Assembly: GCA_017889625.1 (NCBI GenBank)
Contig: JAGGAD010000023.1
Location: 238-64,237, forward strand
Source of the DNA: Bacillota bacterium
GTDB lineage: Bacteria > Bacillota > Negativicutes > Sporomusales > CTSoil-080
Length of the DNA: 64,000 nt
Reading direction: 5' to 3'
How positions within the stretch are numbered: the first letter of the stretch is position 1; the number at the start of each line of letters is the position of its first letter. Shown here one piece after another: positions 1 through 64,000 of this stretch. The notes under the pieces were generated by a model. It was not told the DNA's origin. It saw only the letters and a list, made by a program, of their open reading frames with translations, and did not search any database. The translations under genes and the position numbers were made by a program.

Positions 1-108
1 TGGCCTGCTTAGGTTGAGGGACTATTATTTATTTCGGTAGGAATATTATTAGTAAATGCAACATATACTGAAATGTTCTATAATTTTTAGCGGGATGGAG
101 GAAGGTTA

Positions 109-195
109 ATGCTATTAGCGTTTATCTATGGTCTAATTGTTTTGGGGGTATTGACAATAGGCATGGAAATTTATATATATCTTAAGTTGCCTTGA
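109..195 (+). CDS. 28-aa hydrophobic small protein (single TM), not in ORF track
   Basis: SD GGAGGAAGG before ATG 109; MLLAFIYGLIVLGVLTIGMEIYIYLKLP; followed by terminator hairpin. Confidence 0.55.
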   Translation: MLLAFIYGLIVLGVLTIGMEIYIYLKLP

Positions 196-216
196 AGGTT
201 TTTGCGAAAAAATCAG

Positions 217-254
217 AGCCCTTGACCGTTTTGAACTCGGTTGAGGGGTTTTTT
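217..254 (+). terminator. Intrinsic terminator
   Basis: gcccttgaccg / cggttgagggg stem followed by T tract. Confidence 0.6.
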
Positions 255-454
255 ATAGGCGGAGGTTAATGAATATACAAGAAGGAGAAAATGGAGTTGC
301 AGGGGAGTTTACAGCTAGGCTGAGAGCTGGCCGGCCTTTTTTTCATAATTCAAAAATGTGTTGATAATAGTACAATATTATTAACTAGTTGTAATAGTAT
401 GAGTCGTTATAATAGTTAGAATAAATGATTATTTATATTAATGGATAATAATTA

Positions 455-483
455 TTGACAATTACCCCCGCCTTTGGTATTAT
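455..483 (+). promoter_or_regulatory. SigA promoter with extended -10, overlapped upstream by a Fur-box-like site
   Basis: TTGACA(455)-17-TATTAT(478) with TG at 475-476; GATAATAATTATT at 444-456. Confidence 0.65.
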
Positions 484-510
484 TAAGTCAAGGAGAGGGG
501 GGATACGAAA

Positions 511-603
511 ATGAACAAGATTCTTGAGCTTATTGCAAGATATCCGGCAGTTGTGCCTTTCCCATTTATTTATGGAAACGCTAATAAAAACACCAAGAAG
601 TAA
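511..603 (+). CDS. 30-aa small protein, not in ORF track
   Basis: SD AGGAGAGGGGG; MNKILELIARYPAVVPFPFIYGNANKNTKK; own promoter and terminator. Confidence 0.6.
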   Translation: MNKILELIARYPAVVPFPFIYGNANKNTKK

Positions 604-646
604 TTGATAAGTAAGTTATAATAACTATTTATAGCAATTTTGTGGG

Positions 647-670
647 AACCGCTAATATGGCGGTTTTTTT
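647..670 (+). terminator. Intrinsic terminator
   Basis: aaccgcta-ata-tggcggtt then T tract. Confidence 0.7.
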
Positions 671-750
671 GTTGTTTTATAAAAAGTGGCTATATTATTG
701 TAATGAAAAATAGCTTCTATCAATAAATAGAAGCTATTTTTCTCTTACTA

Positions 751-936
751 TTATTTTTCTGACTTTTCAAATAAAGTGCTTTGGCATTTTTGAGCAAAGT
801 TAATTTGCTTAGTTAAAACTTTGATAATATTATCTGGTTCAGAATCACTTATGAAGTTATTAATTTGTTGAGTATGATAGCCTAAAGCAAGTAATTGTTT
901 TTTTAATTCTTCAATATGGTCGATATCGTCACGCAA
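751..936 (-). CDS. Small hypothetical protein (61 aa)
   Basis: TTG start with SD GAGGTG; helical charged sequence. Confidence 0.6.
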   Translation of the reverse strand: MRDDIDHIEELKKQLLALGYHTQQINNFISDSEPDNIIKVLTKQINFAQKCQSTLFEKSEK

Positions 937-1215
937 AAGATATCACCTCGCAATAAAGGTATTTTACATTTACTATATAATTACCATAATTTGTAATTGT
1001 ATTCCTGTCAAGGATGATATGTTTAAAAATAATTTAACATTCATGGGGCTGGTACCTACCTAGCGGGCTTGGGCAGTAAGGTTTTATATTTCCAATAATA
1101 GGAATAATAGCTATGAGTAGGACTATAGTAATAGGTTTTTGTAATGATTGGTTTAAAAAGGATTTTTCTCCCAGAAAGCGAACGGTTATAGCATAACCGA
1201 TTATGGAGGTAATTT

Positions 1216-2469
1216 ATGGATAATACGCAAATTGCTAGTGAAACCCTTGATAAGTATGAGAAGTATGTTAATCCGGCGGTAGCTCGTTTGTTTCGGTTTA
1301 TGGGGCTGTCGACAGTGGAATGGCAGGCTGAGGGGAGCATAATTCGGGATATTGATGGTCATGAGTATGTGGACTGCCTTGGCGGCTATGGGGTGTTTAG
1401 TTTGGGACATCGGCATCCTAAGGTGGTGGAGGCGGTTCATCGGCAGCTTGATTTGATGCCGCTTTCGAGTAAGGTGTTATTAGATAAACCGATGGCGGAT
1501 TTGGCTGAGTTGTTGGCACAGATTACGCCCGGGGATTTGACTTATAGTTTTATCGGCAATAGTGGGGCCGAGGCGGTGGAGGGGGCATTAAAGCTGGCCC
1601 GTCTTTATACTGGCCGGAAAAAGATGGTGGCGGCAGTTAATTCGTTTCATGGTAAAACTTTTGGGGCGTTAAGCGCTACGGGACGGGATTTGTTTCGGGA
1701 GCCGTTCCAGCCGTTGTTGAGCGGGTTTACGCATGTGCCGTTTGGCGATTCGCAGGCGGTGGAGGCCGCGGTGGATGAGGAAACGGCGGCGGTGATTTTG
1801 GAGCCGATCCAAGGGGAAGGTGGAATTATAGTCCCGCCGGAGGATTATCTCGGGGCGGCTAGGGCGGTGTGTGACCGCTATGGGGCGCTGTTGATTTGTG
1901 ATGAGGTTCAGACGGGGCTGGGGCGAACGGGCAAGATGTTTGCGGTTGATCATTATGGTATTGTGCCGGATATTATTACTACCGCCAAGGCTTTGGGGGG
2001 CGGGGTTATGCCGATTGGTGCGTTTACGGCGAGGCCGGCGGTGTGGCAGAAGTATATTGAGGCTCCGTTTTTACATACGTCGACGTTTGGGGGGAATCCG
2101 CTGGCTTGCGCGGCGGCGATTGCGGCGATCGGGGTTATCCGGGATGAAAATTTGGCTAGCCGTGCGGCTAGTACTGGGGAGTATCTTATTGGTGAGTTGA
2201 AAAAGTTGGCGGTTTATTATCCGGAGGTTATTAGTGAGGTACGGGGTCGGGGGCTGATGATTGGGATGGATTTAACTAAGGAGGGGGCTGGCGGCTTTTT
2301 AATGGCGGAGATGATTAATCAGGGTATTTTGGTAGCTTATACGTTGAATAATCCCAAGGTTATTCGGATTGAACCGCCACTTGCGATTGAAATGGTTTTG
2401 GTAGATAGGGTTATTGCCGCTTTTTCTGAGGCGGTCAAAAAGGCTGCGGAAATTATTGAGGATTTGTAG
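1216..2469 (+). CDS. patA: Class-III PLP aminotransferase, putrescine aminotransferase-like
   Basis: VEWQA, DCLGGYG, DEVQTGLGRTG, AKALGGG, PFLHTSTFGGNPLAC and TLNNPKVIRIEPPL match PatA as I recall it. Confidence 0.8.
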   Translation: MDNTQIASETLDKYEKYVNPAVARLFRFMGLSTVEWQAEGSIIRDIDGHEYVDCLGGYGVFSLGHRHPKVVEAVHRQLDLMPLSSKVLLDKPMADLAELLAQITPGDLTYSFIGNSGAEAVEGALKLARLYTGRKKMVAAVNSFHGKTFGALSATGRDLFREPFQPLLSGFTHVPFGDSQAVEAAVDEETAAVILEPIQGEGGIIVPPEDYLGAARAVCDRYGALLICDEVQTGLGRTGKMFAVDHYGIVPDIITTAKALGGGVMPIGAFTARPAVWQKYIEAPFLHTSTFGGNPLACAAAIAAIGVIRDENLASRAASTGEYLIGELKKLAVYYPEVISEVRGRGLMIGMDLTKEGAGGFLMAEMINQGILVAYTLNNPKVIRIEPPLAIEMVLVDRVIAAFSEAVKKAAEIIEDL

Positions 2470-2494
2470 ATTATTAGAAGGAGGGCTATTTTTA

Positions 2495-2932
2495 ATGCCA
2501 TATGTTGAAGCGGTTATGCCGGTGAATGCTTCGCCGGAGGAGATTTATCCTATTTTGAAAAGGATGGACTTGTATCCTGATTTTATGCCGGATCTTATTA
2601 GTGTCGAGGTTCTTGAGCGTAAGGATAATACGACGCTGACGAAGTGGGTTTCTAATGTTGATGGCCGGATTATCCGCTGGACGGAACGGGATGTTTTTGA
2701 TGATGAGCGGATGTATATTTCGTATCAGCAAACGGAGGGTGATTTAAAGAAGTTTGAGGGTGAATGGGTGCTGACACCGGTAGATGGGATGACGGAGATA
2801 AAGCTGACGGTTGATTTTGAATTTGGGATTCCGATGATCGCCGGGCTATTAAATCCGATTGCGAAAAAGAAAGTCCGAGTTAATAGCGAAAATATGTTAA
2901 AAGGGATAAAAGAACGGTTAGAGCAGCGTTAA
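2495..2932 (+). CDS. SRPBCC/START (polyketide cyclase/CoQ-binding) family protein
   Basis: SD GGAGG before ATG 2495; YPDFMP, EGDLKKFEGEW motifs. Confidence 0.8.
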   Translation: MPYVEAVMPVNASPEEIYPILKRMDLYPDFMPDLISVEVLERKDNTTLTKWVSNVDGRIIRWTERDVFDDERMYISYQQTEGDLKKFEGEWVLTPVDGMTEIKLTVDFEFGIPMIAGLLNPIAKKKVRVNSENMLKGIKERLEQR

Positions 2933-3076
2933 ATGGTGATTGCTAATTCAAAGTATTTTACTTATAATTAACTCATGGCATTGATAAGGAGTGGACACTA
3001 TCTAGAATATTTGTTGGCGCTAAAATAATATACTAAACTTAGGGCGTTGTGTTCTATCAAGTCAGGAGGAGAGTTT

Positions 3077-3937
3077 ATGAATTCGTTAAAGACAACTGTA
3101 TTATTGGCAGCACTTACGGGGCTTTTGCTGGCGATTGGCGCTTTTTTCGGCGGAACCAGAGGCATGAGCTTTATGTTGATTATATCGCTGGTGATGAATT
3201 TTGTTAGTTATTGGTATAGTGATAAGATTGTTTTGAGTATGTATAATGCCCGTGAGGTTTCGGCCCAGCAAGCGCCGGACATTATTCGGATGGTGTCGAC
3301 GCTGGCGCAGCGCGCGAAGATGCCGATGCCGAAGGTTTATATTGTGGAAACTGATTCGCCGAATGCTTTTGCAACGGGGCGTGATCCGGAGCATGCCGCG
3401 GTTGCAGTTACTACCGGAATTATGCGGGTGCTGAATTACGAGGAGTTGGAAGGGGTCGTTGCTCACGAACTTTCTCATATTAAAAATCGGGATACGTTGA
3501 TTAGTACGGTTGTGGCGTCGATTGCCGGGGTTATTACGATGATTGCTAATATTGCTCAGTGGGCAGCAATTTTCGGGATTGGCCGCAGTGATGATGAGGA
3601 AGGCGGCGGCTTTTTAGAGATGATCTTTCTGATTGTGCTGGCGCCAATTGCGGCGACGTTGATTCAACTGGGGATTTCCCGGGCTCGTGAGTACCAGGCT
3701 GATGAGTCTGGGGGCAAGATGTGCGGCAAACCTTTGGCGTTGGCGAGTGCGCTGGAAAAGATCAGTTATTATGCTAAGCATGCGACGATGCCGGAAGCTA
3801 CGCCATCGACTTCACATATGTTTATTGTTAATCCGTTAAGTGGCGCGGGCAGTTGGATAGCTGGGCTGTTTAGCACGCATCCGGCTACGGAAGAACGGGT
3901 GGCACGGCTCAAGGTATTGGCTCAACGTATCGGATAA
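3077..3937 (+). CDS. htpX: Zinc metalloprotease HtpX
   Basis: [26 protein letters not shown]; SD GGAGG before ATG 3077. Confidence 0.95.
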
Positions 3938-3940
3938 AAA

Positions 3941-3979
3941 AGAAATCACTCTGCTATTTGTTAGCGGGGTGATTTCTTT
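3941..3979 (+). terminator. Intrinsic terminator after htpX
   Basis: agaaatcactctgcta / tagcggggtgatttct stem. Confidence 0.7.
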
Positions 3980-4040
3980 GTGTTTGGTTGGCGCAGGAGG
4001 GATTAAAGAGCCAAGAATTAAGCGTTAAGGAGATTTGTAA

Positions 4041-4667
4041 ATGAAATACGAATGGAAAAAACAGGAAAGAAAGTTGTATCTTCCGAAACAAATACCGGAA
4101 GTTATTACCGTACCGAAACAAAAGTTTTTTATGTTAAAGGGAACAGGAAATCCAAATAGTGATGCTTTCGCGGAACGGATAGGGGTTCTTTATTCATTGG
4201 CTTATGCTGTTAGAATGATGCCTAAGCAGGGGTATACTCCTGAAGGATATTTTGAATACACCGTATATCCATTGGAAGGGTTATGGGATTTAACCGATGA
4301 AGGGAAAAAATCTGGAACGTTAAATAAAGATGAGTTATTATACACTATCATGATTAGACAACCCGATTTTGTCACAACGGATGTTGTGGATAAAGCATTT
4401 GAGATTGTAAGGAAAAAGAAGCCGAATCCGTTATTAGATGCGGTGATGTTTGATACGGTTGAGGACGGTTTATCGGTACAAATGCTTCATCTAGGTTCAT
4501 ATGATAATGAACCGCAGAGTTTTAAAATGATGAACGATTTTATCGCGAATAATAATCTTGAGAATAAATCGTGTAAACATCGAGAAATTTATCTTTCAGA
4601 CGCGAGAAAAGTTGAGACAGTTAAATTAAAAACCGTCCTGAGGTATATGGTTAGACCAATCGTGTAA
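4041..4667 (+). CDS. GyrI-like small-molecule binding domain protein
   Basis: KYEWKK..LYLPK, G.GNPN, VYPLEGLW, HLGSYD.E, HREIYLSD motifs. Confidence 0.85.
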   Translation: MKYEWKKQERKLYLPKQIPEVITVPKQKFFMLKGTGNPNSDAFAERIGVLYSLAYAVRMMPKQGYTPEGYFEYTVYPLEGLWDLTDEGKKSGTLNKDELLYTIMIRQPDFVTTDVVDKAFEIVRKKKPNPLLDAVMFDTVEDGLSVQMLHLGSYDNEPQSFKMMNDFIANNNLENKSCKHREIYLSDARKVETVKLKTVLRYMVRPIV

Positions 4668-4712
4668 GCACAGCATCAATTGCTGCGAACAGCGCCAAAT
4701 ATTTAAAAAAGC

Positions 4713-5402
4713 TTATGCTTTAAAGCGGTAGCCAATACCCCAGACGGTTTGGATATAACGCGGGTTTGCCGGATCTTCTTCGATTTTTTCGCGAAGTCGA
4801 TTAATATGAACGGTCACCGTAGCATTATCACCCAGGGCGTCAATCCCCCAAATCCGTTCATAAAGGGTTTCACGGTCAAACACGATGTCGGCATTTGTTA
4901 CTAAAAATAGTAACAGTTCATACTCTTTATTTTTCAATTCTCGTTCCCGACCTGTTACATAGACACGATGTGATTTAGTGTGGATACAAATAGGGCCAAT
5001 GTTTATTTCACCAGGCATTTCTTTACCGTTATCCTTGAGCCGCTGATACTGGGCTAGGTTTGATTTAACTCGCGCAACTAGCACGCTCGGAGAAAACGGT
5101 TTTTCAATATAATCATCTGCTCCCATTCCCAGGCCGCGTATCTTGTCAATGTCCTCCTGTAAGGCAGTTATCATCAGGATGGGAATATCAAGTTGCTTTC
5201 GTAAGGTTCGACAGACTGAAAAGCCATCCATTCCCGGCAACATCAAGTCCAATAAAATTAAATCAAAATTACCATGCAGAGCTTTCTCTAGGCCGGAAAG
5301 TCCGTCTGGGGCAATTTCAACGGTAAAGTGATCAATTTCTAAATAGTCCCGTTCAATCAGAGCAATAGCATTATCATCTTCAATAATTAATATTTTGCTC
5401 AT
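4713..5402 (-). CDS. OmpR-family response regulator
   Basis: EDD, LLDLMLP, KPF, winged helix VHINRLREKIE..P.YIQTVWGIGY. Confidence 0.95.
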   Translation of the reverse strand: MSKILIIEDDNAIALIERDYLEIDHFTVEIAPDGLSGLEKALHGNFDLILLDLMLPGMDGFSVCRTLRKQLDIPILMITALQEDIDKIRGLGMGADDYIEKPFSPSVLVARVKSNLAQYQRLKDNGKEMPGEINIGPICIHTKSHRVYVTGRERELKNKEYELLLFLVTNADIVFDRETLYERIWGIDALGDNATVTVHINRLREKIEEDPANPRYIQTVWGIGYRFKA

Positions 5403-6850
5403 ACTTTAGCCTCCTGTAGCGGCAATTTGATTTCAATTGTTAGACCTCCGTTCTTTCGATTTTTTGCTACGATTCTACCATCTAGCTGACTAACTATTTT
5501 GAAGACAATGGCCAGGCCTAGCCCACTGCCTTTATGGGGATTTTGGCGGGCCGGATCACTTCGATAAAAAGGATCAAAAATCCGCGAAAGCGATTCTTCT
5601 GGTACGCCAGGTCCGTCATCCGATAGCGTAAGTATCACATAAGCATTTTCTTGGTGCAAGGAAATAGTAAAGATGCCGACAGCCTTGTTCTTATATTTCA
5701 AGCTATTATCCAAAATATTTACTAGAATACGACGAAAGGAATTTGGATCGGCAAGCACCGCGACGGATAATAAATTTTTGACGGTTATTTCCAAGCCTTT
5801 TTCTTTGTATTCTCGACCGACCGCATTAATAAGAGTTTTGATCTCTGCTGCAAGATTCAGCACTTCAGGATGGTCCCAATTTTCACCGATCTCCATTTTG
5901 GAAAACAGAAAAATTTTTGCCACCATTTGATCAATATCGATGGCCTTTGTTTTGATTGTCTCTAGATAATTGCGCTGTGCCTCCGGTGTTCTGGCAACCC
6001 CTTCCAATAATCCTTCTACATAAGCACGGATAGCGGTCAGCGGGGAACGTAAATCATGGGAAATACCGGCTAATAGTTCTTTACGGCTTACCTCTTGTTG
6101 TTGCAGCAAAGCTACAGATTTCTTGAGACGTACTGCCATATCATTGAAATCTTCACAAACTGGTGCAAACTCATCTTTTCTATCATATTTAATGCTGTAT
6201 TCTAAATTCCCATCTCGGATCTGCCGCACACCATTTGTTAGGATATTCAGGGGTCGTTCAATTTTTTGAAATACAAACTTAATCAAAAATTTGTTTGTAA
6301 ATAAAACGGAAAGGAAAATACCAAAAATCAGGATTATTCCGCACAGTATTAACACTTTATGTCGTAAATGAGGCGAATCTTCTAGCTGTTGGCCTAAAAT
6401 ACTTATGCGATATAAGGTTCCGCTAATTTCTGTCTGATGAGCATAATAATTATGGCCATTACTAGTTACGATTCCTTCATTATTTAACGCCGCCATAGCA
6501 GCCAGCAACTGTGGATCATTTAAAGCTATTTCTTTGCCAAAATGATAGCGTTCTGCGTCTGAGGTGCTAATAATTAGAGAAAGTGAGCTTTGATCCAATA
6601 GTTTTTCCAGCAACTTAATTTGTTTGGCTTGTTCATTTGGATCGGTTGTATTCAAAAAGGTTTCGGTTATAGCGGCAATCTTTTGACTTGCATTATAAAA
6701 AGGTGGAGCATCCTTCAGGACAAGGCCGGTGCCATTTATCATAGTCAGCCAAACAATTTCAAGGCAGGCAACGGCAATAATGGCGGTGATTACCACCGGG
6801 ACAATAATCATAAGCGTATTAGAAATATAAAGCCGTTCTTTTATGGTCAT
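5399..6850 (-). CDS. HAMP sensor histidine kinase
   Basis: Two TMs, HAMP, SHDLRSPL H-box, NILDNSLKY, DDGPG, GSGLGL; ATG 6850 with SD. Confidence 0.95.
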   Translation of the reverse strand: MTIKERLYISNTLMIIVPVVITAIIAVACLEIVWLTMINGTGLVLKDAPPFYNASQKIAAITETFLNTTDPNEQAKQIKLLEKLLDQSSLSLIISTSDAERYHFGKEIALNDPQLLAAMAALNNEGIVTSNGHNYYAHQTEISGTLYRISILGQQLEDSPHLRHKVLILCGIILIFGIFLSVLFTNKFLIKFVFQKIERPLNILTNGVRQIRDGNLEYSIKYDRKDEFAPVCEDFNDMAVRLKKSVALLQQQEVSRKELLAGISHDLRSPLTAIRAYVEGLLEGVARTPEAQRNYLETIKTKAIDIDQMVAKIFLFSKMEIGENWDHPEVLNLAAEIKTLINAVGREYKEKGLEITVKNLLSVAVLADPNSFRRILVNILDNSLKYKNKAVGIFTISLHQENAYVILTLSDDGPGVPEESLSRIFDPFYRSDPARQNPHKGSGLGLAIVFKIVSQLDGRIVAKNRKNGGLTIEIKLPLQEAKV

Positions 6851-6964
6851 GCCATCCCTCAATTCTTATATGCAATTGTAATTAGTATAGCATAAAGCCG
6901 TATTGAAAAACGGAATGGAAATCTAACTATCAAGCTAGATGACCATTCCGTTTTAATTCAAAAT

Positions 6965-7762
6965 TTATTGATGAATAACCACTGCGCCATGGTTATTCTT
7001 AGCATGGTTGTCTTTAACTGTTAGATAGGCAACTAAAGCAATGATAGTAATTGTTAATACCAGGCTTATGGGGCCATTGCCTAATCCGAGACAGCCTTCA
7101 GTAGGAATCCAGAGCCAATCCGTAAATGAGGCACCAAGCGGGCGCGTCATTATATAGGCGAACCAGAATGCGAAAATGCTGTTCATACCAAACCATCGAT
7201 AGCCTATAGCCGGAATAGCAATTAAAATAGCAAAGAGGATTCCAGAAGCAAAAAATCCCAATTGTAGTGTGACTGCAGTAAAATCTCCTAAGGCCGTGCC
7301 AAGGGCAAAGGTATCCATTACTGTTAACCAGTAAAAAGCTTCACGACGCCAAGTATAAATGCTGTTTACAGATAGATTTCGCTCCAGCGCATACCAGACA
7401 ATAAAAATAACAACTTGGGTTATTACAAACCCAGCTGTCGAAACAACGAGCGGAATTCCTAATTCCTGATCTAAAATATCTGCAAACATTGTCCCAAAGA
7501 TGCTAACCATGACAACAGTTAACCAGTAGATCCATGGTACATATCGGCGGGCTGAAAACTGTAGTACCAAGGCAAATACCAGACAAATTGCTCCGAGGGT
7601 TGCCGCTAGCGGAAATGTTAGAAGATTATCGGAAAAATCAGCAACTACTTCGCCCATTCCCGTGGTTAATACTTTGATAATCCAGAATATAAGGGTTACT
7701 TCTGGCAGTTTGTTAAGGATTTTCGGTCTTTGATTTATAGTGTCGGATAAAGATTCCTTCAT
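6965..7762 (-). CDS. COG4705/DUF347-repeat membrane protein
   Basis: NKLPEVT..FWIIK..TTGMGE..AD, REAFYW, FW.AYI.TRPLGAS repeats; SD GGAGG before ATG 7762. Confidence 0.85.
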   Translation of the reverse strand: MKESLSDTINQRPKILNKLPEVTLIFWIIKVLTTGMGEVVADFSDNLLTFPLAATLGAICLVFALVLQFSARRYVPWIYWLTVVMVSIFGTMFADILDQELGIPLVVSTAGFVITQVVIFIVWYALERNLSVNSIYTWRREAFYWLTVMDTFALGTALGDFTAVTLQLGFFASGILFAILIAIPAIGYRWFGMNSIFAFWFAYIMTRPLGASFTDWLWIPTEGCLGLGNGPISLVLTITIIALVAYLTVKDNHAKNNHGAVVIHQ

Positions 7763-7831
7763 TGTGTTTCCTCCCCAATTTATAGTTTTTTTCGCTACAA
7801 GCTCTATAATAATTGATAAAAATTTACTTAG

Positions 7832-7861
7832 TATAAACTGAATATAAACTAAATATAAACT
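7832..7861 (-). promoter_or_regulatory. Triple direct repeat, candidate OmpR/PhoB-type binding site
   Basis: TATAAACT at 7832, 7843, 7854 (11-bp period) upstream of the DUF347 gene. Confidence 0.6.
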
Positions 7862-7980
7862 GTTACGCGCTTTTCCTTTCAAAGGAAAGTTGAAGTATAA
7901 TCGTCTATTCATTACAATTCCCTAAATAAGATATTGTCTTTTATGCTATCGATTAATGAGCGGATAAATAACTGCTGTGT

Positions 7981-8031
7981 AATTACAAAACCCAAGAAAT
8001 ACGGCTCCCGTATTCCTTGGGTTTTGTAATT
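7981..8031. terminator. Long inverted repeat, terminator of the flavoprotein gene
   Basis: aattacaaaacccaag / cttgggttttgtaatt. Confidence 0.7.
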
Positions 8032-8106
8032 TACAGGATAAAAATTTATTGGACATTAAAAATGAGCAATCATCTATCCATAGTATCGTTTGGAATGTTG
8101 TTATAC

Positions 8107-8889
8107 TTAGTTACCTTGACGAACCATAAAGTTTTTAATTTTATTTTGGATGATTTTTCTAAAAAACGATAATTTCAACATAGGCTTAACAAAATGCGGT
8201 AACTTTATAAGCTCCTGGTTTGCCTTTTTTTGCGTAGCTTTGTTGATTCGTCCCGATATAACAAGTTCTTCTCCGGCCTTGCGAAATGCAGCATAGATTT
8301 CGTTTAACAACGGATACTCTAAAAGCTTGGCATCATTTTTACCATATCCCGCAATTATTGCTGATTTTCGTATTAGGCTACCGATATAAGGCGCATCCAT
8401 GAAACGGGAATAAGTTTTGAAATAAGAGATTATGTTTTTATGGGTTTCAGTTTCTATATTGTCCTGACAAATCAAAGTTACAAAAGGCTTAGAACATATT
8501 GCTGTATCTATCTGATGAAAAAACAAACCGCTCTTGCTTATATTTAAGTCAGAGCAATTACTGGTAGACGGATATCGGTCAAGTAAGTTTAGCAATAAAC
8601 CGGACATGGTAAAAATATATACCGGTGTTCCAAAGATAATGATATCTGCCTGTCTCATCTTTTCATACACTGTTGCTACATCATCTATACCGTCGAAGAT
8701 ACATTTGAGATAATGGTCAGCCTTTTGACAGGTAAAGCATCCCGTACATCTTTTAATATTCAGTTCCGATAGAGTAACCGACTCGCATTCACCGCCTGCC
8801 CGGATTACCCCCTCAAACAATTTTTCAATCAAGAATTGTGTATAACCATTTTTCCCGCGTTGGCTTCCGTTGATCGCCAGAACTTTCAA
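8107..8889 (-). CDS. Flavodoxin-fold iron-sulfur flavoprotein / NADPH-dependent FMN reductase family
   Basis: INGSQR, CTGCFTC..C motif, GTPVY. Confidence 0.85.
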   Translation of the reverse strand: MKVLAINGSQRGKNGYTQFLIEKLFEGVIRAGGECESVTLSELNIKRCTGCFTCQKADHYLKCIFDGIDDVATVYEKMRQADIIIFGTPVYIFTMSGLLLNLLDRYPSTSNCSDLNISKSGLFFHQIDTAICSKPFVTLICQDNIETETHKNIISYFKTYSRFMDAPYIGSLIRKSAIIAGYGKNDAKLLEYPLLNEIYAAFRKAGEELVISGRINKATQKKANQELIKLPHFVKPMLKLSFFRKIIQNKIKNFMVRQGN

Positions 8890-9371
8890 CTCAACCAGCT
8901 CCGATCTGCTTGTTTTTTCTTTGTGATTAATAAGCTTATGCTTATTATAGTGAAGTTATGGAAGCTTTTCCAGAAACTTTACTGGTGTGACGAAAATTGT
9001 GCTGGCTTAGTTGTTAAAAAAAGGTCAGGCCTATGAAGAATAGCAATTATAGCAAAAAGCAATTGATACATAGTGTAGTTTTCTTGTAAATGCATCGCCA
9101 CAAGATACTCAATCGATAGAAAAGGCTAAAACCTGCATTCGAGCCTTAGGTAGTACTATCTAAAAAATGACCAGTGAGAGTGAGCTATCTGGTCATTTTT
9201 TATTAATATTTATAAGTAACGCCGAAATCTAACTCTTTAGCGGTGGCGCTCTAAGCTGGATATGGATAATTCAGCAGTGTAACCAATAGTTACAGAAATA
9301 TTATGGTTGAATTTATAGGTTGGTGAGAAGTTATTTATTGGATGTTGATTTTGTCCTCTATTTTTACTAAC

Positions 9372-9411
9372 TTCGACATTGTTCTGAAGGACTTGTCGAA
9401 AAGATGTCGAA
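9372..9411 (+). promoter_or_regulatory. Cluster of three Spo0A boxes
   Basis: TTCGACA 9372, TGTCGAA 9394, TGTCGAA 9405 (consensus TGNCGAA). Confidence 0.55.
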
Positions 9412-9445
9412 AACTAGTGCTAATATTCTACGTGGGGGGAAAAAA

Positions 9446-11419
9446 ATGAAAAGTATCCAAGCGAAGTTAACAGTAACTATTCTCGTTATTTTTTGTGTGG
9501 CCCTTGGTACTCTAGGGGGCTTAAACTATTGGAAAGCAAGAAATATTATTCTGGATGATGTTAGTATTAGCATGAGTAAAGAAGCACAAATTTCTTCTGA
9601 GTTTATTTCCCATTGGATAAAGAAAAACCAGGCCGAAATCTCGGGGCTTACGGCAGCTCCAGCGATTCAAGGCGGAAACAAAGCGGAAATTGCGGCTTTT
9701 CTTGCTAATGTGCTCAAGGATAATAATACTTTTCAAGGCATTACATATGCCACGCCAGATGGAAATTATATTAATTCGTTTGGGTTAACGGGAAATATCA
9801 GTCAGCGTGTTTATTTTCAAAAAGCGATAAAGGGCGAGTCGACTATTTCTGATCCAATAGTGTCCAAGGAAAAGGGCAATATGATTATAAATGTAGCGGT
9901 ACCGGTTAAGACTAACGGCAATGTGACGGGAATATTATCTGGGCAAATTAGTTTGGAGGATACGATTAAGCAAGTCGCGTCGATAAAGGTTGGTCAGACG
10001 GGATATGCCTATGTGGTGCAGGATGATGGCTTAATTATCATGCATCCTGATAAAGAAAAGGTTATGAAGGACAATGTTCTAACTAACGAAACCTTTACGA
10101 AATCAACCAAGGCCGTAAATGAGCGTATCGCTAGGGGCGAGACGGGGGCGGACAGCTATGATTATCAGGGGATTAAAAAGATGGCGGCCTTTGCTCCAAT
10201 CGAAGGAACTAGCTGGTCGTTGTCGCTGAATGTTCCGCTGGATGAGGTTACCGGGGTAATGTCAAGCTTTTCGACAATATCCCTCGTTACGACGATCGCG
10301 ATGTTGGTTGTAGCCGGGCTTTTCATTGCCTGGTACGCTCGTCGCATTGCCAGACCTATTCAGGCATTGGAAAAAGCGGCTAACCTTATTGCCGCGGGCG
10401 AGCTTACTCAAGTAAGCTTGGATATTAATTCCAATGATGAAATTGGTCGGCTGGGGCACAGCTTTGGCAAGATGGCAGAAAACTTGCGGGCTTTGATTCA
10501 AAAAATTCTTGGGGCTACCCACCAAGTCGCGGCATCATCGGAAGAACTCACCGCTAACGCTGAGCAGACGGCACAAGCGGCAAATCAGGTAGCGCAGACG
10601 ATTACTGATGTGGCCGATGGAGCAGAAAACCAGCTAAAAGCAGTGGATGATACGTTTAAGGTTATTCAACAAATGTCGGCGGGTGTACAGCAAATCGTGG
10701 ACAATACCCATAGCGTAGCCGAAACTTCAAACCAATCAGCTGAAGCGGCCCAAGCGGGTGGTAAGGCGGTAGAAAAAGCAATAGCGCAAATGAGTTCTAT
10801 TGAACAAACGGTAACCAGATCAGCGCAGGTGGTGACAAAGCTTGGCGAGCGGTCCAAGGAAATTGGCCAAATTGTTGATACTATAGCTGGTATTGCCGGG
10901 CAGACCAATCTTTTGGCGCTTAATGCCGCTATCGAAGCAGCTCGGGCCGGGGAACAGGGCCGCGGTTTCGCGGTGGTGGCTGAAGAGGTAAGGAAACTTG
11001 CTGAACAGTCTCAAGATGCGGCAAAACAAATTGCTTCATTGATTACTGAAGTTCAGAAAGATACTGGTGATGCTGTAACGGCTATGACTGAGGGAACTAA
11101 AGAAGTGCAAATTGGTACGGAAGTAGTAAATGATGCCGGGCAAACTTTCCTCAAAATCACGGAACTGTTTAATAAGGTATCTTCTCAAATAACGGATATT
11201 TCATCTGCTGTCCAGCAAATGTCAATTGGAACGCAACAGATTGTGTCAGCTGTCCAGATGATTGATAATATAAGTAAAGAGGCGGCTAGTCAATCGCAGA
11301 CGGTTTCTGCGGCTACGGAAGAACAGTCGGCAACGATGGAGGAAATTGCATCATCAAGCCAGGCGTTAGCAAAAATGGCTGAAGAACTCACTGAGGCGGT
11401 AAGCGAATTTAAGGTTTAA
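9446..11419 (+). CDS. Methyl-accepting chemotaxis protein (dCache, HAMP)
   Basis: Two TMs, Cache motif [39 protein letters not shown]. Confidence 0.95.
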
Positions 11420-11564
11420 GAAGTTATATAAGGTTTATATAATATAGCAGTGAAAGAAGAGCGTTGAGCGGTTGCTTATTGTTTTTAGCGAGTCCCTACT
11501 AACCTATTGCAGGCATAGTAGGGGCTTTTTGCTGTACGGATGCCGAAAGGTTTTGTTATCACTA

Positions 11565-11607
11565 TTGACATTAAATGCTAGTATAAGTATAATTTGACTT
11601 AAGTCAA
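11565..11607 (+). promoter_or_regulatory. Consensus SigA promoter with adjacent 14-bp palindromic operator
   Basis: TTGACA(11565)-17-TATAAT(11588); perfect palindrome TTGACTTAAGTCAA 11594-11607. Confidence 0.8.
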
Positions 11608-11730
11608 TTAATAACAAATGAAGCGGGCTATCCAATGCAGGGCGGTTCGGAGAATTCACGTTGAGAGTTGTTTATAATGGGTTCTTACGGAAACATGTAG
11701 TTGCAGATAATCTAGTAAAGAGAAAAGTAG

Positions 11731-12882
11731 GTGATCCCCATTTGTAGACAAGTGCAACAAGTTCTTATAGTTTCGGCCTCGGTTGGGGCTGGGCATGATC
11801 AGGCGGGGTATGCGCTAAAAACGGAGATTGGTAAGCGCTATCCGCTGGTTCGAACTGAATTTATCGACTTTATGGACAGCAAATATACTTTTAATAATTT
11901 ATTGAAGGAAGTCTATCTGGAGATGCTGGAATGTGCCCCTAGTTTGTACAACTTCATGTACCAGATTGCAGCACGGCCCGGCAATGCCCGACTTAATACT
12001 AAATATGCTTTATTCAAGATTATGCAGCATCATATGGAGGAGCTGTTTTCTCAGTACCAGCCTGATTTAGTGATTTTTACGCATCCTTTTCCCTGCGGTG
12101 CGGCTGCGCGCATCCGTCGCAAAGGTGGCTGTGCGATACCGCTTGCGGCTGTCGTCACCGATTTTTCCTTCCATGATATGTGGTGTTTTCATGAGGTCGA
12201 CGAATATTTTGTGGCTACCAAGGAATTGCGACAGGCATTGGCAGGCCGTGGTATGCCCAACTGTCGGGTTCATGTTACCGGTATTCCGGTACGGTCGGGG
12301 TTCGGACTAACTGGGGATGCAACGGTTAGTCGCCAAAAATGGGGTCTGAGTGCCGATAAGCCGATCGTATTACTTATGGGCGGCGGTCTTGGTCTTGGCG
12401 CGATTGAAGAAGCGGTGCTTAGTGTAGATGAACTGAAGCAGCCGGTACAGGCAGTAGTCGTTGCCGGTAAAAATGTCAGCTTGTTTGATTCGCTCCAGAA
12501 TGTTGCGGGTCAAATGCAGCAGTCGGTTAAGGTGTTTGGTTTTGTAGATAACATACCCGAACTGATGGCGGTGGCTGATATTCTTATTACAAAGCCAGGA
12601 GGTTTGACGGTCAGTGAAGCTATGGCAGTTGGAGTGCCCATGGTCTTTTATAGACCGCTTCCCGGACAGGAGGAAGCCAATTCCCGTTATATGACTTCGC
12701 GCGGTATTGCCATTGAGGCAGTTTCTCGCAGCCAGTTAATTACGACGCTTGAAAAGCTTTTAGCCCAGCCGCAACAATTGCAGATGTTGCGGGAACGCTC
12801 GCTGAAGTTAGGCCATCCACAGTCTTCAACCCATATCATTGATATTCTTAATTCTAGGATTGGTCCTTTTGCCAGCTTTTGA
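11731..12882 (+). CDS. MGDG synthase/UgtP-like GT28 glycosyltransferase
   Basis: SASVGAGH, THPF, TGIPV, GGGLG, ITKPGGLTVSEA, PGQEE.N. Confidence 0.9.
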   Translation: MIPICRQVQQVLIVSASVGAGHDQAGYALKTEIGKRYPLVRTEFIDFMDSKYTFNNLLKEVYLEMLECAPSLYNFMYQIAARPGNARLNTKYALFKIMQHHMEELFSQYQPDLVIFTHPFPCGAAARIRRKGGCAIPLAAVVTDFSFHDMWCFHEVDEYFVATKELRQALAGRGMPNCRVHVTGIPVRSGFGLTGDATVSRQKWGLSADKPIVLLMGGGLGLGAIEEAVLSVDELKQPVQAVVVAGKNVSLFDSLQNVAGQMQQSVKVFGFVDNIPELMAVADILITKPGGLTVSEAMAVGVPMVFYRPLPGQEEANSRYMTSRGIAIEAVSRSQLITTLEKLLAQPQQLQMLRERSLKLGHPQSSTHIIDILNSRIGPFASF

Positions 12883-12977
12883 CTAAGTGATTTAGGCCGA
12901 GACGACTAGATAATCACGCAAAAATCTGGATTAAGATAGCTGGGCGTTACTGAAGTTAAATTATTGGAGTGATTAGT

Positions 12978-13616
12978 ATGGCAAGACCACCACAGGATCC
13001 CCGAATTCGCATAAAAGAGATATTGGATGCGGCTGAGAGTTTATTTTATGAACATGGCTATCAACAAACGATGATTAGTGATATTGTAAAAAGGATTGGG
13101 GTAGCGCAGGGAACTTTTTATTATTATTTCTCCTCAAAAGAAGAGATTATCGAAGCCTTAATTAATCGTAACTTATTAAATATTAGTACTGAAATTGATA
13201 AAACGATTTATGCGAAGAATATTACGCTTTCGCACAAAATTGAATTGGTGGTAAATAGTTTATTTAATGCGCTTCATCACGAGAAAGGCCTGGTGCTGGG
13301 GTATTTATATAATGACCAATCAATTCTTCTTATGGACAAGTTATTCCGTCAGGCTAAGAAGTTACTTACGCCTTATCTGTGTGACATTATTGAAGAAGGC
13401 AATAGCAAAGCTACTTTTAAAGATGCGCAGCCCAAAGCATCTTTAGCGTTTATCTTGGCAATCATTCAATGTTATATTGAGGCTATTTATGAAAAAGAGC
13501 CAGCGGAAATTTTGACCTATAAATGGACTGTGGCCAAGGAACTGATTGAAAATGTGTTGGGAATAGCGAAAGGAAGTTTGGACCTTGCGACAGTCCCGTT
13601 AGTTGATGGAAACTAA
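12978..13616 (+). CDS. TetR/AcrR regulator
   Basis: N-terminal HTH GVAQGTFYYYFSSKEE. Confidence 0.9.
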   Translation: MARPPQDPRIRIKEILDAAESLFYEHGYQQTMISDIVKRIGVAQGTFYYYFSSKEEIIEALINRNLLNISTEIDKTIYAKNITLSHKIELVVNSLFNALHHEKGLVLGYLYNDQSILLMDKLFRQAKKLLTPYLCDIIEEGNSKATFKDAQPKASLAFILAIIQCYIEAIYEKEPAEILTYKWTVAKELIENVLGIAKGSLDLATVPLVDGN

Positions 13617-13656
13617 CCGGTACTAAAGTCTAATAAGAATAAATGAGGAAACCGAT

Positions 13657-14217
13657 ATGATAAGCGAAGCGCTTTTTGTGCAAAGATTTATTAAGCAACC
13701 GAAAAAAATTGGCAGCATCGTTCCGAGTTCATCATTTTTAACGAGAAAAATGTTAGAAACGCTGCCATGGGGTAATCTGGAAACTATTGTTGAATTGGGG
13801 GCTGGGACGGGAGTATTTACCGACTATATTGCTCGTAATAAACGGGAAGATTGCCGGGTGTTTTTAATTGAACAAGATGCAAAAATGTGTGAAGCATTAC
13901 AAGGTCGTTTTCCCGAGTTTTATTTGGGTACGCAAGCGGAGCGGCTTTCTCAGTTGTTGTATAAATATGATATAGAGAAAGTTGATTGTATTATATCGGG
14001 GTTGCCTTTTGCAATGTTTTCTAAAGAACTGCAGAATCAAATTATGCATGAGGTTACTATTTCTTTAAAATCGAACGGCATTTTTATGGCATTTCAATAT
14101 TCTTTGCACATGAAAAAGACATTTTCTAATTGTTTTAGCAAAGTAACCATAGGTTTTGAACCATTAAACTTTCCGCCGGCTTTTGTGTATTGTTGCCGGT
14201 TCCCGCAAAAATGTTAG
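13657..14217 (+). CDS. Phospholipid N-methyltransferase-like SAM methyltransferase (COG3963)
   Basis: P.KIGSIVPSS, VELGAGTG, IISGLPF, FQY, N.PPA.VY. Confidence 0.85.
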   Translation: MISEALFVQRFIKQPKKIGSIVPSSSFLTRKMLETLPWGNLETIVELGAGTGVFTDYIARNKREDCRVFLIEQDAKMCEALQGRFPEFYLGTQAERLSQLLYKYDIEKVDCIISGLPFAMFSKELQNQIMHEVTISLKSNGIFMAFQYSLHMKKTFSNCFSKVTIGFEPLNFPPAFVYCCRFPQKC

Positions 14218-14310
14218 GGGGCAAAAAGCCATGCCAGCAAAGCGGTTGACATATAATAATTATGCCAGTAAGCAAAGCGTGGGTTTACGGGGAAGGGATG
14301 ATCCCGGAAT

Positions 14311-14359
14311 AAAAAACGAGAGCCAGCCAGGTGTAAACCAGTGCTAGTTCTCGTTTTTT
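14311..14359. terminator. Bidirectional terminator between convergent genes
   Basis: aaaaaacgagagc / gttctcgtttttt. Confidence 0.65.
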
Positions 14360-14441
14360 ATATTTAATTATTACTAATTGGCAGTGGGTTCAGTTTTGTT
14401 TAGATACTATTTTTTGCAGAAGAAGTTTTAATTGGCTGTTT

Positions 14442-16157
14442 CTATAATTTAAACTTACTCACAGCTTCCTTAAGATCCATAGATAGACTGGCTAAGGATT
14501 GGCTGGCGGAGGCGATTTCCTGCATGGAGGCCGATTGCTCTTCGGTAGCAGCTGATATCGTTTGGGTTTCGCCCGAGGCTTTTTTGCTTAGTTCATCAAT
14601 TTGGTTTACGGCGCCAACAATCTGTTGACTGTTAGCAGCCATATTTTCAATTGCGGTTGATATTTCTTTAATTTGGTGGGACACTTGGTTGATTAGGGTC
14701 GCGATTTCATTAAAGGCTTTGCCGGAAACGGTAACTATTTCTGCGCCCAACTTAACTTCCTGCGTGCCTTCGCCCATGGCGGCTACGGCTTTGACGGTAT
14801 CGTTCTGGATTTCGCCAATGAGTGAAGCGATTTGCTCGGTTGCTCCCTGAGATTGCTCGGCTAATTTGCGTACTTCTTCGGCCACTACGGCAAAACCGCG
14901 GCCTTGTTCGCCGGCCCGGGCTGCTTCAATAGCGGCATTGAGAGCTAACAAGTTCGTCTGGCTGGCAATGCCCGAAATAGTCTCGACAATCTGACCGATT
15001 TCTTTAGAGCGTTCGCCAAGTTTGGTGACTACTTCGGCCGAGGCGGTAACGGCCTTTTCGACTTGGGACATTTGATTTATCGCTTTATCCGCGGCTTGAT
15101 TGCCTGCGGTTGCCTTGTCAACGGCTAAAGCAGATTGGTCGGCAACTTCATTGGCATTGGCGGCAATTTGTTGGATGCCAGCCGACATATCCTGGATTAC
15201 CGAAGTGGTATTGTTGGCGGCAGCCAATTGATTATCCATGCTTTGAGCAACTTCGGTAATCGAGCCGGCTACTTGGTTTGCCGCTTGGGCCGACTGTTCA
15301 GCGCTGGCGGTCAATTCTTCAGAAGATGATGCGACCTGCTCGGATGAATCATTTATCTGTTTCATTAGGGTTCGGAGACTAGTACGCATATTGACCAAAG
15401 CATCAGCTAATTGCCCAAGCTCATCCCGGCTCAGCAACTTTCGCGGCTTGTCCCGGAAATCGCCGGAGGCAAGGTCTTTACACATTGCTACCATTAAGCC
15501 TAAAGGATGCGTGATGGCTTTGGCAATAAAGTAACCGCAAATTCCCAATACCAAAAAACCGGCCAGGTTAATAAAAATAGTGATGATACCGATTGTATTA
15601 AAGCGAGTTTCATTATTGCTATTGATCTCTGAGGCTGATTTGGCCAAATATTGACTCAGCTCGCGCAAATTATCCGCAAGCGCATTTGCATCCGCTGATA
15701 CTTGACTTGTATACAACGCATACGCCTCAGCATTTTTATTCTGTAGTGCTAACGCAACAACTTTGTCCCGCCCATCATTGTATTGATTACCGGACATTGC
15801 TACTTTCTGCAAGATTTGCCGCGTTTTCGAATCTAGATTACATTGTTCTAGAGTATCAAGATTTTCTTTGGTTTTTGTAGAGCGATCATCGATAAGCTGT
15901 TTTAGTTCTTGATTTTTCGCCGGATCGGTTGTAAGCATGAGTTCTAGTACGGCACCATTCATCGTTCTAACATAAGTTCGTGCTTCACTGGCAAATTCAA
16001 TCGGTCGTAATTGATCAGTGTACATAGTATTCATATCGGTATGTAAAGCATTCTGAAAAAGGTACCCATTAATGCTGACCGCAAGCAGTATGATAAATGC
16101 TAAAAGTAACAGACTGCCAAGTTTATAGGCCATTTTTGCATTTCGAAACCAATTCAT
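14442..16157 (-). CDS. Methyl-accepting chemotaxis protein (four-helix-bundle sensor)
   Basis: MNWFRN.K...KL start, TM-4HB-TM-HAMP, conserved MCP signalling hairpin. Confidence 0.95.
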
Positions 16158-16410
16158 AAATCAAGCTCCTATCTATACTTTTTTTATACAAAATTGCGAA
16201 AAATGTCACAATTGTCGTATTCTTACATTATACGACACAATTCGCATATGTGAAAATATTTTATCATTATTTTGGCGTTGTTACTAGTAAGATTTAAATG
16301 TTAAAGTTTACTACAAGCTTAATTTTCTTACGGTTGAGGGTAACGGTACGGATATAAGGTATAAGTATATTTCGATCGCTAAATAATATTGATGAGAGTT
16401 GTTTGAAGGT

Positions 16411-16500
16411 AAAATAGGCAGTACTAGGCTTCGATGGCCTTGGTACGGCCCTATTTTTGTTGTGGCTGGCGGGGCTGTCAGTAGAACCGTCCTGGTGACA
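16411..16500. repeat. Palindromic repeat unit shared with 52747-52822
   Basis: ATAGGCAGTACWAGGCTTCGMTGGCYTTG hairpin plus downstream tgtca-gaaccgtcc-tgaca palindrome. Confidence 0.45.
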
Positions 16501-16586
16501 TGCATTTTAGTTGTTGACGGGAATGATAAAATATGTAATAAATTAAATATACATACCCGTTGGTATTCTGGAGGTTGGAAAGATAT

Positions 16587-17174
16587 ATGAGAAAAGATGA
16601 GATTATTAAGGTTACTTTGCGGTTATTTCTTTCACGAGGGTATCGTAATGTTTCGCTTAACGATGTAGCCGATGAAATTGGAATAACGAAGGGCGGGATA
16701 TACCATTATTTTAGAAGCAAAGAAGATTTGTTAAGTCAAGCGGCTGAATTCCTTTTTGAGCACATTAAAGCAAAGCACATAGCGTTATTTAATAATGATA
16801 AAAGTTTGCGTGAAATATTAATGGAGATCCTTAGAGATAAAGAGGTAGAAAGGTATATTAACAATTTAATTGGTCTTGAACATCATGAGACTTTTAATGA
16901 TGAATGGGGGCTATTATTTGAAATTATAACGCTTTGTCCCGATATGCTCCAACGCTTGGAAAGAGACAATTTAGAAGTAAAGGATGTTATAAAAGAAAAG
17001 TTGCGAAAGTTAATAGATAAAGGAGAAATGAGAGCAGATGTTGAGGTGAATGCAACATCTACGATTATATTTACGATTATGATGGGGCGGAGAACACTAC
17101 CGTTCCAATATGTGGATCAAAACGAAAGAGAACAAATTGTGGAGAATTTCTGTAAAATGGTTAGTAAGGGGTGA
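16587..17174 (+). CDS. TetR/AcrR regulator (paralog 1)
   Basis: GITKGGIYHYFRSKE HTH; SD GGAGG. Confidence 0.9.
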   Translation: MRKDEIIKVTLRLFLSRGYRNVSLNDVADEIGITKGGIYHYFRSKEDLLSQAAEFLFEHIKAKHIALFNNDKSLREILMEILRDKEVERYINNLIGLEHHETFNDEWGLLFEIITLCPDMLQRLERDNLEVKDVIKEKLRKLIDKGEMRADVEVNATSTIIFTIMMGRRTLPFQYVDQNEREQIVENFCKMVSKG

Positions 17175-17510
17175 AACGGAAAAGGTTGGCGATGAAACCA
17201 TAGTTAAAACTACATTTTAAAGATTGGAAATAGGAGGATCCGTGTGCCGACAATCTATTTTATAACTTATGGCATTTGTTAGAGGAGCATTTGGTTGTCG
17301 AAACCGGGGATTTTCTGTTCCTGAGTATTGATAATATGAGTCGTAGTATACCAAGATATTGAGTATACTACGACTTTTTGTATAGTAAAACTGTCTGTGA
17401 CATATTATGGTTACTAGTTTTTGCTGTAATCATTGTAAGTCAACGGGGTTAGTAGACGCAGGTTATAAAGAAAAATAATGATATGATCCTTGGGGGAAAA
17501 AATTTAGCTG

Positions 17511-17567
17511 TTGACCGGAATGAGAAAATATGTAATAATCTAAACATACCGACTGGTAGGTATGTTT
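17511..17567 (+). promoter_or_regulatory. Promoter and TetR-type operator
   Basis: TTGACC-17-AATAAT; palindrome AAACATACC-N8-GGTATGTTT 17542-17567; near-copy at 16514-16567. Confidence 0.65.
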
Positions 17568-17585
17568 GAAGGGCTAATTGAATAT

Positions 17586-18161
17586 ATGAGAAAAGATGAG
17601 ATTATTAAAGTTGCTTTGCGGTTATTTCTTTTACGAGGGTATCGTAGTGTTTCACTTAGCGATGTAGCCAATGAACTTGGAATAACGAAGGGAGGGATAT
17701 ACCATTATTTTAAAAGTAAAGAAGATATGTTGATTCAAACGGCAGAATTCTTTTTTGATCTTATAAAAACAAAACACATAGAGTTATTTGATAATGATAA
17801 AGGTTTGTATGAAATATTACAGGCTGTCATTAGAGATAACGAGATAGAAACGTATATTAATAATTTTATTGGTAATAAGGCACCTAATGATGAAATGGGA
17901 CTATTATTTGAATTTATGACGCTTTGTCCAGAGCTGCTGAGGCACTGGGAAAGGGTTAATTTGGAGATAATTACTGCTATTCAAGGAAAGTTGCAAAAGT
18001 TAATCGATAAGGGAGAAATGCGGTCGGATGTTGAGGTGAATGCATTAGCAGCGATTTTGTTCACGCTTATGATTGGTCGTAGAACGATTTCGATGCAATA
18101 TGCAGATCCAAGTGCAAGAGAACAAATTGTGGAGAATTTATGTAAAATGGTTAGTACTTGA
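17586..18161 (+). CDS. TetR/AcrR regulator (paralog 2)
   Basis: Highly similar to 16587-17174 along its length. Confidence 0.9.
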   Translation: MRKDEIIKVALRLFLLRGYRSVSLSDVANELGITKGGIYHYFKSKEDMLIQTAEFFFDLIKTKHIELFDNDKGLYEILQAVIRDNEIETYINNFIGNKAPNDEMGLLFEFMTLCPELLRHWERVNLEIITAIQGKLQKLIDKGEMRSDVEVNALAAILFTLMIGRRTISMQYADPSAREQIVENLCKMVST

Positions 18162-18230
18162 ATCTATAGGTAGTTCTGTTTGGCAACAATCCGGGTACAC
18201 TGTAAAGTTTGAAAATGGGAGGTAGTATAC

Positions 18231-19517
18231 GTGCGCCAGCGATCTCTTTTATTGCTAGGAGCATTTGTTATAGCAATTGCTTTGAATCAAAATGTTTTTG
18301 CCGCGTCTGTTGATTTGTCGCTTGATGAGAGTATTTCTTTAGCATTACAGAACAACTATGACGTTAAATATGCAAATTCTTCAAGGGAAAAGTATTATTG
18401 GGCATTTAAAGAGGCTCAGAATAGTAAGGGGGTTGCGGTGAGTTATGTACATTCTGATGAACGGTACAATACGCCGCCGACTTATTATTCACCTACATAC
18501 ACTTATACAACTGATTTTGACAATGCGTTTACATTTAGTCTTCCTATATATTCCGGTGGTAAATTGGAAGACAAAGTTGAACAGGCGAAACTTGACTTGA
18601 AGGTGGCCGACTTAGACATTGAGCTTGCTAAACAGCAAATCAGGGAAACGGTGATTACAGATTATTTTACTGTATTGGAATATCGTGAGGAAGCGAAAGT
18701 GGATCAGGAAACGGTTAATAATTATGTGGACCACCTGAATTTAGTAAAACAAAAATTTGACTTGGGATTGGTAGCAAAAACAGAAGTATTATCTAGTCAG
18801 GTAAATTTAGCTAAAGCACAAGATAGTTTAATAAAAGCTCAAAACAATTATAATAATGCGGTTGCTGCTTTAAATAACGCCATTGGTCTTCCACATGATA
18901 CGGAAGTAAATTTAAAGGATGATTTTTCACGGCAATTATATCCGTTAGTATTGGAGGAATGCATGCAAAAAGCAGTCAGTCAACGGCCTGAAATGGCACA
19001 GTATGCGGCGAAGGGGACCAGTGCGCAATATGACGTTAAAATTGCCAAGAGCGGATATTTGCCGACGGTAGATTTAACGGCTGAACAGGATTGGTATGAT
19101 ACACATTTGGTTGGCACAAAAAACAACAATTGGTTAATCAAGTTAACAACGTCGTTAAATGTATTTGATTCCGGCGTAACTAATGCAAAAGTTCAACAAG
19201 CAAAACATAATGCAGATATGATATCGGCTAAGGCATCACAAGAACGGGATGCTATTTTATTGGATGTGCGCCAGTACTATTTAAGTATGAATGAAGCGGA
19301 AAAACGAATTGAAACCAATCAGGTATCGGTTAATCAAGCGGAAGAAAATCTTATGATTGAAAAGGCCAAGTATCAAGTTGGCGTAACCACTAATCTGGAT
19401 ATCCTCGATGCTGTATTAGCGCTTGATTCGGCGAAAAAAGACTATATACAGGCTGTGTATGATTTTAATACGTATCGGGCGAAGCTGGATGAAGCAATCG
19501 GTTTAGCAGTGAAATAA
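18231..19517 (+). CDS. TolC-family outer membrane efflux protein
   Basis: Signal peptide, two OEP repeats (LPIYSGG; YLPTVDL...VFDSG), operon with MFP and RND. Confidence 0.9.
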   Translation: MRQRSLLLLGAFVIAIALNQNVFAASVDLSLDESISLALQNNYDVKYANSSREKYYWAFKEAQNSKGVAVSYVHSDERYNTPPTYYSPTYTYTTDFDNAFTFSLPIYSGGKLEDKVEQAKLDLKVADLDIELAKQQIRETVITDYFTVLEYREEAKVDQETVNNYVDHLNLVKQKFDLGLVAKTEVLSSQVNLAKAQDSLIKAQNNYNNAVAALNNAIGLPHDTEVNLKDDFSRQLYPLVLEECMQKAVSQRPEMAQYAAKGTSAQYDVKIAKSGYLPTVDLTAEQDWYDTHLVGTKNNNWLIKLTTSLNVFDSGVTNAKVQQAKHNADMISAKASQERDAILLDVRQYYLSMNEAEKRIETNQVSVNQAEENLMIEKAKYQVGVTTNLDILDAVLALDSAKKDYIQAVYDFNTYRAKLDEAIGLAVK

Positions 19518-19535
19518 TAAGGAGGGCGCTAATAA

Positions 19536-20714
19536 GTGACTAGTAAAATTCTCCCGATCAGTTCGACAAAGCTTTATGTGGGATTGATAGTCTTAATCTT
19601 TGTAGTAGGGATCGTGGCAATGCGGATGATAAGCACAATGAAACATCCCATGCCTTTTTCACAGGAAGTAGAAGTTAAAGCCATGCAGGTAATACAACGC
19701 GATACCCCCATTGATTACCAATTTGTCGGTAAGGTTACATCGAAAAATGAAGTGAAGATTATGTCTAAAGTGTCTGGGAATATTACTGCTAAAATGGTCA
19801 AGGGGGGAGATGCGGTTTATAAAGGGCAGCCTTTGTTTCGGATTGACAATAAACAATATGTTTCGGCGATAAACTCCAGCCGGGCAGCCCTGGCTAAAGC
19901 GCAGGCGGCATTGAATAATTCGCAGCGGGAAGTGGCTCGTTATCGTCAATTGGCAGCGATACAAGGGGTTTCGCAGCAGACGCTGGATACGTACGAAGCC
20001 CAAGCGCAGGAAGACGCGGCAACGGTTGAAGCGGATCGAGCGGCCTTGCAGCAGGCTAGTGAAGATGAGCAAGATACATTAATTGTTTCTCCTGTCGATG
20101 GTCGGATTGATATCAATGATGTAAGTCTAGGCCAGTATGTAACAGCCGGATCGACAACGATGGCGACGGTTTCATCGCTGGATCCTATCTGGGTGCAGTT
20201 CAGTATGAGTGAAAATGAATATATAAAATTTGTCAGGTTGGGCCAGGGGAATTTGCCGGAATCCTTTAGAAATAATCTAAAACTTCTGTTGAGTGATGGA
20301 TCCGAATATGGTTTAACGGGTCAAGTAGAGCAGATTGACAAGGGAATGAGTGACAGCACTGGGACCATAACGATAAAAGCTTCTTTTGCTAACCCCCAAA
20401 GGTTTCTTGTCCCTAATATGTTTGCCAAAGTAATTGCACAGGGAGAAATCAGACAAGGGGCGCTATTAGTTCCTCAGCGTGCCGTAAAAGAACTTTTGGA
20501 TAGTACTTTTATTACGGTTGTTACTGCGGACGATACGGCGGAAAACCGGCAAGTGAAACTGGGAGAAAAGGTTGGCAGTCTATGGGTAGTGGAAGAGGGA
20601 ATTGTGCCGGGTGATATTGTAGTGGTAGAAGGTATTGATAAGGTGAAAGCGGGATCGAAGCTAAAAGTCGATATGGTAGCGCCGGAAGAATATGGCACTC
20701 CGGATAAGCAATAG
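19536..20714 (+). CDS. RND efflux periplasmic adaptor (MFP)
   Basis: V.KGQPLFRID, I.SP.DGRI, TGTITIKA.F.NP, LLVPQRAV. Confidence 0.95.
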   Translation: MTSKILPISSTKLYVGLIVLIFVVGIVAMRMISTMKHPMPFSQEVEVKAMQVIQRDTPIDYQFVGKVTSKNEVKIMSKVSGNITAKMVKGGDAVYKGQPLFRIDNKQYVSAINSSRAALAKAQAALNNSQREVARYRQLAAIQGVSQQTLDTYEAQAQEDAATVEADRAALQQASEDEQDTLIVSPVDGRIDINDVSLGQYVTAGSTTMATVSSLDPIWVQFSMSENEYIKFVRLGQGNLPESFRNNLKLLLSDGSEYGLTGQVEQIDKGMSDSTGTITIKASFANPQRFLVPNMFAKVIAQGEIRQGALLVPQRAVKELLDSTFITVVTADDTAENRQVKLGEKVGSLWVVEEGIVPGDIVVVEGIDKVKAGSKLKVDMVAPEEYGTPDKQ

Positions 20715-20726
20715 GGGTGATTGAAA

Positions 20727-23700
20727 ATGGCAAAATTTTTTATTGATCGTCCCATTTTTGCGATCGTTTTATCATTGATAATAACGATTGTGGGGTGTGT
20801 AGCTGCTTTTACGCTGCCGATAGCGCAATATCCGCAGATTTCTCCTCCGACGATTTCGGTTAGTACAAGTTATCAAGGTGCCAATGCAGAGGTTGTAAAT
20901 CAATCAGTAGCGCAAGTTCTCGAACAGCAGATTAATGGGGTGGATGGCATGGTATCTATGTCGTCTACAAGTACGGACGCCGGGACTTATTCGCTGAGTG
21001 TTCAGTTTGAGACGGGTAAAGATGCTGATACCGCTGCTGTGCAGACCCAGAACCGAGTATCACAGGCCACGGCGTCGTTGCCAACTGCTGTTCAGAATGT
21101 TGGCGTTACAACGAGTAAGTCTTCTCAGGATATGTCGTTAGTTATTAGCCTATATTCCGAAAATGACGCCTATAATAGTAGCTTTTTAAAGAACTATGGC
21201 AGTATTTACCTTGTGGATGATATAAAGCGGGTTAAGGGTGTTGGGGAAGTATTAGAAGTTGGTTCTGATTATAGTATGAGAATCTGGCTTAATACTGAGA
21301 AAATGGCCCAATTATCCATAACGCCCAGTGAAGTTACTTCTGCTATCGAAAAGCAGAATGAACAAGCTCCGGCTGGCGGGATCGGAAAGATGCCAGCGAA
21401 TGGCGGGCAAGAGTTGGAATATACCGCCAGGGTAAAAGGGCGGCTGGAGGATGTTAATAGTTTTGGCGATATTGTTGTTGTTGCCAAATCAGATGGATCT
21501 TTTGTTCGGCTGAAAGATATTGCCCGGATAGAATTAGGCAACAAGTCTTATGATTATGAGAGTATGGTGGATGGGCATTCCTGCGTGGGTATTGCTGTAA
21601 AGTTGTCCAGTGATGCTAATGCCTTGGAAACTATAGGCAATGTCAGAAAGGTGCTTGATGAAGCAGCCAAAAATTTCCCTGCGGGGATGAAATATAATGT
21701 TGTTATAGATAGTACTAACTTTGTTCGTGAGTCGATGATTGAAGTAGCGAAAACCCTTGGGGAAGCTTTGCTGTTGGTTGTAGTTGTAGTATTTGTGTTT
21801 TTGCAAAGCTGGCGGGCGACGTTAATACCGGTGTTGGCTGTCCCGGTGTCGCTAATCGGTACTTTTGGAGCGTTTAGTGTACTAGGGTTTACTATTAATA
21901 CGCTGACGTTGTTTGCGATGGTGCTTGCCATCGGGCTGGTTGTAGATGATGCCATTGTTGTAATTGAGGCGGTTGAACATCATATGCGCAACTCGGGGTT
22001 GTCTGCCCGGGACGCGACAAAACGAGCTATGAGTGAAGTATCCGGGCCGGTTGTGGCAATTGCGTTTGTATTGGCTTCTGTATTTATTCCGGTTGCTTTT
22101 TTTGGCGGGATGATGGGAGTACTCTACAAGCAGTTTGCCTTGACAATTGCGGTGTCCATGGTTTTGTCGGCGGTGGTTGCTTTATCGTTGACTCCGGCAC
22201 TTTGCACTCTGTTATTAAAGCCTCATGATCCAAAGGCATATAGCGGATTTGTGGGACGGCTTTTTCAGCGGTTTAATACTTGGCTGGAAAAAAAGACGGA
22301 AAGCTATGGAGTCGGTCTGAAAAACCTGATTGCTCAAGCCCGTTTATGTATGATACTTCTGGTGGTGGTAGTCATTATGCTGGGAGGTTTGTACAAATAT
22401 GTTCCAAGTTCGTTTGTACCAGCTGAAGATCAGGGTTATTATGTGACTTCTATTTCTTTGCCAGAGGGAACAAGCCTAAACCGTACCAAGCGAGCGGTGG
22501 ATAATTTCGGTGAGATGGTAAGAAAACAGCCTGGAGTGTCCGATGTTCTGGGCATAGCCGGAATGGATATATTAACCGGAAGTACAAAATCCAGCGGTGC
22601 AACGGTATTTACTTCACTGGCGCCTTGGGAAGAACGGAAAAACCCGGGACTTCAGCTTAATGCGCAAATAGGGCAAACTTTCGTTAATGGTGCTAAGTTT
22701 CCGGAAGGCTCGGTAATTGCTTTTGCTCCGCCGGCATTACCGGGGCTTGGTATGGTAGGCGGGTTTACGCTCGTATTGGAGGATAGAACCGGAGGTTCTT
22801 TAGATAAGCTGGATGCTGTTACGCAAAAGTTTATGGCGGCGGCGAAACAGCGATCGGAAATCGGTTCAATTATGACATCGTTTAAAGCGAGTACACCTGG
22901 ATATGAATATGAAGTAGACAGGGATAAGGTAAATGAATTAGGGGTATCGGTAGACGATGTATTTACGGCTTTGGAGGTTTTCCTTGGCGGGTCGCAGGTC
23001 AATGATTTTAATAAGTTCGGCCGGACCTATAAGGTAACTGTACAGGCTGATCCGGCGTATCGAAGTGATGTATCTGCCATGCGGTATCTTTATGTAAAAA
23101 GTTCCAATAATAATGCGATGATTCCGCTAAATACTTTGATTAAACCAAAAACTTTAGTCGCGCCGACGATGGTTACCCGATATAACGGGGTGAAGGCAGT
23201 TCAATTTAATGGTAATCCAGCCAGTGGATATAGTTCCGGCCAGGCGATGACGGCATTGGAAGAGGTTGCGGCGGAAGTTTTACCAAGCGGCTACACGTAT
23301 GAATGGTCGGGGGAAAGCCGAGAAGAAAAGGTTTCGGGAGGCCGGACGCCGATCGTATTCGGAATGGCATTTTTGTTTGTGTTCTTGTGCTTAGCGGCGC
23401 TTTATGAAAGTTGGAGTGTGCCTTTTGCTGTATTGATGGCGGTTCCACTTGGGTTATTCGGTGCATTTTTGTTCCAATTTGCCCGCAATATGGAAAACAG
23501 TGTATATATGCAAATTGGATTAGTTATGCTGATTGGTTTGGCCGCCAAGAATGCCATTTTAATTGTTGAGTTTGCTAAAGTAAGAGTGGATAACGGCATG
23601 GAGCCGGTAAAAGCAGCAATAGAAGCCGCGAAACTTCGTCTTCGCCCGATTTTGATGACATCGTTAGCGTTTATTCTAGGATGTTTTCCTCTAGCGATAG

Positions 23701-23894
23701 CAACTGGTGCTGGTTCTGGCGCGAGAATTTCTATGGGGACGGCGGTTGTCGGTGGTATGTTTGCGGCAACTTTAATGGGGATATTTTTAATACCAGTATT
23801 TTTTGTGGTAGTAGAGAAAATTACGCTTAAAGTAAATAACTGGCGGAATAAACGAAAAGTTGGTACCGGGTTTACTGAGGATGAGACAAAATAG
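20727..23894 (+). CDS. HAE1 RND efflux permease (AcrB-like)
   Basis: FFIDRPIFA, AIGLVVDDAIVV.E, AKNAILIVEFA, RLRPILMTS. Confidence 0.97.
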   Translation: MAKFFIDRPIFAIVLSLIITIVGCVAAFTLPIAQYPQISPPTISVSTSYQGANAEVVNQSVAQVLEQQINGVDGMVSMSSTSTDAGTYSLSVQFETGKDADTAAVQTQNRVSQATASLPTAVQNVGVTTSKSSQDMSLVISLYSENDAYNSSFLKNYGSIYLVDDIKRVKGVGEVLEVGSDYSMRIWLNTEKMAQLSITPSEVTSAIEKQNEQAPAGGIGKMPANGGQELEYTARVKGRLEDVNSFGDIVVVAKSDGSFVRLKDIARIELGNKSYDYESMVDGHSCVGIAVKLSSDANALETIGNVRKVLDEAAKNFPAGMKYNVVIDSTNFVRESMIEVAKTLGEALLLVVVVVFVFLQSWRATLIPVLAVPVSLIGTFGAFSVLGFTINTLTLFAMVLAIGLVVDDAIVVIEAVEHHMRNSGLSARDATKRAMSEVSGPVVAIAFVLASVFIPVAFFGGMMGVLYKQFALTIAVSMVLSAVVALSLTPALCTLLLKPHDPKAYSGFVGRLFQRFNTWLEKKTESYGVGLKNLIAQARLCMILLVVVVIMLGGLYKYVPSSFVPAEDQGYYVTSISLPEGTSLNRTKRAVDNFGEMVRKQPGVSDVLGIAGMDILTGSTKSSGATVFTSLAPWEERKNPGLQLNAQIGQTFVNGAKFPEGSVIAFAPPALPGLGMVGGFTLVLEDRTGGSLDKLDAVTQKFMAAAKQRSEIGSIMTSFKASTPGYEYEVDRDKVNELGVSVDDVFTALEVFLGGSQVNDFNKFGRTYKVTVQADPAYRSDVSAMRYLYVKSSNNNAMIPLNTLIKPKTLVAPTMVTRYNGVKAVQFNGNPASGYSSGQAMTALEEVAAEVLPSGYTYEWSGESREEKVSGGRTPIVFGMAFLFVFLCLAALYESWSVPFAVLMAVPLGLFGAFLFQFARNMENSVYMQIGLVMLIGLAAKNAILIVEFAKVRVDNGMEPVKAAIEAAKLRLRPILMTSLAFILGCFPLAIATGAGSGARISMGTAVVGGMFAATLMGIFLIPVFFVVVEKITLKVNNWRNKRKVGTGFTEDETK

Positions 23895-24098
23895 AGGAAC
23901 AGTTACTCGGCAAACGATTCCCCAATAATTCACTAATGAGTGGGAGATCAATGAAAAATTGATCTCCCATTAAAAAAATAAAGATGACTGAGAAAATAAA
24001 TATATAGACATCTTGAGATAATTAAAATGGCTATATATTTACTATAATTAGTCATGGTGATGGACTGTTAGTCCCGATTAGAATAAAGGGGCAGTGGA

Positions 24099-25115
24099 AT
24101 GAAAAATTTGTTTGATAAAACTAAACTGGGAAAAATGAAATTGAAAAACCGGATTATTCGGTCGGCGACTTTCGACAATTTAGTCAGCAATGAACTTGTC
24201 GATGAGGCATTTCAATATTATCAGGAATTGGCTCAAGGCGGCGTCGGAACAATTATAACGGGGCTTACTGATGTTCTTAGTGGGGGAATTTACGAGGATT
24301 TTTTTACTTATCAATATAAACAAATTATCAAAATGGTTCACCGATATGATGCAAAAATCATTCTTCAAATTGGTTACGTTGGATCAGCCGGTTTCAAAGA
24401 TAATTTGGTAGTTTGGGGACCAAGCGATATAGAGAATGTCCGGACTAAAGTTAAACCAATAAAAATAACCAGGGAGAATATCCGGCTTATGCAAACAGCC
24501 TTTGCGGATGCCGCTGAGCAGGCAAAAAAGGCTGGCTTTGATGGGGTGGAAATTCAAGGCGGGCAGGGATTTCTCTTAAGTCAGTTCCTTTCACCATACT
24601 ATAATTGCCGAGAAGATGAATATGGCGGTAATATTGAGAAACGTGCAAAATTTGTTTTAGATGTGTACCAGACAGTGAGAAAAAAAGTAGGCGCTTTGTT
24701 TCCGATCATAATGAAGATAAATGTGATAGATTCCTTGGTACCAGGAATGACCTTTGCCGAGTACCGATATGTATGCGAGAAACTAGTGGAACAAGGCATT
24801 GATGCAGTTGAAGTTACTGGGGAGTGGCAGGATTTATCGGCGCGGTCGCTTGGATGCTTCAAAAATTTTGCGGCGAAACTTGCAGCCGAGGTTGATATTC
24901 CTGTTATTCTAGCGGGAGAAGATCGCGATTATGATGAAATGCTAAAGTTTTTAAACACTACGTCAATTGAATATTTTTCTTTGGAACGTCCGTTACTTGC
25001 TGAACCTGATCTTGTAAAACGATGGGAAAACGGTGATACGAGAAGAGCTAAGTGTGTTTATTGCAACGCATGTTTAAATTTTGATGGTGTGTTTTATTGT
25101 ATTTTAAACAACTAA
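24099..25115 (+). CDS. NADH:flavin oxidoreductase (Old Yellow Enzyme family) with altered active site
   Basis: LKNRIIRSAT, AGFDGVEI, LSQFLSP..N.R.D.YGG, C-terminal CxxCxxC; HxxHGY replaced by QGGQGF. Confidence 0.85.
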   Translation: MKNLFDKTKLGKMKLKNRIIRSATFDNLVSNELVDEAFQYYQELAQGGVGTIITGLTDVLSGGIYEDFFTYQYKQIIKMVHRYDAKIILQIGYVGSAGFKDNLVVWGPSDIENVRTKVKPIKITRENIRLMQTAFADAAEQAKKAGFDGVEIQGGQGFLLSQFLSPYYNCREDEYGGNIEKRAKFVLDVYQTVRKKVGALFPIIMKINVIDSLVPGMTFAEYRYVCEKLVEQGIDAVEVTGEWQDLSARSLGCFKNFAAKLAAEVDIPVILAGEDRDYDEMLKFLNTTSIEYFSLERPLLAEPDLVKRWENGDTRRAKCVYCNACLNFDGVFYCILNN

Positions 25116-25180
25116 ATTTTTCTAAGAATTGAAGGCCATATGTGCAACGACTTTGTTGCATGAGAACGGGAAATAGCAAA

Positions 25181-25561
25181 ACTGATTTTTCTTGTGGCTT
25201 TCCTGTTTATTCGAAGAGAAATTATAAAAACACATTTTTATATTGAGTAAGCCGTTCCTTTCAGAACTCAAAGCTTAAAAATTCATACTACGAGGTGTTT
25301 GATATGGTTATAAATTCTGTTTCCACTAATAATGATCCGATTTCTTATATGCAAAATCGGCAAGATTTCCCACATGGTAAGCCGAGCAAAGCGGAAAAAG
25401 ATAGAGTAAATGCTGTGGCTAAAAAAGCTGGAGTAAAAATCACACCAGGAGAAAAACCTAGTGACGCAGACGTACAGAAACTAAAAAAGGCAGGACTTGA
25501 TATAAAAGCGTAGTTTAATATTTCCCTTCAATAAACAGGAAAGCCATGAGAAAAATACAGT
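25181..25561. repeat. About 50-bp imperfect inverted repeats (25181-25231 and 25513-25561) bracketing a small ORF
   Basis: Core TGGCTTTCCTGTTTATT is exactly complementary to AATAAACAGGAAAGCCA, with further matching flanks. Confidence 0.75.
25304..25513 (+). CDS. Small basic hypothetical protein (69 aa)
   Basis: SD GAGGTG before ATG 25304; internal repeat G.KPS.A....KKAG. Confidence 0.65.
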   Translation: MVINSVSTNNDPISYMQNRQDFPHGKPSKAEKDRVNAVAKKAGVKITPGEKPSDADVQKLKKAGLDIKA

Positions 25562-25576
25562 CTAGGGGCGTTTGCA

Positions 25577-26236
25577 TTGAAAAAGAATATTTGTGTGTGT
25601 TTACTCGTATTTATTGGGTCATTCTTATCCAAAATTTATGCTGCTCCTCCTGAAGATAGTTTAGGGCCATGTCGTGTTTCCAAAGTATATCAGGAAGCTG
25701 CGTGGATTAGCATGGACTTGCCAACTGAAAAGCAACAGGAAATTGATCAGATTTTTATTGAAAAGAATATAGAGGTACAAAGAATTATTCATGATCCTGC
25801 TCTATTTGTTATATATCCACTTCCCGGTGGTAATTTTAAAGGTACACAAAATGATGAGTCATTGTATTTGTTTCGAGTCAGTCAGAAGCTGGAGGATATC
25901 AGGAATGATACCCAACATGAAATATTAAAACTTCTTACCAGGGAACAGCAAGTTATATTTAATACTATGATAACGGAAAGAAAGACGAATATAGCTAATT
26001 TTATTGAAGTAATGGGCGGATTAAACCTGGACTCAACACAACAATCTAAAGTTATGCAATTGCTAAGTCAGTGTCAGGAGGAAATATGGCGAATTATTTC
26101 AAATCCGTTTTTTTCATGGGAGGCGAGAAAAAGGAGGATAGATCGAATCACTCTATTTAATCGAGTCATGGAAACATTAAAGCCTGAACAACAAGCAGTG
26201 CTAAATGAGAAAATGAAGGGGATGGAAAAAGAGTGA
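25577..26236 (+). CDS. Exported helical protein with LTxxQ-like (Spy/CpxP-like) motifs
   Basis: Signal peptide; LLTREQQ, LDSTQQ, LKPEQQ motifs. Confidence 0.6.
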   Translation: MKKNICVCLLVFIGSFLSKIYAAPPEDSLGPCRVSKVYQEAAWISMDLPTEKQQEIDQIFIEKNIEVQRIIHDPALFVIYPLPGGNFKGTQNDESLYLFRVSQKLEDIRNDTQHEILKLLTREQQVIFNTMITERKTNIANFIEVMGGLNLDSTQQSKVMQLLSQCQEEIWRIISNPFFSWEARKRRIDRITLFNRVMETLKPEQQAVLNEKMKGMEKE

Positions 26237-26460
26237 AGAGTTTTCTACTAATGTGCTATTAATACTTAAGCGAGTGAATATATTTATTTTGTGTAAATAT
26301 TTAAGTTGGTGTAGAATAGAGAGAAACTTAGAGGCTGATTTATAACAAATATTCACACGAAACTTAACATTATTCGCAAATAGGTAATATTAGGTAATGT
26401 GTAAGTATGCCTTGAAATTACTATATGTTTGTGTTAATATACATAATATAATTTAATTTT

Positions 26461-26504
26461 GGTCAATGAAGACCTTCTGAGCTTTCTGGCGGGAGGTCTC
26501 TTTT
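26461..26504 (+). promoter_or_regulatory. ANTAR-type hairpin overlapping a leader terminator
   Basis: GGTC-AATGAA-GACC (loop A1,G4); its 3' strand starts stem agaccttctg / cgggaggtct + TTTT. Confidence 0.55.
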
Positions 26505-26654
26505 AATACCCGTAGCCGTTTACGGGCTTTGCGTAGCACCACCGATGGGGTTGCATTTGTCCTCCTATAATTAAGAATGATAATGGGTTCGGCAAGTAGC
26601 ATGTTTCATGCTACTTGTAATTATATTAATAAATATACATAAGGGGGATGTTCG

Positions 26655-28223
26655 ATGCAGAAGAAAATCTTAGTATTAGTTTGTGCTATTTTGGCATTGA
26701 TTTCAGTGGCGGGATGTGGAAATTCCGACACAGCGAATTCTGGCAAAAAAGTATTAAGAATGGCGGCACAAGATCCACAAGTTCCCTTGGATCCGCAAAA
26801 ACACACGTATAGTCATTTATTGAAGATTAGTGATCAAATTTTGGAACCATTAATTATTGCCGGGGATGGTGGGCAGCTTAAGCCGTTATTGTTGGCGGAA
26901 ATGCCGCAACTCAAGGATGACAAAAAAACATATAGTTTTACATTAAAGTCAGGGGTTAAGTTCCATAATGGTGAAATTTTAAAATCATCCGATGTTAAGT
27001 ATTCATTTATGCGGTTACTCACCGAAGGAAAAATGGGTAACTTAATTGATATGATACAAGGGGCAGATAAGCTGGAGAAGAAGGAAAGCAATGATCTCGA
27101 GGGTTTCAAAATTATTGATGATACGCATTTTGAAATTACGTTGACAGGTCCATATGTACCATTCTTAGCAGCTATTGCAACGGATTATGTTGTTATTTAT
27201 CCGGAGCAAGCCTGTAAAGCAGCCGGAAATGATTGGGGTATAAAAACATTAATTGGTACCGGACCATTTAAGCTTGAGGCATATAATCAAGGTACAAGTG
27301 TTATTCTTGTAAAAAATGAAAATTATCATGGCGTTGCGCCGAAACTAGATGAAGTTGATTTTAAATTTATCCAAGATCCTAACACGCAAGTAATGGAGTA
27401 TCAAAAAGGAAATGTTGATTTGCTGCAGTTGGATTCAGCGTTGTATCCTACGTTTGCTAACAATGAAGAGCTGAAAAAAGATATGCATAGCTTTAGTCCA
27501 TATGGATTAGTATTTTTGACGATGAATACGCAGAAGATTTCTGATCCGAAGGTAAGAGAAGCGTTGTCTTACGCGATTGACCGGAATGCGATTTGTCAGG
27601 ATTTGCTGTATGGGACGGCAACACCGGCGAAAACATTTATTCCTAAAGGGCTTCTCGGGTATGATGAAGGCGCGGCAGAGTACGCATATAATCCGGAGAA
27701 AGCAAAACAGTTATTGGCTGAAGCGGGTTATCCTGACGGCATTGATTTAGTAGCTCAGGATAATACAAAGTATCCGACATATTCTAAACTGCTGGTTGCT
27801 ATTCAAGAACAAGCAAAAGCTGCGGGAATTCGTATTACAATTAATCAGGTGGATAATGCGGCTTGGGCGGATATGAAACACAGTGGTAAGATGACGATGG
27901 CAGTTTCCAATTGGTACATCGATTATGTAGATCCAGATGGTATGATTTATCAAACAATGTCCGAAAAATTGACGAAACAGAATTCTAATTTTTATGCTGA
28001 TCCTATTTTTAATAATTTGCTTAATACTGCGCGGGCAACGCTGGATTCTAGTCAGAGAGAAGCTATGTATAAACAGGCTGATCAGATTTTGACCAGAAAA
28101 GATTATGCCGCTATTCCGATTTGTAACGAAACGATGTTTTACCTTGCTAAAAGTTATGTGAAAGGCTTTAATGTAGATTCTTCGTATCGTTATTATTTCG
28201 GCACTACAGATATTCAAAAATAA
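26655..28223 (+). CDS. dppA: Peptide ABC transporter substrate-binding lipoprotein (family 5)
   Basis: Lipobox VAGC, LKSGVKFHNG, GTGPF, VREAL.YAIDR, YNPEKAKQLLAEAG. Confidence 0.9.
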   Translation: MQKKILVLVCAILALISVAGCGNSDTANSGKKVLRMAAQDPQVPLDPQKHTYSHLLKISDQILEPLIIAGDGGQLKPLLLAEMPQLKDDKKTYSFTLKSGVKFHNGEILKSSDVKYSFMRLLTEGKMGNLIDMIQGADKLEKKESNDLEGFKIIDDTHFEITLTGPYVPFLAAIATDYVVIYPEQACKAAGNDWGIKTLIGTGPFKLEAYNQGTSVILVKNENYHGVAPKLDEVDFKFIQDPNTQVMEYQKGNVDLLQLDSALYPTFANNEELKKDMHSFSPYGLVFLTMNTQKISDPKVREALSYAIDRNAICQDLLYGTATPAKTFIPKGLLGYDEGAAEYAYNPEKAKQLLAEAGYPDGIDLVAQDNTKYPTYSKLLVAIQEQAKAAGIRITINQVDNAAWADMKHSGKMTMAVSNWYIDYVDPDGMIYQTMSEKLTKQNSNFYADPIFNNLLNTARATLDSSQREAMYKQADQILTRKDYAAIPICNETMFYLAKSYVKGFNVDSSYRYYFGTTDIQK

Positions 28224-28371
28224 ATATTTATCGTATTCCTTTAGTTGCTGCGGCCCATGATCGGCCGCAGCAACTAAAAATTCTACTTAATTTTTATAAT
28301 TAAGACCGATTTTTGGGATGAAAATCGGTCATATTTCTATCTGCTGTTTTAATAAGTAAGGAGGAAATGAG

Positions 28372-29301
28372 TTGTTACTTTATATAGCAAAACGATTGTG
28401 TCAGACTGTTTTTGTTTTAGTTGGTATTACGTTTGCTACTTTTTGTTTAATTAATATTGTACCCGGAGATCCGGTACAAGTTATGCTGGAAAAAAGAGCA
28501 GATCCGGAAATGATACAGCAGGTCCGCCATGAGTTGGGTACGGACAAGCCATTGCCTGAGCAATATATTAATTTTGTTGAAGGCGCGGTTAAATTCGATT
28601 TAGGTAAGTCGTATTTTAGTAAGGAACCGGTTATGAGTATGTTGCTTCGCGGTTTTTTGGTTACGGCAAAGTTAGCGGCGATATCGTTTTTGTTTGCGGT
28701 AACGATTGGGATATCGTGTGGGATGCTTGCGGCGATAAAAAGAGGAAAACCGACCGATTCATTTCTCATGATGATAGCTATATTAGGTATGTCGGCACCT
28801 TCTTTTTGGATTGCTATAATTCTGCAAATTATTTTTGGCTTAAAGCTTAATTTGTTACCGCTTTCCGGGCTAGATCAGCCCTTGTGTTATATTTTACCGA
28901 GTATTGCGCTTGGGACTAGGTATGCGGCATCGATTGCGCGGATTACAAGGACAAGTATGCTCGATGTTATTAAACAGGACTATATTCGAACGGCACGTGC
29001 CAAAGGGGTAAAGGAAAGCATGGTATTTATAAAGCATGCGCTAAAAAATGCCTTGATACCTATTGTTACTCTTTTAGGAACACAGCTTGGTAATATGTTA
29101 GCGGGTTCGATGTTGATTGAAAAAGTATTTTCAATTTCCGGGATTGGCAAATTGGCTGTAGACAGCATGACGAATCGGGATCTTCCGTTGGTGCAGGGAA
29201 CCGTTTTATATATTGCGGTAATTTTTGTAGTGATTAATTTAATTGTTGATTTATCGTATGCACTTATCGATCCTAAAATCCGTTATGGTAAGGGGGCATA
29301 A
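28372..29301 (+). CDS. dppB: Peptide ABC permease
   Basis: PGDP, YIRTARAKG EAA loop, LIVDL.YALIDP.IR. Confidence 0.92.
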   Translation: MLLYIAKRLCQTVFVLVGITFATFCLINIVPGDPVQVMLEKRADPEMIQQVRHELGTDKPLPEQYINFVEGAVKFDLGKSYFSKEPVMSMLLRGFLVTAKLAAISFLFAVTIGISCGMLAAIKRGKPTDSFLMMIAILGMSAPSFWIAIILQIIFGLKLNLLPLSGLDQPLCYILPSIALGTRYAASIARITRTSMLDVIKQDYIRTARAKGVKESMVFIKHALKNALIPIVTLLGTQLGNMLAGSMLIEKVFSISGIGKLAVDSMTNRDLPLVQGTVLYIAVIFVVINLIVDLSYALIDPKIRYGKGA

Positions 29302-29303
29302 AG

Positions 29304-30218
29304 ATGAAGTTTTTTTCTTTTTTCTATAGGAAAAATAAATATATCGAAGATGTAGCTGAACAGGGTATCGAGTATACCAGTTATTATCAAGATAGTTTTC
29401 GCCGACTAAAGAAAAATAATGCGGCGATGATTTGTTTGAGTGTTTTAGCTTTGATGGTGCTAATTGTGATTTTTGCACCGTGGATTAGCCCGCAGGACCC
29501 TAATGCCCAAAGCTTGAAGGATGCATTGAGAGGGCCGTCGGCTCAGTATTTCTTGGGTACTGATGAATATGGAAGAGATATTTTATCCCGGATTATTTAC
29601 GGAACGCGAATTTCATTATCGGTCGGCATAATATCGCAGGTTTTGGCAACGGCAATAGGCGTCACGATGGGGGTTTTGGCTGGATATTACGGTGGTTATA
29701 TTGATTCACTTATTTCCAGGGTGATGGAAATTTTTGCGGCCTTTCCTGAGCTTATTTTTGCTATGGGAATTATGTATGTCTTAGGCCCTGGTGTTTCAAA
29801 TATTTTTATTGCATTGGCGTTACTTTCTTGGGTAAGTACAGCCCGGCTTATTCGCGGTCAGGTGTTGCAGCTAAAGCAGAAAGAGTATGTGGAGGCTTGT
29901 ATTGCCAGCGGCGGGGCATCGTTTCAAATTATAGTGCGGCATCTTGTGCCGAATTGTATTTCGACAATTATAATTATGGTAACTTTGGGAATTCCCGGAG
30001 CGATTATGTCAGAAGCGGCGTTGAGTTTTTTAGGGTTAGGGGTACAACCACCTACGGCAAGCTGGGGCTCGATGATTAGTGCGGCACAGTCTTATATTTC
30101 CCTCATACCTTTATATAGTGTATTGCCAGGCTTGGCAATTATCATCGTAGTAATTTCGTTCAATATCTTTGGGGATGGGTTACGTGATGCGCTAGATCCA
30201 AAGCTTAAAAATCAGTAG
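29304..30218 (+). CDS. dppC: Peptide ABC permease
   Basis: LGTD.YGRDILSRIIYG.R.SL, LSFLGLG, GDGLRDALDP. Confidence 0.92.
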   Translation: MKFFSFFYRKNKYIEDVAEQGIEYTSYYQDSFRRLKKNNAAMICLSVLALMVLIVIFAPWISPQDPNAQSLKDALRGPSAQYFLGTDEYGRDILSRIIYGTRISLSVGIISQVLATAIGVTMGVLAGYYGGYIDSLISRVMEIFAAFPELIFAMGIMYVLGPGVSNIFIALALLSWVSTARLIRGQVLQLKQKEYVEACIASGGASFQIIVRHLVPNCISTIIIMVTLGIPGAIMSEAALSFLGLGVQPPTASWGSMISAAQSYISLIPLYSVLPGLAIIIVVISFNIFGDGLRDALDPKLKNQ

Positions 30219-30258
30219 AGGTTATGGTTGGTGTAACTTCGTGAAATAGGGGGATATC

Positions 30259-31245
30259 ATGATACGCGATAATTTATTGGAAGTTAATCATTTAAAGACA
30301 TATTTTTATACCGATGAGGGTGTAGTAAAGTCGGTGGATGATGTCAGTTTTTCTGTTCAGCCTAGCAGAACTCTTGGCATAGTCGGAGAATCCGGCTGCG
30401 GGAAAAGTATTACTTTATTGTCAATCATGCGTTTAATTGAGAATCCGCCAGGGAAGATCGTTGCCGGGGAGATTCTTTATAACGGCGAAAATTTGCTAAA
30501 AAAAAATAAAGAGGAAATGCGACAAATCCGGGGAAATAATATCGCCATGATTTTCCAGGAGCCAATGACGAGTTTGAATCCGGTCTACACTATTGGTGAA
30601 CAAATTTTGGAGTCTATTTCGATTCATCGACCGGAATTAGATAAAGGAGAAGCACGGGAGCGGGCTCTGGCTATGCTTAAGATGGTTAATATACCTATGC
30701 CGGAAAAGAGATTTAATGAATACCCGCATCAGCTTTCGGGGGGGATGCGGCAGCGGGTTATGATTGCGATCGCATTAAGTTGTGAGCCGGATTTATTATT
30801 GTGTGATGAACCGACTACGGCCTTGGATGTTACTGTACAGGCGCAAATTTTGGAGCTTATCAATGATTTGAAGAAGAAGGCCCGGGCTGCAATTATAATG
30901 GTAACGCATGATTTAGGGGTTATTTCAGAGGTTGCTGATGATGTTATGGTTATGTATGCGGGGAAAGTTGTAGAATTTGCAACGGTGGATCAAATTTTTG
31001 CTCAGCCGATGCATCCGTATACCTGCGGGTTAATTAATTGTATTCCGTCTTTGGATAAAGAGGTGGAGCGGTTAAGTACTATTCCGGGAATGGTGCCTAG
31101 TTTTAATGAAATGCCTAAAGGGTGTGCTTTTGCTCCGCGCTGCAGCCGGGCGACGCAGCGCTGTAAAGAGAATATGCCGGAATTGATAGATATAGGAGAA
31201 AGAAAAGTTCGATGTTTTTTATATGAAGGAAAGGATACTGAATGA
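30259..31245 (+). CDS. dppD: Peptide ABC ATP-binding protein
   Basis: [29 protein letters not shown]-terminal Cys cluster. Confidence 0.93.
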
Positions 31246-32221
31246 TGCCATGGAAAATGAAAAACATTTATTAGAAGTACATAATTTGACAAAATGGTTT
31301 CCGGTACGAAATTCAATTTTCTCGCGCCAGCAAAATTATGTGAAGGCTGTTAATGGGGTCAGTTTTTCGGTTAAATATGGAGAAACCCTTGGGGTTGTCG
31401 GAGAGTCCGGTTGTGGAAAATCGACAATGGGCCGAACCCTTCTCCGGCTGTTAGAGGCCACTGACGGAGCAGTGTATTTTAAGGGTGAAAATATTTTAAC
31501 GTTGTCAAAAAAGAAAATGAAAGAAAAACGCAAGGATATGCAGATTATTTTCCAAGATCCTTATGCCTCTTTAGATCCGAGAATGACGGTGGGAGATATA
31601 ATTAGTGAACCATTGGATATACAAACCTCAATCGGCAGAAAAGAACGAACGGAAAAGGTTTTAGCGGCTATTGAAATGTCGGGTTTGAATCCGAAATTTG
31701 TTAATCGCTATCCGCATGAGTTTTCAGGGGGGCAAAGACAGCGTATTGGCATAGCTAGGGCCATTATTTCACGGCCGCAGTTGATTGTATGTGATGAACC
31801 AGTATCGGCGCTGGATGTTTCGATTCAGGCACAAGGCATAAATCTTTTAAAGGATTTGCAGCATTCGCTTAATATGACATATATTTTTATTTCCCATGAT
31901 TTGAGTGTTATAAAACATATTTCTGATCGGGTGCTTGTAATGTATTTGGGGAATCTTGTTGAAATATCTCCTAAACAGGATTTATTTACGAATTCGGCCC
32001 ATCCCTATACCAGAGCACTGCTTTCAGCTATTCCTTCGATTGAGAGGCGTGGAACAAAAGATAAAATTGTATTGCAGGGAGATTTGCCTAGCCCGCTAAA
32101 TTTGCCTTCAGGTTGTTGTTTTCATACGCGTTGCTTTATGGCAAAAGAAATATGCAGTCAGAAGAAACCTGAACTGCAACAGGTCGGGAAAGAGCATTTA
32201 TGCGCTTGTCATTTTTGTTAA
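31223..32221 (+). CDS. dppF: Peptide ABC ATP-binding protein (start may be 31250)
   Basis: [37 protein letters not shown]. Confidence 0.93.
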   Translation: MKERILNDAMENEKHLLEVHNLTKWFPVRNSIFSRQQNYVKAVNGVSFSVKYGETLGVVGESGCGKSTMGRTLLRLLEATDGAVYFKGENILTLSKKKMKEKRKDMQIIFQDPYASLDPRMTVGDIISEPLDIQTSIGRKERTEKVLAAIEMSGLNPKFVNRYPHEFSGGQRQRIGIARAIISRPQLIVCDEPVSALDVSIQAQGINLLKDLQHSLNMTYIFISHDLSVIKHISDRVLVMYLGNLVEISPKQDLFTNSAHPYTRALLSAIPSIERRGTKDKIVLQGDLPSPLNLPSGCCFHTRCFMAKEICSQKKPELQQVGKEHLCACHFC

Positions 32222-32248
32222 TAATAATTTATTAGGGAGATGTGAAGA

Positions 32249-33313
32249 ATGAAAATTTCTAAAATCAATGTAAAAAAGGTGCAGATTCCGTTAATTGAAC
32301 CGTTCAAGATTTCTTTGGGGACGATTTCATCTTCAATGGAAGCATTAGTAGAGATTGAAACCGATGAAGGTCTCGTAGGATATGGTGAAGGGGCTGCCGG
32401 TATTTTAATTACCGGAGAAAATTTAGAAGGAACGGTTCGTTCTATTGAGGTTATAGGAAAAAATCTGATTGGTATTGATCCGTTGGAGCTTGAAAAAATT
32501 TATTGGATTATGGATCGGGCTTCGGCATATGCACCTTGTGCCAAAGCGGCTATTGATATTGCCTGCCACGATTTGATAGGAAAAATATTTAATCAGCCGT
32601 TGTATAAGATTCTGGGTGGCCATGATAATAAGCTTGATACCGATATTACTGTGGGAATTAATGAACCCGAGATTACCGCAGCGAAAGCAAAAAAACATAT
32701 TGAAAACGGATTTGATACTATTAAGGTAAAAGTCGGTTCGACAATGGAAGCTGATATAAAAAGAATTCGTTTAATTCGTAGTGCTATTGGTGCAGCATCA
32801 AAAATTCGGATTGATGCGAATCAAGCTTGGTCGGCTAAAGAGGCCGTACGGATGTTAAATAAATTAGCTGAGTTTGATATTGAGTTGGTAGAACAACCGG
32901 TTAGAGCTTATGATATTGATGGTTTAGAGTTTGTAACTAAAAATAGTCCGATTCCGGTTATGGCTGATGAGAGTGTATTTACGTCTAAGGATGCGATGAA
33001 GCTTGTACAACGTCATGCCGTGGATTATGTTAATATTAAATTGATGAAGTGCGGCGGATTACGGGAAGCAATAAAGATCAATACGGTTTGTGAAGCTGCC
33101 GGTGTTGAATGTATGCTTGGGTGTATGGCAGAGGAAAGTAATATCGGTGTTACCGCCGCCGCAAGTTTGGGGGCTGCTGTTAAGAATATTACGCGGGCTG
33201 ATTTAGACTCCCATTTTTCTTTGAAAGAGTTACCGTTTAAAGGCGGCGTTCAGTCGGTTAACGGAAAAAGTTTAGTGTTGAGTGAGGCCCCGGGCTTAGG
33301 CCTTATCAAATAA
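32249..33313 (+). CDS. Dipeptide (L-Ala-D/L-Glu) epimerase, enolase superfamily
   Basis: PFKIS.G, KVKVG, DANQ, EQP, ADES, NIKLMKCGG, DLD motif. Confidence 0.88.
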   Translation: MKISKINVKKVQIPLIEPFKISLGTISSSMEALVEIETDEGLVGYGEGAAGILITGENLEGTVRSIEVIGKNLIGIDPLELEKIYWIMDRASAYAPCAKAAIDIACHDLIGKIFNQPLYKILGGHDNKLDTDITVGINEPEITAAKAKKHIENGFDTIKVKVGSTMEADIKRIRLIRSAIGAASKIRIDANQAWSAKEAVRMLNKLAEFDIELVEQPVRAYDIDGLEFVTKNSPIPVMADESVFTSKDAMKLVQRHAVDYVNIKLMKCGGLREAIKINTVCEAAGVECMLGCMAEESNIGVTAAASLGAAVKNITRADLDSHFSLKELPFKGGVQSVNGKSLVLSEAPGLGLIK

Positions 33314-33416
33314 GACTGAGCGGTTAAGTAAAATGGTTTTAAGTGGTTGTTAAGGGTGAAGTGATAGAAAAATTACGGCAAAGTCTATTTTAGACATTGT
33401 AGCAATTATTTTAGAA

Positions 33417-34811
33417 ATGCGAAGAGGGCGTGTTATTTTGACAGAAGATACATTAAAGTTTTTAAGCATTCCTTTGCCGGAAGATGTTATGAAATTAAAG
33501 TATTTTGGTGATTTTGACGGCATGCGCAGGTTAATCGATCAATTATTGCAAGCCGGAAAGCTGCCGGTTGCATTAAGAGAAAGATTATTAATAGAAAAAC
33601 AAATTATAGCGGTTTTGCCGGCACAATATCCGTATTCTTTTGAAGCCGCGCTGGCTCTTATACAAGAAAAAATTCCTGATTTTAAAAGTGATGAATTGTT
33701 AGCTTTACAAAATAATGGTTTGGTGGACTGGTTTTTTATTCAGGGTAAACCACATTTTCAAGACAGATTTTATTTAAATCTGCTGAAGACTAATAAAGCT
33801 TTTGCCGACAGAGTTAATGATTCTGAATTTGTAAAAAGTCAGCAGATTGCTCAGGCGTGTTTAGATGATAATGTTCAGATAATGAAAAAAAACCGAGAAA
33901 GAACTTTCCGGATTCATTTAAAAACGGGGATTGAATTAAAGGATAGTGCCATTCGTAAAAATGAAGTGCTAGCGGTTCATATTCCTATTCCGGCAAAGTG
34001 TAAACAAATTAGTAATATACGGATTCTTTCTACGTTGAAAGAGCCTAAATATACCGCACCTGAGGATGCCCTGCAGCGTACTATATATTTTGAGGAAAAA
34101 GTTTCTGAGCAGAATAAGACATTTACGGTGGAATATGTATATGACAACCACGTAGATTATGTTGATTTATTGCCGGAAAAGGTTTGGCAGAAGCAGCCGG
34201 CATTTTATACCCATGAGGAAGGTCCGCATATTATGTTTACACCATATGTGCGGTCTTTGTGTGCGGAAATTGTTGGGGCGGAAACTAACCCGCTTCTTAA
34301 GGCAAGAAAAATTTATGATTTTATAACGACAAAGGTTCACTACAGTTTTATGCGGTCGTATTTTACGGTTGAGAATATTGTCGAATATGCCGCGCTGAAT
34401 TTGAAGGGTGATTGTGGTGTACAGGCCTTGTTATTTATTACTTTATGCCGTTGTGCAGGCATTCCGGCAAAGTGGCAATCCGGGATGTATACAGCTCCAT
34501 ATACGATTGGCAATCACGATTGGGCGCAATTTTATATTGCACCATATGGCTGGTTGTTCGCGGATTGTTCGTTTGGCGGCGGTGCTTACCGAAATAACGC
34601 TATTGAACGCTGGAACTATTATTTTGGCAATATAGATCCGTTTAGAATGGTTGCAAATTCTGAGTTCCAACAATGCTTTGAGCCGAATAAACATGGTTTG
34701 CGTATTGACCCTTATGATAATCAACGGGGAGAATGCGAATATGGAGAGCGGGGATTACGTTCGGAAGATTTCACGGTAATTCGTGAATACATAGAAATAA
34801 AAGAACTGTAA
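33417..34811 (+). CDS. Transglutaminase-like (Cys-His-Asp) domain protein
   Basis: GDCGVQALLFITLCR, HDWAQFY, GW.FAD; no signal peptide. Confidence 0.85.
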   Translation: MRRGRVILTEDTLKFLSIPLPEDVMKLKYFGDFDGMRRLIDQLLQAGKLPVALRERLLIEKQIIAVLPAQYPYSFEAALALIQEKIPDFKSDELLALQNNGLVDWFFIQGKPHFQDRFYLNLLKTNKAFADRVNDSEFVKSQQIAQACLDDNVQIMKKNRERTFRIHLKTGIELKDSAIRKNEVLAVHIPIPAKCKQISNIRILSTLKEPKYTAPEDALQRTIYFEEKVSEQNKTFTVEYVYDNHVDYVDLLPEKVWQKQPAFYTHEEGPHIMFTPYVRSLCAEIVGAETNPLLKARKIYDFITTKVHYSFMRSYFTVENIVEYAALNLKGDCGVQALLFITLCRCAGIPAKWQSGMYTAPYTIGNHDWAQFYIAPYGWLFADCSFGGGAYRNNAIERWNYYFGNIDPFRMVANSEFQQCFEPNKHGLRIDPYDNQRGECEYGERGLRSEDFTVIREYIEIKEL

Positions 34812-34821
34812 TTATTTGGAG

Positions 34822-34865
34822 AAATAAAGACCGTCAGGCAAAATTGTCTGGCGGTCTTTATTTTT
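34822..34865 (+). terminator. Terminator of dpp-epimerase-TG operon
   Basis: aaataaagaccgtcagg / tctggcggtctttattttt. Confidence 0.8.
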
Positions 34866-35037
34866 CGATAGTCTGTTTCGACTTAATCAGGAATGGTTTG
34901 GGGCGGCATAAAAGAGAAAGAAAGACCGCGGATAGTTATCCAGGTCTTTCACTATATCATTAGGAGGAGGATCGGGTAATAGTTAGGTGATTATATAGAG
35001 AACTAAATGTATTAGGAACAAAAGGTGCTATGTTTAG

Positions 35038-35148
35038 TTAAATCGAGCAAGAGGAACCGTTATCCCCTGTAAATAACAGAAGAAGGATGATTATTATGAT
35101 AACAACTATCATGGGGCTACGGCCACCGCCGCCGAAGTTACATCCCAT
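35038..35148 (-). CDS. 36-aa Gly-rich/hydrophobic sporulation-type peptide (YjcZ/SscA-like), not in ORF track
   Basis: SD AAAGGAGGT; MGCNFGGGGRSPMIVVIIIIILLLLFTGDNGSSCSI; upstream CATATGATA -10-like element. Confidence 0.7.
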   Translation of the reverse strand: MGCNFGGGGRSPMIVVIIIIILLLLFTGDNGSSCSI

Positions 35149-35489
35149 ATCAATACCTCCTTTCAACTAACATATCATATGCTAGCAGATGGTAGTGTGC
35201 TATGGGGATCGATTTAATCTATTAAATTTGTTTATCTGAAATAAAGGTAGCTACCCAGTGTGGGCGAGGTTCCTTTTGCCATAATAAGCATGTAGAAATA
35301 TGCGGTAATCAAATCCGCAGATCAGCGTGACTATCTGGCTGTGCATCGCGCTGATCGTAAAAATATACATTATACACCTTGCCTATTGGTAGGGGTATTT
35401 TTTTATGTGAGTAAATTAGCCTGTGCTAACGCACCTCTTTCCTATACATTACATAATATATAGCAGGTAGAAGGAAAGGAGGTGCTGGA

Positions 35490-35675
35490 ATGGGCGAAGG
35501 GTGCAACGAAAAAGAAAGGAAGAATAGGCACTGCGTTATCAACATTTTCTGCGGCTGCTGTGACAAGCAGGATGACAAGTGTGATGATAAATGGGATATA
35601 GAATCAGATGGCAAGTGTGTCATTAATATATTCTGTGGATCAAAGCAGGAAAAAGACCAAGATGATAACTGGTAA
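35490..35675 (+). CDS. Small Cys/Asp-rich protein, spore coat candidate
   Basis: SD GGAGGTG; CVINIFCG twice; upstream cACc-N16-CATAatATA fits a SigK-type promoter. Confidence 0.7.
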   Translation: MGEGCNEKERKNRHCVINIFCGCCDKQDDKCDDKWDIESDGKCVINIFCGSKQEKDQDDNW

Positions 35676-36128
35676 GTGTATTTTACGGTAAAAGTAAGTC
35701 CCGCTGTCGCTGAGGACGGAGGGACTTGGCCGTTTTATTCTTTAATATTTATTAAGGCCAGCAATCAAATTGATTGCTGGCTAGTAGTTTATTTGGGGAT
35801 GAGTTTCTGCCAAGAATTATTTGGTTCGTCTTAGTATAAAAAGACGCATAATGTTGGTGATACCAATACTGATAAAATAGCTTTGCTAGAAAATGATATT
35901 GATTATTATTATCATTTAGAGTATAATCAATTATGAAAATAGTGGGAATATAAAAGGAAGGTTTGGTAATTATGACGGTCACACAGTCTGATGTTTGGAA
36001 ATTGTTGGCGCAAAGTATTGGTACGGCTATGGTATTGTCGTTTATTATGGTTTCGACAATCATATAGCTAAGCGGAGAGGCATAAAAAAGCAATACGAAA
36101 ATGTTGAGTTAGTCTTAAAGGGGCGATT

Positions 36129-36566
36129 ATGTCTTTAGAAGAAATCGAAGCAGTCTTGAATAATTATTTAAATAAGGAAAAGCGAAGAGTAACCAAGCAA
36201 CGTAAGCTTATTTTGCATGTGTTTGCTAACTCAAAAGCCCATGTAACGATTGAAGAATTACATAACAAAGTTAGACAGCACCAGTCTAACGTTGGCGTAG
36301 CTACTGTCTATCGGACTGTAAAATTGCTGTATGAATGCGGATTAGCTACTGGATTTAGAGATAGTGATGGAACATTTCGGTATGAACTTGAGCAGGAATG
36401 TCATCATCATCTGATATGTATAAAATGTGGAAAACTGATTGAAGATACTGATCTTCAGATGATGGTACACCAAAATCAACTAGCGGCGAAGCAGCATTTT
36501 AGAGTATTACATTCACGAGTAGAATTATATGGTATCTGTTGTGAATGTTTGGCGAAGCGTAATTGA
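36129..36566 (+). CDS. Fur-family transcriptional regulator
   Basis: R.TKQR, H.TIEE, ATVYRT, HHHLICIKCG, YGICCEC. Confidence 0.92.
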   Translation: MSLEEIEAVLNNYLNKEKRRVTKQRKLILHVFANSKAHVTIEELHNKVRQHQSNVGVATVYRTVKLLYECGLATGFRDSDGTFRYELEQECHHHLICIKCGKLIEDTDLQMMVHQNQLAAKQHFRVLHSRVELYGICCECLAKRN

Positions 36567-36782
36567 TCATGTGCGAACCGGTGAAGATAAATTGTCGAAG
36601 TTGGGCGGGCCTAAGGGGTCAAATTTTTTGTTGCTTAATTGATAATGATTAAACAAGTAAATAACAAAACGTGTGGAGAATTGTGCTATCCTTCTAGTTG
36701 AGCGATATCACTGATTTAATCAAACCGGCTATGAATACCGAAATATAGGAATTTAGATTGTATTAAGGAAGGAAGAAGATAA

Positions 36783-38495
36783 ATGAAGATCAGTAAAAAA
36801 TTAATTCTTATTGGAATTATTCCAACGCTTATTTTTACGTTGATTAGTTTTATATATTTTATTCCGGAAACCAAGAAAAGTATATATACTGAAAAAAATC
36901 TTCAATTAAGAACGAATATAGATAATGCTTATTCAATTATTAACTATTATTATTCGCTTTATCAAAATGGCTCGTTAACTGAAGCTGATGCTAAGCTACA
37001 AGCTAAAGCAGCCGTAAGTAAGATGCGGTATGGGGATGACGGATATTTTTGGATTGACGCTTTAAATGGAGAATGTGTAATGCACGCCGCAAACCCTAAG
37101 CTTGAAGGGGTAAACCGAATTATGGGCAGCGATAAAGTGAATGCAGAGCTTATTCAAAGAATAATAAGTGGGGTTTCGGAAAATAAAGATGCTGGTTTTT
37201 ATACGGATTTTTCCTTTCCTAAACCGGGAGAAACCGAGCCTTCTCCAAAAAGAAGTTATTCTAAGTTGTTTATACCCTGGGGATGGTCGATAAGTACTGG
37301 TATTTATACTGATGATGTAGAAAAAATCATTCAAAAACAGAGTATTGCCATTGTCATAGTAGATATTATGCTTATATTAGGTACATTTGTATTTACATAT
37401 TGGTTTTCCAAGAAGAAGATTATTCAGCCACTGGAACATGTTATAGTTAAACTTAGCGAAATGGCTAATAGCGGCGGAGATTTAACGCAAAAAATTGTAA
37501 TCGACAGCAAGGATGAGCTGGGTAAGTTAGCGTTCGCCGTCAATTCATTGCTGGATAGTATGCGGCTCTTAATTAAGCAAATTGCCCAAACATCTGAGCG
37601 CGTAACGGCTTCGTCGGAAGAGCTGACAGCCAGCGCTGAATATTCAACTCAGGCTGTCACGCAAATAGCTGGAGCAATTAAGGATGTGACCCTAGGGGCT
37701 GAAAATACTTTTCAAGCGGTAGATGAAACATCTATAGTGGTAGAGCAGATGTTGGCGGGACTACAACAAGCGGCGGCCAGTACCAACCAGTTAGCCGAAC
37801 ATTCAGCTCAGGCTGCTGATAAAGCAAAAGAAGGTAACGCATCGGTAGAAAAAGCGGTTAATCAGATGACTCATATTGAAAATACGGTCAACCATTCAGC
37901 CAAAGTGGTGGCTAAATTAGGTGAAAGATCTAAGCAAATCGGGCAAATTATTGATACGATAGCAGGCATTGCCGGGCAGACGAATCTTTTAGCCCTCAAT
38001 GCGGCGATTGAGGCGGCTAGAGCGGGAGAACAGGGAAAAGGTTTCGCCGTTGTCGCGGAAGAAGTGCGGAAATTGGCCGAACAATCCCAAGCAGCGACTA
38101 AGCAAATTGCCGATCTGATTAGTGAAATTCAGGGAGACACCAATAAAGCAGTTGTTGCTATGGATGAAGGCACTCATGAAGTAAAAGTTGGGGCCGAGGT
38201 TGTTGTGATAGCAGGAAAAGCATTTGAAGAAATAGTCGGCCTGGTAACCAATGTGTCGGATCAAGTGAAAGATATTTCTGCTGTCATCCAGCAAATGGCT
38301 GGTGGTAGTCAGCAAATTGTAACGTCGGTGAAAGCGATTGATGGGTACAGTAAAACAGCGGTTGGCGAAGCGCAGACGGTGTCGGCGGCTACCGAGGAAC
38401 AATCGGCATCCATGGAACAAATTGCTGTATCTAGCCAGAGTCTAGCCAAGCTGGCCCACAGTCTCCAAACTGCCGTCAGTCAATTTAGGGTTTAG
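36783..38495 (+). CDS. Methyl-accepting chemotaxis protein (single Cache)
   Basis: [31 protein letters not shown] signalling domain. Confidence 0.95.
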
Positions 38496-38601
38496 TTGTA
38501 TAGATAAGAATGAGGCGTAGTAGATTTTTTAAAAGCGAGCGGTGGTTCTGGTTGTTATCAGGCGATTTCCCCATAGATTACCGGCGGGACACAATAAGAT
38601 G

Positions 38602-38639
38602 AAAAGCAGCCTCCTGGCAGATGCCGGGAGGCTGCTTTT
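38602..38639 (+). terminator. Intrinsic terminator
   Basis: aaaagcagcctcctggca / tgccgggaggctgctttt. Confidence 0.8.
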
Positions 38640-38773
38640 ATATTGAAGGAGATAAATGAGAGAAAAGGTGTGGGGAAGAGGAACTTGTCGAATGATTGTG
38701 GATTTTCAGTTTGTTTTCAGTTTTGTACTGTAGAATGATATATGGTTATAACTAAACAGCACAGAGGTAGGGT

Positions 38774-39433
38774 ATGATTGACTGTTTTTTAGCGATTGAT
38801 TTTGATGGAACGATTGCGGACGTAGATGTAACGGACACGGTACTTTCCCAGTTTGCCAGTGATGAATGGCTGGAAATCGAAAAGCGTTGGGATTCTGGCG
38901 AAATAGGAGCGCAGCAATGTTTAGCTGAGCAAATGGAACTGATTGGTGCTGATTTAAACACCGTACTGGATTTTGTTGATACTGTAACCATCGATCCGGG
39001 GTTTGGAAAGTTCGTCACGTTTGTCCGGGCCGTTGGCCTTGCTCATGCGATTATCAGTGATGGGTTTTGTGTATTCATCCGGCGTATTTTGGTTAAGGCC
39101 GGAATCATCGGGGTACCGGTATTTGCTAATTACTTGCTGGAGCGAGATGGCAAACTGAATGTGTCATACGCTAACAGTTTTCCGGGGTGTCCCGCAGGAA
39201 CTTGCAAATGTGCGGTTGTGGACAGGTTAAAAATGAATTTGCCAGTGGTGCTGATTGGTGATGGACGCAGCGATTTTTGTCTGGCCGATAAAGCGGATTT
39301 TGTTTTCGCAAAAGGACGGCTCAGTGAATATTGTCGCGAACGAAAATTGCCATATCTGGAGTATGAGAATTTTTCTGAGGTAATTAAAGGCTTGAAGCAA
39401 TTGTCGGACCATGATCTTCAACAAGTTGGCTAA
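38774..39433 (+). CDS. MtnX-like HAD-IB phosphatase
   Basis: DFDGTI, ISDG, GTCKC, IGDGRSDFC. Confidence 0.88.
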   Translation: MIDCFLAIDFDGTIADVDVTDTVLSQFASDEWLEIEKRWDSGEIGAQQCLAEQMELIGADLNTVLDFVDTVTIDPGFGKFVTFVRAVGLAHAIISDGFCVFIRRILVKAGIIGVPVFANYLLERDGKLNVSYANSFPGCPAGTCKCAVVDRLKMNLPVVLIGDGRSDFCLADKADFVFAKGRLSEYCRERKLPYLEYENFSEVIKGLKQLSDHDLQQVG

Positions 39434-39454
39434 TATGGGGGGAATATATAATTT

Positions 39455-40834
39455 ATGACTAAGTGTATTGATGAAAAAGAGCTTTTGGCGTTAGAAGCCA
39501 AGTATTGTTCTTATGGTGATACGGTTCATTATATCGATCCGCCGAAGTTATTTGAACGTTGTGATGGTTCCTGGCTGTATGATGTGCAAGATCGGCCGTA
39601 TCTTGATCTGCAAATGTGGTATTCAGCCGTAAATTTTGGTTATCGAAATTCAGAAATTGCCGCGGCTCATGATGAACAAATGAGTCGGATGCCACAGTTG
39701 GCGTGTCAATATCTTAATAAGGAAAAGATATTACTGGCGACCGAGATTGCGACAGAAACCGAAAAACGGTTTGGAATGAAAGGGCGGGTTCACTTTAATG
39801 TGGGCGGTGCTCAGGCCGTGGAAGACAGTATGAAACTGATCCGTAACTTCAGGAATGGGAAATCACTAATGTTCGCCTTTATGGGTGGTTATCATGGACG
39901 GACGCTGGGGTGTTCGGAGATAACCAGCAGTTATCGGTATCGTCGCCGGTATGGTCATTTTGGCAGCCGGGCATCGTTTATTCCCTATCCGTACTGTTAC
40001 CGTTGTTTTTATGGTCTTAAACGGGAATCTTGTGGTTATGAATGTGTCAATCAGTTTGAAAAATTATTTGAAACAGAGTATTATGGGGTTCTTGATCCCA
40101 AGGCCAAGGAAACTGAATTTGCCGCCTTTTATGTGGAGCCAATTCAAGCCACGGGCGGTTATATTGCTCCGCCGCCGGAGTATTTTTCTAAATTGGACAA
40201 GATTCTGAAGCGCTATAACATTTTGTTGGTTGATGATGAAATCCAGATGGGCTTTTATCGGACCGGGAAATTGTGGGCGATGGAACATTTCGGAGTAAAA
40301 CCAGATGTGATTACCTTTGCTAAGTCGTTGACTAATGGGTTAAATCCGTTGTCCGGGGTATGGGCGAAGGAAGAAATGATAACTCCGGAAATTTTCCCGG
40401 CCGGTTCAACTCATTCGACTTTCTCAAGTAATCCGTTGGGAACTGCTGCTGGCTTAGCCACAATGCAGTATATTAAACGTCATGATCTTGAAACCAGTGT
40501 CAGAGAAAAGGGCGAGTATTTATTAAACCGGATTAGAGAATTGCAGGCTCGTCATACTGTAATCGGTGATGTGGACGGAGTGGGCTTGGCTATCAGGATT
40601 GAGATGACGAAAGCGGATGGATTTGCGCCGGATAAGGCTTTAGCAGATAAAATTGTCGATGAGGCTATGAAAGGCGATATTGAAGTAAAGGGCAAAAAAT
40701 ATGGGCTGGTGTTGGATATTGGCGGCCACTATAAGAATGCATTTACTTTAGCGCCGGCGTTAACGATAAGCTATGAAGAAATGGATTTGTTTATTGAGCT
40801 TTTCGAGGCCTTATTAAAAAGGTGCGGGGTTTAA
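39455..40834 (+). CDS. Class-III PLP aminotransferase (distinct subfamily, substrate unknown)
   Basis: YLDLQMWYSAVNFGY, GYHGRTLG, DEIQMGFYRTG, FAKSLTNG, THSTFSSNPLG. Confidence 0.9.
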   Translation: MTKCIDEKELLALEAKYCSYGDTVHYIDPPKLFERCDGSWLYDVQDRPYLDLQMWYSAVNFGYRNSEIAAAHDEQMSRMPQLACQYLNKEKILLATEIATETEKRFGMKGRVHFNVGGAQAVEDSMKLIRNFRNGKSLMFAFMGGYHGRTLGCSEITSSYRYRRRYGHFGSRASFIPYPYCYRCFYGLKRESCGYECVNQFEKLFETEYYGVLDPKAKETEFAAFYVEPIQATGGYIAPPPEYFSKLDKILKRYNILLVDDEIQMGFYRTGKLWAMEHFGVKPDVITFAKSLTNGLNPLSGVWAKEEMITPEIFPAGSTHSTFSSNPLGTAAGLATMQYIKRHDLETSVREKGEYLLNRIRELQARHTVIGDVDGVGLAIRIEMTKADGFAPDKALADKIVDEAMKGDIEVKGKKYGLVLDIGGHYKNAFTLAPALTISYEEMDLFIELFEALLKRCGV

Positions 40835-41644
40835 ATGTCAAATCAGGCAATCAATCTTAACGGTAATGAAAATGGCGTGATTTTGATTCATGGCCTGACT
40901 GGCAGTCCGTATGAAATGAAGTATTTAGCAACTCAGCTTAACCGGGCCGGTTTTAGCGTCGCAGTTCCTTGTTTGGCGGGTCATAGTCAGGGAATTAGTG
41001 ATTTGAAAAAAACCACTTGGCAGGATTGGTATAAGAGTGTACAAGAGTCCATGGAAGTGTTAAAGGGCAATTGTTCGCGGATTTTTACCGCGGGTTTGTG
41101 CATGGGGGCGGTGCTGGCACTGCATGTTGCCAGGCAGTATCCCCTTGATGTAAAAGCGGTTGCGGCTTTATCAACGACTTTTCAATTTGATGGCTGGGGG
41201 ACACCTTGGTATAGGTTCCTGATGCCGATCAATAATTACACTCCGGCAAAGTATTTTTATTCATATCCGGAACGTGAACCATATGGTATCAAGAATGAGC
41301 GTCTTCGGCGAATGGTAGCCAAAGGTCTGAAAGATAACTCGATTGCGTATGACTGTGTTCCGGGGGTTAGCATGTATGAATTGCATAAGCTGGCCGGAGT
41401 TGTGAAACAGGAACTGCCGGAGTTGTCGGTACCTACCTTGATTATCCACTCGACCGAGGATGATACTGCCAGCATAAATAACGCAAATTATATTGAGAAG
41501 AAAATTGGAACCACTAGGGTGCGAAAAATTTTTCTTGATAATTGTTATCATATGATTACGATGGATAACCAGCGTGAAGTTGTAGCTAATGAAGTAGTTT
41601 CTTTTTTCCGGGAGACGCTGATTCAGTCTGCTCAGGCGGGATAA
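40835..41644 (+). CDS. Alpha/beta hydrolase with Cys nucleophile elbow
   Basis: LIHGLTGSP, GLCMG (Cys where GxSxG has Ser), HSTEDD, HMIT; abuts the aminotransferase stop. Confidence 0.85.
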   Translation: MSNQAINLNGNENGVILIHGLTGSPYEMKYLATQLNRAGFSVAVPCLAGHSQGISDLKKTTWQDWYKSVQESMEVLKGNCSRIFTAGLCMGAVLALHVARQYPLDVKAVAALSTTFQFDGWGTPWYRFLMPINNYTPAKYFYSYPEREPYGIKNERLRRMVAKGLKDNSIAYDCVPGVSMYELHKLAGVVKQELPELSVPTLIIHSTEDDTASINNANYIEKKIGTTRVRKIFLDNCYHMITMDNQREVVANEVVSFFRETLIQSAQAG

Positions 41645-41759
41645 GCGTCGGATTACAAAAGCCTCATTATATCTTTTGATATAAGGGGCTTTTGTGGTAA
41701 AAATAGATATTTGCGGTTGGAACTTGCTAATGAGTAGCGGGAAGAGTGGGGGGGAAGCA

Positions 41760-42122
41760 TTGCCAAGGATAATTGTACTTATTCTAATTTGGTGCTGTAT
41801 TAACACCGTGGGGGAAATTTTGCTTAAATTTGGGGCTGCCTCTTTGAGTGAACCGACTTCTTTGTCCAGCTTACTGGGCGTGTTGTTGGAAGTAGTTCAA
41901 AACCCACGGGTATTGTTGGGAATAGTTGCATGTGCCGCTGATTTACTGTTATGGATATATATTCTTAAAAGTGGAGAACTCAGTGTGGTTGCGCCGCTGA
42001 GCGCCGTTAATTATATTTTTGCTGCCGGCGCAGGTTGGCTTTTATTTGGTGAGACCCTATCGATGAATCGAATAATTGGCGTGTTGTTTATTTGCGGCGG
42101 GGCATTTTTTATCAGTCGCTGA
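41760..42122 (+). CDS. Small DMT/EamA (ArnE/F- or SMR-like) 4-TM transporter
   Basis: GEILLKFG, W..IL...ELS...PL.A.NY, LFGE.LS..RIIG; TTG start after GGGG SD. Confidence 0.8.
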   Translation: MPRIIVLILIWCCINTVGEILLKFGAASLSEPTSLSSLLGVLLEVVQNPRVLLGIVACAADLLLWIYILKSGELSVVAPLSAVNYIFAAGAGWLLFGETLSMNRIIGVLFICGGAFFISR

Positions 42123-42226
42123 ACTTTACGCAGTAGTTGTAGTGGAAAGAATAAAAATAGTACCTGGCGGATAGTATTACTCCTATAGATATTATGTCTA
42201 ACTAAAGAGAGTAGGCGCAGTGTGAT

Positions 42227-44638
42227 ATGATTTCAGGTATAAACGAAGGTCAGCTAACGGTTAAGTCACCTGGGGTAGCAGGCGGACTGGTTGATTCGGA
42301 GGAGCTTCAGAAGTTAGATCGGTATTGGCGGGCCACGCTTTATCTTTGTGTGGGCATGATCTTTTTAAAGGATAATCCGCTGTTGACAGAGCCGTTAAAG
42401 ATTGACCACGTCAAGAAGCGGCTGTTGGGGCATTGGGGAACTGACCCTGGACAGGCCTTCATTTGGGTCCATCTCAATCGCGTGATCAAAAAATATGACT
42501 TGAATATGATTTATATTTCAGGACCCGGTCATGGTGCGCCGGCCACGCTGGCCAACGCCTATCTCGAAGGGACTTATTCCGAAGTTTACCCTGATAAGAG
42601 TGAAGACTATGACGGCATGCTGAATTTCTTCAAACAATTCTCGTTTCCCGGGGGGATAGGCAGTCACTGTACTCCCGAAACGCCTGGTTCGATTCATGAG
42701 GGCGGAGAATTAGGATATAGTCTTTCCCACGCGTTTGGTGCAGCTTTTGATAATCCGGATTTGATCGTTGCGGTGGTTGTGGGTGACGGCGAGGCGGAGA
42801 CCGGACCGCTGGCGGCTTCGTGGCATTCCAACAAATTTCTTAATCCGGTTAGGGATGGGGCGGTACTGCCAATTTTGCATCTAAACGGTTATAAGATCGC
42901 GAATCCGACGGTATTGGGACGGATTCGCCGTCGGCAGTTGGAGAGTTTGTTTATCGGGTATGGGTATAAGCCCTATTTTGTTGAAGGGTCTGATCCTAGC
43001 GCGGTGCATCAGGTGATGGCTGAGACGCTGGAAATTGTCATAACGGAAATTAAGGATATTCAGTATGCGGCACGGACTAAAGGGAGTAAGGAAATGACGG
43101 AGTGGCCAATGATTGTGCTTCGTACGCCTAAAGGGTGGACGGGTCCTAAGGAAGTGGAAGGACATAAAGTCGAGGATTTCTGGCGGGCTCATCAGGTACC
43201 GTTTGAGGTAGGGGATGAGCCCGGCAAGCTGAAGTTGTTAGAAGCTTGGCTACGGAGCTATAAACCAGAGGAGTTGTTTGATCAAGCTGGTAAGTTGATG
43301 AAGGAGCTGAAGGAATTAGCTCCCACCGGCCTGCGGCGAATGAGCGCCAATATGGTTGCTAATGGCGGACTTCTGCGTAAGCCGCTTCGCTTGCCTGACT
43401 TCGAAAATTATGCGGTGGCGGTGAATGAGCCGGGTGTGGCCAGGGTCGAGAATACCGAGGTTCTTGGCATTTATTTGTGTGATGTAATGCGCCAGAATAT
43501 GGCTAGTTTCCGGGTTTTTTGTCCGGATGAAACTGCCTCTAATCGTCTTACTGCTATTTACGGAGCTACTAAGAAGACCTGGCTGGCACTAGTAAAGCCT
43601 GAGGATGCTGACGGCGGAGAATTGTCGCCTGATGGCCGGGTGATGGAAATACTCAGTGAGCATACGCTAGAAGGGTGGCTGGAAGGTTATTTGTTGAGTG
43701 GACGCCATGGGCTGTTTGCTTCTTATGAGGCTTTCATTCATGTAATTGACTCGATGTTTAACCAGCATGCCAAATGGCTGGCGAAATGCCGGGAGATCCC
43801 CTGGCGAGCGTCGGTAGCTTCGCTCAATATTTTGGTTACTTCTACTGTTTGGCGGCAGGATCATAATGGTTTTAGCCACCAAGACCCTGGTTTTTTAGAG
43901 GTGGTCACTAATAAAAGCCCGGATGTTACTCGTATTTATTTGGCCCCCGATGCGAACTGTCTGTTGTCGGTGGTGGCTCACTGTCTGCGCAGTACGGATT
44001 ATGTTAATGTTATTGTTTCCGATAAAAAACCGCATCTCCAATATTTGAGCATGGAGGAGGCGGTCAAGCATTGTTCTAAGGGCATCGGTATTTGGGGTTG
44101 GGCCAGCACTGACCGGGATAGTGAACCTGATGTGGTGATGGCTTGCGCGGGGGATATTGCCAGCTTGGAAGCTTTGGCGGCGACGGCGTTGTTAAGGGAG
44201 CGGTTTCCCGAGCTAAAGATCCGCTTTATTAATGTTGTCGACTTGTTTAAGCTGATACCTAAAAGTGAACATCCCCATGGATTGTCGGAGCTGGATTTTA
44301 TTAGTCTGTTCACTAGCGATAAGCCGGTAGTGTTTAACTTTCACGGCTATCCTTGGCTTATTCATAAGTTGACCTATCGGCGGAGTAATCAACAGAATAT
44401 TCATGTGCGGGGCTATAAAGAGCAGGGAAATATTAATACGCCGTTGGAACTTGCCATGTTGAATCAGACGGACCGTTTCAATCTGGCGATTGATGTTATT
44501 GACCGGGTAGCGAAACTTCAGGTGGTTGGGGCTCATGTCAAAGAGTGGTTGAAAGACCAGATTATTGAGAATACCAACTATGCTTATGAGCATGGCGTAG
44601 ATAAGCCGGAGATCACAGAATGGAAGTGGCCGTATTGA
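42227..44638 (+). CDS. xfp: Phosphoketolase (xylulose-5-P/fructose-6-P)
   Basis: [50 protein letters not shown]. Confidence 0.97.
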
Positions 44639-44737
44639 TGACATTTGTTGAGAGACTTTTGTTTAACAACCCTAAATTTTGGTAAAAAAGTTTTGCTAAT
44701 TGTTAATGTCGGTTCGCTAGAAAATGTAAATATGGAA

Positions 44738-44775
44738 ATGACTAAAAGCCACGAAGCCCGTGGCTTTTAGTCATT
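44738..44775 (+). terminator. Terminator after xfp
   Basis: atgactaaaagccacg / cgtggcttttagtcat. Confidence 0.75.
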
Positions 44776-44873
44776 GTATGGGGTTGCCGGGAGAAGGCCT
44801 GAGTAAAAAGGAGTAAAAAGCACGAGAGAAATTCTGAAAGTATAGTTTGAATAGCGGGGAATGAAGTAGTTTA

Positions 44874-44950
44874 TTGACAATATTAAGCGTAACATATATA
44901 ATACAAAATATAGAAAAATGTAATACAAAGAATAATGAGCAGTATTACAA
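44874..44950 (+). promoter_or_regulatory. Consensus SigA promoter with downstream inverted repeat
   Basis: TTGACA(44874)-17-TATAAT(44897); TGTAATAC...GTATTACA downstream. Confidence 0.7.
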
Positions 44951-45000
44951 TAAATGAATATTGTGAATAAAATGATTTTAGATTTGAGGAGCGTTAGAGG

Positions 45001-45156
45001 ATGAACCTTATTTTAGCTTTGGGTGGCGGAATATTAGTGGGAGTTATTTTTTCAGCGGTACATATTCCCTTGCCGGCACCTCCTACACTGGCTGGTATTT
45101 TAGCAACTGTTGGCGTATTTTTGGGGTATCAGGTCTATCACTTATTTTCTTGCTGA
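45001..45156 (+). CDS. XapX/DUF1427 small membrane protein (51 aa), not in ORF track
   Basis: G.LVG.IFS...IPLPAPPTLAG.....G.FLGY signature; SD GAGGAG. Confidence 0.85.
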   Translation: MNLILALGGGILVGVIFSAVHIPLPAPPTLAGILATVGVFLGYQVYHLFSC

Positions 45157-45493
45157 AGGCTGAATATTGGTTTCGGGCCAATATTTCGATATATTTTTAA
45201 GGAATAGGTTATGAATTTGCCGCAAATACGGACGGTAGATGCATTTAGATATAAAATCGCTTGATGGATTAGCAGCAACCGGTGAATTAGGCACCAGTGC
45301 TTCACAACTGATACCAGCAGACTAGCTTAATAAATATGAGTAGAACCCCCTAAGCGTGGTTCTACTCATATTAGCTTTGGAAGATTTATATGTAAATGTG
45401 TTTAGATAGGGCATTTTATACATGAACCTGAATTAATGGTGTAAAAAGCTATGATATATTCTTGTCTAAAACTTTTAATTTGAGGTAACGATA

Positions 45494-45616
45494 ATGTCAC
45501 AGAAGCTATTTAAGGGGAAGCATTTTCAGTCTGAAATAATAATGATATGCGTTTGCTGGTAGCTCAAATAACCATTAAGTTACAGAATGTTGATGGAAAT
45601 GATGGTTGAAAGAGGC
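45494..45616 (+). pseudogene. IS6-family transposase 5' remnant
   Basis: MSQKLFKGKHFQSEIIMICVCW*LK*PLSYRMLMEMMVERG matches the IS6 N-terminus FKGRHF...VRWY..Y.LSYR...EM..ERG; two stops, truncated. Confidence 0.8.
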
Positions 45617-45719
45617 GGAGGAAAAAATTTTCTTTTAATGAAATTTTTGCACCGGAGGCCAATAGAGATGTGATACAATAATTGTTAGTGTAAATAATAA
45701 GAAAAGAAGGTATTTGTTC

Positions 45720-47099
45720 ATGGAAAGAAAAAATGTTTGGGCAAAATATGATAAAGCCGATTTAAAGGAATTAGAAGCGGTTAATAATGAATATCTAAAT
45801 TTCTTAGATAACGGAAAGACCGAGCGAGAATGCGTTAAAACTGCTGTAAAAATGGTGGAAAAGTTTGGCTATAAAAATCTTGCTGATATCATAAAAAATA
45901 AAACCAAGTTAAAGGCCGGCGACAAAGTATACGCTACAAGCATGAAGAAAGCGATTGCTGTATTTTTAATTGGTGAAAATCAAATTGAAGAAGGCATGAA
46001 TATCTTGGGGGCGCACATAGACTCGCCCAGACTTGACATTAAGCAAAATCCATTATATGAGGATACAGAGTTAGCTTATCTTGATACTCATTATTATGGC
46101 GGAATAAAAAAATATCAATGGGTTACGTTACCTCTGGCAATTCACGGTGTTGTAGTAAAAAAAGATGGAACGGTCGTAGAAATAGTAATTGGTGAAAATG
46201 AGAAAGATCCCGTTGTGTTTATTTCAGATTTGCTTATTCATTTATCGCATGAGCAACTTGAAAAGAAGGCAGATAAAGTAATTGAAGGCGAAGATCTTAA
46301 TATCATTATCGGCAATAAGCCGTTAATCGGCGAAGAGAAAGATGCCGTAAGAAAACAGATTTTAAAACTTATCAAGGATACATATGATATTGAGGAAGAA
46401 GATTTTATTTCCGCCGAATTAGAAGTGGTTCCAGCGGGGAAAGCACGGGAAGCGGGAATTGATAAAAGCATGATTATGGCTTACGGTCATGATGACAGGG
46501 TATGCGCTTATACTTCGCTAGCGGCAATGCTCGAATTTGACAGCGTAAAAACAACAGCTTGTACAATCCTTGTGGACAAGGAAGAGATCGGTAGTGTTGG
46601 TGCAACTGGCATGCAATCAAAATTTTTTGAGAATACAGTAGCAGAAGTATTAAATGCAATGGGCGGGTATTCAGAGCTTATACTTAGAAGAACACTTGCT
46701 AATTCAAGAATGTTATCATCAGATGTTAGCGCAGCCTTTGATCCCACGTTTGCTTCCGCTTTTGAGAAGAAAAATGCCGCTTATTTTGCCAAAGGTATGG
46801 TATTCAACAAATTTACCGGCGCAAGGGGAAAATCAGGTTCAAATGATGCAAATGCAGAATATATTGGAAGATTAAGATGTATTTTAGATGAACATAAAGT
46901 TGCATATCAGACAGCAGAACTGGGAAAAGTTGATGTAGGCGGTGGCGGTACGATTGCCTATATTTTATCGCTTTATGGGATGGAAGTAATAGACTGTGGT
47001 GTTGCTGTGCTTAATATGCATGCTCCTTGGGAAGTTGTAAGCAAGGCGGATGTATACGAAACTAAAAAGGGTTATATGGCATTTTTATCTTCAATATAA
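45720..47099 (+). CDS. apeA: M18 family aminopeptidase
   Basis: GKTERE, AHIDSPRLD, HYYGGIKKYQW, DDRVC, DKEEIGS, MHAPWE. Confidence 0.92.
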   Translation: MERKNVWAKYDKADLKELEAVNNEYLNFLDNGKTERECVKTAVKMVEKFGYKNLADIIKNKTKLKAGDKVYATSMKKAIAVFLIGENQIEEGMNILGAHIDSPRLDIKQNPLYEDTELAYLDTHYYGGIKKYQWVTLPLAIHGVVVKKDGTVVEIVIGENEKDPVVFISDLLIHLSHEQLEKKADKVIEGEDLNIIIGNKPLIGEEKDAVRKQILKLIKDTYDIEEEDFISAELEVVPAGKAREAGIDKSMIMAYGHDDRVCAYTSLAAMLEFDSVKTTACTILVDKEEIGSVGATGMQSKFFENTVAEVLNAMGGYSELILRRTLANSRMLSSDVSAAFDPTFASAFEKKNAAYFAKGMVFNKFTGARGKSGSNDANAEYIGRLRCILDEHKVAYQTAELGKVDVGGGGTIAYILSLYGMEVIDCGVAVLNMHAPWEVVSKADVYETKKGYMAFLSSI

Positions 47100-47133
47100 G
47101 CGATCACAGTGACACTATTAACCAGAAAATTTG

Positions 47134-47200
47134 TGTACAGCTCTCCTAAAGGTGGACAGTGAAAATGTAAAACTGTTCACCTTTAGGAGAGCATTTTCTA
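47134..47200. mobile_element. Possible collapsed IS3-like element (two fused terminal IRs), also usable as a terminator
   Basis: 21-bp IR GCTCTCCTAAAGGTGGACAGT / ACTGTTCACCTTTAGGAGAGC with TG start, resembling IS150-group ends. Confidence 0.35.
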
Positions 47201-47368
47201 TTGGCTGGAAAGAGTGGGTTTGTGATTGGCAGGTTAGACTTAAAGTTGATGGAATAGGACCGTCCCCGCTGTCGCTTGTGAAGTTTACACTTGGTTGTAT
47301 TTTCAATTAGTGATAATATTATGTCATATAATACTTTAAATCAATATTAAAATATAATGGAGGTAATG

Positions 47369-48329
47369 ATGGTTCTTAAAACAATGAAAGCATTAGTTTA
47401 TCATGGACCGGGAAAGATTAGTCTTGATGATGTTCCAATACCAACAATTAAGAAGCCCACCGATGTGATTTTAAAGGTGACACTTTCTGCAATCTGCGGA
47501 AGTGATATTCATATAACGGAAGGTCATACAACAGTAGAGTATCCTAAAATCGTTGGCCACGAATTTTGCGGTGAGGTCGTTGAAATCGGCACTGAAGTCA
47601 GTAAGCTGGCAGTTGGCGATAAAGTTGCGGTATCGTGCTCAAGCCGAATATATTAGATTGCCGTTCGCGGAAAACTACTGCTATAAAATTCCGGATGATA
47701 TGACGGAAGAAGATCTTATTTTTGTTGGGGATATACTTTCAACCGGCTATTATGCTTCTTTGAAGGCTAATATTAAACCTGGTGATACTGTGGTTGTTAT
47801 CGGTACGGGTCCTGTGGGTATGTGTGCTATGGAAACGGCAAAACTATTTGGTCCATCAAAGATTATAGCAGTGAATAGAAACCAGGAGAGACTCGATTTT
47901 TGTATGCAGCATGGGCTTTCTGACATCGGTTTAAATCCGAAAAAAGTTGATGTTGTTGAGGAAGTATTGAAATATACTGATGGTCATGGCGCAGATTGTG
48001 TAATTGAAGCCGTAGGTGCGGAGGAAACGCTAAGACAGGCTATTGAAACGGTAAGGGTAGGTGGCAATGTTTCTACAGTAGGCGTTTATTCTCAGTCGAT
48101 TACCCTTCCGATGCAGTATTATTGGACCAAGAATCTTACATTATCTTGGGGATTTGTAACCGTTGACCATATACCAGAATTGATTAAGCTGATTCAAACC
48201 GGAAAAATTAACACTAAATTCTTAGCAACACATAAAGCGCCGCTCAATGATATTGTTAAAGGTTATGATGTTTTTAAAAACAGAAAAGAAAATTGTATTA
48301 AATGGCTAGTAACTCCTTATGAAAGCTAG
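47369..48329 (+). pseudogene. Zn-dependent alcohol dehydrogenase with internal deletion and frameshift
   Basis: ICGSD.H and GHEF.G in ORF1; QAEY.R.PFA, GDIL.TG, G.GPVG in ORF2; structural-zinc CxxCxxC loop missing at ~47640. Confidence 0.85.
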
Positions 48330-48374
48330 GGTTTTTCACTAATTTAAGCAATGACGTTAGTTATGCTAAAGCAG

Positions 48375-48453
48375 CATCACCCGTCAAACGGGTGTTTTAC
48401 TCGACAGTTATCGGCTGGCGTCTAAAGAGGCTGGATTTTACTTTGTTTAAGCC
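48375..48453. mobile_element. Possible IS200/IS605 end remnant
   Basis: CACCCGT-CAA-ACGGGTG hairpin resembling Firmicute IS200 terminal palindromes; no transposase. Confidence 0.3.
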
Positions 48454-48641
48454 TACATAATTGTATAGAAGCCGAAAACAGGCTGGTTGATCTGGCGATA
48501 TGATAATGATATAATAAATTTTGCAACGTGTAGTTATAACAACGTAAGTCCAGTTGTTATATCTGCGCGTTTTTTTTGCATTTTAGGGGTGAAATGGCGT
48601 TTAATTAATGAGTTGTAATTTACGTAGATTTGAGGCAAGCG

Positions 48642-49661
48642 ATGATTAAATTTGAAAGAAATACAGAACTAAATAGAGCAATGAAGAACCTCCTGCGTTC
48701 GATGGTTGATGTAGATGACTATGTCACGGCTATTCTTAATTATACGGAACGGGTTCTTACGCCGCAGAAGGAAAAAGAACTGATAAAGATATTGAAAAAA
48801 TACAAGATTCCTCATGACGGTTTGAAATATGATGTGAAAATCCTGACAGAGAATCCGTATTTTAGGGATGTTAAACTTGACAGCGTGGAGTCCAAGACGG
48901 TGAAGTATGAGAGGGACACCATCAGGAAAAGAACTTTAATGAGCATGAATTTTCATCAGCCGGTGGGAAAATACCTGTTCCACTATCATCCAATCGGATA
49001 TTTTGCAACAGATCTTGGTTTACCAGTCCTGAAAGAAGGCGGGAAGGTATGGATGTCACCTGTGATCAGTGAAATAGCGAGCATGGGAGACGGAATTGCA
49101 AAAGGGCAGGGAAAATGCTTGACCATGGGGCTGGGAATTGGATTTCTCCCATATCTTTGGTTGTTGAAGGATGAGGTCGAGAGTGTCACGGTGGTGGAAG
49201 TTAATGCTGATGTTATCCAGCTCTTTGAGACTTATATCCGGCCACAGTTCAAGACGGACAAGAAGCTCGAAATTATTCACGGTGATGCCTTTGATTATTA
49301 TAACGAAGCGTTCTTGAATCAGTTTGACTATGTGTATGTGGACTTCTGGGAATCTAGCGGAGATGGCTTGGGATTGTATACCAGGCTGATGCAGAAGCGG
49401 CTAGGCCTGCCGCAGATTGACTACTGGGTCGAGGATTCTATGCTCTACGATGTGAAATACATCCTAGCCCCGTATCTTTGCGCCATGTATGAAGGAAAGA
49501 GTGCAGCCAATTTTATTTTCTCTTTTGACGGTGATTTGAAGGAACTGGCGAATAAAGTAAATCGATACTTTAAGACCAGGAATGACGTGATAAGGACAGA
49601 AGCTGAGTTGTTGGGTATTATACATGGGAAAGAAGTTTTGCGAGAGATACTCGCACAATAG
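48642..49661 (+). CDS. Class I SAM-dependent methyltransferase-fold protein (spermidine synthase-like C-terminal part)
   Basis: CLTMGLGIGF, VTVVEVN, IHGDAF, YVDFW. Confidence 0.7.
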   Translation: MIKFERNTELNRAMKNLLRSMVDVDDYVTAILNYTERVLTPQKEKELIKILKKYKIPHDGLKYDVKILTENPYFRDVKLDSVESKTVKYERDTIRKRTLMSMNFHQPVGKYLFHYHPIGYFATDLGLPVLKEGGKVWMSPVISEIASMGDGIAKGQGKCLTMGLGIGFLPYLWLLKDEVESVTVVEVNADVIQLFETYIRPQFKTDKKLEIIHGDAFDYYNEAFLNQFDYVYVDFWESSGDGLGLYTRLMQKRLGLPQIDYWVEDSMLYDVKYILAPYLCAMYEGKSAANFIFSFDGDLKELANKVNRYFKTRNDVIRTEAELLGIIHGKEVLREILAQ

Positions 49662-49773
49662 TATTAAACGAATTAAAAGTGCTGGTCTATTGCGACGATT
49701 AAGTTTTGTAGGGAATTTGCAAGCTGAAAAAATACCTTGCAAAATCATATTATATAGAAATGAGTGAATAAAT

Positions 49774-50274
49774 ATGGACTCAATATTTATCAGGCGCAGT
49801 GTAAGAAAATATCTAAACCAGCCAGTTGAAAGCGAAAAAGTGGAGCAACTGCTGAAAGCGGCCATGCAGGCACCTTCAGCAGGTAATCAGCAGCCTTGGG
49901 AATTTATCGTTGTTCAGGATAAGAAATTGTTGTCTAAGCTGTCCCTATTGAGTCCGTATGCAGGACCGATTAATGAAGCCGCGGTTGCGATAGTTATGCT
50001 GGGGAATAAGGAAAACGTGAAGTTTCCCGAATATTTGCAGCAGGATCTTTCGGCGGCAACTCAAAATTTGCTATTACAAGCAGTTGAATTAGATTTAGGT
50101 GCGGTTTGGCTTGGTGTTGCACCAATAGAAGAACGAATGAAATATATTATGGAGTTGTTTGATTTGCCGGAGTCTATTATGCCATTTGCGGTAATACCAA
50201 TAGGATATCCTGAGACAGAAAATAAATATATTGATCGATACGAAAAAGTAAAAGTTCATTATGGTAGATATTAA
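49774..50274 (+). CDS. Nitroreductase family protein
   Basis: RRSVRKY, APSAGNQQPW, NLLL.A..L.LGAVWLG, IPIGYP. Confidence 0.93.
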   Translation: MDSIFIRRSVRKYLNQPVESEKVEQLLKAAMQAPSAGNQQPWEFIVVQDKKLLSKLSLLSPYAGPINEAAVAIVMLGNKENVKFPEYLQQDLSAATQNLLLQAVELDLGAVWLGVAPIEERMKYIMELFDLPESIMPFAVIPIGYPETENKYIDRYEKVKVHYGRY

Positions 50275-50440
50275 AATGAAATCAATTTTCTGATCAGGTA
50301 GAACTAGCAGCGAAATTACATACATTGGTTAGCGTTATTTGATTTTTTAAAAATGTTTTGAGGTATATACAATTTGGAATTAAATCATTTTTTGAGGATC
50401 AAGTCAATTGTCATATTTCAAAAGTGAAGGGGAAATGGCT

Positions 50441-51304
50441 GTGAAAAAGATCATTATTTTGTTGGTCGTGTTTATGTTTGCGATTCCAGTTATGAGTGTG
50501 CAGGCAGTAGCAAGCAAAGGAAAAATATTATTAGTTGCATCTAGTACAAGCACTCTAGAACTTAAAGACCATCGAAGTATGGCAACGGGTTTCTATCTTA
50601 ACGAACTTGCAGTTCCAGCCCTACGACTAATTGAAGAAGGCTATGAGGTTGTTGTAGCAACTCCAAACGGCAATAAGCCGGTTATGGATGCGCATTCTAG
50701 CAATGCTAAACTTTTCGGCAATGATCAGGCTGCTCTGCAACGGGCGCTTCACTTTGTCGATACATACCCAAGCATTCAGCACCCGATTACATTGAAGGAG
50801 GCCGTTGACAGTGGCTTGGATCAATATTCTGGCATTTATGTTCCAGGCGGTCATGCGCCAATGAACGATTTGATACAGGATGCTAGTTTAGGCGAGGTGC
50901 TACGTTATTTTCATCAACAAGCGAAACCTACAGCTTTTTTATGTCATGGACCAATTGCGGCATTGGCGGCGCTGACCGATGCATCAGCCTATCGGAAAGC
51001 GCTTGTAAACGGAGACTTTGATGCGCAGAAGTCAACTAGTGTAAACTGGCAGTATGCTGGCTATCATATGACGGTTTTCTCCAATGTGGAAGAGTATCCG
51101 GGTGAGAAGAAACTTCAGGGGCAAGTGCCGTTTTATGTCGCTGACGCTTTACAGATCGCGGGTGGCATAGTTGAACATGGGCCAATTATGAAGAGTTATG
51201 TTGTGCGAGATAGAGAACTGATTACTGGTCAAAACCCGGCTTCGGATCATGCGCTTGCTGAGGAACTTATTAAAGCATTAAACGAAAAACAAGCAGGTAA
51301 ATAA
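50441..51304 (+). CDS. DJ-1/PfpI (Hsp31-like) protein with N-terminal signal peptide
   Basis: GFYLNEL, PGGHAPM.DL, LCHGP, LITGQNPAS. Confidence 0.88.
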   Translation: MKKIIILLVVFMFAIPVMSVQAVASKGKILLVASSTSTLELKDHRSMATGFYLNELAVPALRLIEEGYEVVVATPNGNKPVMDAHSSNAKLFGNDQAALQRALHFVDTYPSIQHPITLKEAVDSGLDQYSGIYVPGGHAPMNDLIQDASLGEVLRYFHQQAKPTAFLCHGPIAALAALTDASAYRKALVNGDFDAQKSTSVNWQYAGYHMTVFSNVEEYPGEKKLQGQVPFYVADALQIAGGIVEHGPIMKSYVVRDRELITGQNPASDHALAEELIKALNEKQAGK

Positions 51305-51476
51305 TCGTTTGAATAGGTAGGAGATTATATGGCTTAATGCACAAGAATACGGGAAATTGATCGAAAGAGGAACTAAAACTTCCTCTTTCTCTTTTAGCGT
51401 TAGCATGAGGCAATCAAACAGTGAAATTGAGTGATGGGAAGAATGCTTTCATTATATTTAGGGAGTTATTAATTAA

Positions 51477-52637
51477 ATGGAAAGTAATTCAATATTAAAC
51501 AACAAACAGTTTATTTCAATCTTTCTTATAGCGTTTTTAGTGTATTTTTCAAATGGTATGCTTGCACAAACCTTGCCTAAATATGCATTTGATTTAGGTG
51601 CTACGTCGCAAATCATTGGAGTACTGTCAGGCACTTTTGCGATGTGTGCCCTGCTGCTTCGTCCTGTTTCGGGGCTGATGGTGGATAATGAGGATAGAAG
51701 GCTGTTGCTTCGCATCACCATCGGGGTTATTTTAGTGTCAGTTACCGGATTAACATTTTCTAAACAAGTATGGCTGCTAATCGTATTTCGCGGTATCAAT
51801 GGACTGGGCTGGGGCATTGGCTCAACCTTGTGTATGACAATAGCCTCCAGTTGTTTTAGCAAGGAAAAATTGGGTTCGGGAATTGGCATTTACGGATTAG
51901 GCCAAACCATTGCCCAGGCAATTGCGCCGGTGATTGGGTTAAATGTGGCACAAGCTTATAGTTATAATTTCCTATATCAGTTCAATGTCATTATTTGTGC
52001 GGCAGCGTTCGTACTTACATATTTTATTAAGCTTGATACGTCGTCAAAAAAAGAGCGAAAATATTCGGTAAGCCTGAAGGAAATGGTATGCTTGTCGGCT
52101 ATCCCGCCTAGCGTAGTGACTTTATGTAATAGCATCGCACAAGCTTCTGTAACCGCATTTCTGGTCATCTTTGCCAATAGCATTTCGGTGACTCAAATTG
52201 GCGTGTTTTTTACCGTCCAGGCGGCTATTGTACTCGTTGCCAGACCACTTTGGGGAAAGTTGACAGACAAATATGGTTGTTTAAAGGTTATCATACCCTG
52301 TGAGTTTCTCATTGCGTCTGGCTTGTTGACTATTTTCTTTTCCCAGGCCCTGTGGCAGTTTCTTCTTGCCGCCGTGCTTGTTGGCGCGGGAACGGCAGGC
52401 AATCAGCCAGTACTTATGGCGGAATGTATTAGACGAGCGCCTCCCGAGCAACGGGGAAGAGCCAGTAATACCAGTTATATGGGAACTGATATCGGGGGAG
52501 TTGTTGGCAGTAATCTAGCCGGCCTGCTGGTTACTTTGATTGGGTATCGAAATTTATATTTAATTTTTATATTGCCAATTTTAATGGCTACTTTTATGTA
52601 CACTGTTTTTGAAAAAAGAAGGGTTGGCAATTTGTAA
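51477..52637 (+). CDS. MFS transporter
   Basis: About 12 hydrophobic segments; RP.SG..VD...RR and GKLTDKYG motif A. Confidence 0.9.
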   Translation: MESNSILNNKQFISIFLIAFLVYFSNGMLAQTLPKYAFDLGATSQIIGVLSGTFAMCALLLRPVSGLMVDNEDRRLLLRITIGVILVSVTGLTFSKQVWLLIVFRGINGLGWGIGSTLCMTIASSCFSKEKLGSGIGIYGLGQTIAQAIAPVIGLNVAQAYSYNFLYQFNVIICAAAFVLTYFIKLDTSSKKERKYSVSLKEMVCLSAIPPSVVTLCNSIAQASVTAFLVIFANSISVTQIGVFFTVQAAIVLVARPLWGKLTDKYGCLKVIIPCEFLIASGLLTIFFSQALWQFLLAAVLVGAGTAGNQPVLMAECIRRAPPEQRGRASNTSYMGTDIGGVVGSNLAGLLVTLIGYRNLYLIFILPILMATFMYTVFEKRRVGNL

Positions 52638-52746
52638 AGTGTCAAAATTTGATTTTTTTCCTGCCGAGGAAGCGCGGAACAACCGTTAAAGTTAATATGA
52701 GTATATTTCGGGCGCGAAATAATCTCGATGAGAGTTTAAAGACAAT

Positions 52747-52822
52747 ATAGGCAGTACAAGGCTTCGCTGGCTTTGCACTGCCTTGTTTTTGTGTTCGGAA
52801 AGAGTGCACTGTCCCCGTGAGA
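52747..52822. repeat. Second copy of the palindromic repeat at 16411
   Basis: ATAGGCAGTACAAGGCTTCGCTGGCTTTGCACTGCCT hairpin followed by ACTGTCCCC. Confidence 0.45.
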
Positions 52823-53005
52823 AAGAAGTGTTTATATAGTTAGTTGGGTACTGGTATGAGATTAGGGGAAATAATATACGTGGTATTTGGCTGGAAGACG
52901 GGAACTATATACGTGAAACCGGCGGTGGGGTTTAATTTGGAGATATACCATGGGCTGGATAATTTGATATAATAAATAGTTGGTTGAATTTTTATTTGAT
53001 TTATT

Positions 53006-54631
53006 ATGCCAATTTTTACCGTTAACGGAAAGGGCGTGCTCTATACGACAAGCAAAAATTACGCAGTAAAAATTTCGTTAGTATATCTTTTGTTTGGGAT
53101 ATTGTGGATTTTATTATCCGATAGTTTAATCGGATTTTTATCTTTAAATAGAGAGATTGTAATTTGGTTTTCTGTTATTAAGGGCTGGATTTTTGTTGGC
53201 TTATCCGCTTTGCTTATTTACATTGTCGGTAAGCGGTATATGCAAAAATTAGCTAATGCTAACCAGTTGCAACAAGAAATTTTGCAGGCTATGCCTGATT
53301 TAATTCTACGGATAGATAGCCAGGGGATATTTATCGACTATAATAAACCGCCCGATTTTGATTTATATGTTTCGCCGAAACAATTTTTAGGGAAAAGCGT
53401 TTTTGATGTTTTTCCCCAAAAAATTGCCGAAAGAGCGATTGAGCATATTAAAAATACCATCATTAGTGGGAAGATACAATTAATTGAGTATCAGCTACCA
53501 CAAAATAGCAAAGTGCATTACTTTGAAGCTCGCTTTGTCAAAAGTGGCGAGGCCGAGGTAATGGCTATAGTCAGAGAAATTACTTATAAAAAGCAAATTG
53601 AGCAAAGGTTGGAATTCCTTAGCTTAAATGATTCACTTACTGAAGTACACAACCGGGCCTATTTTGAGGAGCAAATCCGTAAGATTCGCAGTAATGATGG
53701 TGAAAATCCGGGCATTATTGTCTGTGATGTTGATGGTCTTAAATTAATTAATGATGCACTAGGTCACTTCGCAGGCGATCAATTACTCAAGGCCGCAGCC
53801 CAAATACTGAGTTCTTGCACATTTTTCCCCGATGTTATCGCCAGAATTGGCGGTGACGAATTTGCAATAATTGTGTCAAATCCTAAGAAACAAAAAATGA
53901 ATGAGCTAGCTAGGACAATTAAAATAGCTGTAGAGAAATATAACCAAAGTAACCCCAAGCTTCCGTTAAGCCTTTCCTGCGGTTGGGCAATTGGTTCTGA
54001 GGACATCAGTGTGCTGTTTAAGGAAGCGGATAACAACATGTATCGCGAAAAAATGCGTAAGGGGATCGGTACACATAGTGCAGTGGTACAAGCAATGATA
54101 CGGGCTTTAGAAACCAGGGATTATATTACGGAAGGGCATGCTGAGCGTGTTGAAATACTAATCGAAGAATTTGCGCAGAAAATGCAACTGGCTGACTCAA
54201 TGATTGCCGATTTGAAGCTGCTGGCAAAATTTCATGATATCGGGAAAGTGGGAATTCCGGATGACATTTTATTTAATCCGGGAAAACTAACGGCTGATGA
54301 AAGTACGGTTTTGCGCCGTCACTGTGATATTGGGTTCCGGATAGCGAAATCAGTGCCGGACTTAGCGCCTATTGCCGATTGGATTTTAAAGCATCATGAA
54401 TGGTGGAATGGCAAAGGATATCCCCTTAACCTTGTTGGTGAAGAAATTCCCTTGGCTTGTCGGATGTTGGCGATAGCCGATGCTTTTGATGCCATGACGA
54501 ATGACCGCCCATACCGCAAAGCCATGAATTATCAAGAAGCTATCAATGAACTACAGCGCTGTGCTGGAACACAATTTGATCCGGTTCTTACTGAAAGTTT
54601 CATTGAAATAATAACTAACTTACCTACATGA
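53006..54631 (+). CDS. Membrane PAS-GGDEF-HD-GYP c-di-GMP turnover protein
   Basis: Two TMs, PAS, RIGGDEF, HDIGK, HHEWWNGKGYP, ADAFDAM. Confidence 0.93.
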   Translation: MPIFTVNGKGVLYTTSKNYAVKISLVYLLFGILWILLSDSLIGFLSLNREIVIWFSVIKGWIFVGLSALLIYIVGKRYMQKLANANQLQQEILQAMPDLILRIDSQGIFIDYNKPPDFDLYVSPKQFLGKSVFDVFPQKIAERAIEHIKNTIISGKIQLIEYQLPQNSKVHYFEARFVKSGEAEVMAIVREITYKKQIEQRLEFLSLNDSLTEVHNRAYFEEQIRKIRSNDGENPGIIVCDVDGLKLINDALGHFAGDQLLKAAAQILSSCTFFPDVIARIGGDEFAIIVSNPKKQKMNELARTIKIAVEKYNQSNPKLPLSLSCGWAIGSEDISVLFKEADNNMYREKMRKGIGTHSAVVQAMIRALETRDYITEGHAERVEILIEEFAQKMQLADSMIADLKLLAKFHDIGKVGIPDDILFNPGKLTADESTVLRRHCDIGFRIAKSVPDLAPIADWILKHHEWWNGKGYPLNLVGEEIPLACRMLAIADAFDAMTNDRPYRKAMNYQEAINELQRCAGTQFDPVLTESFIEIITNLPT

Positions 54632-54690
54632 TTGACATTTTTCTTATAAAGGGGTATAGTTACCTTTGTTAATTATTAACCATGGTAACT
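54632..54690 (+). promoter_or_regulatory. SigA promoter with MarR-type inverted operator
   Basis: TTGACA(54632)-17-TATAGT(54655); AGTTACC...GGTAACT palindrome 54658-54690. Confidence 0.7.
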
Positions 54691-54711
54691 GTTTTTGGAA
54701 AGGAGACTATT

Positions 54712-55143
54712 TTGCAGGGCTTTTTTCGTCGTTGTTTATTACTAAATAGAGCATTTATCAGTAAAATGAATGAAGTTCTCGGAGTATATGGCCTTTCTTA
54801 CTCCAAATGGACGGTTGTTTGTTATGTGAAAGATCATGGATCTTCTATGTTGGTGGATATTGCAAACCATGCTAATGTAAGAAATCCGGTAATTACTAGG
54901 ATTGTGCAGAGGTTAGAAGAGAATGGTGTAGTACAGCAAATACCTGGTCTGGATAAACGGGAAAAAATAATTGAGTTAACGGAAAAAGGCGAGCGGATTT
55001 ATCAAGAATGCCGCAAAGTTATTGATAACCTGGAACGGAAGGTATTGGCAGGTATTTCCGAAGAAGAGATAAAAGCAGCGTTTGAAGTTTTTCCTAAAGT
55101 ACGAGATAATCTAATGGATATAGGTGATAATAAGAATGAATAA
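54712..55143 (+). CDS. MarR-family regulator
   Basis: ITRIVQRLEENG.V....DKREK...LTEKG; TTG start after AAGGAG. Confidence 0.9.
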   Translation: MQGFFRRCLLLNRAFISKMNEVLGVYGLSYSKWTVVCYVKDHGSSMLVDIANHANVRNPVITRIVQRLEENGVVQQIPGLDKREKIIELTEKGERIYQECRKVIDNLERKVLAGISEEEIKAAFEVFPKVRDNLMDIGDNKNE

Positions 55144-56335
55144 CGTCAAATTATGGACTAGAGATTTTTTGATTGATTCAATAACAAATTTGTTTATTTA
55201 TTTAGCGTTTTATTTGTTGATGGTGACGATAACAACTTATGCAATGGATAATTTACAGGCTTCGCCAAGTGAGGCTGGACTTGCGTCCGGCATTTTTATT
55301 GTCGGGACACTTATTGCTCGGGTTTTTGTGGGAAAAGCGATCGACCGGGTTGGCAGGAAAAAGACCCTTTATGTTGGCTTGGTTTTATTTTTAGGGATGA
55401 CTTTGTTGCATTTTGGCGTAAACAACCTGGTGTTTCTGGTAGTTATTCGTTTTTTGCATGGGGCAGCATTTGGGATTGCGGCAACAGCGACGGGAACGAT
55501 TGCCGCGAGTGTCATTCCGCATGAACGGCGGGGTGAAGGGATCAGTTATTATGCAATGAGCCTTGCGCTGGCTTCAGCAATCGGACCTTTTTTAGGGATG
55601 TTTATTAATCAACAGGGCAGCTTTAATATGGTGTTGTTGTTAGCGGCAATTCTAGTGTTAGCAAGTTTAATTGCAGTGCTATTTTTAAGGGTACCTGAAG
55701 CCGAGCTGACGGAAGAGCAATTGGTTAAGATGAAAGGGGTTGCGTTGAGTAATTTCTTCGAAGCTCAGGCAATTCCGATTTCGCTTGTCAGTATATTTAT
55801 CGGCTTGGGCTATTCAAGTATTTTGAGTTTCATGGCGGTTTATGCCAGGGAAATAAATTTAGCTGATGCGGGCAGTTTTTTCTTTATTGTTTATGCGATA
55901 GCCACGTTAATTTCCCGACCATTAACTGGTCGCTGGTTTGATCAAAAAGGGGAAAATTTTGTTATGTATCCCGCATTCCTGGTCTTTGCACTTAGCTTGG
56001 TTATTCTTAGCCAAGCTTATCAGGGCAGCATTCTCTTGTTGGCGGGAATATTTGTGGGCTTTGGTTATGGGACATTATTGTCGAGTTCTCAAGCGATAGC
56101 GGTTAAGGTATCACCGCGCCATCGCTTAGGGTTAGCGACGTCTACTTTTTATATTTTCCTTGATGGCGGGGTAGGAATTGGACCATTTTTATTAGGCTTT
56201 TTGATTCCAATAACCGGATTCCGCGGATTGTATATGAGTATGGCGATTGTTCTTTTGTGCTGCACTTTTTTATATTATTTTTTGCATGGGAGAAAACCGG
56301 CAGAGTATGGTGAGGAGCTTGTTACCGAGGGTTAG
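55136..56335 (+). CDS. MFS transporter
   Basis: KLWT.DF, G..IDRVGRK, RFLHG, RRGEGI.YY. Confidence 0.92.
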   Translation: MNNVKLWTRDFLIDSITNLFIYLAFYLLMVTITTYAMDNLQASPSEAGLASGIFIVGTLIARVFVGKAIDRVGRKKTLYVGLVLFLGMTLLHFGVNNLVFLVVIRFLHGAAFGIAATATGTIAASVIPHERRGEGISYYAMSLALASAIGPFLGMFINQQGSFNMVLLLAAILVLASLIAVLFLRVPEAELTEEQLVKMKGVALSNFFEAQAIPISLVSIFIGLGYSSILSFMAVYAREINLADAGSFFFIVYAIATLISRPLTGRWFDQKGENFVMYPAFLVFALSLVILSQAYQGSILLLAGIFVGFGYGTLLSSSQAIAVKVSPRHRLGLATSTFYIFLDGGVGIGPFLLGFLIPITGFRGLYMSMAIVLLCCTFLYYFLHGRKPAEYGEELVTEG

Positions 56336-56468
56336 TCGGTAGGAGGCAAAAACAGAAAGCAGCAGTTTTTCTTAGTTGTTCCGGTTTTGACAATACGGCT
56401 TAAGCAAAACGGAGTAAGATAGGATTAAAATTATATACTGGACAGCAAACATTTGAGGATTGTTGGCT

Positions 56469-56533
56469 TGGCAATGTGGCCAGGGAAATGTGATCACAAC
56501 ATGGTGATAGTATTTCCCTGGCTAATTTTTTTG
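56469..56533 (+). promoter_or_regulatory. ANTAR-type hairpin overlapping a leader terminator
   Basis: TGGC-AATGTG-GCCA; its 3' strand begins stem gccagggaaat / atttccctggc + T tract. Confidence 0.6.
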
Positions 56534-56622
56534 TTCGGTACTGTGAGGAGGAGTTACATCACAAGTTTATTTTATAAAAGGTAAATGGCTATTTTTATTG
56601 TTTAGAGAGGAAGGGATAGATT

Positions 56623-57846
56623 ATGGCTAATACAGTAGTAAAAATTAATTTAGAAAAATACGATCTTGATGGTGAAGCGATATTGGTCGTAGATACTGTT
56701 GAACGAAGTGTTCCGGCCAAAGGCGGAATCAGGGTACGGGAAAATTTAGCGGAAGAAGAGGTGGCCGCTTTATCGGCAGAAATGACAAGAAAGTGCATTT
56801 TGGCTGATATTCCGTTTGGTGGGGCTAAAGGCGGGATTCGGTTAGCTGACTTGAAACAGGTGGATAAGGCCATGTACGCGTTTGGCAGAGAGCTTGCTAA
56901 AATTGATTTTATCCCTTATCGCTGGTGTGCCGCACCGGATGTAAATACGGATAGCAAGGCGGTAGATTCTTTTATTGCCGGGTGTGCTTCGGTTATCGGC
57001 TGGCGAAAAGCCCGGTTGGCGGCAACCGGAAAAAGTACGGGGATTCCTCACGAACTTGGCAGTACCGCTTATGGGGTTGTCTTGAGCATTGAAGAGACGC
57101 TTAAGCAAATGTCGCTTAAGTTTAAACTGCAAGGCGCGACGGCAATTGTTGAAGGTACCGGTGAGGTTGGTGGTAACGCAATTCCACTGTTAATAGAAAA
57201 AGGTGTAACTATCCTTGGCATAAGTGATATTAGTGGTGCGTTATATTGTGCTGCAGGTCTTGAAGGAACTGCTTTGCGCCAGTTGATTGAGGAGAAGCGG
57301 CTGATAAAAGATGCCGTGGCAAGTTTTAACGGAGCGATATATGAGGCTAATCCTGGTTCTTTGTTAACGAAACCGGCGGATATTCTTTTGTTAGCGGGCC
57401 CAGGCCGCAGTATTAATGAGGATAACTGCCGGGAAGTAAAAGTAAAGCTGATTGCCGAAGGCGCTAATATTGCGTATGTCAATAATGAATTGAGAAATGT
57501 GGTTCATGGCAGAGGAATTTACTCAATCCCCGGAATTATAGCTAATTCTGGCGGCGTAATATCAAGCTATGAGGAATGGATCATGGAAACGGAAAATCTG
57601 ATGCATTTATCTATCGAAGCGAAGTGGCTTCGAGTAAAGCAGTCGATAGCGAAAAGAGTTAGCCGTAATATTCAAGAGTTATGTGCCAAGTCGGTTCAGC
57701 AGCCAGGGGTTAATCTGTATGAGTGTGCATTAGCGATGGTAGAGGAAAGAATGGCGGATGCTCGGCAGGAAAACAAAAAACTGCGGGTTTTAACGAAAAA
57801 CATTAATAAAGAGTTGGAAGAAAAATTTGCAGTTTTTACTTGTTAG
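56623..57846 (+). CDS. Glu/Leu/Phe/Val dehydrogenase, glutamate-type signature
   Basis: PAKGGIR, MTRK, GGAKGG, APDVNT, TGK, EGAN, NSGGVISS. Confidence 0.85.
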   Translation: MANTVVKINLEKYDLDGEAILVVDTVERSVPAKGGIRVRENLAEEEVAALSAEMTRKCILADIPFGGAKGGIRLADLKQVDKAMYAFGRELAKIDFIPYRWCAAPDVNTDSKAVDSFIAGCASVIGWRKARLAATGKSTGIPHELGSTAYGVVLSIEETLKQMSLKFKLQGATAIVEGTGEVGGNAIPLLIEKGVTILGISDISGALYCAAGLEGTALRQLIEEKRLIKDAVASFNGAIYEANPGSLLTKPADILLLAGPGRSINEDNCREVKVKLIAEGANIAYVNNELRNVVHGRGIYSIPGIIANSGGVISSYEEWIMETENLMHLSIEAKWLRVKQSIAKRVSRNIQELCAKSVQQPGVNLYECALAMVEERMADARQENKKLRVLTKNINKELEEKFAVFTC

Positions 57847-57907
57847 TTAGTACCGATTTTACCAATACAGATGCTGCGAAAAATAGTATTATAATAAATA
57901 AGAGAAA

Positions 57908-57999
57908 GATGTAGTGATGTACATCGCTCAAATAATAATCGGCAGAGTCGCCTCAATAGTACTACTTAGGTAGTGGTGCTATTGAGGCGCTTATTTTTT
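57908..57999 (+). promoter_or_regulatory. Dual-hairpin ANTAR-type leader with overlapping terminator
   Basis: Hairpin 57908-57925 (contains AGTGAT); GGC-AGAGTC-GCC 57941-57952; terminator cgcctcaatag / ctattgaggcg + T tract. Confidence 0.65.
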
Positions 58000-58035
58000 A
58001 ATCGCCGATGCAGAAATAAAACAAGAGGTGGAAAG

Positions 58036-58443
58036 ATGAATTTAGAACGTACCAATTATTCTTCAGGGGCTCCGTTAGAAGCCAAATCCGGCTACAGCCG
58101 AGTAGTAAAAGTAGGACCATTTGTTTATGTTGGCGGTACCACCGCGGTACAGCCGGATGGCACTGTGTATGGGGAAAATGACGGTTATGGTCAAGCTAAA
58201 TTTGTTTTTGAAAAAATGTTAAAATGTATGGCGGAAGCTGGGGGCGCGGCTAGTGAGGTTGTCAAAGTAAAGTTGTATACGACCGACATGAGCCGGGCCG
58301 GGGAATATGCTAAAGCGTATTCGGAAATATTCAAAGAGATTAAACCTTTGTTTACGATGGTAGGAATTGCTGCTCTAAATCGTCCCAGTCAACTGGTAGA
58401 AATTGAAATAGATGCTATTATTGGTTCTGCTCAGAAATTATAA
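58036..58443 (+). CDS. RidA/YjgF (Rid) family protein
   Basis: SSG.P.E...GYSR.V, V.GTTA, LVEIE; SD GAGGTG. Confidence 0.88.
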   Translation: MNLERTNYSSGAPLEAKSGYSRVVKVGPFVYVGGTTAVQPDGTVYGENDGYGQAKFVFEKMLKCMAEAGGAASEVVKVKLYTTDMSRAGEYAKAYSEIFKEIKPLFTMVGIAALNRPSQLVEIEIDAIIGSAQKL

Positions 58444-58521
58444 TAAATAGCTAGGGATTATAATGGTGTAAGGGTTATTGGTTTTATCGAAATAAGTATA
58501 GCGATGATTTGTTAGTGGATT

Positions 58522-58577
58522 AACCACAAAGCTTTTGGTTGCACAATGACGTGTACTCCAAGGGGTTGTGGTTTTTT
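58522..58577 (+). promoter_or_regulatory. Leader terminator capped by an ANTAR-type hairpin
   Basis: aaccacaa...ttgtggtt + T tract with apical GCAC-AATGAC-GTGT. Confidence 0.5.
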
Positions 58578-58663
58578 GTTTTTATGAAACCAGGCAGTGG
58601 ACAATTAATCACAGGAAAAACAAAGGAGCTGTTAATTTCCGCAAAGTAAAAGGAGGAGTTATT

Positions 58664-60037
58664 ATGATTGAACAGTTTGGGTATAAGCAAGAATTTAAAC
58701 GAGCATTATCTTTACGGGATTTGGTTTTATTTGGAATGACTTTTATGTCGCCGACAGCAACGATGACGTTGTTTGGGATTATGTCGACAAATTCGCAAAA
58801 CCATGCGGTATTATCTTATGTATTTGGTTTTATCGCCATGATGTTTACTGCGATGAGTTACGGAAAAATGGTAGAAGAGTTTCCTGTTGCCGGCTCTACT
58901 TATAGCTATACGCAACGGGCAATTGATTCAAAATTAGGGTTTGTAGCCGGTTGGGTAATGTTGCTGGATTATATGTTAATTCCTCTGCTGTTATATATTG
59001 TAAGTGCAAATTATGCGCATGCGCTAATGCCGATGATTCCCTATTGGGCCTGGATTTTAATATTTGTAATTCCGGTTACAATTGTTAATTACCGGGGGGT
59101 GGAAGTGGCGGCAAAGGTGAACTTGGTGATCACGGTGATATTGTTTGCTTCGGTTCTGGCTTTTGTTATTGCCGCCGTTGGCTATGCGGCTGGAAATTCT
59201 ATGCCGGTATTTGAATTAAAGGCTATATATAACAGTGAGACATTTTCGGTAACTGGGGTAGTGGCGGGGGCCGCTATGGCAGTGCTTTCTTACCTAGGGT
59301 TTGATGGTATAACGACATTATCGGAAGAAGCTAATGTCAGCAGTGATAAAATCAAGAAGGCCATTATTTGCGCGTGCGTTTTTCAAACCATTATCTTTGT
59401 AGCGGTTGCTTATTTTGCAACAATGTACGCTCCGGATTACACGGCCTTTGCTGATTTAGACACGATTTTTTACGATATAACTTATAAAGTAGGCGGAGCG
59501 GCATTACAGCTTTTTGTTACTCTGGTGATTATTATTTCCGGTCCCGCTACCGCGTTAGCCGGACAGTCTTCCGCCAGCCGGCTGTTGTTTGGGATGGGAC
59601 GGGATAACTTAATTTCCAAGAAGATATTTGCGCATATTCACCCTAAATATAAAACGCCCTCGTACAGCATAATTATTATGGGCATTCTTGGCGCAATCGG
59701 CGGCTTGACTGTTAGTATGGAAATCGTAACGGATATTGTAACTTTTGGTGGCTTGATTGGCTTTATTTGCGTGAATTTTGCGGTGTTCTATTATTTCGCG
59801 CTAAAAAAAGGAAAATATAACTTATTTAGTAACATTATCTTCCCTTTTCTTGGCGTTCTAAGTTGTGGCTATATATTGTGTAATTTGTCGGATATCGGAA
59901 AAATTGTTGGTTTCAGCTGGATGGGCTTAGGAATCGTTTATTTAGTAATGCGTTCGGCCGGTTCTAGTAAATTTAGACAGTTACTTAGCAATAAGCATGA
60001 CCTGGTTCAGGCAGAAGCGGCTTTTGAAAAGACGTGA
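58664..60037 (+). CDS. APC-family amine/amino acid permease (PuuP/PlaP-like)
   Basis: GYKQE.KR.L, P.AGS.YSY, LDY, SYLGFDGITTLSEE, SRLLFGMGRD. Confidence 0.9.
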   Translation: MIEQFGYKQEFKRALSLRDLVLFGMTFMSPTATMTLFGIMSTNSQNHAVLSYVFGFIAMMFTAMSYGKMVEEFPVAGSTYSYTQRAIDSKLGFVAGWVMLLDYMLIPLLLYIVSANYAHALMPMIPYWAWILIFVIPVTIVNYRGVEVAAKVNLVITVILFASVLAFVIAAVGYAAGNSMPVFELKAIYNSETFSVTGVVAGAAMAVLSYLGFDGITTLSEEANVSSDKIKKAIICACVFQTIIFVAVAYFATMYAPDYTAFADLDTIFYDITYKVGGAALQLFVTLVIIISGPATALAGQSSASRLLFGMGRDNLISKKIFAHIHPKYKTPSYSIIIMGILGAIGGLTVSMEIVTDIVTFGGLIGFICVNFAVFYYFALKKGKYNLFSNIIFPFLGVLSCGYILCNLSDIGKIVGFSWMGLGIVYLVMRSAGSSKFRQLLSNKHDLVQAEAAFEKT

Positions 60038-60211
60038 ATTTAAATCGGTTATCAGTTAGAGGACAAAAAGGTAGACTATATGTCGCGTAGTATTGATGCT
60101 ACAACGGCGTTTCATCAATATTACGCGGTAAGTATTCCGTTTTTAACAATACAAGCTGCCGTAATAATATTAAAATTAGAGTTGTGGTTGTAATATGAGA
60201 GAGGTGTTAGT

Positions 60212-60397
60212 ATGGTTGAACGCTTAAATCCATTTTCAGTATGTCCGGCCTGTGGCAGTGTTGCAACATGGGACAGCTATAAACAGAAAAATATTTGTAG
60301 AGAATGCGAGCAGATACGGAAAATTTTTAAAGGACCGATTGAAATTAACCCGGCTGTAAGTAGGCAGGATGTACTCGAAAAAAATGCCAGCGATTAA
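60212..60397 (+). CDS. Small zinc-ribbon protein
   Basis: CPAC...CREC; SD GAGGTG. Confidence 0.6.
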   Translation: MVERLNPFSVCPACGSVATWDSYKQKNICRECEQIRKIFKGPIEINPAVSRQDVLEKNASD

Positions 60398-60513
60398 AGT
60401 GGATGTCAGTTTTTATTTGGGAGAGAAATAGTTTATTGGCTGCGAAACCGTTTTAGTTCTGATTTTTACTATAATTTCGTGGCCGTATATTTTAAAATAA
60501 AGATAAGTTAATG

Positions 60514-60559
60514 AGACAAAGGCGTCTGATTCCTGCGGGAGTTAGACGCCTAAATTTTT
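60514..60559 (+). promoter_or_regulatory. ANTAR-type hairpin overlapping a leader terminator-like stem
   Basis: AGAC-AAAGGC-GTCT; competing stem aggcgtctgattcc / ggagttagacgcct + aaatttt. Confidence 0.65.
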
Positions 60560-60573
60560 AGGGGGTAATAATT

Positions 60574-61704
60574 ATGCTACCAGCAATTGATTTTTTGTAT
60601 TTGAATGAGGAAGATATGATAAAAGCAGGCGTTATGGATATGAAGGGCTGTATCGAAGCGATGGAGGATATGTTAAAGGCGATGAACGTCGGTGACTATG
60701 TGATGGGGGGAGCTAACCACAACTCGCATGGGGTTATGGTTACGTTTCCCGAAAAATCGCCATTTCCGAATATGCCGGTCGACGGACCTGACAGAAGATT
60801 TATGGCGATGCCGGCATATTTGGGGGGCAAATTTGATATGGCGGGGATGAAATGGTACGGGTCCAATGTAGCCAACCGGGGAAAAGGGCTGCCTCGTTCG
60901 ATCCTGATGTTAATGCTCAATGATAAAGATACGGGAGCGCCAAAGGCATTAATGTCAGCCAATATATTAAGTGCTTACCGCACCGGAGCCATACCGGGCG
61001 TAGGGGTCAAGCATCTGGCGATAAAGGATGCTAAGGTTGTCGCAATTGATGGACCGGGGATTATGAATCGAACCGCGTTAAAAGCCTGTCTCTGTGCTCG
61101 TCCAAAGATTGATACGGTTAAAATTCATGGACGGGGGAAGGCATCAATAGATAAATTTATCACTCATGTAAAAGAAAACTATCCGCAGATAAAAACAATA
61201 GAAGTTGCCGATAGCCTTCAAGAAGCAATTAAGGATGCGGATATTATTAGTTCTGCGACATCAGGCACCGTGGGGTCAGCTACTCATCCTTATATAAAAG
61301 AAGAATGGATAAAACCAGGGGCGTTACTTTGTTTGCCGGCTAATATCCGCTTCGATGATGACTTTATTCTTAACCGGGCGAAGAACGTTGTCGATAATAT
61401 AAAACTTTATGAAGCTTGGGCGGAAGAACTGCCGTATCCAGGGTTTGAAATAGTCGGGTTGATCGGGGTGCATTTTATGGATCTAGTCCATGATGGTAAG
61501 ATGGCACCATCGCAAATTGATGATTTAGGCGATATTTTGCTGGGCAAGAAACCTGGTCGTAAGGATGATGAGGAAATAATCATTTATTCTGTTGGCGGAA
61601 TGCCGGTTGAGGATGTTGCTTGGGGGACAATGATTTACCGTAATGCGCTAAAAATGGGTATCGGTCAAAAGTTAAATCTTTGGGATAAACCAGCAATGGC
61701 TTGA
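60574..61704 (+). CDS. Ornithine cyclodeaminase/mu-crystallin family protein (TynB tyramine oxidase subunit B-like)
   Basis: DRRFMAMPAYLGG, KWYGSN, LND..TG.P, LSAYRTGA, G..PGR, GGMPVEDVAWG. Confidence 0.85.
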   Translation: MLPAIDFLYLNEEDMIKAGVMDMKGCIEAMEDMLKAMNVGDYVMGGANHNSHGVMVTFPEKSPFPNMPVDGPDRRFMAMPAYLGGKFDMAGMKWYGSNVANRGKGLPRSILMLMLNDKDTGAPKALMSANILSAYRTGAIPGVGVKHLAIKDAKVVAIDGPGIMNRTALKACLCARPKIDTVKIHGRGKASIDKFITHVKENYPQIKTIEVADSLQEAIKDADIISSATSGTVGSATHPYIKEEWIKPGALLCLPANIRFDDDFILNRAKNVVDNIKLYEAWAEELPYPGFEIVGLIGVHFMDLVHDGKMAPSQIDDLGDILLGKKPGRKDDEEIIIYSVGGMPVEDVAWGTMIYRNALKMGIGQKLNLWDKPAMA

Positions 61705-61726
61705 GTATACGATAGGGAGCGAGCAT

Positions 61727-62065
61727 ATGAACAGCAGAATAAAAGAGCATCCGATCTTAGGTAAAATAGAAAAGGGACGGCGCGTAACGTTTTCGCATGA
61801 TGGTAATATTATTGAAGGTTTTGAGGGTGAGCCGATTTCGGCCGCTCTTAAGGCGGCAGGAGTTATGGTTCACCGCCATACGCAGAAATATGGCGCTCCG
61901 CGCGGCATATTCTGTGCAATTGGCCGTTGTACTGATTGTGTCATGGTTGTTGATGGTAAACCGAATATCCGAACATGCATAACGCCTCTGGCGGAAGGCA
62001 TGATTGTAGAAACCCAGTATGGTGTTTCCGCTAAGAGTACGAACAAAGCGGAGGGAATGGCATGA
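61727..62065 (+). CDS. 2Fe-2S subunit (HcnA/opine or proline dehydrogenase small-subunit-like)
   Basis: GEPI.AAL, RGIFCAIGRCTDC...PNIRTC. Confidence 0.88.
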   Translation: MNSRIKEHPILGKIEKGRRVTFSHDGNIIEGFEGEPISAALKAAGVMVHRHTQKYGAPRGIFCAIGRCTDCVMVVDGKPNIRTCITPLAEGMIVETQYGVSAKSTNKAEGMA

Positions 62066-63651
62066 AAAGATATGATTTGATTGTAGTTGGCGCAGGTCCT
62101 GCCGGCCTTTCCGCAGCGGTTGAAGCCGCAAAATACGGATTAAAAGTGGTTGTTTTTGATGAAAATGCCAATCCAGGCGGACAGCTTTTTAAGCAAGTTC
62201 ATAAGTTCTTTGGTTCTAAAGAGCATAAGGCAAAAATTCGCGGGTTTCGAATTGGCAGTCAATTGCTGGAAGAAGCCAATAATCTTGGGGTTGAGGTCGT
62301 TTTAAATGCTACGGTAGCGGGGCTGTTTCAGGATAAGGAAATAACGGTTCGGATCAAGGATTCGATTCAGCATTATAAAGGTGATGCGATTCTTGTTGCT
62401 ACTGGTGCGGCAGAGAATATGGTTCCGTTTAAGGGTTGGACGCTTCCCGGTGTAATTGGGGCTGGAGCAGCTCAGACGATGATGAATTTACATGGTGTTG
62501 TACCGGGACAAAAGATATTGATGCTCGGGTCGGGAAATGTCGGGCTGGTGGTTAGTTATCAGCTATTGCAAGCTGGCTGTGAAGTAGTAGCGCTGGTTGA
62601 TGCCGCACCAAAAATCGGCGGCTATGGTGTACATGCCGCAAAGCTTGCGCGAACCGGGGTACCGTTCTATTTATCCCATACTATTATTAAGGCTGAGGGT
62701 ACTGATTGTGTGACTGGCGTTACTATTGCTGAAGTAGATAAGACATGGAAAACTATCCCTGGAACAGCGAAGAGCTTAGCAGTAGATACGATTTGCCTGG
62801 CGGTTGGACTTTCGCCGATGGCTCAACTTCTTAAAATGGCGGGTTGTATAATGGAGGATAATCCGAAAAAAGGCGGTCAGGTTCCGGTGTGTAATGCTTA
62901 TGGCGAAACATCGCTGCGGGGAGTTTTTGTGGCAGGCGATGTTTCGGGGGTTGAGGAAGCAAGTTCGGCGATGATTGAGGGGCGTATTGCCGGTATTGCC
63001 GCTGCTGAATATTTGGGATATATCGATAAAGCTGTATTGACCGAAGTGGCTGAGGCTCTTGAAAGTGCCTTGAGCAGTCTGCGGCAAGGCATGTTTGCTG
63101 TGGAAAACAGGGGTAAAAATATTGAGAAGACGGATGAGGGGTATGTGGTTTCCCAGCATCTTTTGAAAAAAGGATATTTTCAAGATGCTGAAGTCGAGAA
63201 ATATCCAGGAGTCACGCGGCAGCCTGGGGTTCATGCTGTGATCGAGTGTTCGCAGAATATACCGTGTAATCCTTGCCAGGATGCGTGTCCAAGGCATTGT
63301 ATTAAGATTGGCGACAAGATTACCTCTTTGCCGGTTGTCGATGAGACGGCAAATTGCAGTGGCTGTGGTATGTGTGTGGCGGCTTGTTCTGGGCAGGCGA
63401 TATTCTTGGTGAATGAAGGCTATGAGGCTGGGTACGCAAGTATAACAATTCCTTATGAATTTTTGCCGCTGCCAGGAGAAGGTGATCGTGGTTGGGCCTT
63501 GGATCGCGGGGGTTCAAAAGTTTGTGCGGCTGAGGTTGTGAAGGTGCAGACTGCACCAGTTTTTGATCATACCAGTTTGTTGACAATAAAAGTACCTGTT
63601 GCGATGGCAATGAAGGCACGATTCTTCAAGGAGGACAATTGTCATGCATAA
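62062..63651 (+). CDS. FAD-dependent oxidoreductase subunit (HcnB/OoxA-like) fused to a 2x[4Fe-4S] ferredoxin domain
   Basis: GAGPAG, ATGA.E, GWTLPGV, GSGNVG, AGD; C..IPCNPC..ACP and CSGCGMCVAAC. Confidence 0.88.
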   Translation: MKRYDLIVVGAGPAGLSAAVEAAKYGLKVVVFDENANPGGQLFKQVHKFFGSKEHKAKIRGFRIGSQLLEEANNLGVEVVLNATVAGLFQDKEITVRIKDSIQHYKGDAILVATGAAENMVPFKGWTLPGVIGAGAAQTMMNLHGVVPGQKILMLGSGNVGLVVSYQLLQAGCEVVALVDAAPKIGGYGVHAAKLARTGVPFYLSHTIIKAEGTDCVTGVTIAEVDKTWKTIPGTAKSLAVDTICLAVGLSPMAQLLKMAGCIMEDNPKKGGQVPVCNAYGETSLRGVFVAGDVSGVEEASSAMIEGRIAGIAAAEYLGYIDKAVLTEVAEALESALSSLRQGMFAVENRGKNIEKTDEGYVVSQHLLKKGYFQDAEVEKYPGVTRQPGVHAVIECSQNIPCNPCQDACPRHCIKIGDKITSLPVVDETANCSGCGMCVAACSGQAIFLVNEGYEAGYASITIPYEFLPLPGEGDRGWALDRGGSKVCAAEVVKVQTAPVFDHTSLLTIKVPVAMAMKARFFKEDNCHA

Positions 63652-63979
63652 TGTTAATAATCGATCACGCGATATTGGTGAATTTGTTCCGGCTGAGGAT
63701 GATGAGTTGTTAATCTGCCGTTGCGAGGAGATTACTAAGGGTGAGATCCGGCGGGCTATTCATGACGGAATGTTTACTCTGACGGAAATAAGACGGTATC
63801 TGCGTACTGGTATGGGACTTTGCCAAGGCCAGACCTGCGGCAAGTTGGTAAAGGAAATCGCGGCAAGAGAGCTGGGGTTAGTTTTAAGTGAGTTGGGAAA
63901 TGCATCTTCTCGGGTGCCGATGCGTCCGATCGAAATGAAGGTATTTGGCAATGAAAAGGAGCCGGGAGAAAATGCATAA
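63644..63979 (+). CDS. BFD-like [2Fe-2S] subunit
   Basis: ICRCEEIT, R.GMGLCQGQTC, R.P.RP. Confidence 0.88.
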   Translation: MHNVNNRSRDIGEFVPAEDDELLICRCEEITKGEIRRAIHDGMFTLTEIRRYLRTGMGLCQGQTCGKLVKEIAARELGLVLSELGNASSRVPMRPIEMKVFGNEKEPGENA

Positions 63980-64000
63980 ATGTACAGAGGTTATAATTAT
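63972..64000 (+). CDS. Start of a probable FAD-dependent (DAO/HcnC-like) subunit, truncated by the window edge
   Basis: SD AAGGAG, ATG overlapping the previous stop; MHKCTEVII resembles the beta strand before GxGxxG; only 9 codons visible. Confidence 0.45.

Follow-up and report, generated by a model that had tools for sequence, protein, structure and literature searches.

Transcription attenuators controlled by ANTAR proteins have been described in several bacterial settings. In Geobacter sulfurreducens, the GnfK/GnfR system uses a phosphorylation-activated REC-ANTAR regulator, GnfR, which binds CAGGCAANGGCGCC, that is GGC[AANGGC]GCC, at one site upstream of and overlapping the terminators of nif leaders (Ueki and Lovley 2010, PMC2995071); the part of that paper available to us places these leaders behind RpoN promoters under GnfL/GnfM and invokes no second hairpin. 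ANTAR nitrogen regulons have also been predicted by Ramesh et al. (2012, PMC3369931), with 13 matches in six units in Desulfotomaculum acetoxidans. In the sections of that study available to us, the Clostridia and Peptococcaceae regulons have several attenuators per locus and an A1/G4 hexaloop hairpin overlapping the terminator; the matches were found with, and defined by, a dual-hairpin model, and the ANTAR gene often lies beside glnA. In Enterococcus faecalis, EutV/EutW, again with a REC-ANTAR regulator, operates several switches punctuating one catabolic locus in response to ethanolamine and AdoCbl; EutV targets follow an A1/G4 rule with conserved closing pairs and in vivo need both hairpins, P1 and P2, joined by a 5–12 nt linker (PMC3369931, same sections). 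A single hexaloop is nevertheless the structurally defined minimal ANTAR target, according to the portion of PMC8934654 used here.

The window analysed here, a 64-kb stretch of DNA, contains a catabolic cluster in which three leaders carry the elements of such a switch.

56469..56482, plus strand: predicted antiterminator hairpin of the gdh leader, TGGC[AATGTG]GCCA, loop 56473-56478
56479..56532, plus strand: intrinsic terminator of the gdh leader, stem 56479-56522, T7 at 56526-56532
56623..57846, plus strand: Glu/Leu/Phe/Val-type amino-acid dehydrogenase gene, gdh (Pfam PF00208, PF02812), predicted controlled gene 1
57908..57925, plus strand: upstream hairpin of the rid leader, GATGTA[GTGATG]TACATC, 6 bp with a hexaloop
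57941..57952, plus strand: hairpin of the rid leader, GGC[AGAGTC]GCC, loop 57944-57949
57949..57999, plus strand: intrinsic terminator of the rid leader, 18-pair stem 57949-57989, then CTTATTTTTT
58036..58443, plus strand: RidA/L-PSP family protein gene, rid (PF01042), predicted controlled gene 2
60514..60527, plus strand: predicted antiterminator hairpin of the OCD leader, AGAC[AAAGGC]GTCT, loop 60518-60523
60520..60561, plus strand: intrinsic terminator of the OCD leader, 14-pair stem 60520-60551, then AAATTTTTAG
60574..63979, plus strand: OCD/mu-crystallin-family gene, then genes for a 2Fe-2S protein, an FAD/NAD oxidoreductase and a BFD-like protein (Pfam)

The original prediction had placed a short stem with a 6-nt A1/G4 loop before each of these genes, excluding a terminator that it overlaps, and both points hold: all three hairpins are present, with stems of 3–4 bp, and each 3' arm begins a strong intrinsic terminator, so the two structures are mutually exclusive. 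At gdh, the GCCA 3' arm supplies the first four bases of the terminator stem. Folded alone, the small hairpins reach −2.3 to −2.8 kcal/mol (gdh, −2.7; rid, −2.8), against −25 to −33 kcal/mol for the terminator-containing segments (−30.3 for gdh with flanks, 56462-56535; −32.9 for rid; −25.6 for OCD), and because they are so much weaker they would be unable to outcompete the terminators unaided. A scan of positions 50000-64000 returned 19 terminator-like sites versus 12.3 in shuffled sequence, with the rid and OCD terminators as best and second-best matches; the gdh terminator lay outside its reach on account of its large loop. The gdh product scores far below the cut-offs of all NCBIfam equivalogs. 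The OCD-like gene belongs to the NF004848 'tyramine oxidase subunit B' subfamily (604.8 bits, cut-off 362), and its operon extends beyond the window end.

These leaders could also be ordinary terminators of the preceding genes, unregulated and carrying fortuitous short stems. Every terminator does come after a gene end, and stems of 3 bp closing a hexaloop of whatever sequence abound, numbering 116,461 in the 3.30-Mb genome, and show no loop enrichment. Loop enrichment is instead confined to hairpins that overlap terminators: among 419 such hexaloop hairpins genome-wide AATG is the commonest loop prefix, and terminator-overlapping C[AATGNN]G occurs 14 times versus 2.3 expected (binomial P = 1.3e-7), with C-G closure in 14/14. 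The consensus over 63 curated sites is GGC[AATGAA]GCC; these sites were selected by eye, and the invariance of the closing pair and of G4 is partly built in because the search patterns demanded both. With 638 C[AANGNN]G hairpins on both strands of the genome, the five leaders between 56336 and 60573, 1,046 nt in all, would be expected to hold about 0.10; they hold three (Poisson P about 1.6e-4). The hairpin motif by itself is not specific: 11 of the best 19 model matches listed genome-wide are coding and lack a terminator. A covariance model trained on a set excluding the gdh, rid and OCD hairpins, applied to both strands of the window, ranked the OCD hairpin second (17.5 bits) and the gdh hairpin fourth (16.5 bits).

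It is mainly at rid that the ordinary-terminator explanation applies. The rid hairpin is absent from the 18 model matches listed for both strands of the window and so scores below 9.6 bits, which makes it the weakest member of the family; it may be a stem formed by chance beside a terminator of the usual kind. Similar hairpins with terminators do occur elsewhere, as GGC[AGAGCC]GCC upstream of an amino-acid ABC transporter and as GGC[AGCGTA]GCC in an amtB leader of another genome (G002).

Three further elements of the window bear on the family.

26461..26499, plus strand: switch of the same class, GGTC[AATGAA]GACC overlapping a terminator, 5' of an oligopeptide ABC operon
58522..58584, plus strand: permease-leader terminator by folding, AACCACAA...TTGTGGTT followed by a T-run, an 'apex-type' element
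58664..60037, plus strand: APC-family amino-acid permease gene (PF00324, PF13520)
60084..60127, plus strand: long hairpin by folding, 5' of a 61-aa CxxC ORF, with tip AC[AACGGC]GT at 60101-60110

The first, followed by genes for SBP_bac_5 and Opp permeases and ATPase, scored 18.4 bits but was itself among the training sequences. The permease terminator bears TGCAC[AATGAC]GTGTA at its tip (58540-58555, loop 58545-58550), ranked sixth in the window at 13.3 bits and was the sole non-coding case among 11 matches in a genome-wide scan for the apex-type layout. As folded, a hexaloop on the terminator tip is a departure from the textbook ANTAR form, and it is not obvious that a clamp at this place would keep the terminator from acting. 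The design is nonetheless conserved to judge from one other genome, G072, where it precedes the permease adjoining the OCD operon; the tip is retained there, and the outer stems differ by compensatory changes. The long hairpin was missed by the scans because it has only two closing pairs; no U-tract adjoins it, and its status as a switch is uncertain.

Orthologous leaders gave a mixed picture of the loop conservation that the original prediction called for. The OCD operon has one close orthologue, in G072 (79% identity), with the same gene order and the leader AGAC[AGCGGC]GTCT, in which A1 and G4 are kept and the terminator covaries. The single gdh orthologue (G002, 74%) instead sits in a different operon context behind a 73-nt spacer with neither hairpin nor terminator. 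Conservation of the OCD leader and the permease element in G072, the loop enrichment, the clustering of motif hairpins and the functional coherence of the downstream genes together argue against unregulated terminators, an explanation that we consider highly improbable.

About 21 hand-curated sites across the genome lie 5' of nifH (in a nifH-PII-PII-nifD arrangement), nifV (homocitrate synthase), the ammonium transporter gene amtB, glutamine synthetase, Opp and amino-acid ABC systems and chemoreceptors (MCPs), which are functionally coherent. The GnfR-site core recurs here, as GGC[AAAGGC]GCC before glutamine synthetase and as GAC[AAAGGC]GTC in the OCD leader, the latter core being found also in amtB leaders of two other genomes (G059 and G038). 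A hairpin-terminator module precedes amtB in 37/39 Negativicutes genomes, and leaders of amtB paralogues across the class carry tandem modules, GGC[AATGAA]GCC-terminator and then GAC[AATGRC]GTC-terminator, 50–130 nt apart. The comparative evidence gives good support to the ANTAR-type switch first proposed. The regulon is not specific to amines and peptides, since it includes nifH, nifV, amtB and glutamine synthetase. Nor is its type new, although the original prediction knew of no description: the motif matches the GnfR site (PMC2995071) and the predicted ANTAR nitrogen regulons (PMC3369931), so that on the parts of these papers available to us this kind of switch was already in print. Gene classes shared with Table S2 of PMC3369931, within the same sections, are amt-PII, homocitrate synthase/nitrogenase, glutamine synthetase, MCPs and ligand-binding receptors; the portion of its supplement that we examined does not name Selenomonas, Veillonella, Thermosinus, Acidaminococcus or Pelosinus.

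The original suggestion that single hairpins might suffice agrees with the structure of the leaders. An upstream partner with an A1/G4 hexaloop 3–25 nt away was found at 1/21 sites versus 1.9 in shuffles, and the one scoring hairpin is a −10 box. In several leaders (amtB of G053 and G059; nifV and opp of this genome; by eye) the hairpin begins about 12–25 nt past a TATAAT box, which leaves no room for P1. Canonical dual-hairpin targets in which P1 was missed as degenerate, distant or downstream might still be sought in the tandem amtB modules, in the gdh terminator tip, which forms a second hexaloop hairpin 11 nt past the first (TCAC[AACATG]GTGA, 56494-56507), or in the 6-bp hairpin 15–18 nt upstream of the rid hairpin. 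That second rid hairpin exists as predicted, but its loop is G1/A4 rather than A1/G4, and the gdh tip loop likewise lacks G4. We regard dual-hairpin control as very unlikely. These leaders do not follow the two-hairpin and linker rule of EutV, and one hairpin appears to suffice in this lineage, with no upstream recruitment hairpin.

As first noted, the window holds no ANTAR gene; the search of the genome (98% complete) that had been proposed gave a single PF03861 match, on another contig (C97). It is a REC-ANTAR response regulator with an acceptor Asp, encoded beside a GAF_PdtaS-PAS-HisKA_2 kinase, and its best solved relative is Rv1626/PdtaR of Mycobacterium tuberculosis (191.7 bits over 182 residues), with EutV in second place (152.5 bits). 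Its alignment preserves the Tyr with which EutV stacks on G4, and the two basic contacts are one Lys and one Arg (residue roles from the portion of PMC8934654 used here, numbering offset inferred). By homology it is a PdtaS/PdtaR-type regulator, itself a departure from the textbook form, and the phosphorylated dimer of this protein would be the most likely regulator of the switches. With its GAF_PdtaS, PAS and HisKA_2 domains, the kinase resembles PdtaS (Rv3220c) of M. tuberculosis; the PdtaS/PdtaR papers surveyed by title and abstract treat nutrient deprivation, c-di-GMP binding, host stresses and antibiotic resistance, and in those titles and abstracts we found no nitrogen attenuator regulon. 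Actinobacterial ANTAR RNAs work through translational repression, according to the part of 10.1101/660928 available to us.

Some other RNA-binding factor or a small RNA might read these attenuators as genuine nitrogen switches, leaving the PdtaR-like protein with another regulon. The ANTAR two-component genes lie in housekeeping surroundings (tsaEBD, a rimI-like gene, groES/groEL), unlinked to nitrogen genes, whereas many Clostridia have the ANTAR gene beside glnA (PMC3369931 Table S2, same sections). One genome, G008, has motif-bearing amtB leaders, a different gene upstream of groES and no detected ANTAR gene, but it is just 88% complete. All 26 genomes with exactly one ANTAR match carry the amtB module, and G043 (97% complete) lacks ANTAR, pdtaSR before groES and the amtB motif alike. 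The loop and closing-pair consensus moreover matches sites bound experimentally by ANTAR proteins (PMC3369931, PMC2995071, in the parts available to us) and fits the EutV rule, and the G4-stacking Tyr is conserved. We therefore hold a different reader to be unlikely.

The reading that we favour is antitermination by the PdtaR-like protein. By default, RNA polymerase would halt at the strong terminator upstream of gdh, rid or the OCD-like operon. We infer that under nitrogen scarcity the PdtaS-like kinase would activate its PdtaR-like partner, whose phosphorylated dimer would clamp the weak 3–4 bp hairpin with its C[A..G..]G hexaloop; because the hairpin's 3' arm also forms the beginning of the terminator stem, the terminator could not then form, and transcription would read through into the gene. 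GnfK/GnfR differs in belonging to a different phylum and in its RpoN promoters, where sigma-70-like −10 boxes are seen here by eye; the kinase here is of PdtaS type and adjoins its regulator, and the predicted regulon extends to amino-acid and amine catabolism. Compared with eut, one hairpin takes the place of two, and nitrogen status presumably that of ethanolamine and AdoCbl as the signal; the P1 that defined the Clostridia and Peptococcaceae matches is absent. We consider it probable that the gdh, rid and OCD leaders are protein-dependent ANTAR-type attenuators, working with one hairpin and a PdtaR-like reader in a nitrogen regulon conserved across Negativicutes, and the three switches look like members of a general nitrogen regulon that spans the genome.

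Three hairpins had been predicted in a co-directional gene row (56336-60573) with five intergenic leaders totalling 1,046 nt, before a dehydrogenase gene (gdh), a RidA-family gene (rid) and an OCD-like gene, and all three were found in the sequence where the original prediction placed them. The features of the row, in window positions, are as follows.

56469-56482, + strand: gdh-leader hairpin TGGC[AATGTG]GCCA, 4-bp stem
56623-57846, + strand: Glu/Leu/Phe/Val-type dehydrogenase (gdh)
57941-57952, + strand: rid-leader hairpin GGC[AGAGTC]GCC, 3-bp stem
58036-58443, + strand: RidA-family protein
58540-58555, + strand: hairpin TGCAC[AATGAC]GTGTA at the tip of the permease-leader terminator, 58522-58573 (with T-run to 58584)
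58664-60037, + strand: APC amino-acid permease
60212-60397, + strand: 61-aa ORF containing two CxxC pairs, without a Pfam family
60514-60527, + strand: OCD-leader hairpin AGAC[AAAGGC]GTCT, 4-bp stem
60574-61704, + strand: OCD/mu-crystallin gene, NCBIfam 'tyramine oxidase subunit B' subfamily, first of its operon and followed there by 2Fe-2S and FAD oxidoreductase genes

Each of the three predicted hairpins has several features of an ANTAR target: a hexaloop whose first base is A and fourth base G (A1/G4; AATGTG, AGAGTC and AAAGGC), a C-G closing pair on a stem of at least 3 bp, and overlap with the 5' arm of a terminator (at 56479-56482, 57949-57952 and 60520-60527). The 3' arm of each hairpin forms the opening bases of a long G+C-rich stem with a T-run behind it. 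Fold energies are -2.3 to -2.8 kcal/mol for the small hairpins versus -25 to -33 kcal/mol for the terminator-containing segments, so the RNA unaided would be predicted to terminate, and read-through would require something holding the small hairpin. Rfam covariance models returned zero matches in the window at gathering scores, and at E values up to 10 only two matches in 56300-60600, both at chance level. Upstream of the row, a PAS-GGDEF-HD (HD_5) gene (53006-54631) precedes a MarR-family regulator/MFS transporter pair and shows no apparent connection with the switches.

In the textbook ANTAR target, two A1/G4 hexaloop hairpins are separated by 5-12 nt, and in the Enterococcus faecalis eut leaders shortening or lengthening the linker abolished induction, according to the available text of PMC3369931. 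An upstream A1/G4 partner hairpin at a short linker distance was found at none (0/3) of the three leader sites, which thus lack the dual-hexaloop layout. Across 21 sites of the genome-wide regulon described below, a partner 3-25 nt upstream occurs at 1/21, compared with an average of 1.9 in shuffled upstream sequences, and the sole instance is a TATAAT (-10) box. In several leaders, read by eye, the hairpin starts only 12-25 nt past a -10-like box, too close for a partner to fit in between. These counts favour the suggestion that the switches may work with single hairpins. There is precedent in the accessible portions of two papers: GnfR, the Geobacter REC-ANTAR nif antiterminator, binds RNA with one site, CAGGCAANGGCGCC, overlapping nif-leader terminators (PMC2995071), and the structure of EutV, the E. 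faecalis regulator of eut leaders, bound to RNA led its authors to take one hexaloop as the new minimal target and to call for bioinformatic surveys (PMC8934654). The GnfR site CAGGCAANGGCGCC, as printed in the part of PMC2995071 available to us, is the motif found here.

We scanned the whole 3.30-Mb assembly for hexaloop hairpins with a 3' arm overlapping a terminator. A1/G4 loops account for 40 of the 419 such hairpins (~25 expected from base composition, by our own arithmetic), and AATG is the commonest four-letter loop start (14 seen versus 2.3 expected, P = 1.3e-7), with C-G closure in 14/14 of these AATG-loop hairpins. Without the terminator filter, 3-bp hexaloop hairpins number 116,461, an uninformative count in which no loop is enriched; the signal thus comes from hairpin and terminator together. 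The 638 C[AANGNN]G hairpins on both strands of the assembly predict ~0.10 in the 1,046 nt of the five leaders, which hold three (gdh, permease tip and OCD). A loose terminator filter gave 107 sites, most of them in coding sequence, and its sole use was to supply candidates for by-eye curation.

A covariance model was trained on 63 hairpins, none of them from the leaders under study, and the window was searched on both strands with no filters. The OCD hairpin took rank 2 (17.5 bits), the gdh hairpin rank 4 (16.5) and the permease-leader hairpin rank 6 (13.3). The rid hairpin, not among the 18 window matches listed, is the weakest member of the trio, backed by its architecture and by two terminator-bearing look-alikes, GGC[AGAGCC]GCC upstream of an amino-acid ABC transporter and GGC[AGCGTA]GCC in the amtB leader of the relative G002. 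Two window matches, at 21068(-) and 41852(-), were discarded as lacking a terminator, the former lying antisense within a 1057-aa ORF. The consensus over the 63 sites is GGC[AATGAA]GCC. The C-G closing pair is present in 60/60 distinct curated sites; since C-G closure and G4 were built into the search patterns, the conservation of those positions is partly circular. A fourth stem pair, not demanded by the search, is paired in 42 of the 60. The genome-wide covariance scan proposed in the original prediction covered 150 of 616 first-look candidates and cannot by itself define a regulon, as 11 of the best 19 genome matches listed were coding and lacked a terminator.

By-eye curation for non-coding context and a clean terminator yielded 21 regulon sites, which include the gdh, rid and OCD leaders. 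Downstream of the others lie nifH with two PII genes and nifD, homocitrate synthase, two ammonium transporters, glutamine synthetase (with two switches in series), three oligopeptide-type and three other ABC uptake systems, two MFS transporters, two chemoreceptors and a small ORF without a Pfam family. In the window, a switch at 26461-26499 (GGTC[AATGAA]GACC plus terminator), just 3' of a TATAAT-like box, precedes an oligopeptide ABC operon of SBP_bac_5, two permeases and an ATPase. Single GC-closed AANGNN hexaloops thus overlap the leader terminators of nitrogen genes, as in GnfR-type control. Judged by the genes downstream of the 21 sites, the proposed amine/peptide scavenging regulon does not stand as a separate regulon and survives as the catabolic and uptake arm of what appears to be a general nitrogen-limitation response. 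It is from this regulon content that we infer in which direction regulation runs and that nitrogen is the signal.

An ANTAR protein, as the original prediction requires, is encoded in the genome, with exactly one PF03861 match (79.1 bits against a cut-off of 27.3) in an assembly 98% complete. This 193-aa regulator is a REC-ANTAR protein (PF00072, PF03861) with the acceptor aspartate present, and it directly adjoins a 480-aa kinase with GAF_PdtaS (PF12282), PAS (PF08448), HisKA_2 (PF07568) and HATPase (PF02518) domains, the composition of a PdtaS/PdtaR two-component system. The gene order is kinase, ANTAR regulator, groES/groEL. The closest solved structure is Rv1626/PdtaR (1s8n; 191.7 bits), followed by EutV (152.5). 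In EutV, a tyrosine stacks on the flipped-out G4 and two lysines grip the loop, as described in the accessible text of PMC8934654. Aligned to EutV, with the published numbering taken by our deduction to be shifted two residues from the chain index, the regulator keeps the G4-stacking tyrosine and has one Lys and one Arg at the positions of the loop-gripping lysines.

An orthologue of the regulator occurs in 56 of the 61 genomes of the class sample, and the module (hexaloop hairpin plus overlapping terminator) is found in the amtB leader of 26/26 single-ANTAR genomes examined. Three examined genomes have no ANTAR match. G043 (97% complete) has no ANTAR gene, no hexaloop module and other genes before groES. 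G058 (87% complete) has no ANTAR gene and also lacks groES, probably because this region was not assembled. G008 (88% complete) has the module and no ANTAR gene that we could find, which counts mildly against the ANTAR assignment. Upstream of amtB, G043 carries a different structured leader (L160). By eye, neither the intergenic sequence ahead of the kinase gene nor that separating the regulator gene from groES showed an autoregulatory motif. The latter interval in one locus (L163, 5340-5375) contains an inverted repeat, TTAGCACTC-N9-GAGTGCTAA, which resembles a CIRCE/HrcA operator.

The module lies upstream of amtB in 37 of the 39 Negativicutes genomes examined, the misses being G043 and G035 (58% complete, no module found). 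Loop position 1 can be G in relatives (GAAGAA, GATGAA). One amtB paralogue has, class-wide, two modules in series 50-130 nt apart, in the order GGC[AATGAA]GCC-terminator then GAC[AATGRC]GTC-terminator (L071, L073-L079, L161, L162, L164-L169); its leader in the genome under study (contig C83, near 61809) has the first module only, with loop GATGAA. In five genomes from different families (L164-L168), a conserved CATCAACAAGATAG-like 5' leader string stands just after the -10 box and before the first hairpin, and no conserved pairing of it was seen in these loci.

Orthologues are rare for the genes of the catabolic cluster, and conservation of the loops in orthologous leaders, as the original prediction would have it, is seen for OCD and not for gdh. 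For the OCD operon a single close orthologue was found among 200 genomes of the class (G072, 79% identity), and its leader hairpin, AGAC[AGCGGC]GTCT, keeps A1 and G4 with positions 2-3 changed; the terminator is kept with a changed sequence. The single close gdh orthologue among 60 relatives (G002, 74%) lies in a different context, 73 nt after an amino-acid permease and before a 454-aa ORF (L018), and the 73-nt spacer contains neither hairpin nor terminator. Control of gdh seems to differ between sister genera. Distant OCD-family homologues (G022 and G023; L178, L179) have TGGCAC-N5-TTGC-like strings upstream, which suggests putative sigma-54 promoters instead of attenuators. The permease has no true orthologue in the 200 genomes (best 43% identity).

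The permease leader presents a second layout, in which a canonical ANTAR-like hexaloop caps the terminator and does not overlap its 5' arm. An equal layout occurs in the G072 cluster (L180 reverse complement, near 12747), before a permease only 35% identical; its tip, GCAC[AATGAT]GTGC, is nearly unchanged, and the outer helices (ACCACAA/TTGTGGT in our genome, ACCTCAA/TTGAGGT in G072) differ by pairing-preserving changes in an alignment read by eye. Of 11 genome-wide matches to this layout, the sole non-coding one is the permease leader. In the predicted fold, clamping the tip would offer no obvious way to prevent termination; the element's response may be inverted, or it may serve as a decoy or work in some other way. 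An upstream pentaloop hairpin in the same leader, GTGG[ATTAA]CCAC, was rejected as a partner hairpin, having no equivalent in the G072 leader by eye. Two further capped structures were noted. The gdh-leader terminator tip is a C-G-closed hexaloop hairpin, TCAC[AACATG]GTGA (56494-56507, 11 nt after the first hairpin), with A, not G, at position 4; and AC[AACGGC]GT, a weaker relative of the tip layout, caps a 15-pair hairpin (60084-60127) before the 61-aa ORF, with no U-tract directly after.

Control of nitrogen genes by ANTAR proteins, with several attenuators per locus, is already in print in the available text of PMC3369931 and PMC2995071, so the kind of regulon proposed here, of which the original prediction knew no description, is known. 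Our literature searches found nothing on ANTAR in Negativicutes and nothing relevant on single hexaloops or NitR, the available supplements of PMC3369931 contain zero occurrences of five Negativicutes genus names, and no nitrogen regulon appeared in the PdtaS/PdtaR abstracts and listings covered. By sequence, the mechanism class and RNA motif are those of known ANTAR nitrogen attenuators and the mechanism is not new; the apparent departures are the lone hairpin, the PdtaS/PdtaR-type regulator and the reach into an amino-acid/amine catabolic cluster, where three to five switches stand in series. We propose tentatively, with slightly less than even confidence, that in Negativicutes a PdtaS/PdtaR-type system may be the master nitrogen-status antiterminator of nif, amtB, glutamine synthetase, peptide uptake and amino-acid/amine catabolism, acting via one-hairpin attenuators that do without a recruitment hairpin even though a transcribing polymerase allows only limited time, alongside a second conserved layout, the hexaloop capping a terminator in the permease leaders of our genome and G072, with a possibly inverted or decoy-type response.

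The value of these observations lies in annotation, in a search rule (a GC-closed AANGNN hexaloop fused to a terminator) and in the odd terminator-tip layout. The 37/39 genomes carrying the module form a clade-wide natural data set for a question raised in the available text of PMC8934654, whether single hexaloops suffice for ANTAR antitermination. PdtaS/PdtaR-type systems are widely conserved and of obscure function, and the family gains a candidate regulon, together with a candidate RNA site, in a lineage that has members in culture (Sporomusa, Pelosinus). The dehydrogenase, RidA and 'tyramine oxidase subunit B'-like genes would acquire a testable physiological role, and an unannotated amino-acid/amine catabolic cluster would be placed in the nitrogen-starvation response of a Negativicutes bacterium.

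Follow-up and report, generated by a model that had tools for sequence, protein, structure and literature searches.

The 3' part of the window, the whole 64,000-nucleotide stretch of DNA that was analysed, carries a series of genes that all lie on the + strand at the positions given by a first-pass annotation; their families were assigned with Pfam and NCBIfam models. The first gene (56623..57846, +) encodes a divergent ELFV (glutamate-type) dehydrogenase of 407 aa, an accessory neighbour in a separate transcription unit, that matches Pfam ELFV_dehydrog (135.4 bits) and ELFV_dehydrog_N (62.4 bits), scores 143.6 bits with the top NCBIfam GDH equivalog (cut-off 620), and contains KGG, GGAKGG and SSY motifs that align to plant GDH 8owm. 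Between its stop codon (57846) and the ATG of a Rid-family gene (58036), a hairpin scan revealed an intrinsic-terminator-like structure with an 18-bp stem (8 G-C pairs) and a T-run (57949-57989), followed by CTTATTTTTT (57949..57999, +). The genes had been described as co-oriented, and they do share a strand, but because this strong terminator-like hairpin cuts off the GDH-like gene, its co-orientation with the rest does not imply one operon.

The Rid-family gene (58036..58443, +; 135 aa) was listed as an ORF beginning at 57973, but translation probably begins with the ATG at 58036. Its product matches Ribonuc_L-PSP (84.4 bits), scores 55.3 bits with TIGR00004 (cut-off 106.25) and has 3i7t as its closest PDB entry. 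A role as an imino-acid deaminase is not supported, as the Arg that defines this type is missing; Phe is found at the equivalent of Arg105, and the carboxylate-binding Arg is absent from 28 of 28 Rid proteins of related cassettes and from 5 of 5 aerobic ones, a pattern that suits imines other than free 2-imino acids. Downstream lies an APC-superfamily permease (58568..60037, +), the presumed importer of the substrate, that matches AA_permease (120 bits) and AA_permease_2 (94 bits); it reaches no NCBIfam equivalog cut-off, and the suggested PuuP/PlaP likeness found no specific match among those listed. The ORF that had been called a Zn-ribbon protein is present (60212..60397, +), has a ribosome-binding site, and from its translation encodes 61 aa with a CxxC...CxxC pattern that could form a zinc ribbon, but its Pfam matches are under the cut-offs, tblastn found no relatives in 80 related loci, and its relevance to the cassette is doubtful. 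A 14-bp hairpin (60520..60551, +), just 5' of the ribosome-binding site of the next gene, may either terminate the Rid-permease unit or act as a 5' leader element; an Rfam search of the surrounding region gave no match.

The remaining genes form a tightly packed unit (gaps of 22, -4, -8 and -8, or -35, bases) that encodes an OCD/mu-crystallin-family NAD(P) enzyme (60574..61704, +), a γ-type [2Fe-2S] subunit (Fer2_4; 61727..62065, +), an α-type subunit that binds FAD and NAD(H) and carries a 2x[4Fe-4S]-like double Cys cluster at its C-terminus (62062..63651, +), a BFD-like [2Fe-2S] protein equivalent to the A3 region of SoxA (63644..63979, +), and a DAO-family catalytic (β) subunit that starts at 63945 and runs past the window edge (64000) to window-equivalent 65099 (+). 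The contig extends 1565 bases beyond the window, to window-equivalent 65565, and this sequence completes the β subunit, then encodes the N-terminal 107 aa of an AraC/DUF6597 regulator (65243..65565, +; DUF6597 40.5 bits) up to the contig end. An aldehyde oxidoreductase and an ANTAR regulator had been anticipated downstream; reading to the contig end shows neither, and the regulator is of the AraC/DUF6597 type instead.

Analysis of 80 related loci, from hosts that include rumen and hindgut Ruminococcus and Treponema, acetogens and sulfate reducers, revealed OCD in 80, Fer2 in 70, DUF6597 in 69, PNDR and DAO in 68 each, and BFD in 67. When the comparison was confined to the 49 loci flanked by 8 kb or more on either side, all four genes of the complex were found beside the OCD-like gene in 47, in agreement with the earlier idea that these genes act as one system, and the regulator was present in 49, an APC permease in 44, Rid in 28, a P-II-like protein in 15 and GDH in only one. 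Across all 80 loci, Rid occurs in 37 and P-II-like proteins in 30, the latter hinting at nitrogen control, and the permease lineage of the window (9 loci) is less common than another APC lineage of 491 aa (60 loci). Non-core families each appear in at most three extended operons, and no aldehyde dehydrogenase, reductase or oxidoreductase was linked in these anaerobe loci. GDH, previously viewed as a fixed part of the system, is tied to the cassette in 1 of 80 loci (2 of 81 with the window) and was recruited independently twice, in the window and, as a canonical-type enzyme (485.6 bits), in Desulfosporosinus nitroreducens; a 74% orthologue of the GDH-like gene in G002 resides in an aminotransferase-permease-PucR-FeADH cluster without an OCD-like gene. 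Thus, a real conserved functional unit exists, though a narrower one than had been proposed: it joins the OCD-like gene to the multi-Fe-S flavoprotein and includes a permease and, often, Rid.

The OCD-like protein (OCD/mu-crystallin, 249 bits) scores 604.8 bits with NF004848, 'tyramine oxidase subunit B' (cut-off 362), confirming its placement in the 'TynB' family, whose link to tyramine comes from this NCBIfam name and, reportedly, from earlier work on the family. Among solved structures the OCD-like protein is nearest to SbnB, an N-alkyl-glutamate dehydrogenase, both by sequence (4m54, 119 bits) and by fold (4mp6, E 1.5e-27, TM 0.75/0.83), and an R-K-R-D tetrad for carboxylate and amine binding (R74/R75, K93, R136, D347) is invariant in 52 of 52 sequences. 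Gly186 (52/52) and Arg187 (50/52) occupy the site of the Asp found in NAD-specific members, so that the Rossmann signature, as read from these two residues, would be of the NADP type; the AF2 model is poor in the substrate domain (pLDDT 38-57, residues 41-140). Cyclodeaminase equivalog models gave 60 bits (NF005762, the Agrobacterium type; cut-off 350) and 128 bits (cut-off 417), and the region of D228/K232 in OCD is replaced by an invariant RFDDDF in this family. By these sequence criteria a cyclodeaminase identity, including that of the Agrobacterium enzyme, was rejected, as the first-pass annotation had expected. The superfamily is known to include enzymes of reductive alkylamination, such as SbnB, the tauropine and strombine subfamilies, and TlLhpI, for which N-methyl-L-alanine dehydrogenase activity is described (PMC4141209). 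Fusions of OCD to a permease (P0122) and to Amidohydro_3 (P0123) also exist.

The flavoprotein is a complex of the Hcn/Oox/ProDH type, as previously proposed. In the γ subunit (Fer2_4, 101 bits), the four Cys of the C-x4-C-x2-C-x12-C motif, the γ motif of Watanabe 2015, are kept in 53 of 53 sequences, and the C-x-C...C-x4-C motif of the BFD-like protein (Fer2_BFD 51.8 bits, SO_alpha_A3 37.2 bits) is kept in 60 of 60. The α subunit (Pyr_redox_2 120.6 bits; SoxA family over residues 170-492) contains GAGPAG and GSGNVG...VALVD motifs and ten C-terminal Cys that are kept in 66-67 of 67 sequences, although Fer4_7 (24.2 bits) falls under its cut-off of 27. The subunit labelled a 'probable DAO' proved to be just that (384 aa, DAO 237.7 bits); all 52 sequences compared keep its R-x-W motif (R304, W306), and its closest PDB entry is 1y56_B, the β subunit of Pyrococcus horikoshii L-proline dehydrogenase (146.8 bits). 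In that enzyme, the C-N bond oxidised is the one distal to the carboxylate. Since type 2 opine dehydrogenases are described as close to archaeal proline dehydrogenases yet inactive on proline (PMC4575208), closeness to 1y56_B does not fix the substrate.

The cassette, comprising the permease, the AraC/DUF6597 regulator, the 'TynB'-type OCD-family enzyme and the DAO-family C-N dehydrogenase, with Rid and P-II-like proteins as optional parts, probably imports an amine or amino compound and draws nitrogen from it independently of O2. From the observed gene content, conservation, motifs and nearest relatives we infer a substrate class, a direction of reaction (that of the OCD-like enzyme included) and an electron acceptor. 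In the leading mechanism, the APC permease would bring in either a primary amine or some amino compound whose amine is free, the OCD-family enzyme (SbnB-like and NADPH-type) would link it reductively to a 2-oxo acid (probably 2-oxoglutarate) to yield an N-alkyl-L-amino acid, and the ProDH/Sox-like β subunit would oxidise the alkyl-side C-N bond without oxygen. Electrons would flow through FMN and the two [2Fe-2S] proteins to the α subunit and on to NAD+, or to ferredoxin via the 2x[4Fe-4S] tail. Hydrolysis of the aldimine, helped by Rid where present, would release an aldehyde and an L-amino acid (glutamate), nitrogen would be assimilated directly by this route, and the separately transcribed GDH could free ammonia and regenerate 2-oxoglutarate.

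This cycle is chemically coherent, its chemistry is wholly inferred, and we place its probability at about 0.4. Reductive N-alkylation followed by oxidation on the other side, as put forward in the first-pass annotation, whose reading is partly supported overall, would fit by analogy with SbnB, N-methylalanine dehydrogenase and the ProDH/Sox-like β subunit. Cassette conservation, kinship to SbnB, the tetrad, the ProDH-like β subunit, the Arg-less Rids, the P-II-like links, the two GDH recruitments, the orthologue of the GDH-like gene in an aminotransferase cluster and the permease-OCD fusion P0122 all argue for it. Arguing against it are the lack of a linked aldehyde enzyme in the loci surveyed, the patchy presence of Rid and GDH, the low identity of the β subunit to the aerobic FAD oxidoreductase, the two-residue NADP call, the poor AF2 substrate domain, and the substrates of relatives: those characterised in PMC4575208 use proline, hydroxyproline, opines or glycine, not N-alkyl-glutamates.

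Other readings pair the same two enzymes differently. One that we consider unlikely has the flavoprotein oxidise a D- (or other) amino acid to a 2-imino or 2-oxo acid that the OCD-like enzyme would reduce with NADPH to the L-amino acid. The net outcome would be a D-to-L conversion that needs no oxygen and is redox-neutral, or, if the imine hydrolyses, deamination. An OCD-superfamily L-arginine dehydrogenase (subfamily 10) is described as the partner of a DAO-family D-arginine dehydrogenase (PMC4141209), the invariant tetrad and NADP-type signature would suit such a reductase, the Amidohydro_3-OCD fusion P0123 could release a D-amino acid from its N-acyl form, D-amino acid dehydrogenase models do match the β subunit (86.9 bits), and, with a standard amino acid as the product, no enzyme would be required further down. 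However, D-amino acid dehydrogenase equivalogs match the β subunit far under their cut-offs (86.9 bits against 383, 53.5 against 494), among solved structures this subunit comes nearest to an L-proline dehydrogenase β subunit, the OCD-like protein is closer to SbnB than to the AlaDH/ArgDH type, and the cassette and aerobic Rids lack the Arg to which a 2-imino acid would bind by its carboxylate.

The kinship to 1y56_B, the likeness of the OCD-like protein to TlLhpI (6t3e; 95 bits, fold E 2.6e-24), and the clustering of an OCD-like gene with heteromeric L-proline dehydrogenase genes reported for Thermococcus litoralis and T. sibiricus (PMC4141209) would also suit proline or pipecolate metabolism, with the OCD-like enzyme as a cyclodeaminase variant or a pyrroline- or piperideine-2-carboxylate reductase that forms a cyclic imino acid or reduces one, and with the complex as an L-proline (or pipecolate) dehydrogenase; a GDH link would then fit conversion of proline to glutamate. 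This was the refuting case named in the first-pass annotation. It is less probable again, as cyclodeaminase and P2C-reductase equivalogs are all far under their cut-offs, RFDDDF stands where OCD has D228/K232, closeness to 1y56_B is not decisive, Rid would have no obvious role, and no proline racemase, dehydratase-like gene or P5C dehydrogenase was linked in the 80 loci. By its size, a 41-kDa 'putative Ocd' of Corynebacterium glutamicum is presumably a member of the family of the OCD-like protein. This homologue is described as having no OCD activity (PMC3702523). A pathway in which an opine-like secondary amine (an N-carboxyalkyl amino acid) is taken up and then broken down by the complex, acting as an opine dehydrogenase like OdhABC, Oox or Nox, with the OCD-like enzyme processing or alternatively cleaving the product, seems improbable. 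The complex shares the γ and α [2Fe-2S] motifs and R-x-W with flavin-containing opine dehydrogenases, Ti-plasmid opine regions hold ooxAB or noxAB beside an ocd gene (PMC4575208), and SbnB itself cleaves N-alkyl-glutamate. But two secondary-amine-cleaving enzymes would be redundant, the opine systems described in that source have ABC importers where 44 of the 49 fully flanked loci have an APC permease, the OCD-like protein differs in type from Agrobacterium OCD, and the hosts have no evident source of opines.

In aerobic proteobacteria the cassette recurs with the Fe-S complex replaced by one FAD oxidoreductase, and TynB, Rid and this oxidoreductase were found together in 5 of 5 plasmid loci inspected. 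TynB is 56-58% identical between the aerobic and anaerobic cassettes and the sensor domain of the regulator 43%, whereas the anaerobic β subunit and the aerobic FAD partner share only 26-29% identity, so a common substrate is not implied. The existence of this aerobic counterpart suggests that the cassette in the window is an oxygen-independent variant of a widespread two-enzyme C-N redox cassette.

The genes that the first-pass annotation had listed on the forward strand from position 56623 were all recovered as open reading frames with family matches, in the order ELFV dehydrogenase (the GDH-like gene, 56623-57846), Rid, APC permease, a 61-aa reading frame with four cysteines, OCD/mu-crystallin (the OCD-like gene, 60574-61704), a Fer2_4 [2Fe-2S] protein, a 529-aa Pyr_redox_2 protein with a Cys-rich tail (PNDR) and a BFD-like [2Fe-2S] protein. 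The contig extends 1565 bases past the window edge, and this stretch contains a gene for a 384-aa DAO-family protein (Pfam, 237.7 bits), so the DAO subunit that had been guessed at is real; it is followed by the initial 107 residues of a DUF6597 protein, where the contig ends, and a search of the assembly for the remainder of this AraC gene recovered nothing beyond this N-terminal fragment. Neither the aldehyde oxidoreductase nor the ANTAR regulator that had been expected downstream is present in these 1565 bases.

An 18-bp, G+C-rich hairpin with a T-run (57949-57989) lies between the stop codon of the ELFV dehydrogenase gene and the likely ATG of Rid (58036), and a second hairpin (60520-60551) is directly 5′ of the ribosome-binding site of the OCD-like gene, while the genes from OCD to DAO are spaced by 22 bases or overlap. 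Because of the two hairpins and this tight or overlapping spacing, we read the region as three putative transcription units, namely GDH-like alone, Rid-permease, and OCD-Fer2-PNDR-BFD-DAO. Placement of the GDH-like gene in the same operon as the cassette was rejected because of the terminator at 57949-57989. Rfam returned nothing at E ≤ 0.1 across the 9.8-kb region. The 61-aa reading frame (60212-60397, forward strand), which contains two CxxC pairs and is preceded by a good ribosome-binding site, sits within a 536-base gap 5′ of the OCD-like gene; relatives are absent from 80 related loci, and it was rejected as a component of the system for this lack of conservation. Upstream, positions 53006-56335 (forward strand) encode a signalling protein of the PAS-GGDEF-HD-GYP type, a regulator of the MarR family (its best match, BilQ, reaches 53 bits and misses the cut-off) and an overlapping MFS transporter, genes that appear unrelated to the cassette.

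Related loci were collected by a scan with one genome per species, and the best 80 of 233 OCD-like relatives (62-68% identity) come from Lacrimispora, Acetobacterium, Ruminococcus, other Oscillospiraceae and Lachnospiraceae, Treponema, Desulfovibrionaceae, Desulfosporosinus and Clostridium. With tblastn hits accepted at E ≤ 1e-5 and over 50% or more of the query, OCD was found in 80/80 loci, Fer2 in 70, DUF6597 in 69, PNDR and DAO in 68 each, BFD in 67, Rid in 37, the window-type permease in 9 and the GDH-like gene in 1. Clustering of all open reading frames in these loci identified the DUF6597 protein as an AraC-type regulator (HTH_18), and added a second APC permease lineage of ~491 aa (60/80 loci) and a P-II-like protein of ~123 aa (30/80). 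Since many loci are short contigs, counts were also made for only those 49 loci in which 8 kb or more flanks the OCD gene on each side: all four complex genes are present in 47 of these, the regulator in all 49, an APC permease in 44, Rid in 28, the P-II-like protein in 15, Rid or the P-II-like protein in 38, and GDH in 1. When the operons of the 80 loci were extended along the strand, tolerating gaps of < 250 bases, no further family, aldehyde-handling enzymes included, recurred in more than three loci. The cassette is self-contained.

The distribution of the cassette is patchy: the family cut-off is reached by none of 20 genomes of the same order and exceeded in one of four matching control genomes, and the family as a whole is very large, with at least 7998 scored relatives in one search. 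In a quick tree, Treponema is nested within a clade of gut Bacillota (SH-aLRT 100 for the 39-row clade), and the OCD-like protein of the window groups with Acetobacterium (SH-aLRT 95). The window permease has 18 NCBIfam matches, all far below their cut-offs and none named PuuP or PlaP, models that the library may not contain. Fusions offer weak hints to function: an APC permease-OCD-like protein (P0122; 847 aa, 66% identical, 48 member sequences) and an Amidohydro_3-OCD-like protein (P0123; 936 aa, 53% identical). A fused form of the DAO subunit, a single 880-aa protein with an odd domain mix, was set aside as a likely gene-call merge.

The P-II-like protein is divergent (Pfam P-II, 73 bits; NCBIfam, 76.8 bits against a cut-off of 181) and is encoded directly 5′ of the 491-aa APC permease in its 30 loci, mostly of Ruminococcus/Oscillospiraceae and Treponema; examples of the two genes are L025:14512-14883 (+) and L022:15018-16493 (+), respectively. 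Such a protein would be partnered with an amino-acid/amine permease instead of Amt.

The OCD-like protein matches NF004848 (PRK06199, ‘tyramine oxidase subunit B’, hence TynB) at 604.8 bits against a cut-off of 362, over positions 6-378 of 379, a result repeated in a whole-genome search, and it matches Pfam PF02423 (OCD/mu-crystallin) at 249 bits. A role in tyramine deamination with a partner subunit is suggested by the family name, which by itself is no evidence of function. The protein scores far below the cut-offs of all cyclodeaminase, alanine dehydrogenase (AlaDH), pyrroline-2-carboxylate (P2C) reductase, SbnB, EutC and BhcD models; for example, the ornithine cyclodeaminase (EC 4.3.1.12) equivalogs give 60.4 bits against 350 (NF005762), 128.4 against 417 (NF006379), 43 against 438 (NF005296) and 76.2 against 408 (NF006141). 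Among solved structures SbnB is closest to it, both in sequence (119 bits) and in fold (E 1.5e-27, TM 0.75/0.83), ahead of archaeal AlaDH, the Thermococcus litoralis P2C reductase and Pseudomonas putida OCD in a fold ranking taken from an AF2 model (mean pLDDT 76) that is good in the Rossmann domain only and poor in the substrate domain.

One study describes a substrate tetrad of the OCD superfamily, [R/K]-K-R-D, residues specific to OCD itself (E56-D228-K232, P. putida numbering), an Asp that marks NAD-specific members, and reductive alkylamination of 2-oxo acids by SbnB, by the tauropine/strombine subfamilies and, as N-methyl-L-alanine dehydrogenase activity, by LhpI (Watanabe et al., 2014; PMC4141209). 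Across an alignment of 52 cassette OCD-like proteins, R74/R75, K93, R136 and D347 are invariant, and R75, K93, R136 and D347 align with the tetrad positions of LhpI and AlaDH. The position of the NAD-type Asp is occupied by G186 in 52/52 sequences, followed by R187 in 50/52. Opposite the G-x-D-x-PGK-x-E region of AlaDH and LhpI the protein reads LPANIRFDDDF, in pairwise alignments that are gapped at this point, and RFDDDF is invariant in the 52 cassette proteins. We infer that the enzyme is probably NADPH-linked, that its substrate would carry an α-carboxylate and an amine or imine nitrogen, and that it is probably not a cyclodeaminase. In Corynebacterium glutamicum, a 41-kDa ‘putative Ocd’ lacked OCD activity when over-produced (PMC3702523), and its size leads us to assume that it is a member of NF004848.

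The partner of this enzyme would be a complex of the heteromeric flavin/Fe-S dehydrogenase type, which, in a second study, includes opine dehydrogenase, D-hydroxyproline dehydrogenase, HCN synthase and archaeal L-proline dehydrogenase (ProDH), with the cluster motifs C-x4-C-x2-C-x11-12-C in γ and C-x-C-x(n)-C-x4-C, with a spacer of 15-20, in α (Watanabe et al., 2015; PMC4575208). The γ cluster (C63-x4-C68-x2-C71-x12-C84) is kept in 53/53 cassette proteins, and the α-type cluster (C25-x-C27...C60-x4-C65) is kept in 60/60, here on the separate 111-aa BFD protein and with a spacer of 32, longer than the 15-20 quoted in PMC4575208. In the β subunit (DAO), the R-x-W motif for FMN (R304 and W306) is invariant in 52/52. 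ADP-binding motifs are present in β (GGGIIG) and α (GAGPAG), and α (PNDR) has a second dinucleotide fold (GSGNVG...VALVD) plus a tail in which ten cysteines, including a classical C-x2-C-x2-C-x3-C, are kept in 66-67 of 67 sequences and which scores 24.2 bits on Pfam Fer4_7, just below the cut-off. A further mark of the family is an α4β4γ4 assembly with FAD, FMN and Fe-S. The best solved relative of β is the β subunit of Pyrococcus horikoshii L-proline dehydrogenase (1y56_B, 146.8 bits), followed by L-amino acid deaminases and glycine oxidase at ~105 bits.

The same genome encodes a related set on another contig (C57; L104:7282-13613, reverse strand), in the order GlpP antiterminator, MIP channel, FGGY kinase, DAO+BFD fusion (491 aa), PNDR (421 aa, 33% identical to the α subunit of the window) and DUF1667. 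This predicted anaerobic glycerol-3-phosphate-dehydrogenase-type cluster follows the same DAO/BFD/PNDR/Cys-rich plan, and since the DAO+BFD, PNDR and DUF1667 genes adjoin glpP-glpF-glpK, it suggests that the PNDR/Fe-S module may be a general oxygen-free electron outlet for DAO-type dehydrogenases.

An aerobic counterpart was found by a tblastn search of plasmids, which returned Proteobacteria proteins that are 56-59% identical and annotated ‘tyramine oxidase subunit B’. The order TynB, Rid, FAD-binding oxidoreductase holds in all five loci inspected (Klebsiella, Sphingobium, Aminobacter, Acinetobacter and Pantoea), with an adjacent HTH regulator in four, an APC permease within the locus in four and an aldehyde dehydrogenase nearby in two. 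The aerobic FAD enzyme belongs to the DAO family (430-438 aa) and is 26-29% identical to the β subunit of the window, and the DUF6597 domain of the Klebsiella regulator is 43% identical to the DUF6597 fragment at the contig end. From the DAO-family partner and the regulator similarity, the anaerobic cassette is therefore the same design, with a four-protein Fe-S flavoprotein in place of the single flavoenzyme. The name ‘tyramine oxidase’ is said to derive from the tyn genes of Pseudomonas putida U, reportedly described by Arcos and co-workers in 2010. The literature searched for TynB or tyramine oxidase contained passing mentions at most, and no biochemical mechanism for either the aerobic or the anaerobic form. 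In the Sphingobium xenophagum plasmid pSH1 (L088, 7983-12460), the TynB-Rid-FAD oxidoreductase trio, followed by an aldehyde dehydrogenase gene, lies inside the ndp cluster for nicotine degradation, flanked by ndpC and ndpB; because the ndp pathway liberates methylamine, this trio may handle methylamine.

Rid and GDH are less constant. The Rid of the window scores 55.3 bits on RidA (TIGR00004), below the cut-off of 106.25, and its best PDB match is 3i7t. In canonical RidA a conserved Arg, which we take to be Arg105 in E. coli numbering, binds the imino-acid carboxylate. The genome's own canonical RidA (contig C59, 178.4 bits) has Arg in this column, which is Phe in the window Rid, Phe, Cys or Leu in 28/28 ORF-called cassette Rids, and Thr, Met or Ser in 5/5 Rids of aerobic cassettes. 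The GDH-like protein gives 143.6 bits with its best GDH equivalog, short of the cut-off of 620. When it was aligned with 8owm (AKGGIR, GGAKGGI and GGVISSYEEW), the catalytic Lys motif and the glutamate-type K and S positions were found to be kept, the K of KGG and the S of VS/SS-Y being presumably those that set glutamate specificity; it is thus a divergent protein that retains both kinds of motif. A 74% identical orthologue occurs in another genome of the family (G002, contig C152; L098:351-7290, forward strand), in a cluster that has no OCD-like gene and runs class-III aminotransferase, amino-acid permease, GDH-like, PucR regulator, Fe alcohol dehydrogenase; the arrangement resembles a fermentation unit for omega-amino acids (GABA-type), in which GDH would recycle 2-oxoglutarate for the transaminase. 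In Desulfosporosinus nitroreducens (L072:5507-9311, reverse strand), a canonical-type GDH (485.6 bits on GdhB_Halo, cut-off 620) sits in the divergent AraC-permease unit of the cassette, between its APC permease and the divergently transcribed Rid-OCD-complex genes, and is missing from a sister genome (L068). The first-pass annotation had made GDH a fixed component, and this does not hold, as there are only two recruitments in 81 loci and the GDH-like gene of the window is set off by a terminator. The two recruitments, which are independent, hint that glutamate is a product.

The reading favoured here, to which we give a probability of about 0.4 as a whole, is a two-step sequence through a secondary-amine intermediate, and is essentially the original proposal without a fixed GDH. 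An imported amine would be joined reductively to a 2-oxo acid at the expense of NADPH, in the manner of SbnB or N-methylalanine dehydrogenase, and the ProDH/Sox-like β subunit would then oxidise the alkyl side, with electrons leaving from FMN through two [2Fe-2S] clusters to the α subunit. Proline dehydrogenase shows that regiochemistry on a substrate that amounts to an intramolecular N-alkyl amino acid, and the net outcome would be a transamination that needs neither PLP nor oxygen. The P-II-like proteins and the links to GDH fit nitrogen assimilation. The main points against this sequence are that no aldehyde-handling gene is linked to it in the 80 anaerobe loci, that Rid is optional, that β is only distantly related to the aerobic partner, and that the tyramine link comes from a family name and from the work attributed to Arcos and co-workers. 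A more specific version, possible but on balance doubtful, makes the cassette a ‘redox transaminase’ for primary amines: SbnB-like, NADPH-dependent fixation on 2-oxoglutarate and ProDH-like oxidation of the alkyl side would give glutamate, aldehyde and NADH (or reduced ferredoxin), and in many gut anaerobes the P-II-like protein would read 2-oxoglutarate and gate the permease.

Other chemistries were weighed against amine alkylation followed by other-side oxidation. A Dau-like conversion of D- to L-amino acids, which would also use both enzymes of the cassette, is rather unlikely. A proline/pipecolate route of the Thermococcus kind has a precedent in T. litoralis, where the OCD-family gene for LhpI, a P2C reductase that also has N-methyl-L-alanine dehydrogenase activity, lies beside a heteromeric ProDH-type complex in an anaerobe (PMC4141209). 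The T. litoralis cluster, however, includes proline racemase/dehydratase-like genes, none of which is linked in the 80 cassette loci, and LhpI is of the NAD type (Asp159) and of another OCD subfamily (95 bits; TIGR02371, 141.5 bits against a cut-off of 409). This route is unlikely to an even greater degree. Opine catabolism, which can point to an OCD gene next to opine oxidase genes on Ti plasmids (PMC4575208), is improbable. The remaining probability falls to none of these readings.

The TynB family has been annotated by name only, and the sole biochemical test found, on a presumed member, showed that it is not a cyclodeaminase (PMC3702523). In almost every case a family member is coupled to a permease, a dedicated regulator and a C-N dehydrogenase of the DAO type, and in strict anaerobes a predicted four-protein Fe-S flavoprotein substitutes for the single FAD enzyme; taken together, these features mark out a two-enzyme system that is clean and testable. 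If the favoured mechanism is true, it would be a cofactor-economical way to capture nitrogen from amines without oxygen or PLP, with a bearing on biogenic-amine turnover and on the nitrogen economy of rumen and gut communities. If glutamate is formed from 2-oxoglutarate in this way, the requirement of the aerobic ‘tyramine oxidase’ for an OCD-like subunit would be explained, and a new nitrogen-assimilation route and biogenic-amine sink would exist in the Ruminococcus bromii/callidus groups, Treponema, Lachnospiraceae, acetogens and sulfate reducers. Even if a rival is true, thousands of genes misnamed ‘ornithine cyclodeaminase’ gain a role from the cassette. Its value lies in a pairing that is defined, widespread and open to test, and in a very large family that has a name but as yet no biochemical explanation.

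Several known systems share parts of this plan. The aerobic TynB cassette has the OCD-like protein (56-58% identical), an Arg-less Rid, an AraC-type DUF6597 regulator and a nearby APC permease, and is likewise self-contained, but it uses one FAD enzyme where the anaerobic form has four proteins ([2Fe-2S], FAD/NAD with 2x[4Fe-4S], BFD [2Fe-2S] and DAO). SbnB, the staphyloferrin B precursor enzyme (4m54, 4mp3, 4mp6, 4mp8, 4mpd), shares the superfamily tetrad, likewise has no cyclodeaminase G-x-D-x-PGK-x-E region and acts on an N-alkyl-L-glutamate. However, it is only 24-26% identical, has the NAD-type Asp where the cassette family has Gly-Arg, and works with a PLP enzyme in siderophore synthesis instead of a flavoprotein; the cassette family is also ~40 aa longer and has a separate model, NF004848, its score on TIGR03944 (SbnB) being 177 bits against a cut-off of 326.9.

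The logic of the favoured mechanism is also that of the N-methylglutamate pathway, in which methylamine nitrogen is fixed on a glutamate carbon skeleton and a Sox-like multi-subunit dehydrogenase then oxidises the alkyl side to yield aldehyde and glutamate. That pathway uses ATP-dependent and GltB-like synthases, which an OCD-family reductase would replace here, and its dehydrogenase has a folate-binding domain that is missing from the cassette, where the matches to SoxA end near residue 596 of 996.

OdhABC (Oox/Nox), LhpBEF, HcnABC and the archaeal L-proline dehydrogenase have in common with the complex the β R-x-W motif, the γ and α-type clusters and two ADP-binding motifs (PMC4575208). They differ in that the BFD cluster is here on its own 111-aa protein, α ends in an additional, conserved 2x[4Fe-4S]-like tail, the hosts live strictly anaerobically, and a TynB-type gene always accompanies the complex. 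No description of the cassette or of its anaerobic form was found in the literature searched. Known arrangements are OCD-like genes next to heteromeric ProDH genes in Thermococcus (PMC4141209) and OCD next to opine oxidase genes on Ti plasmids (PMC4575208).
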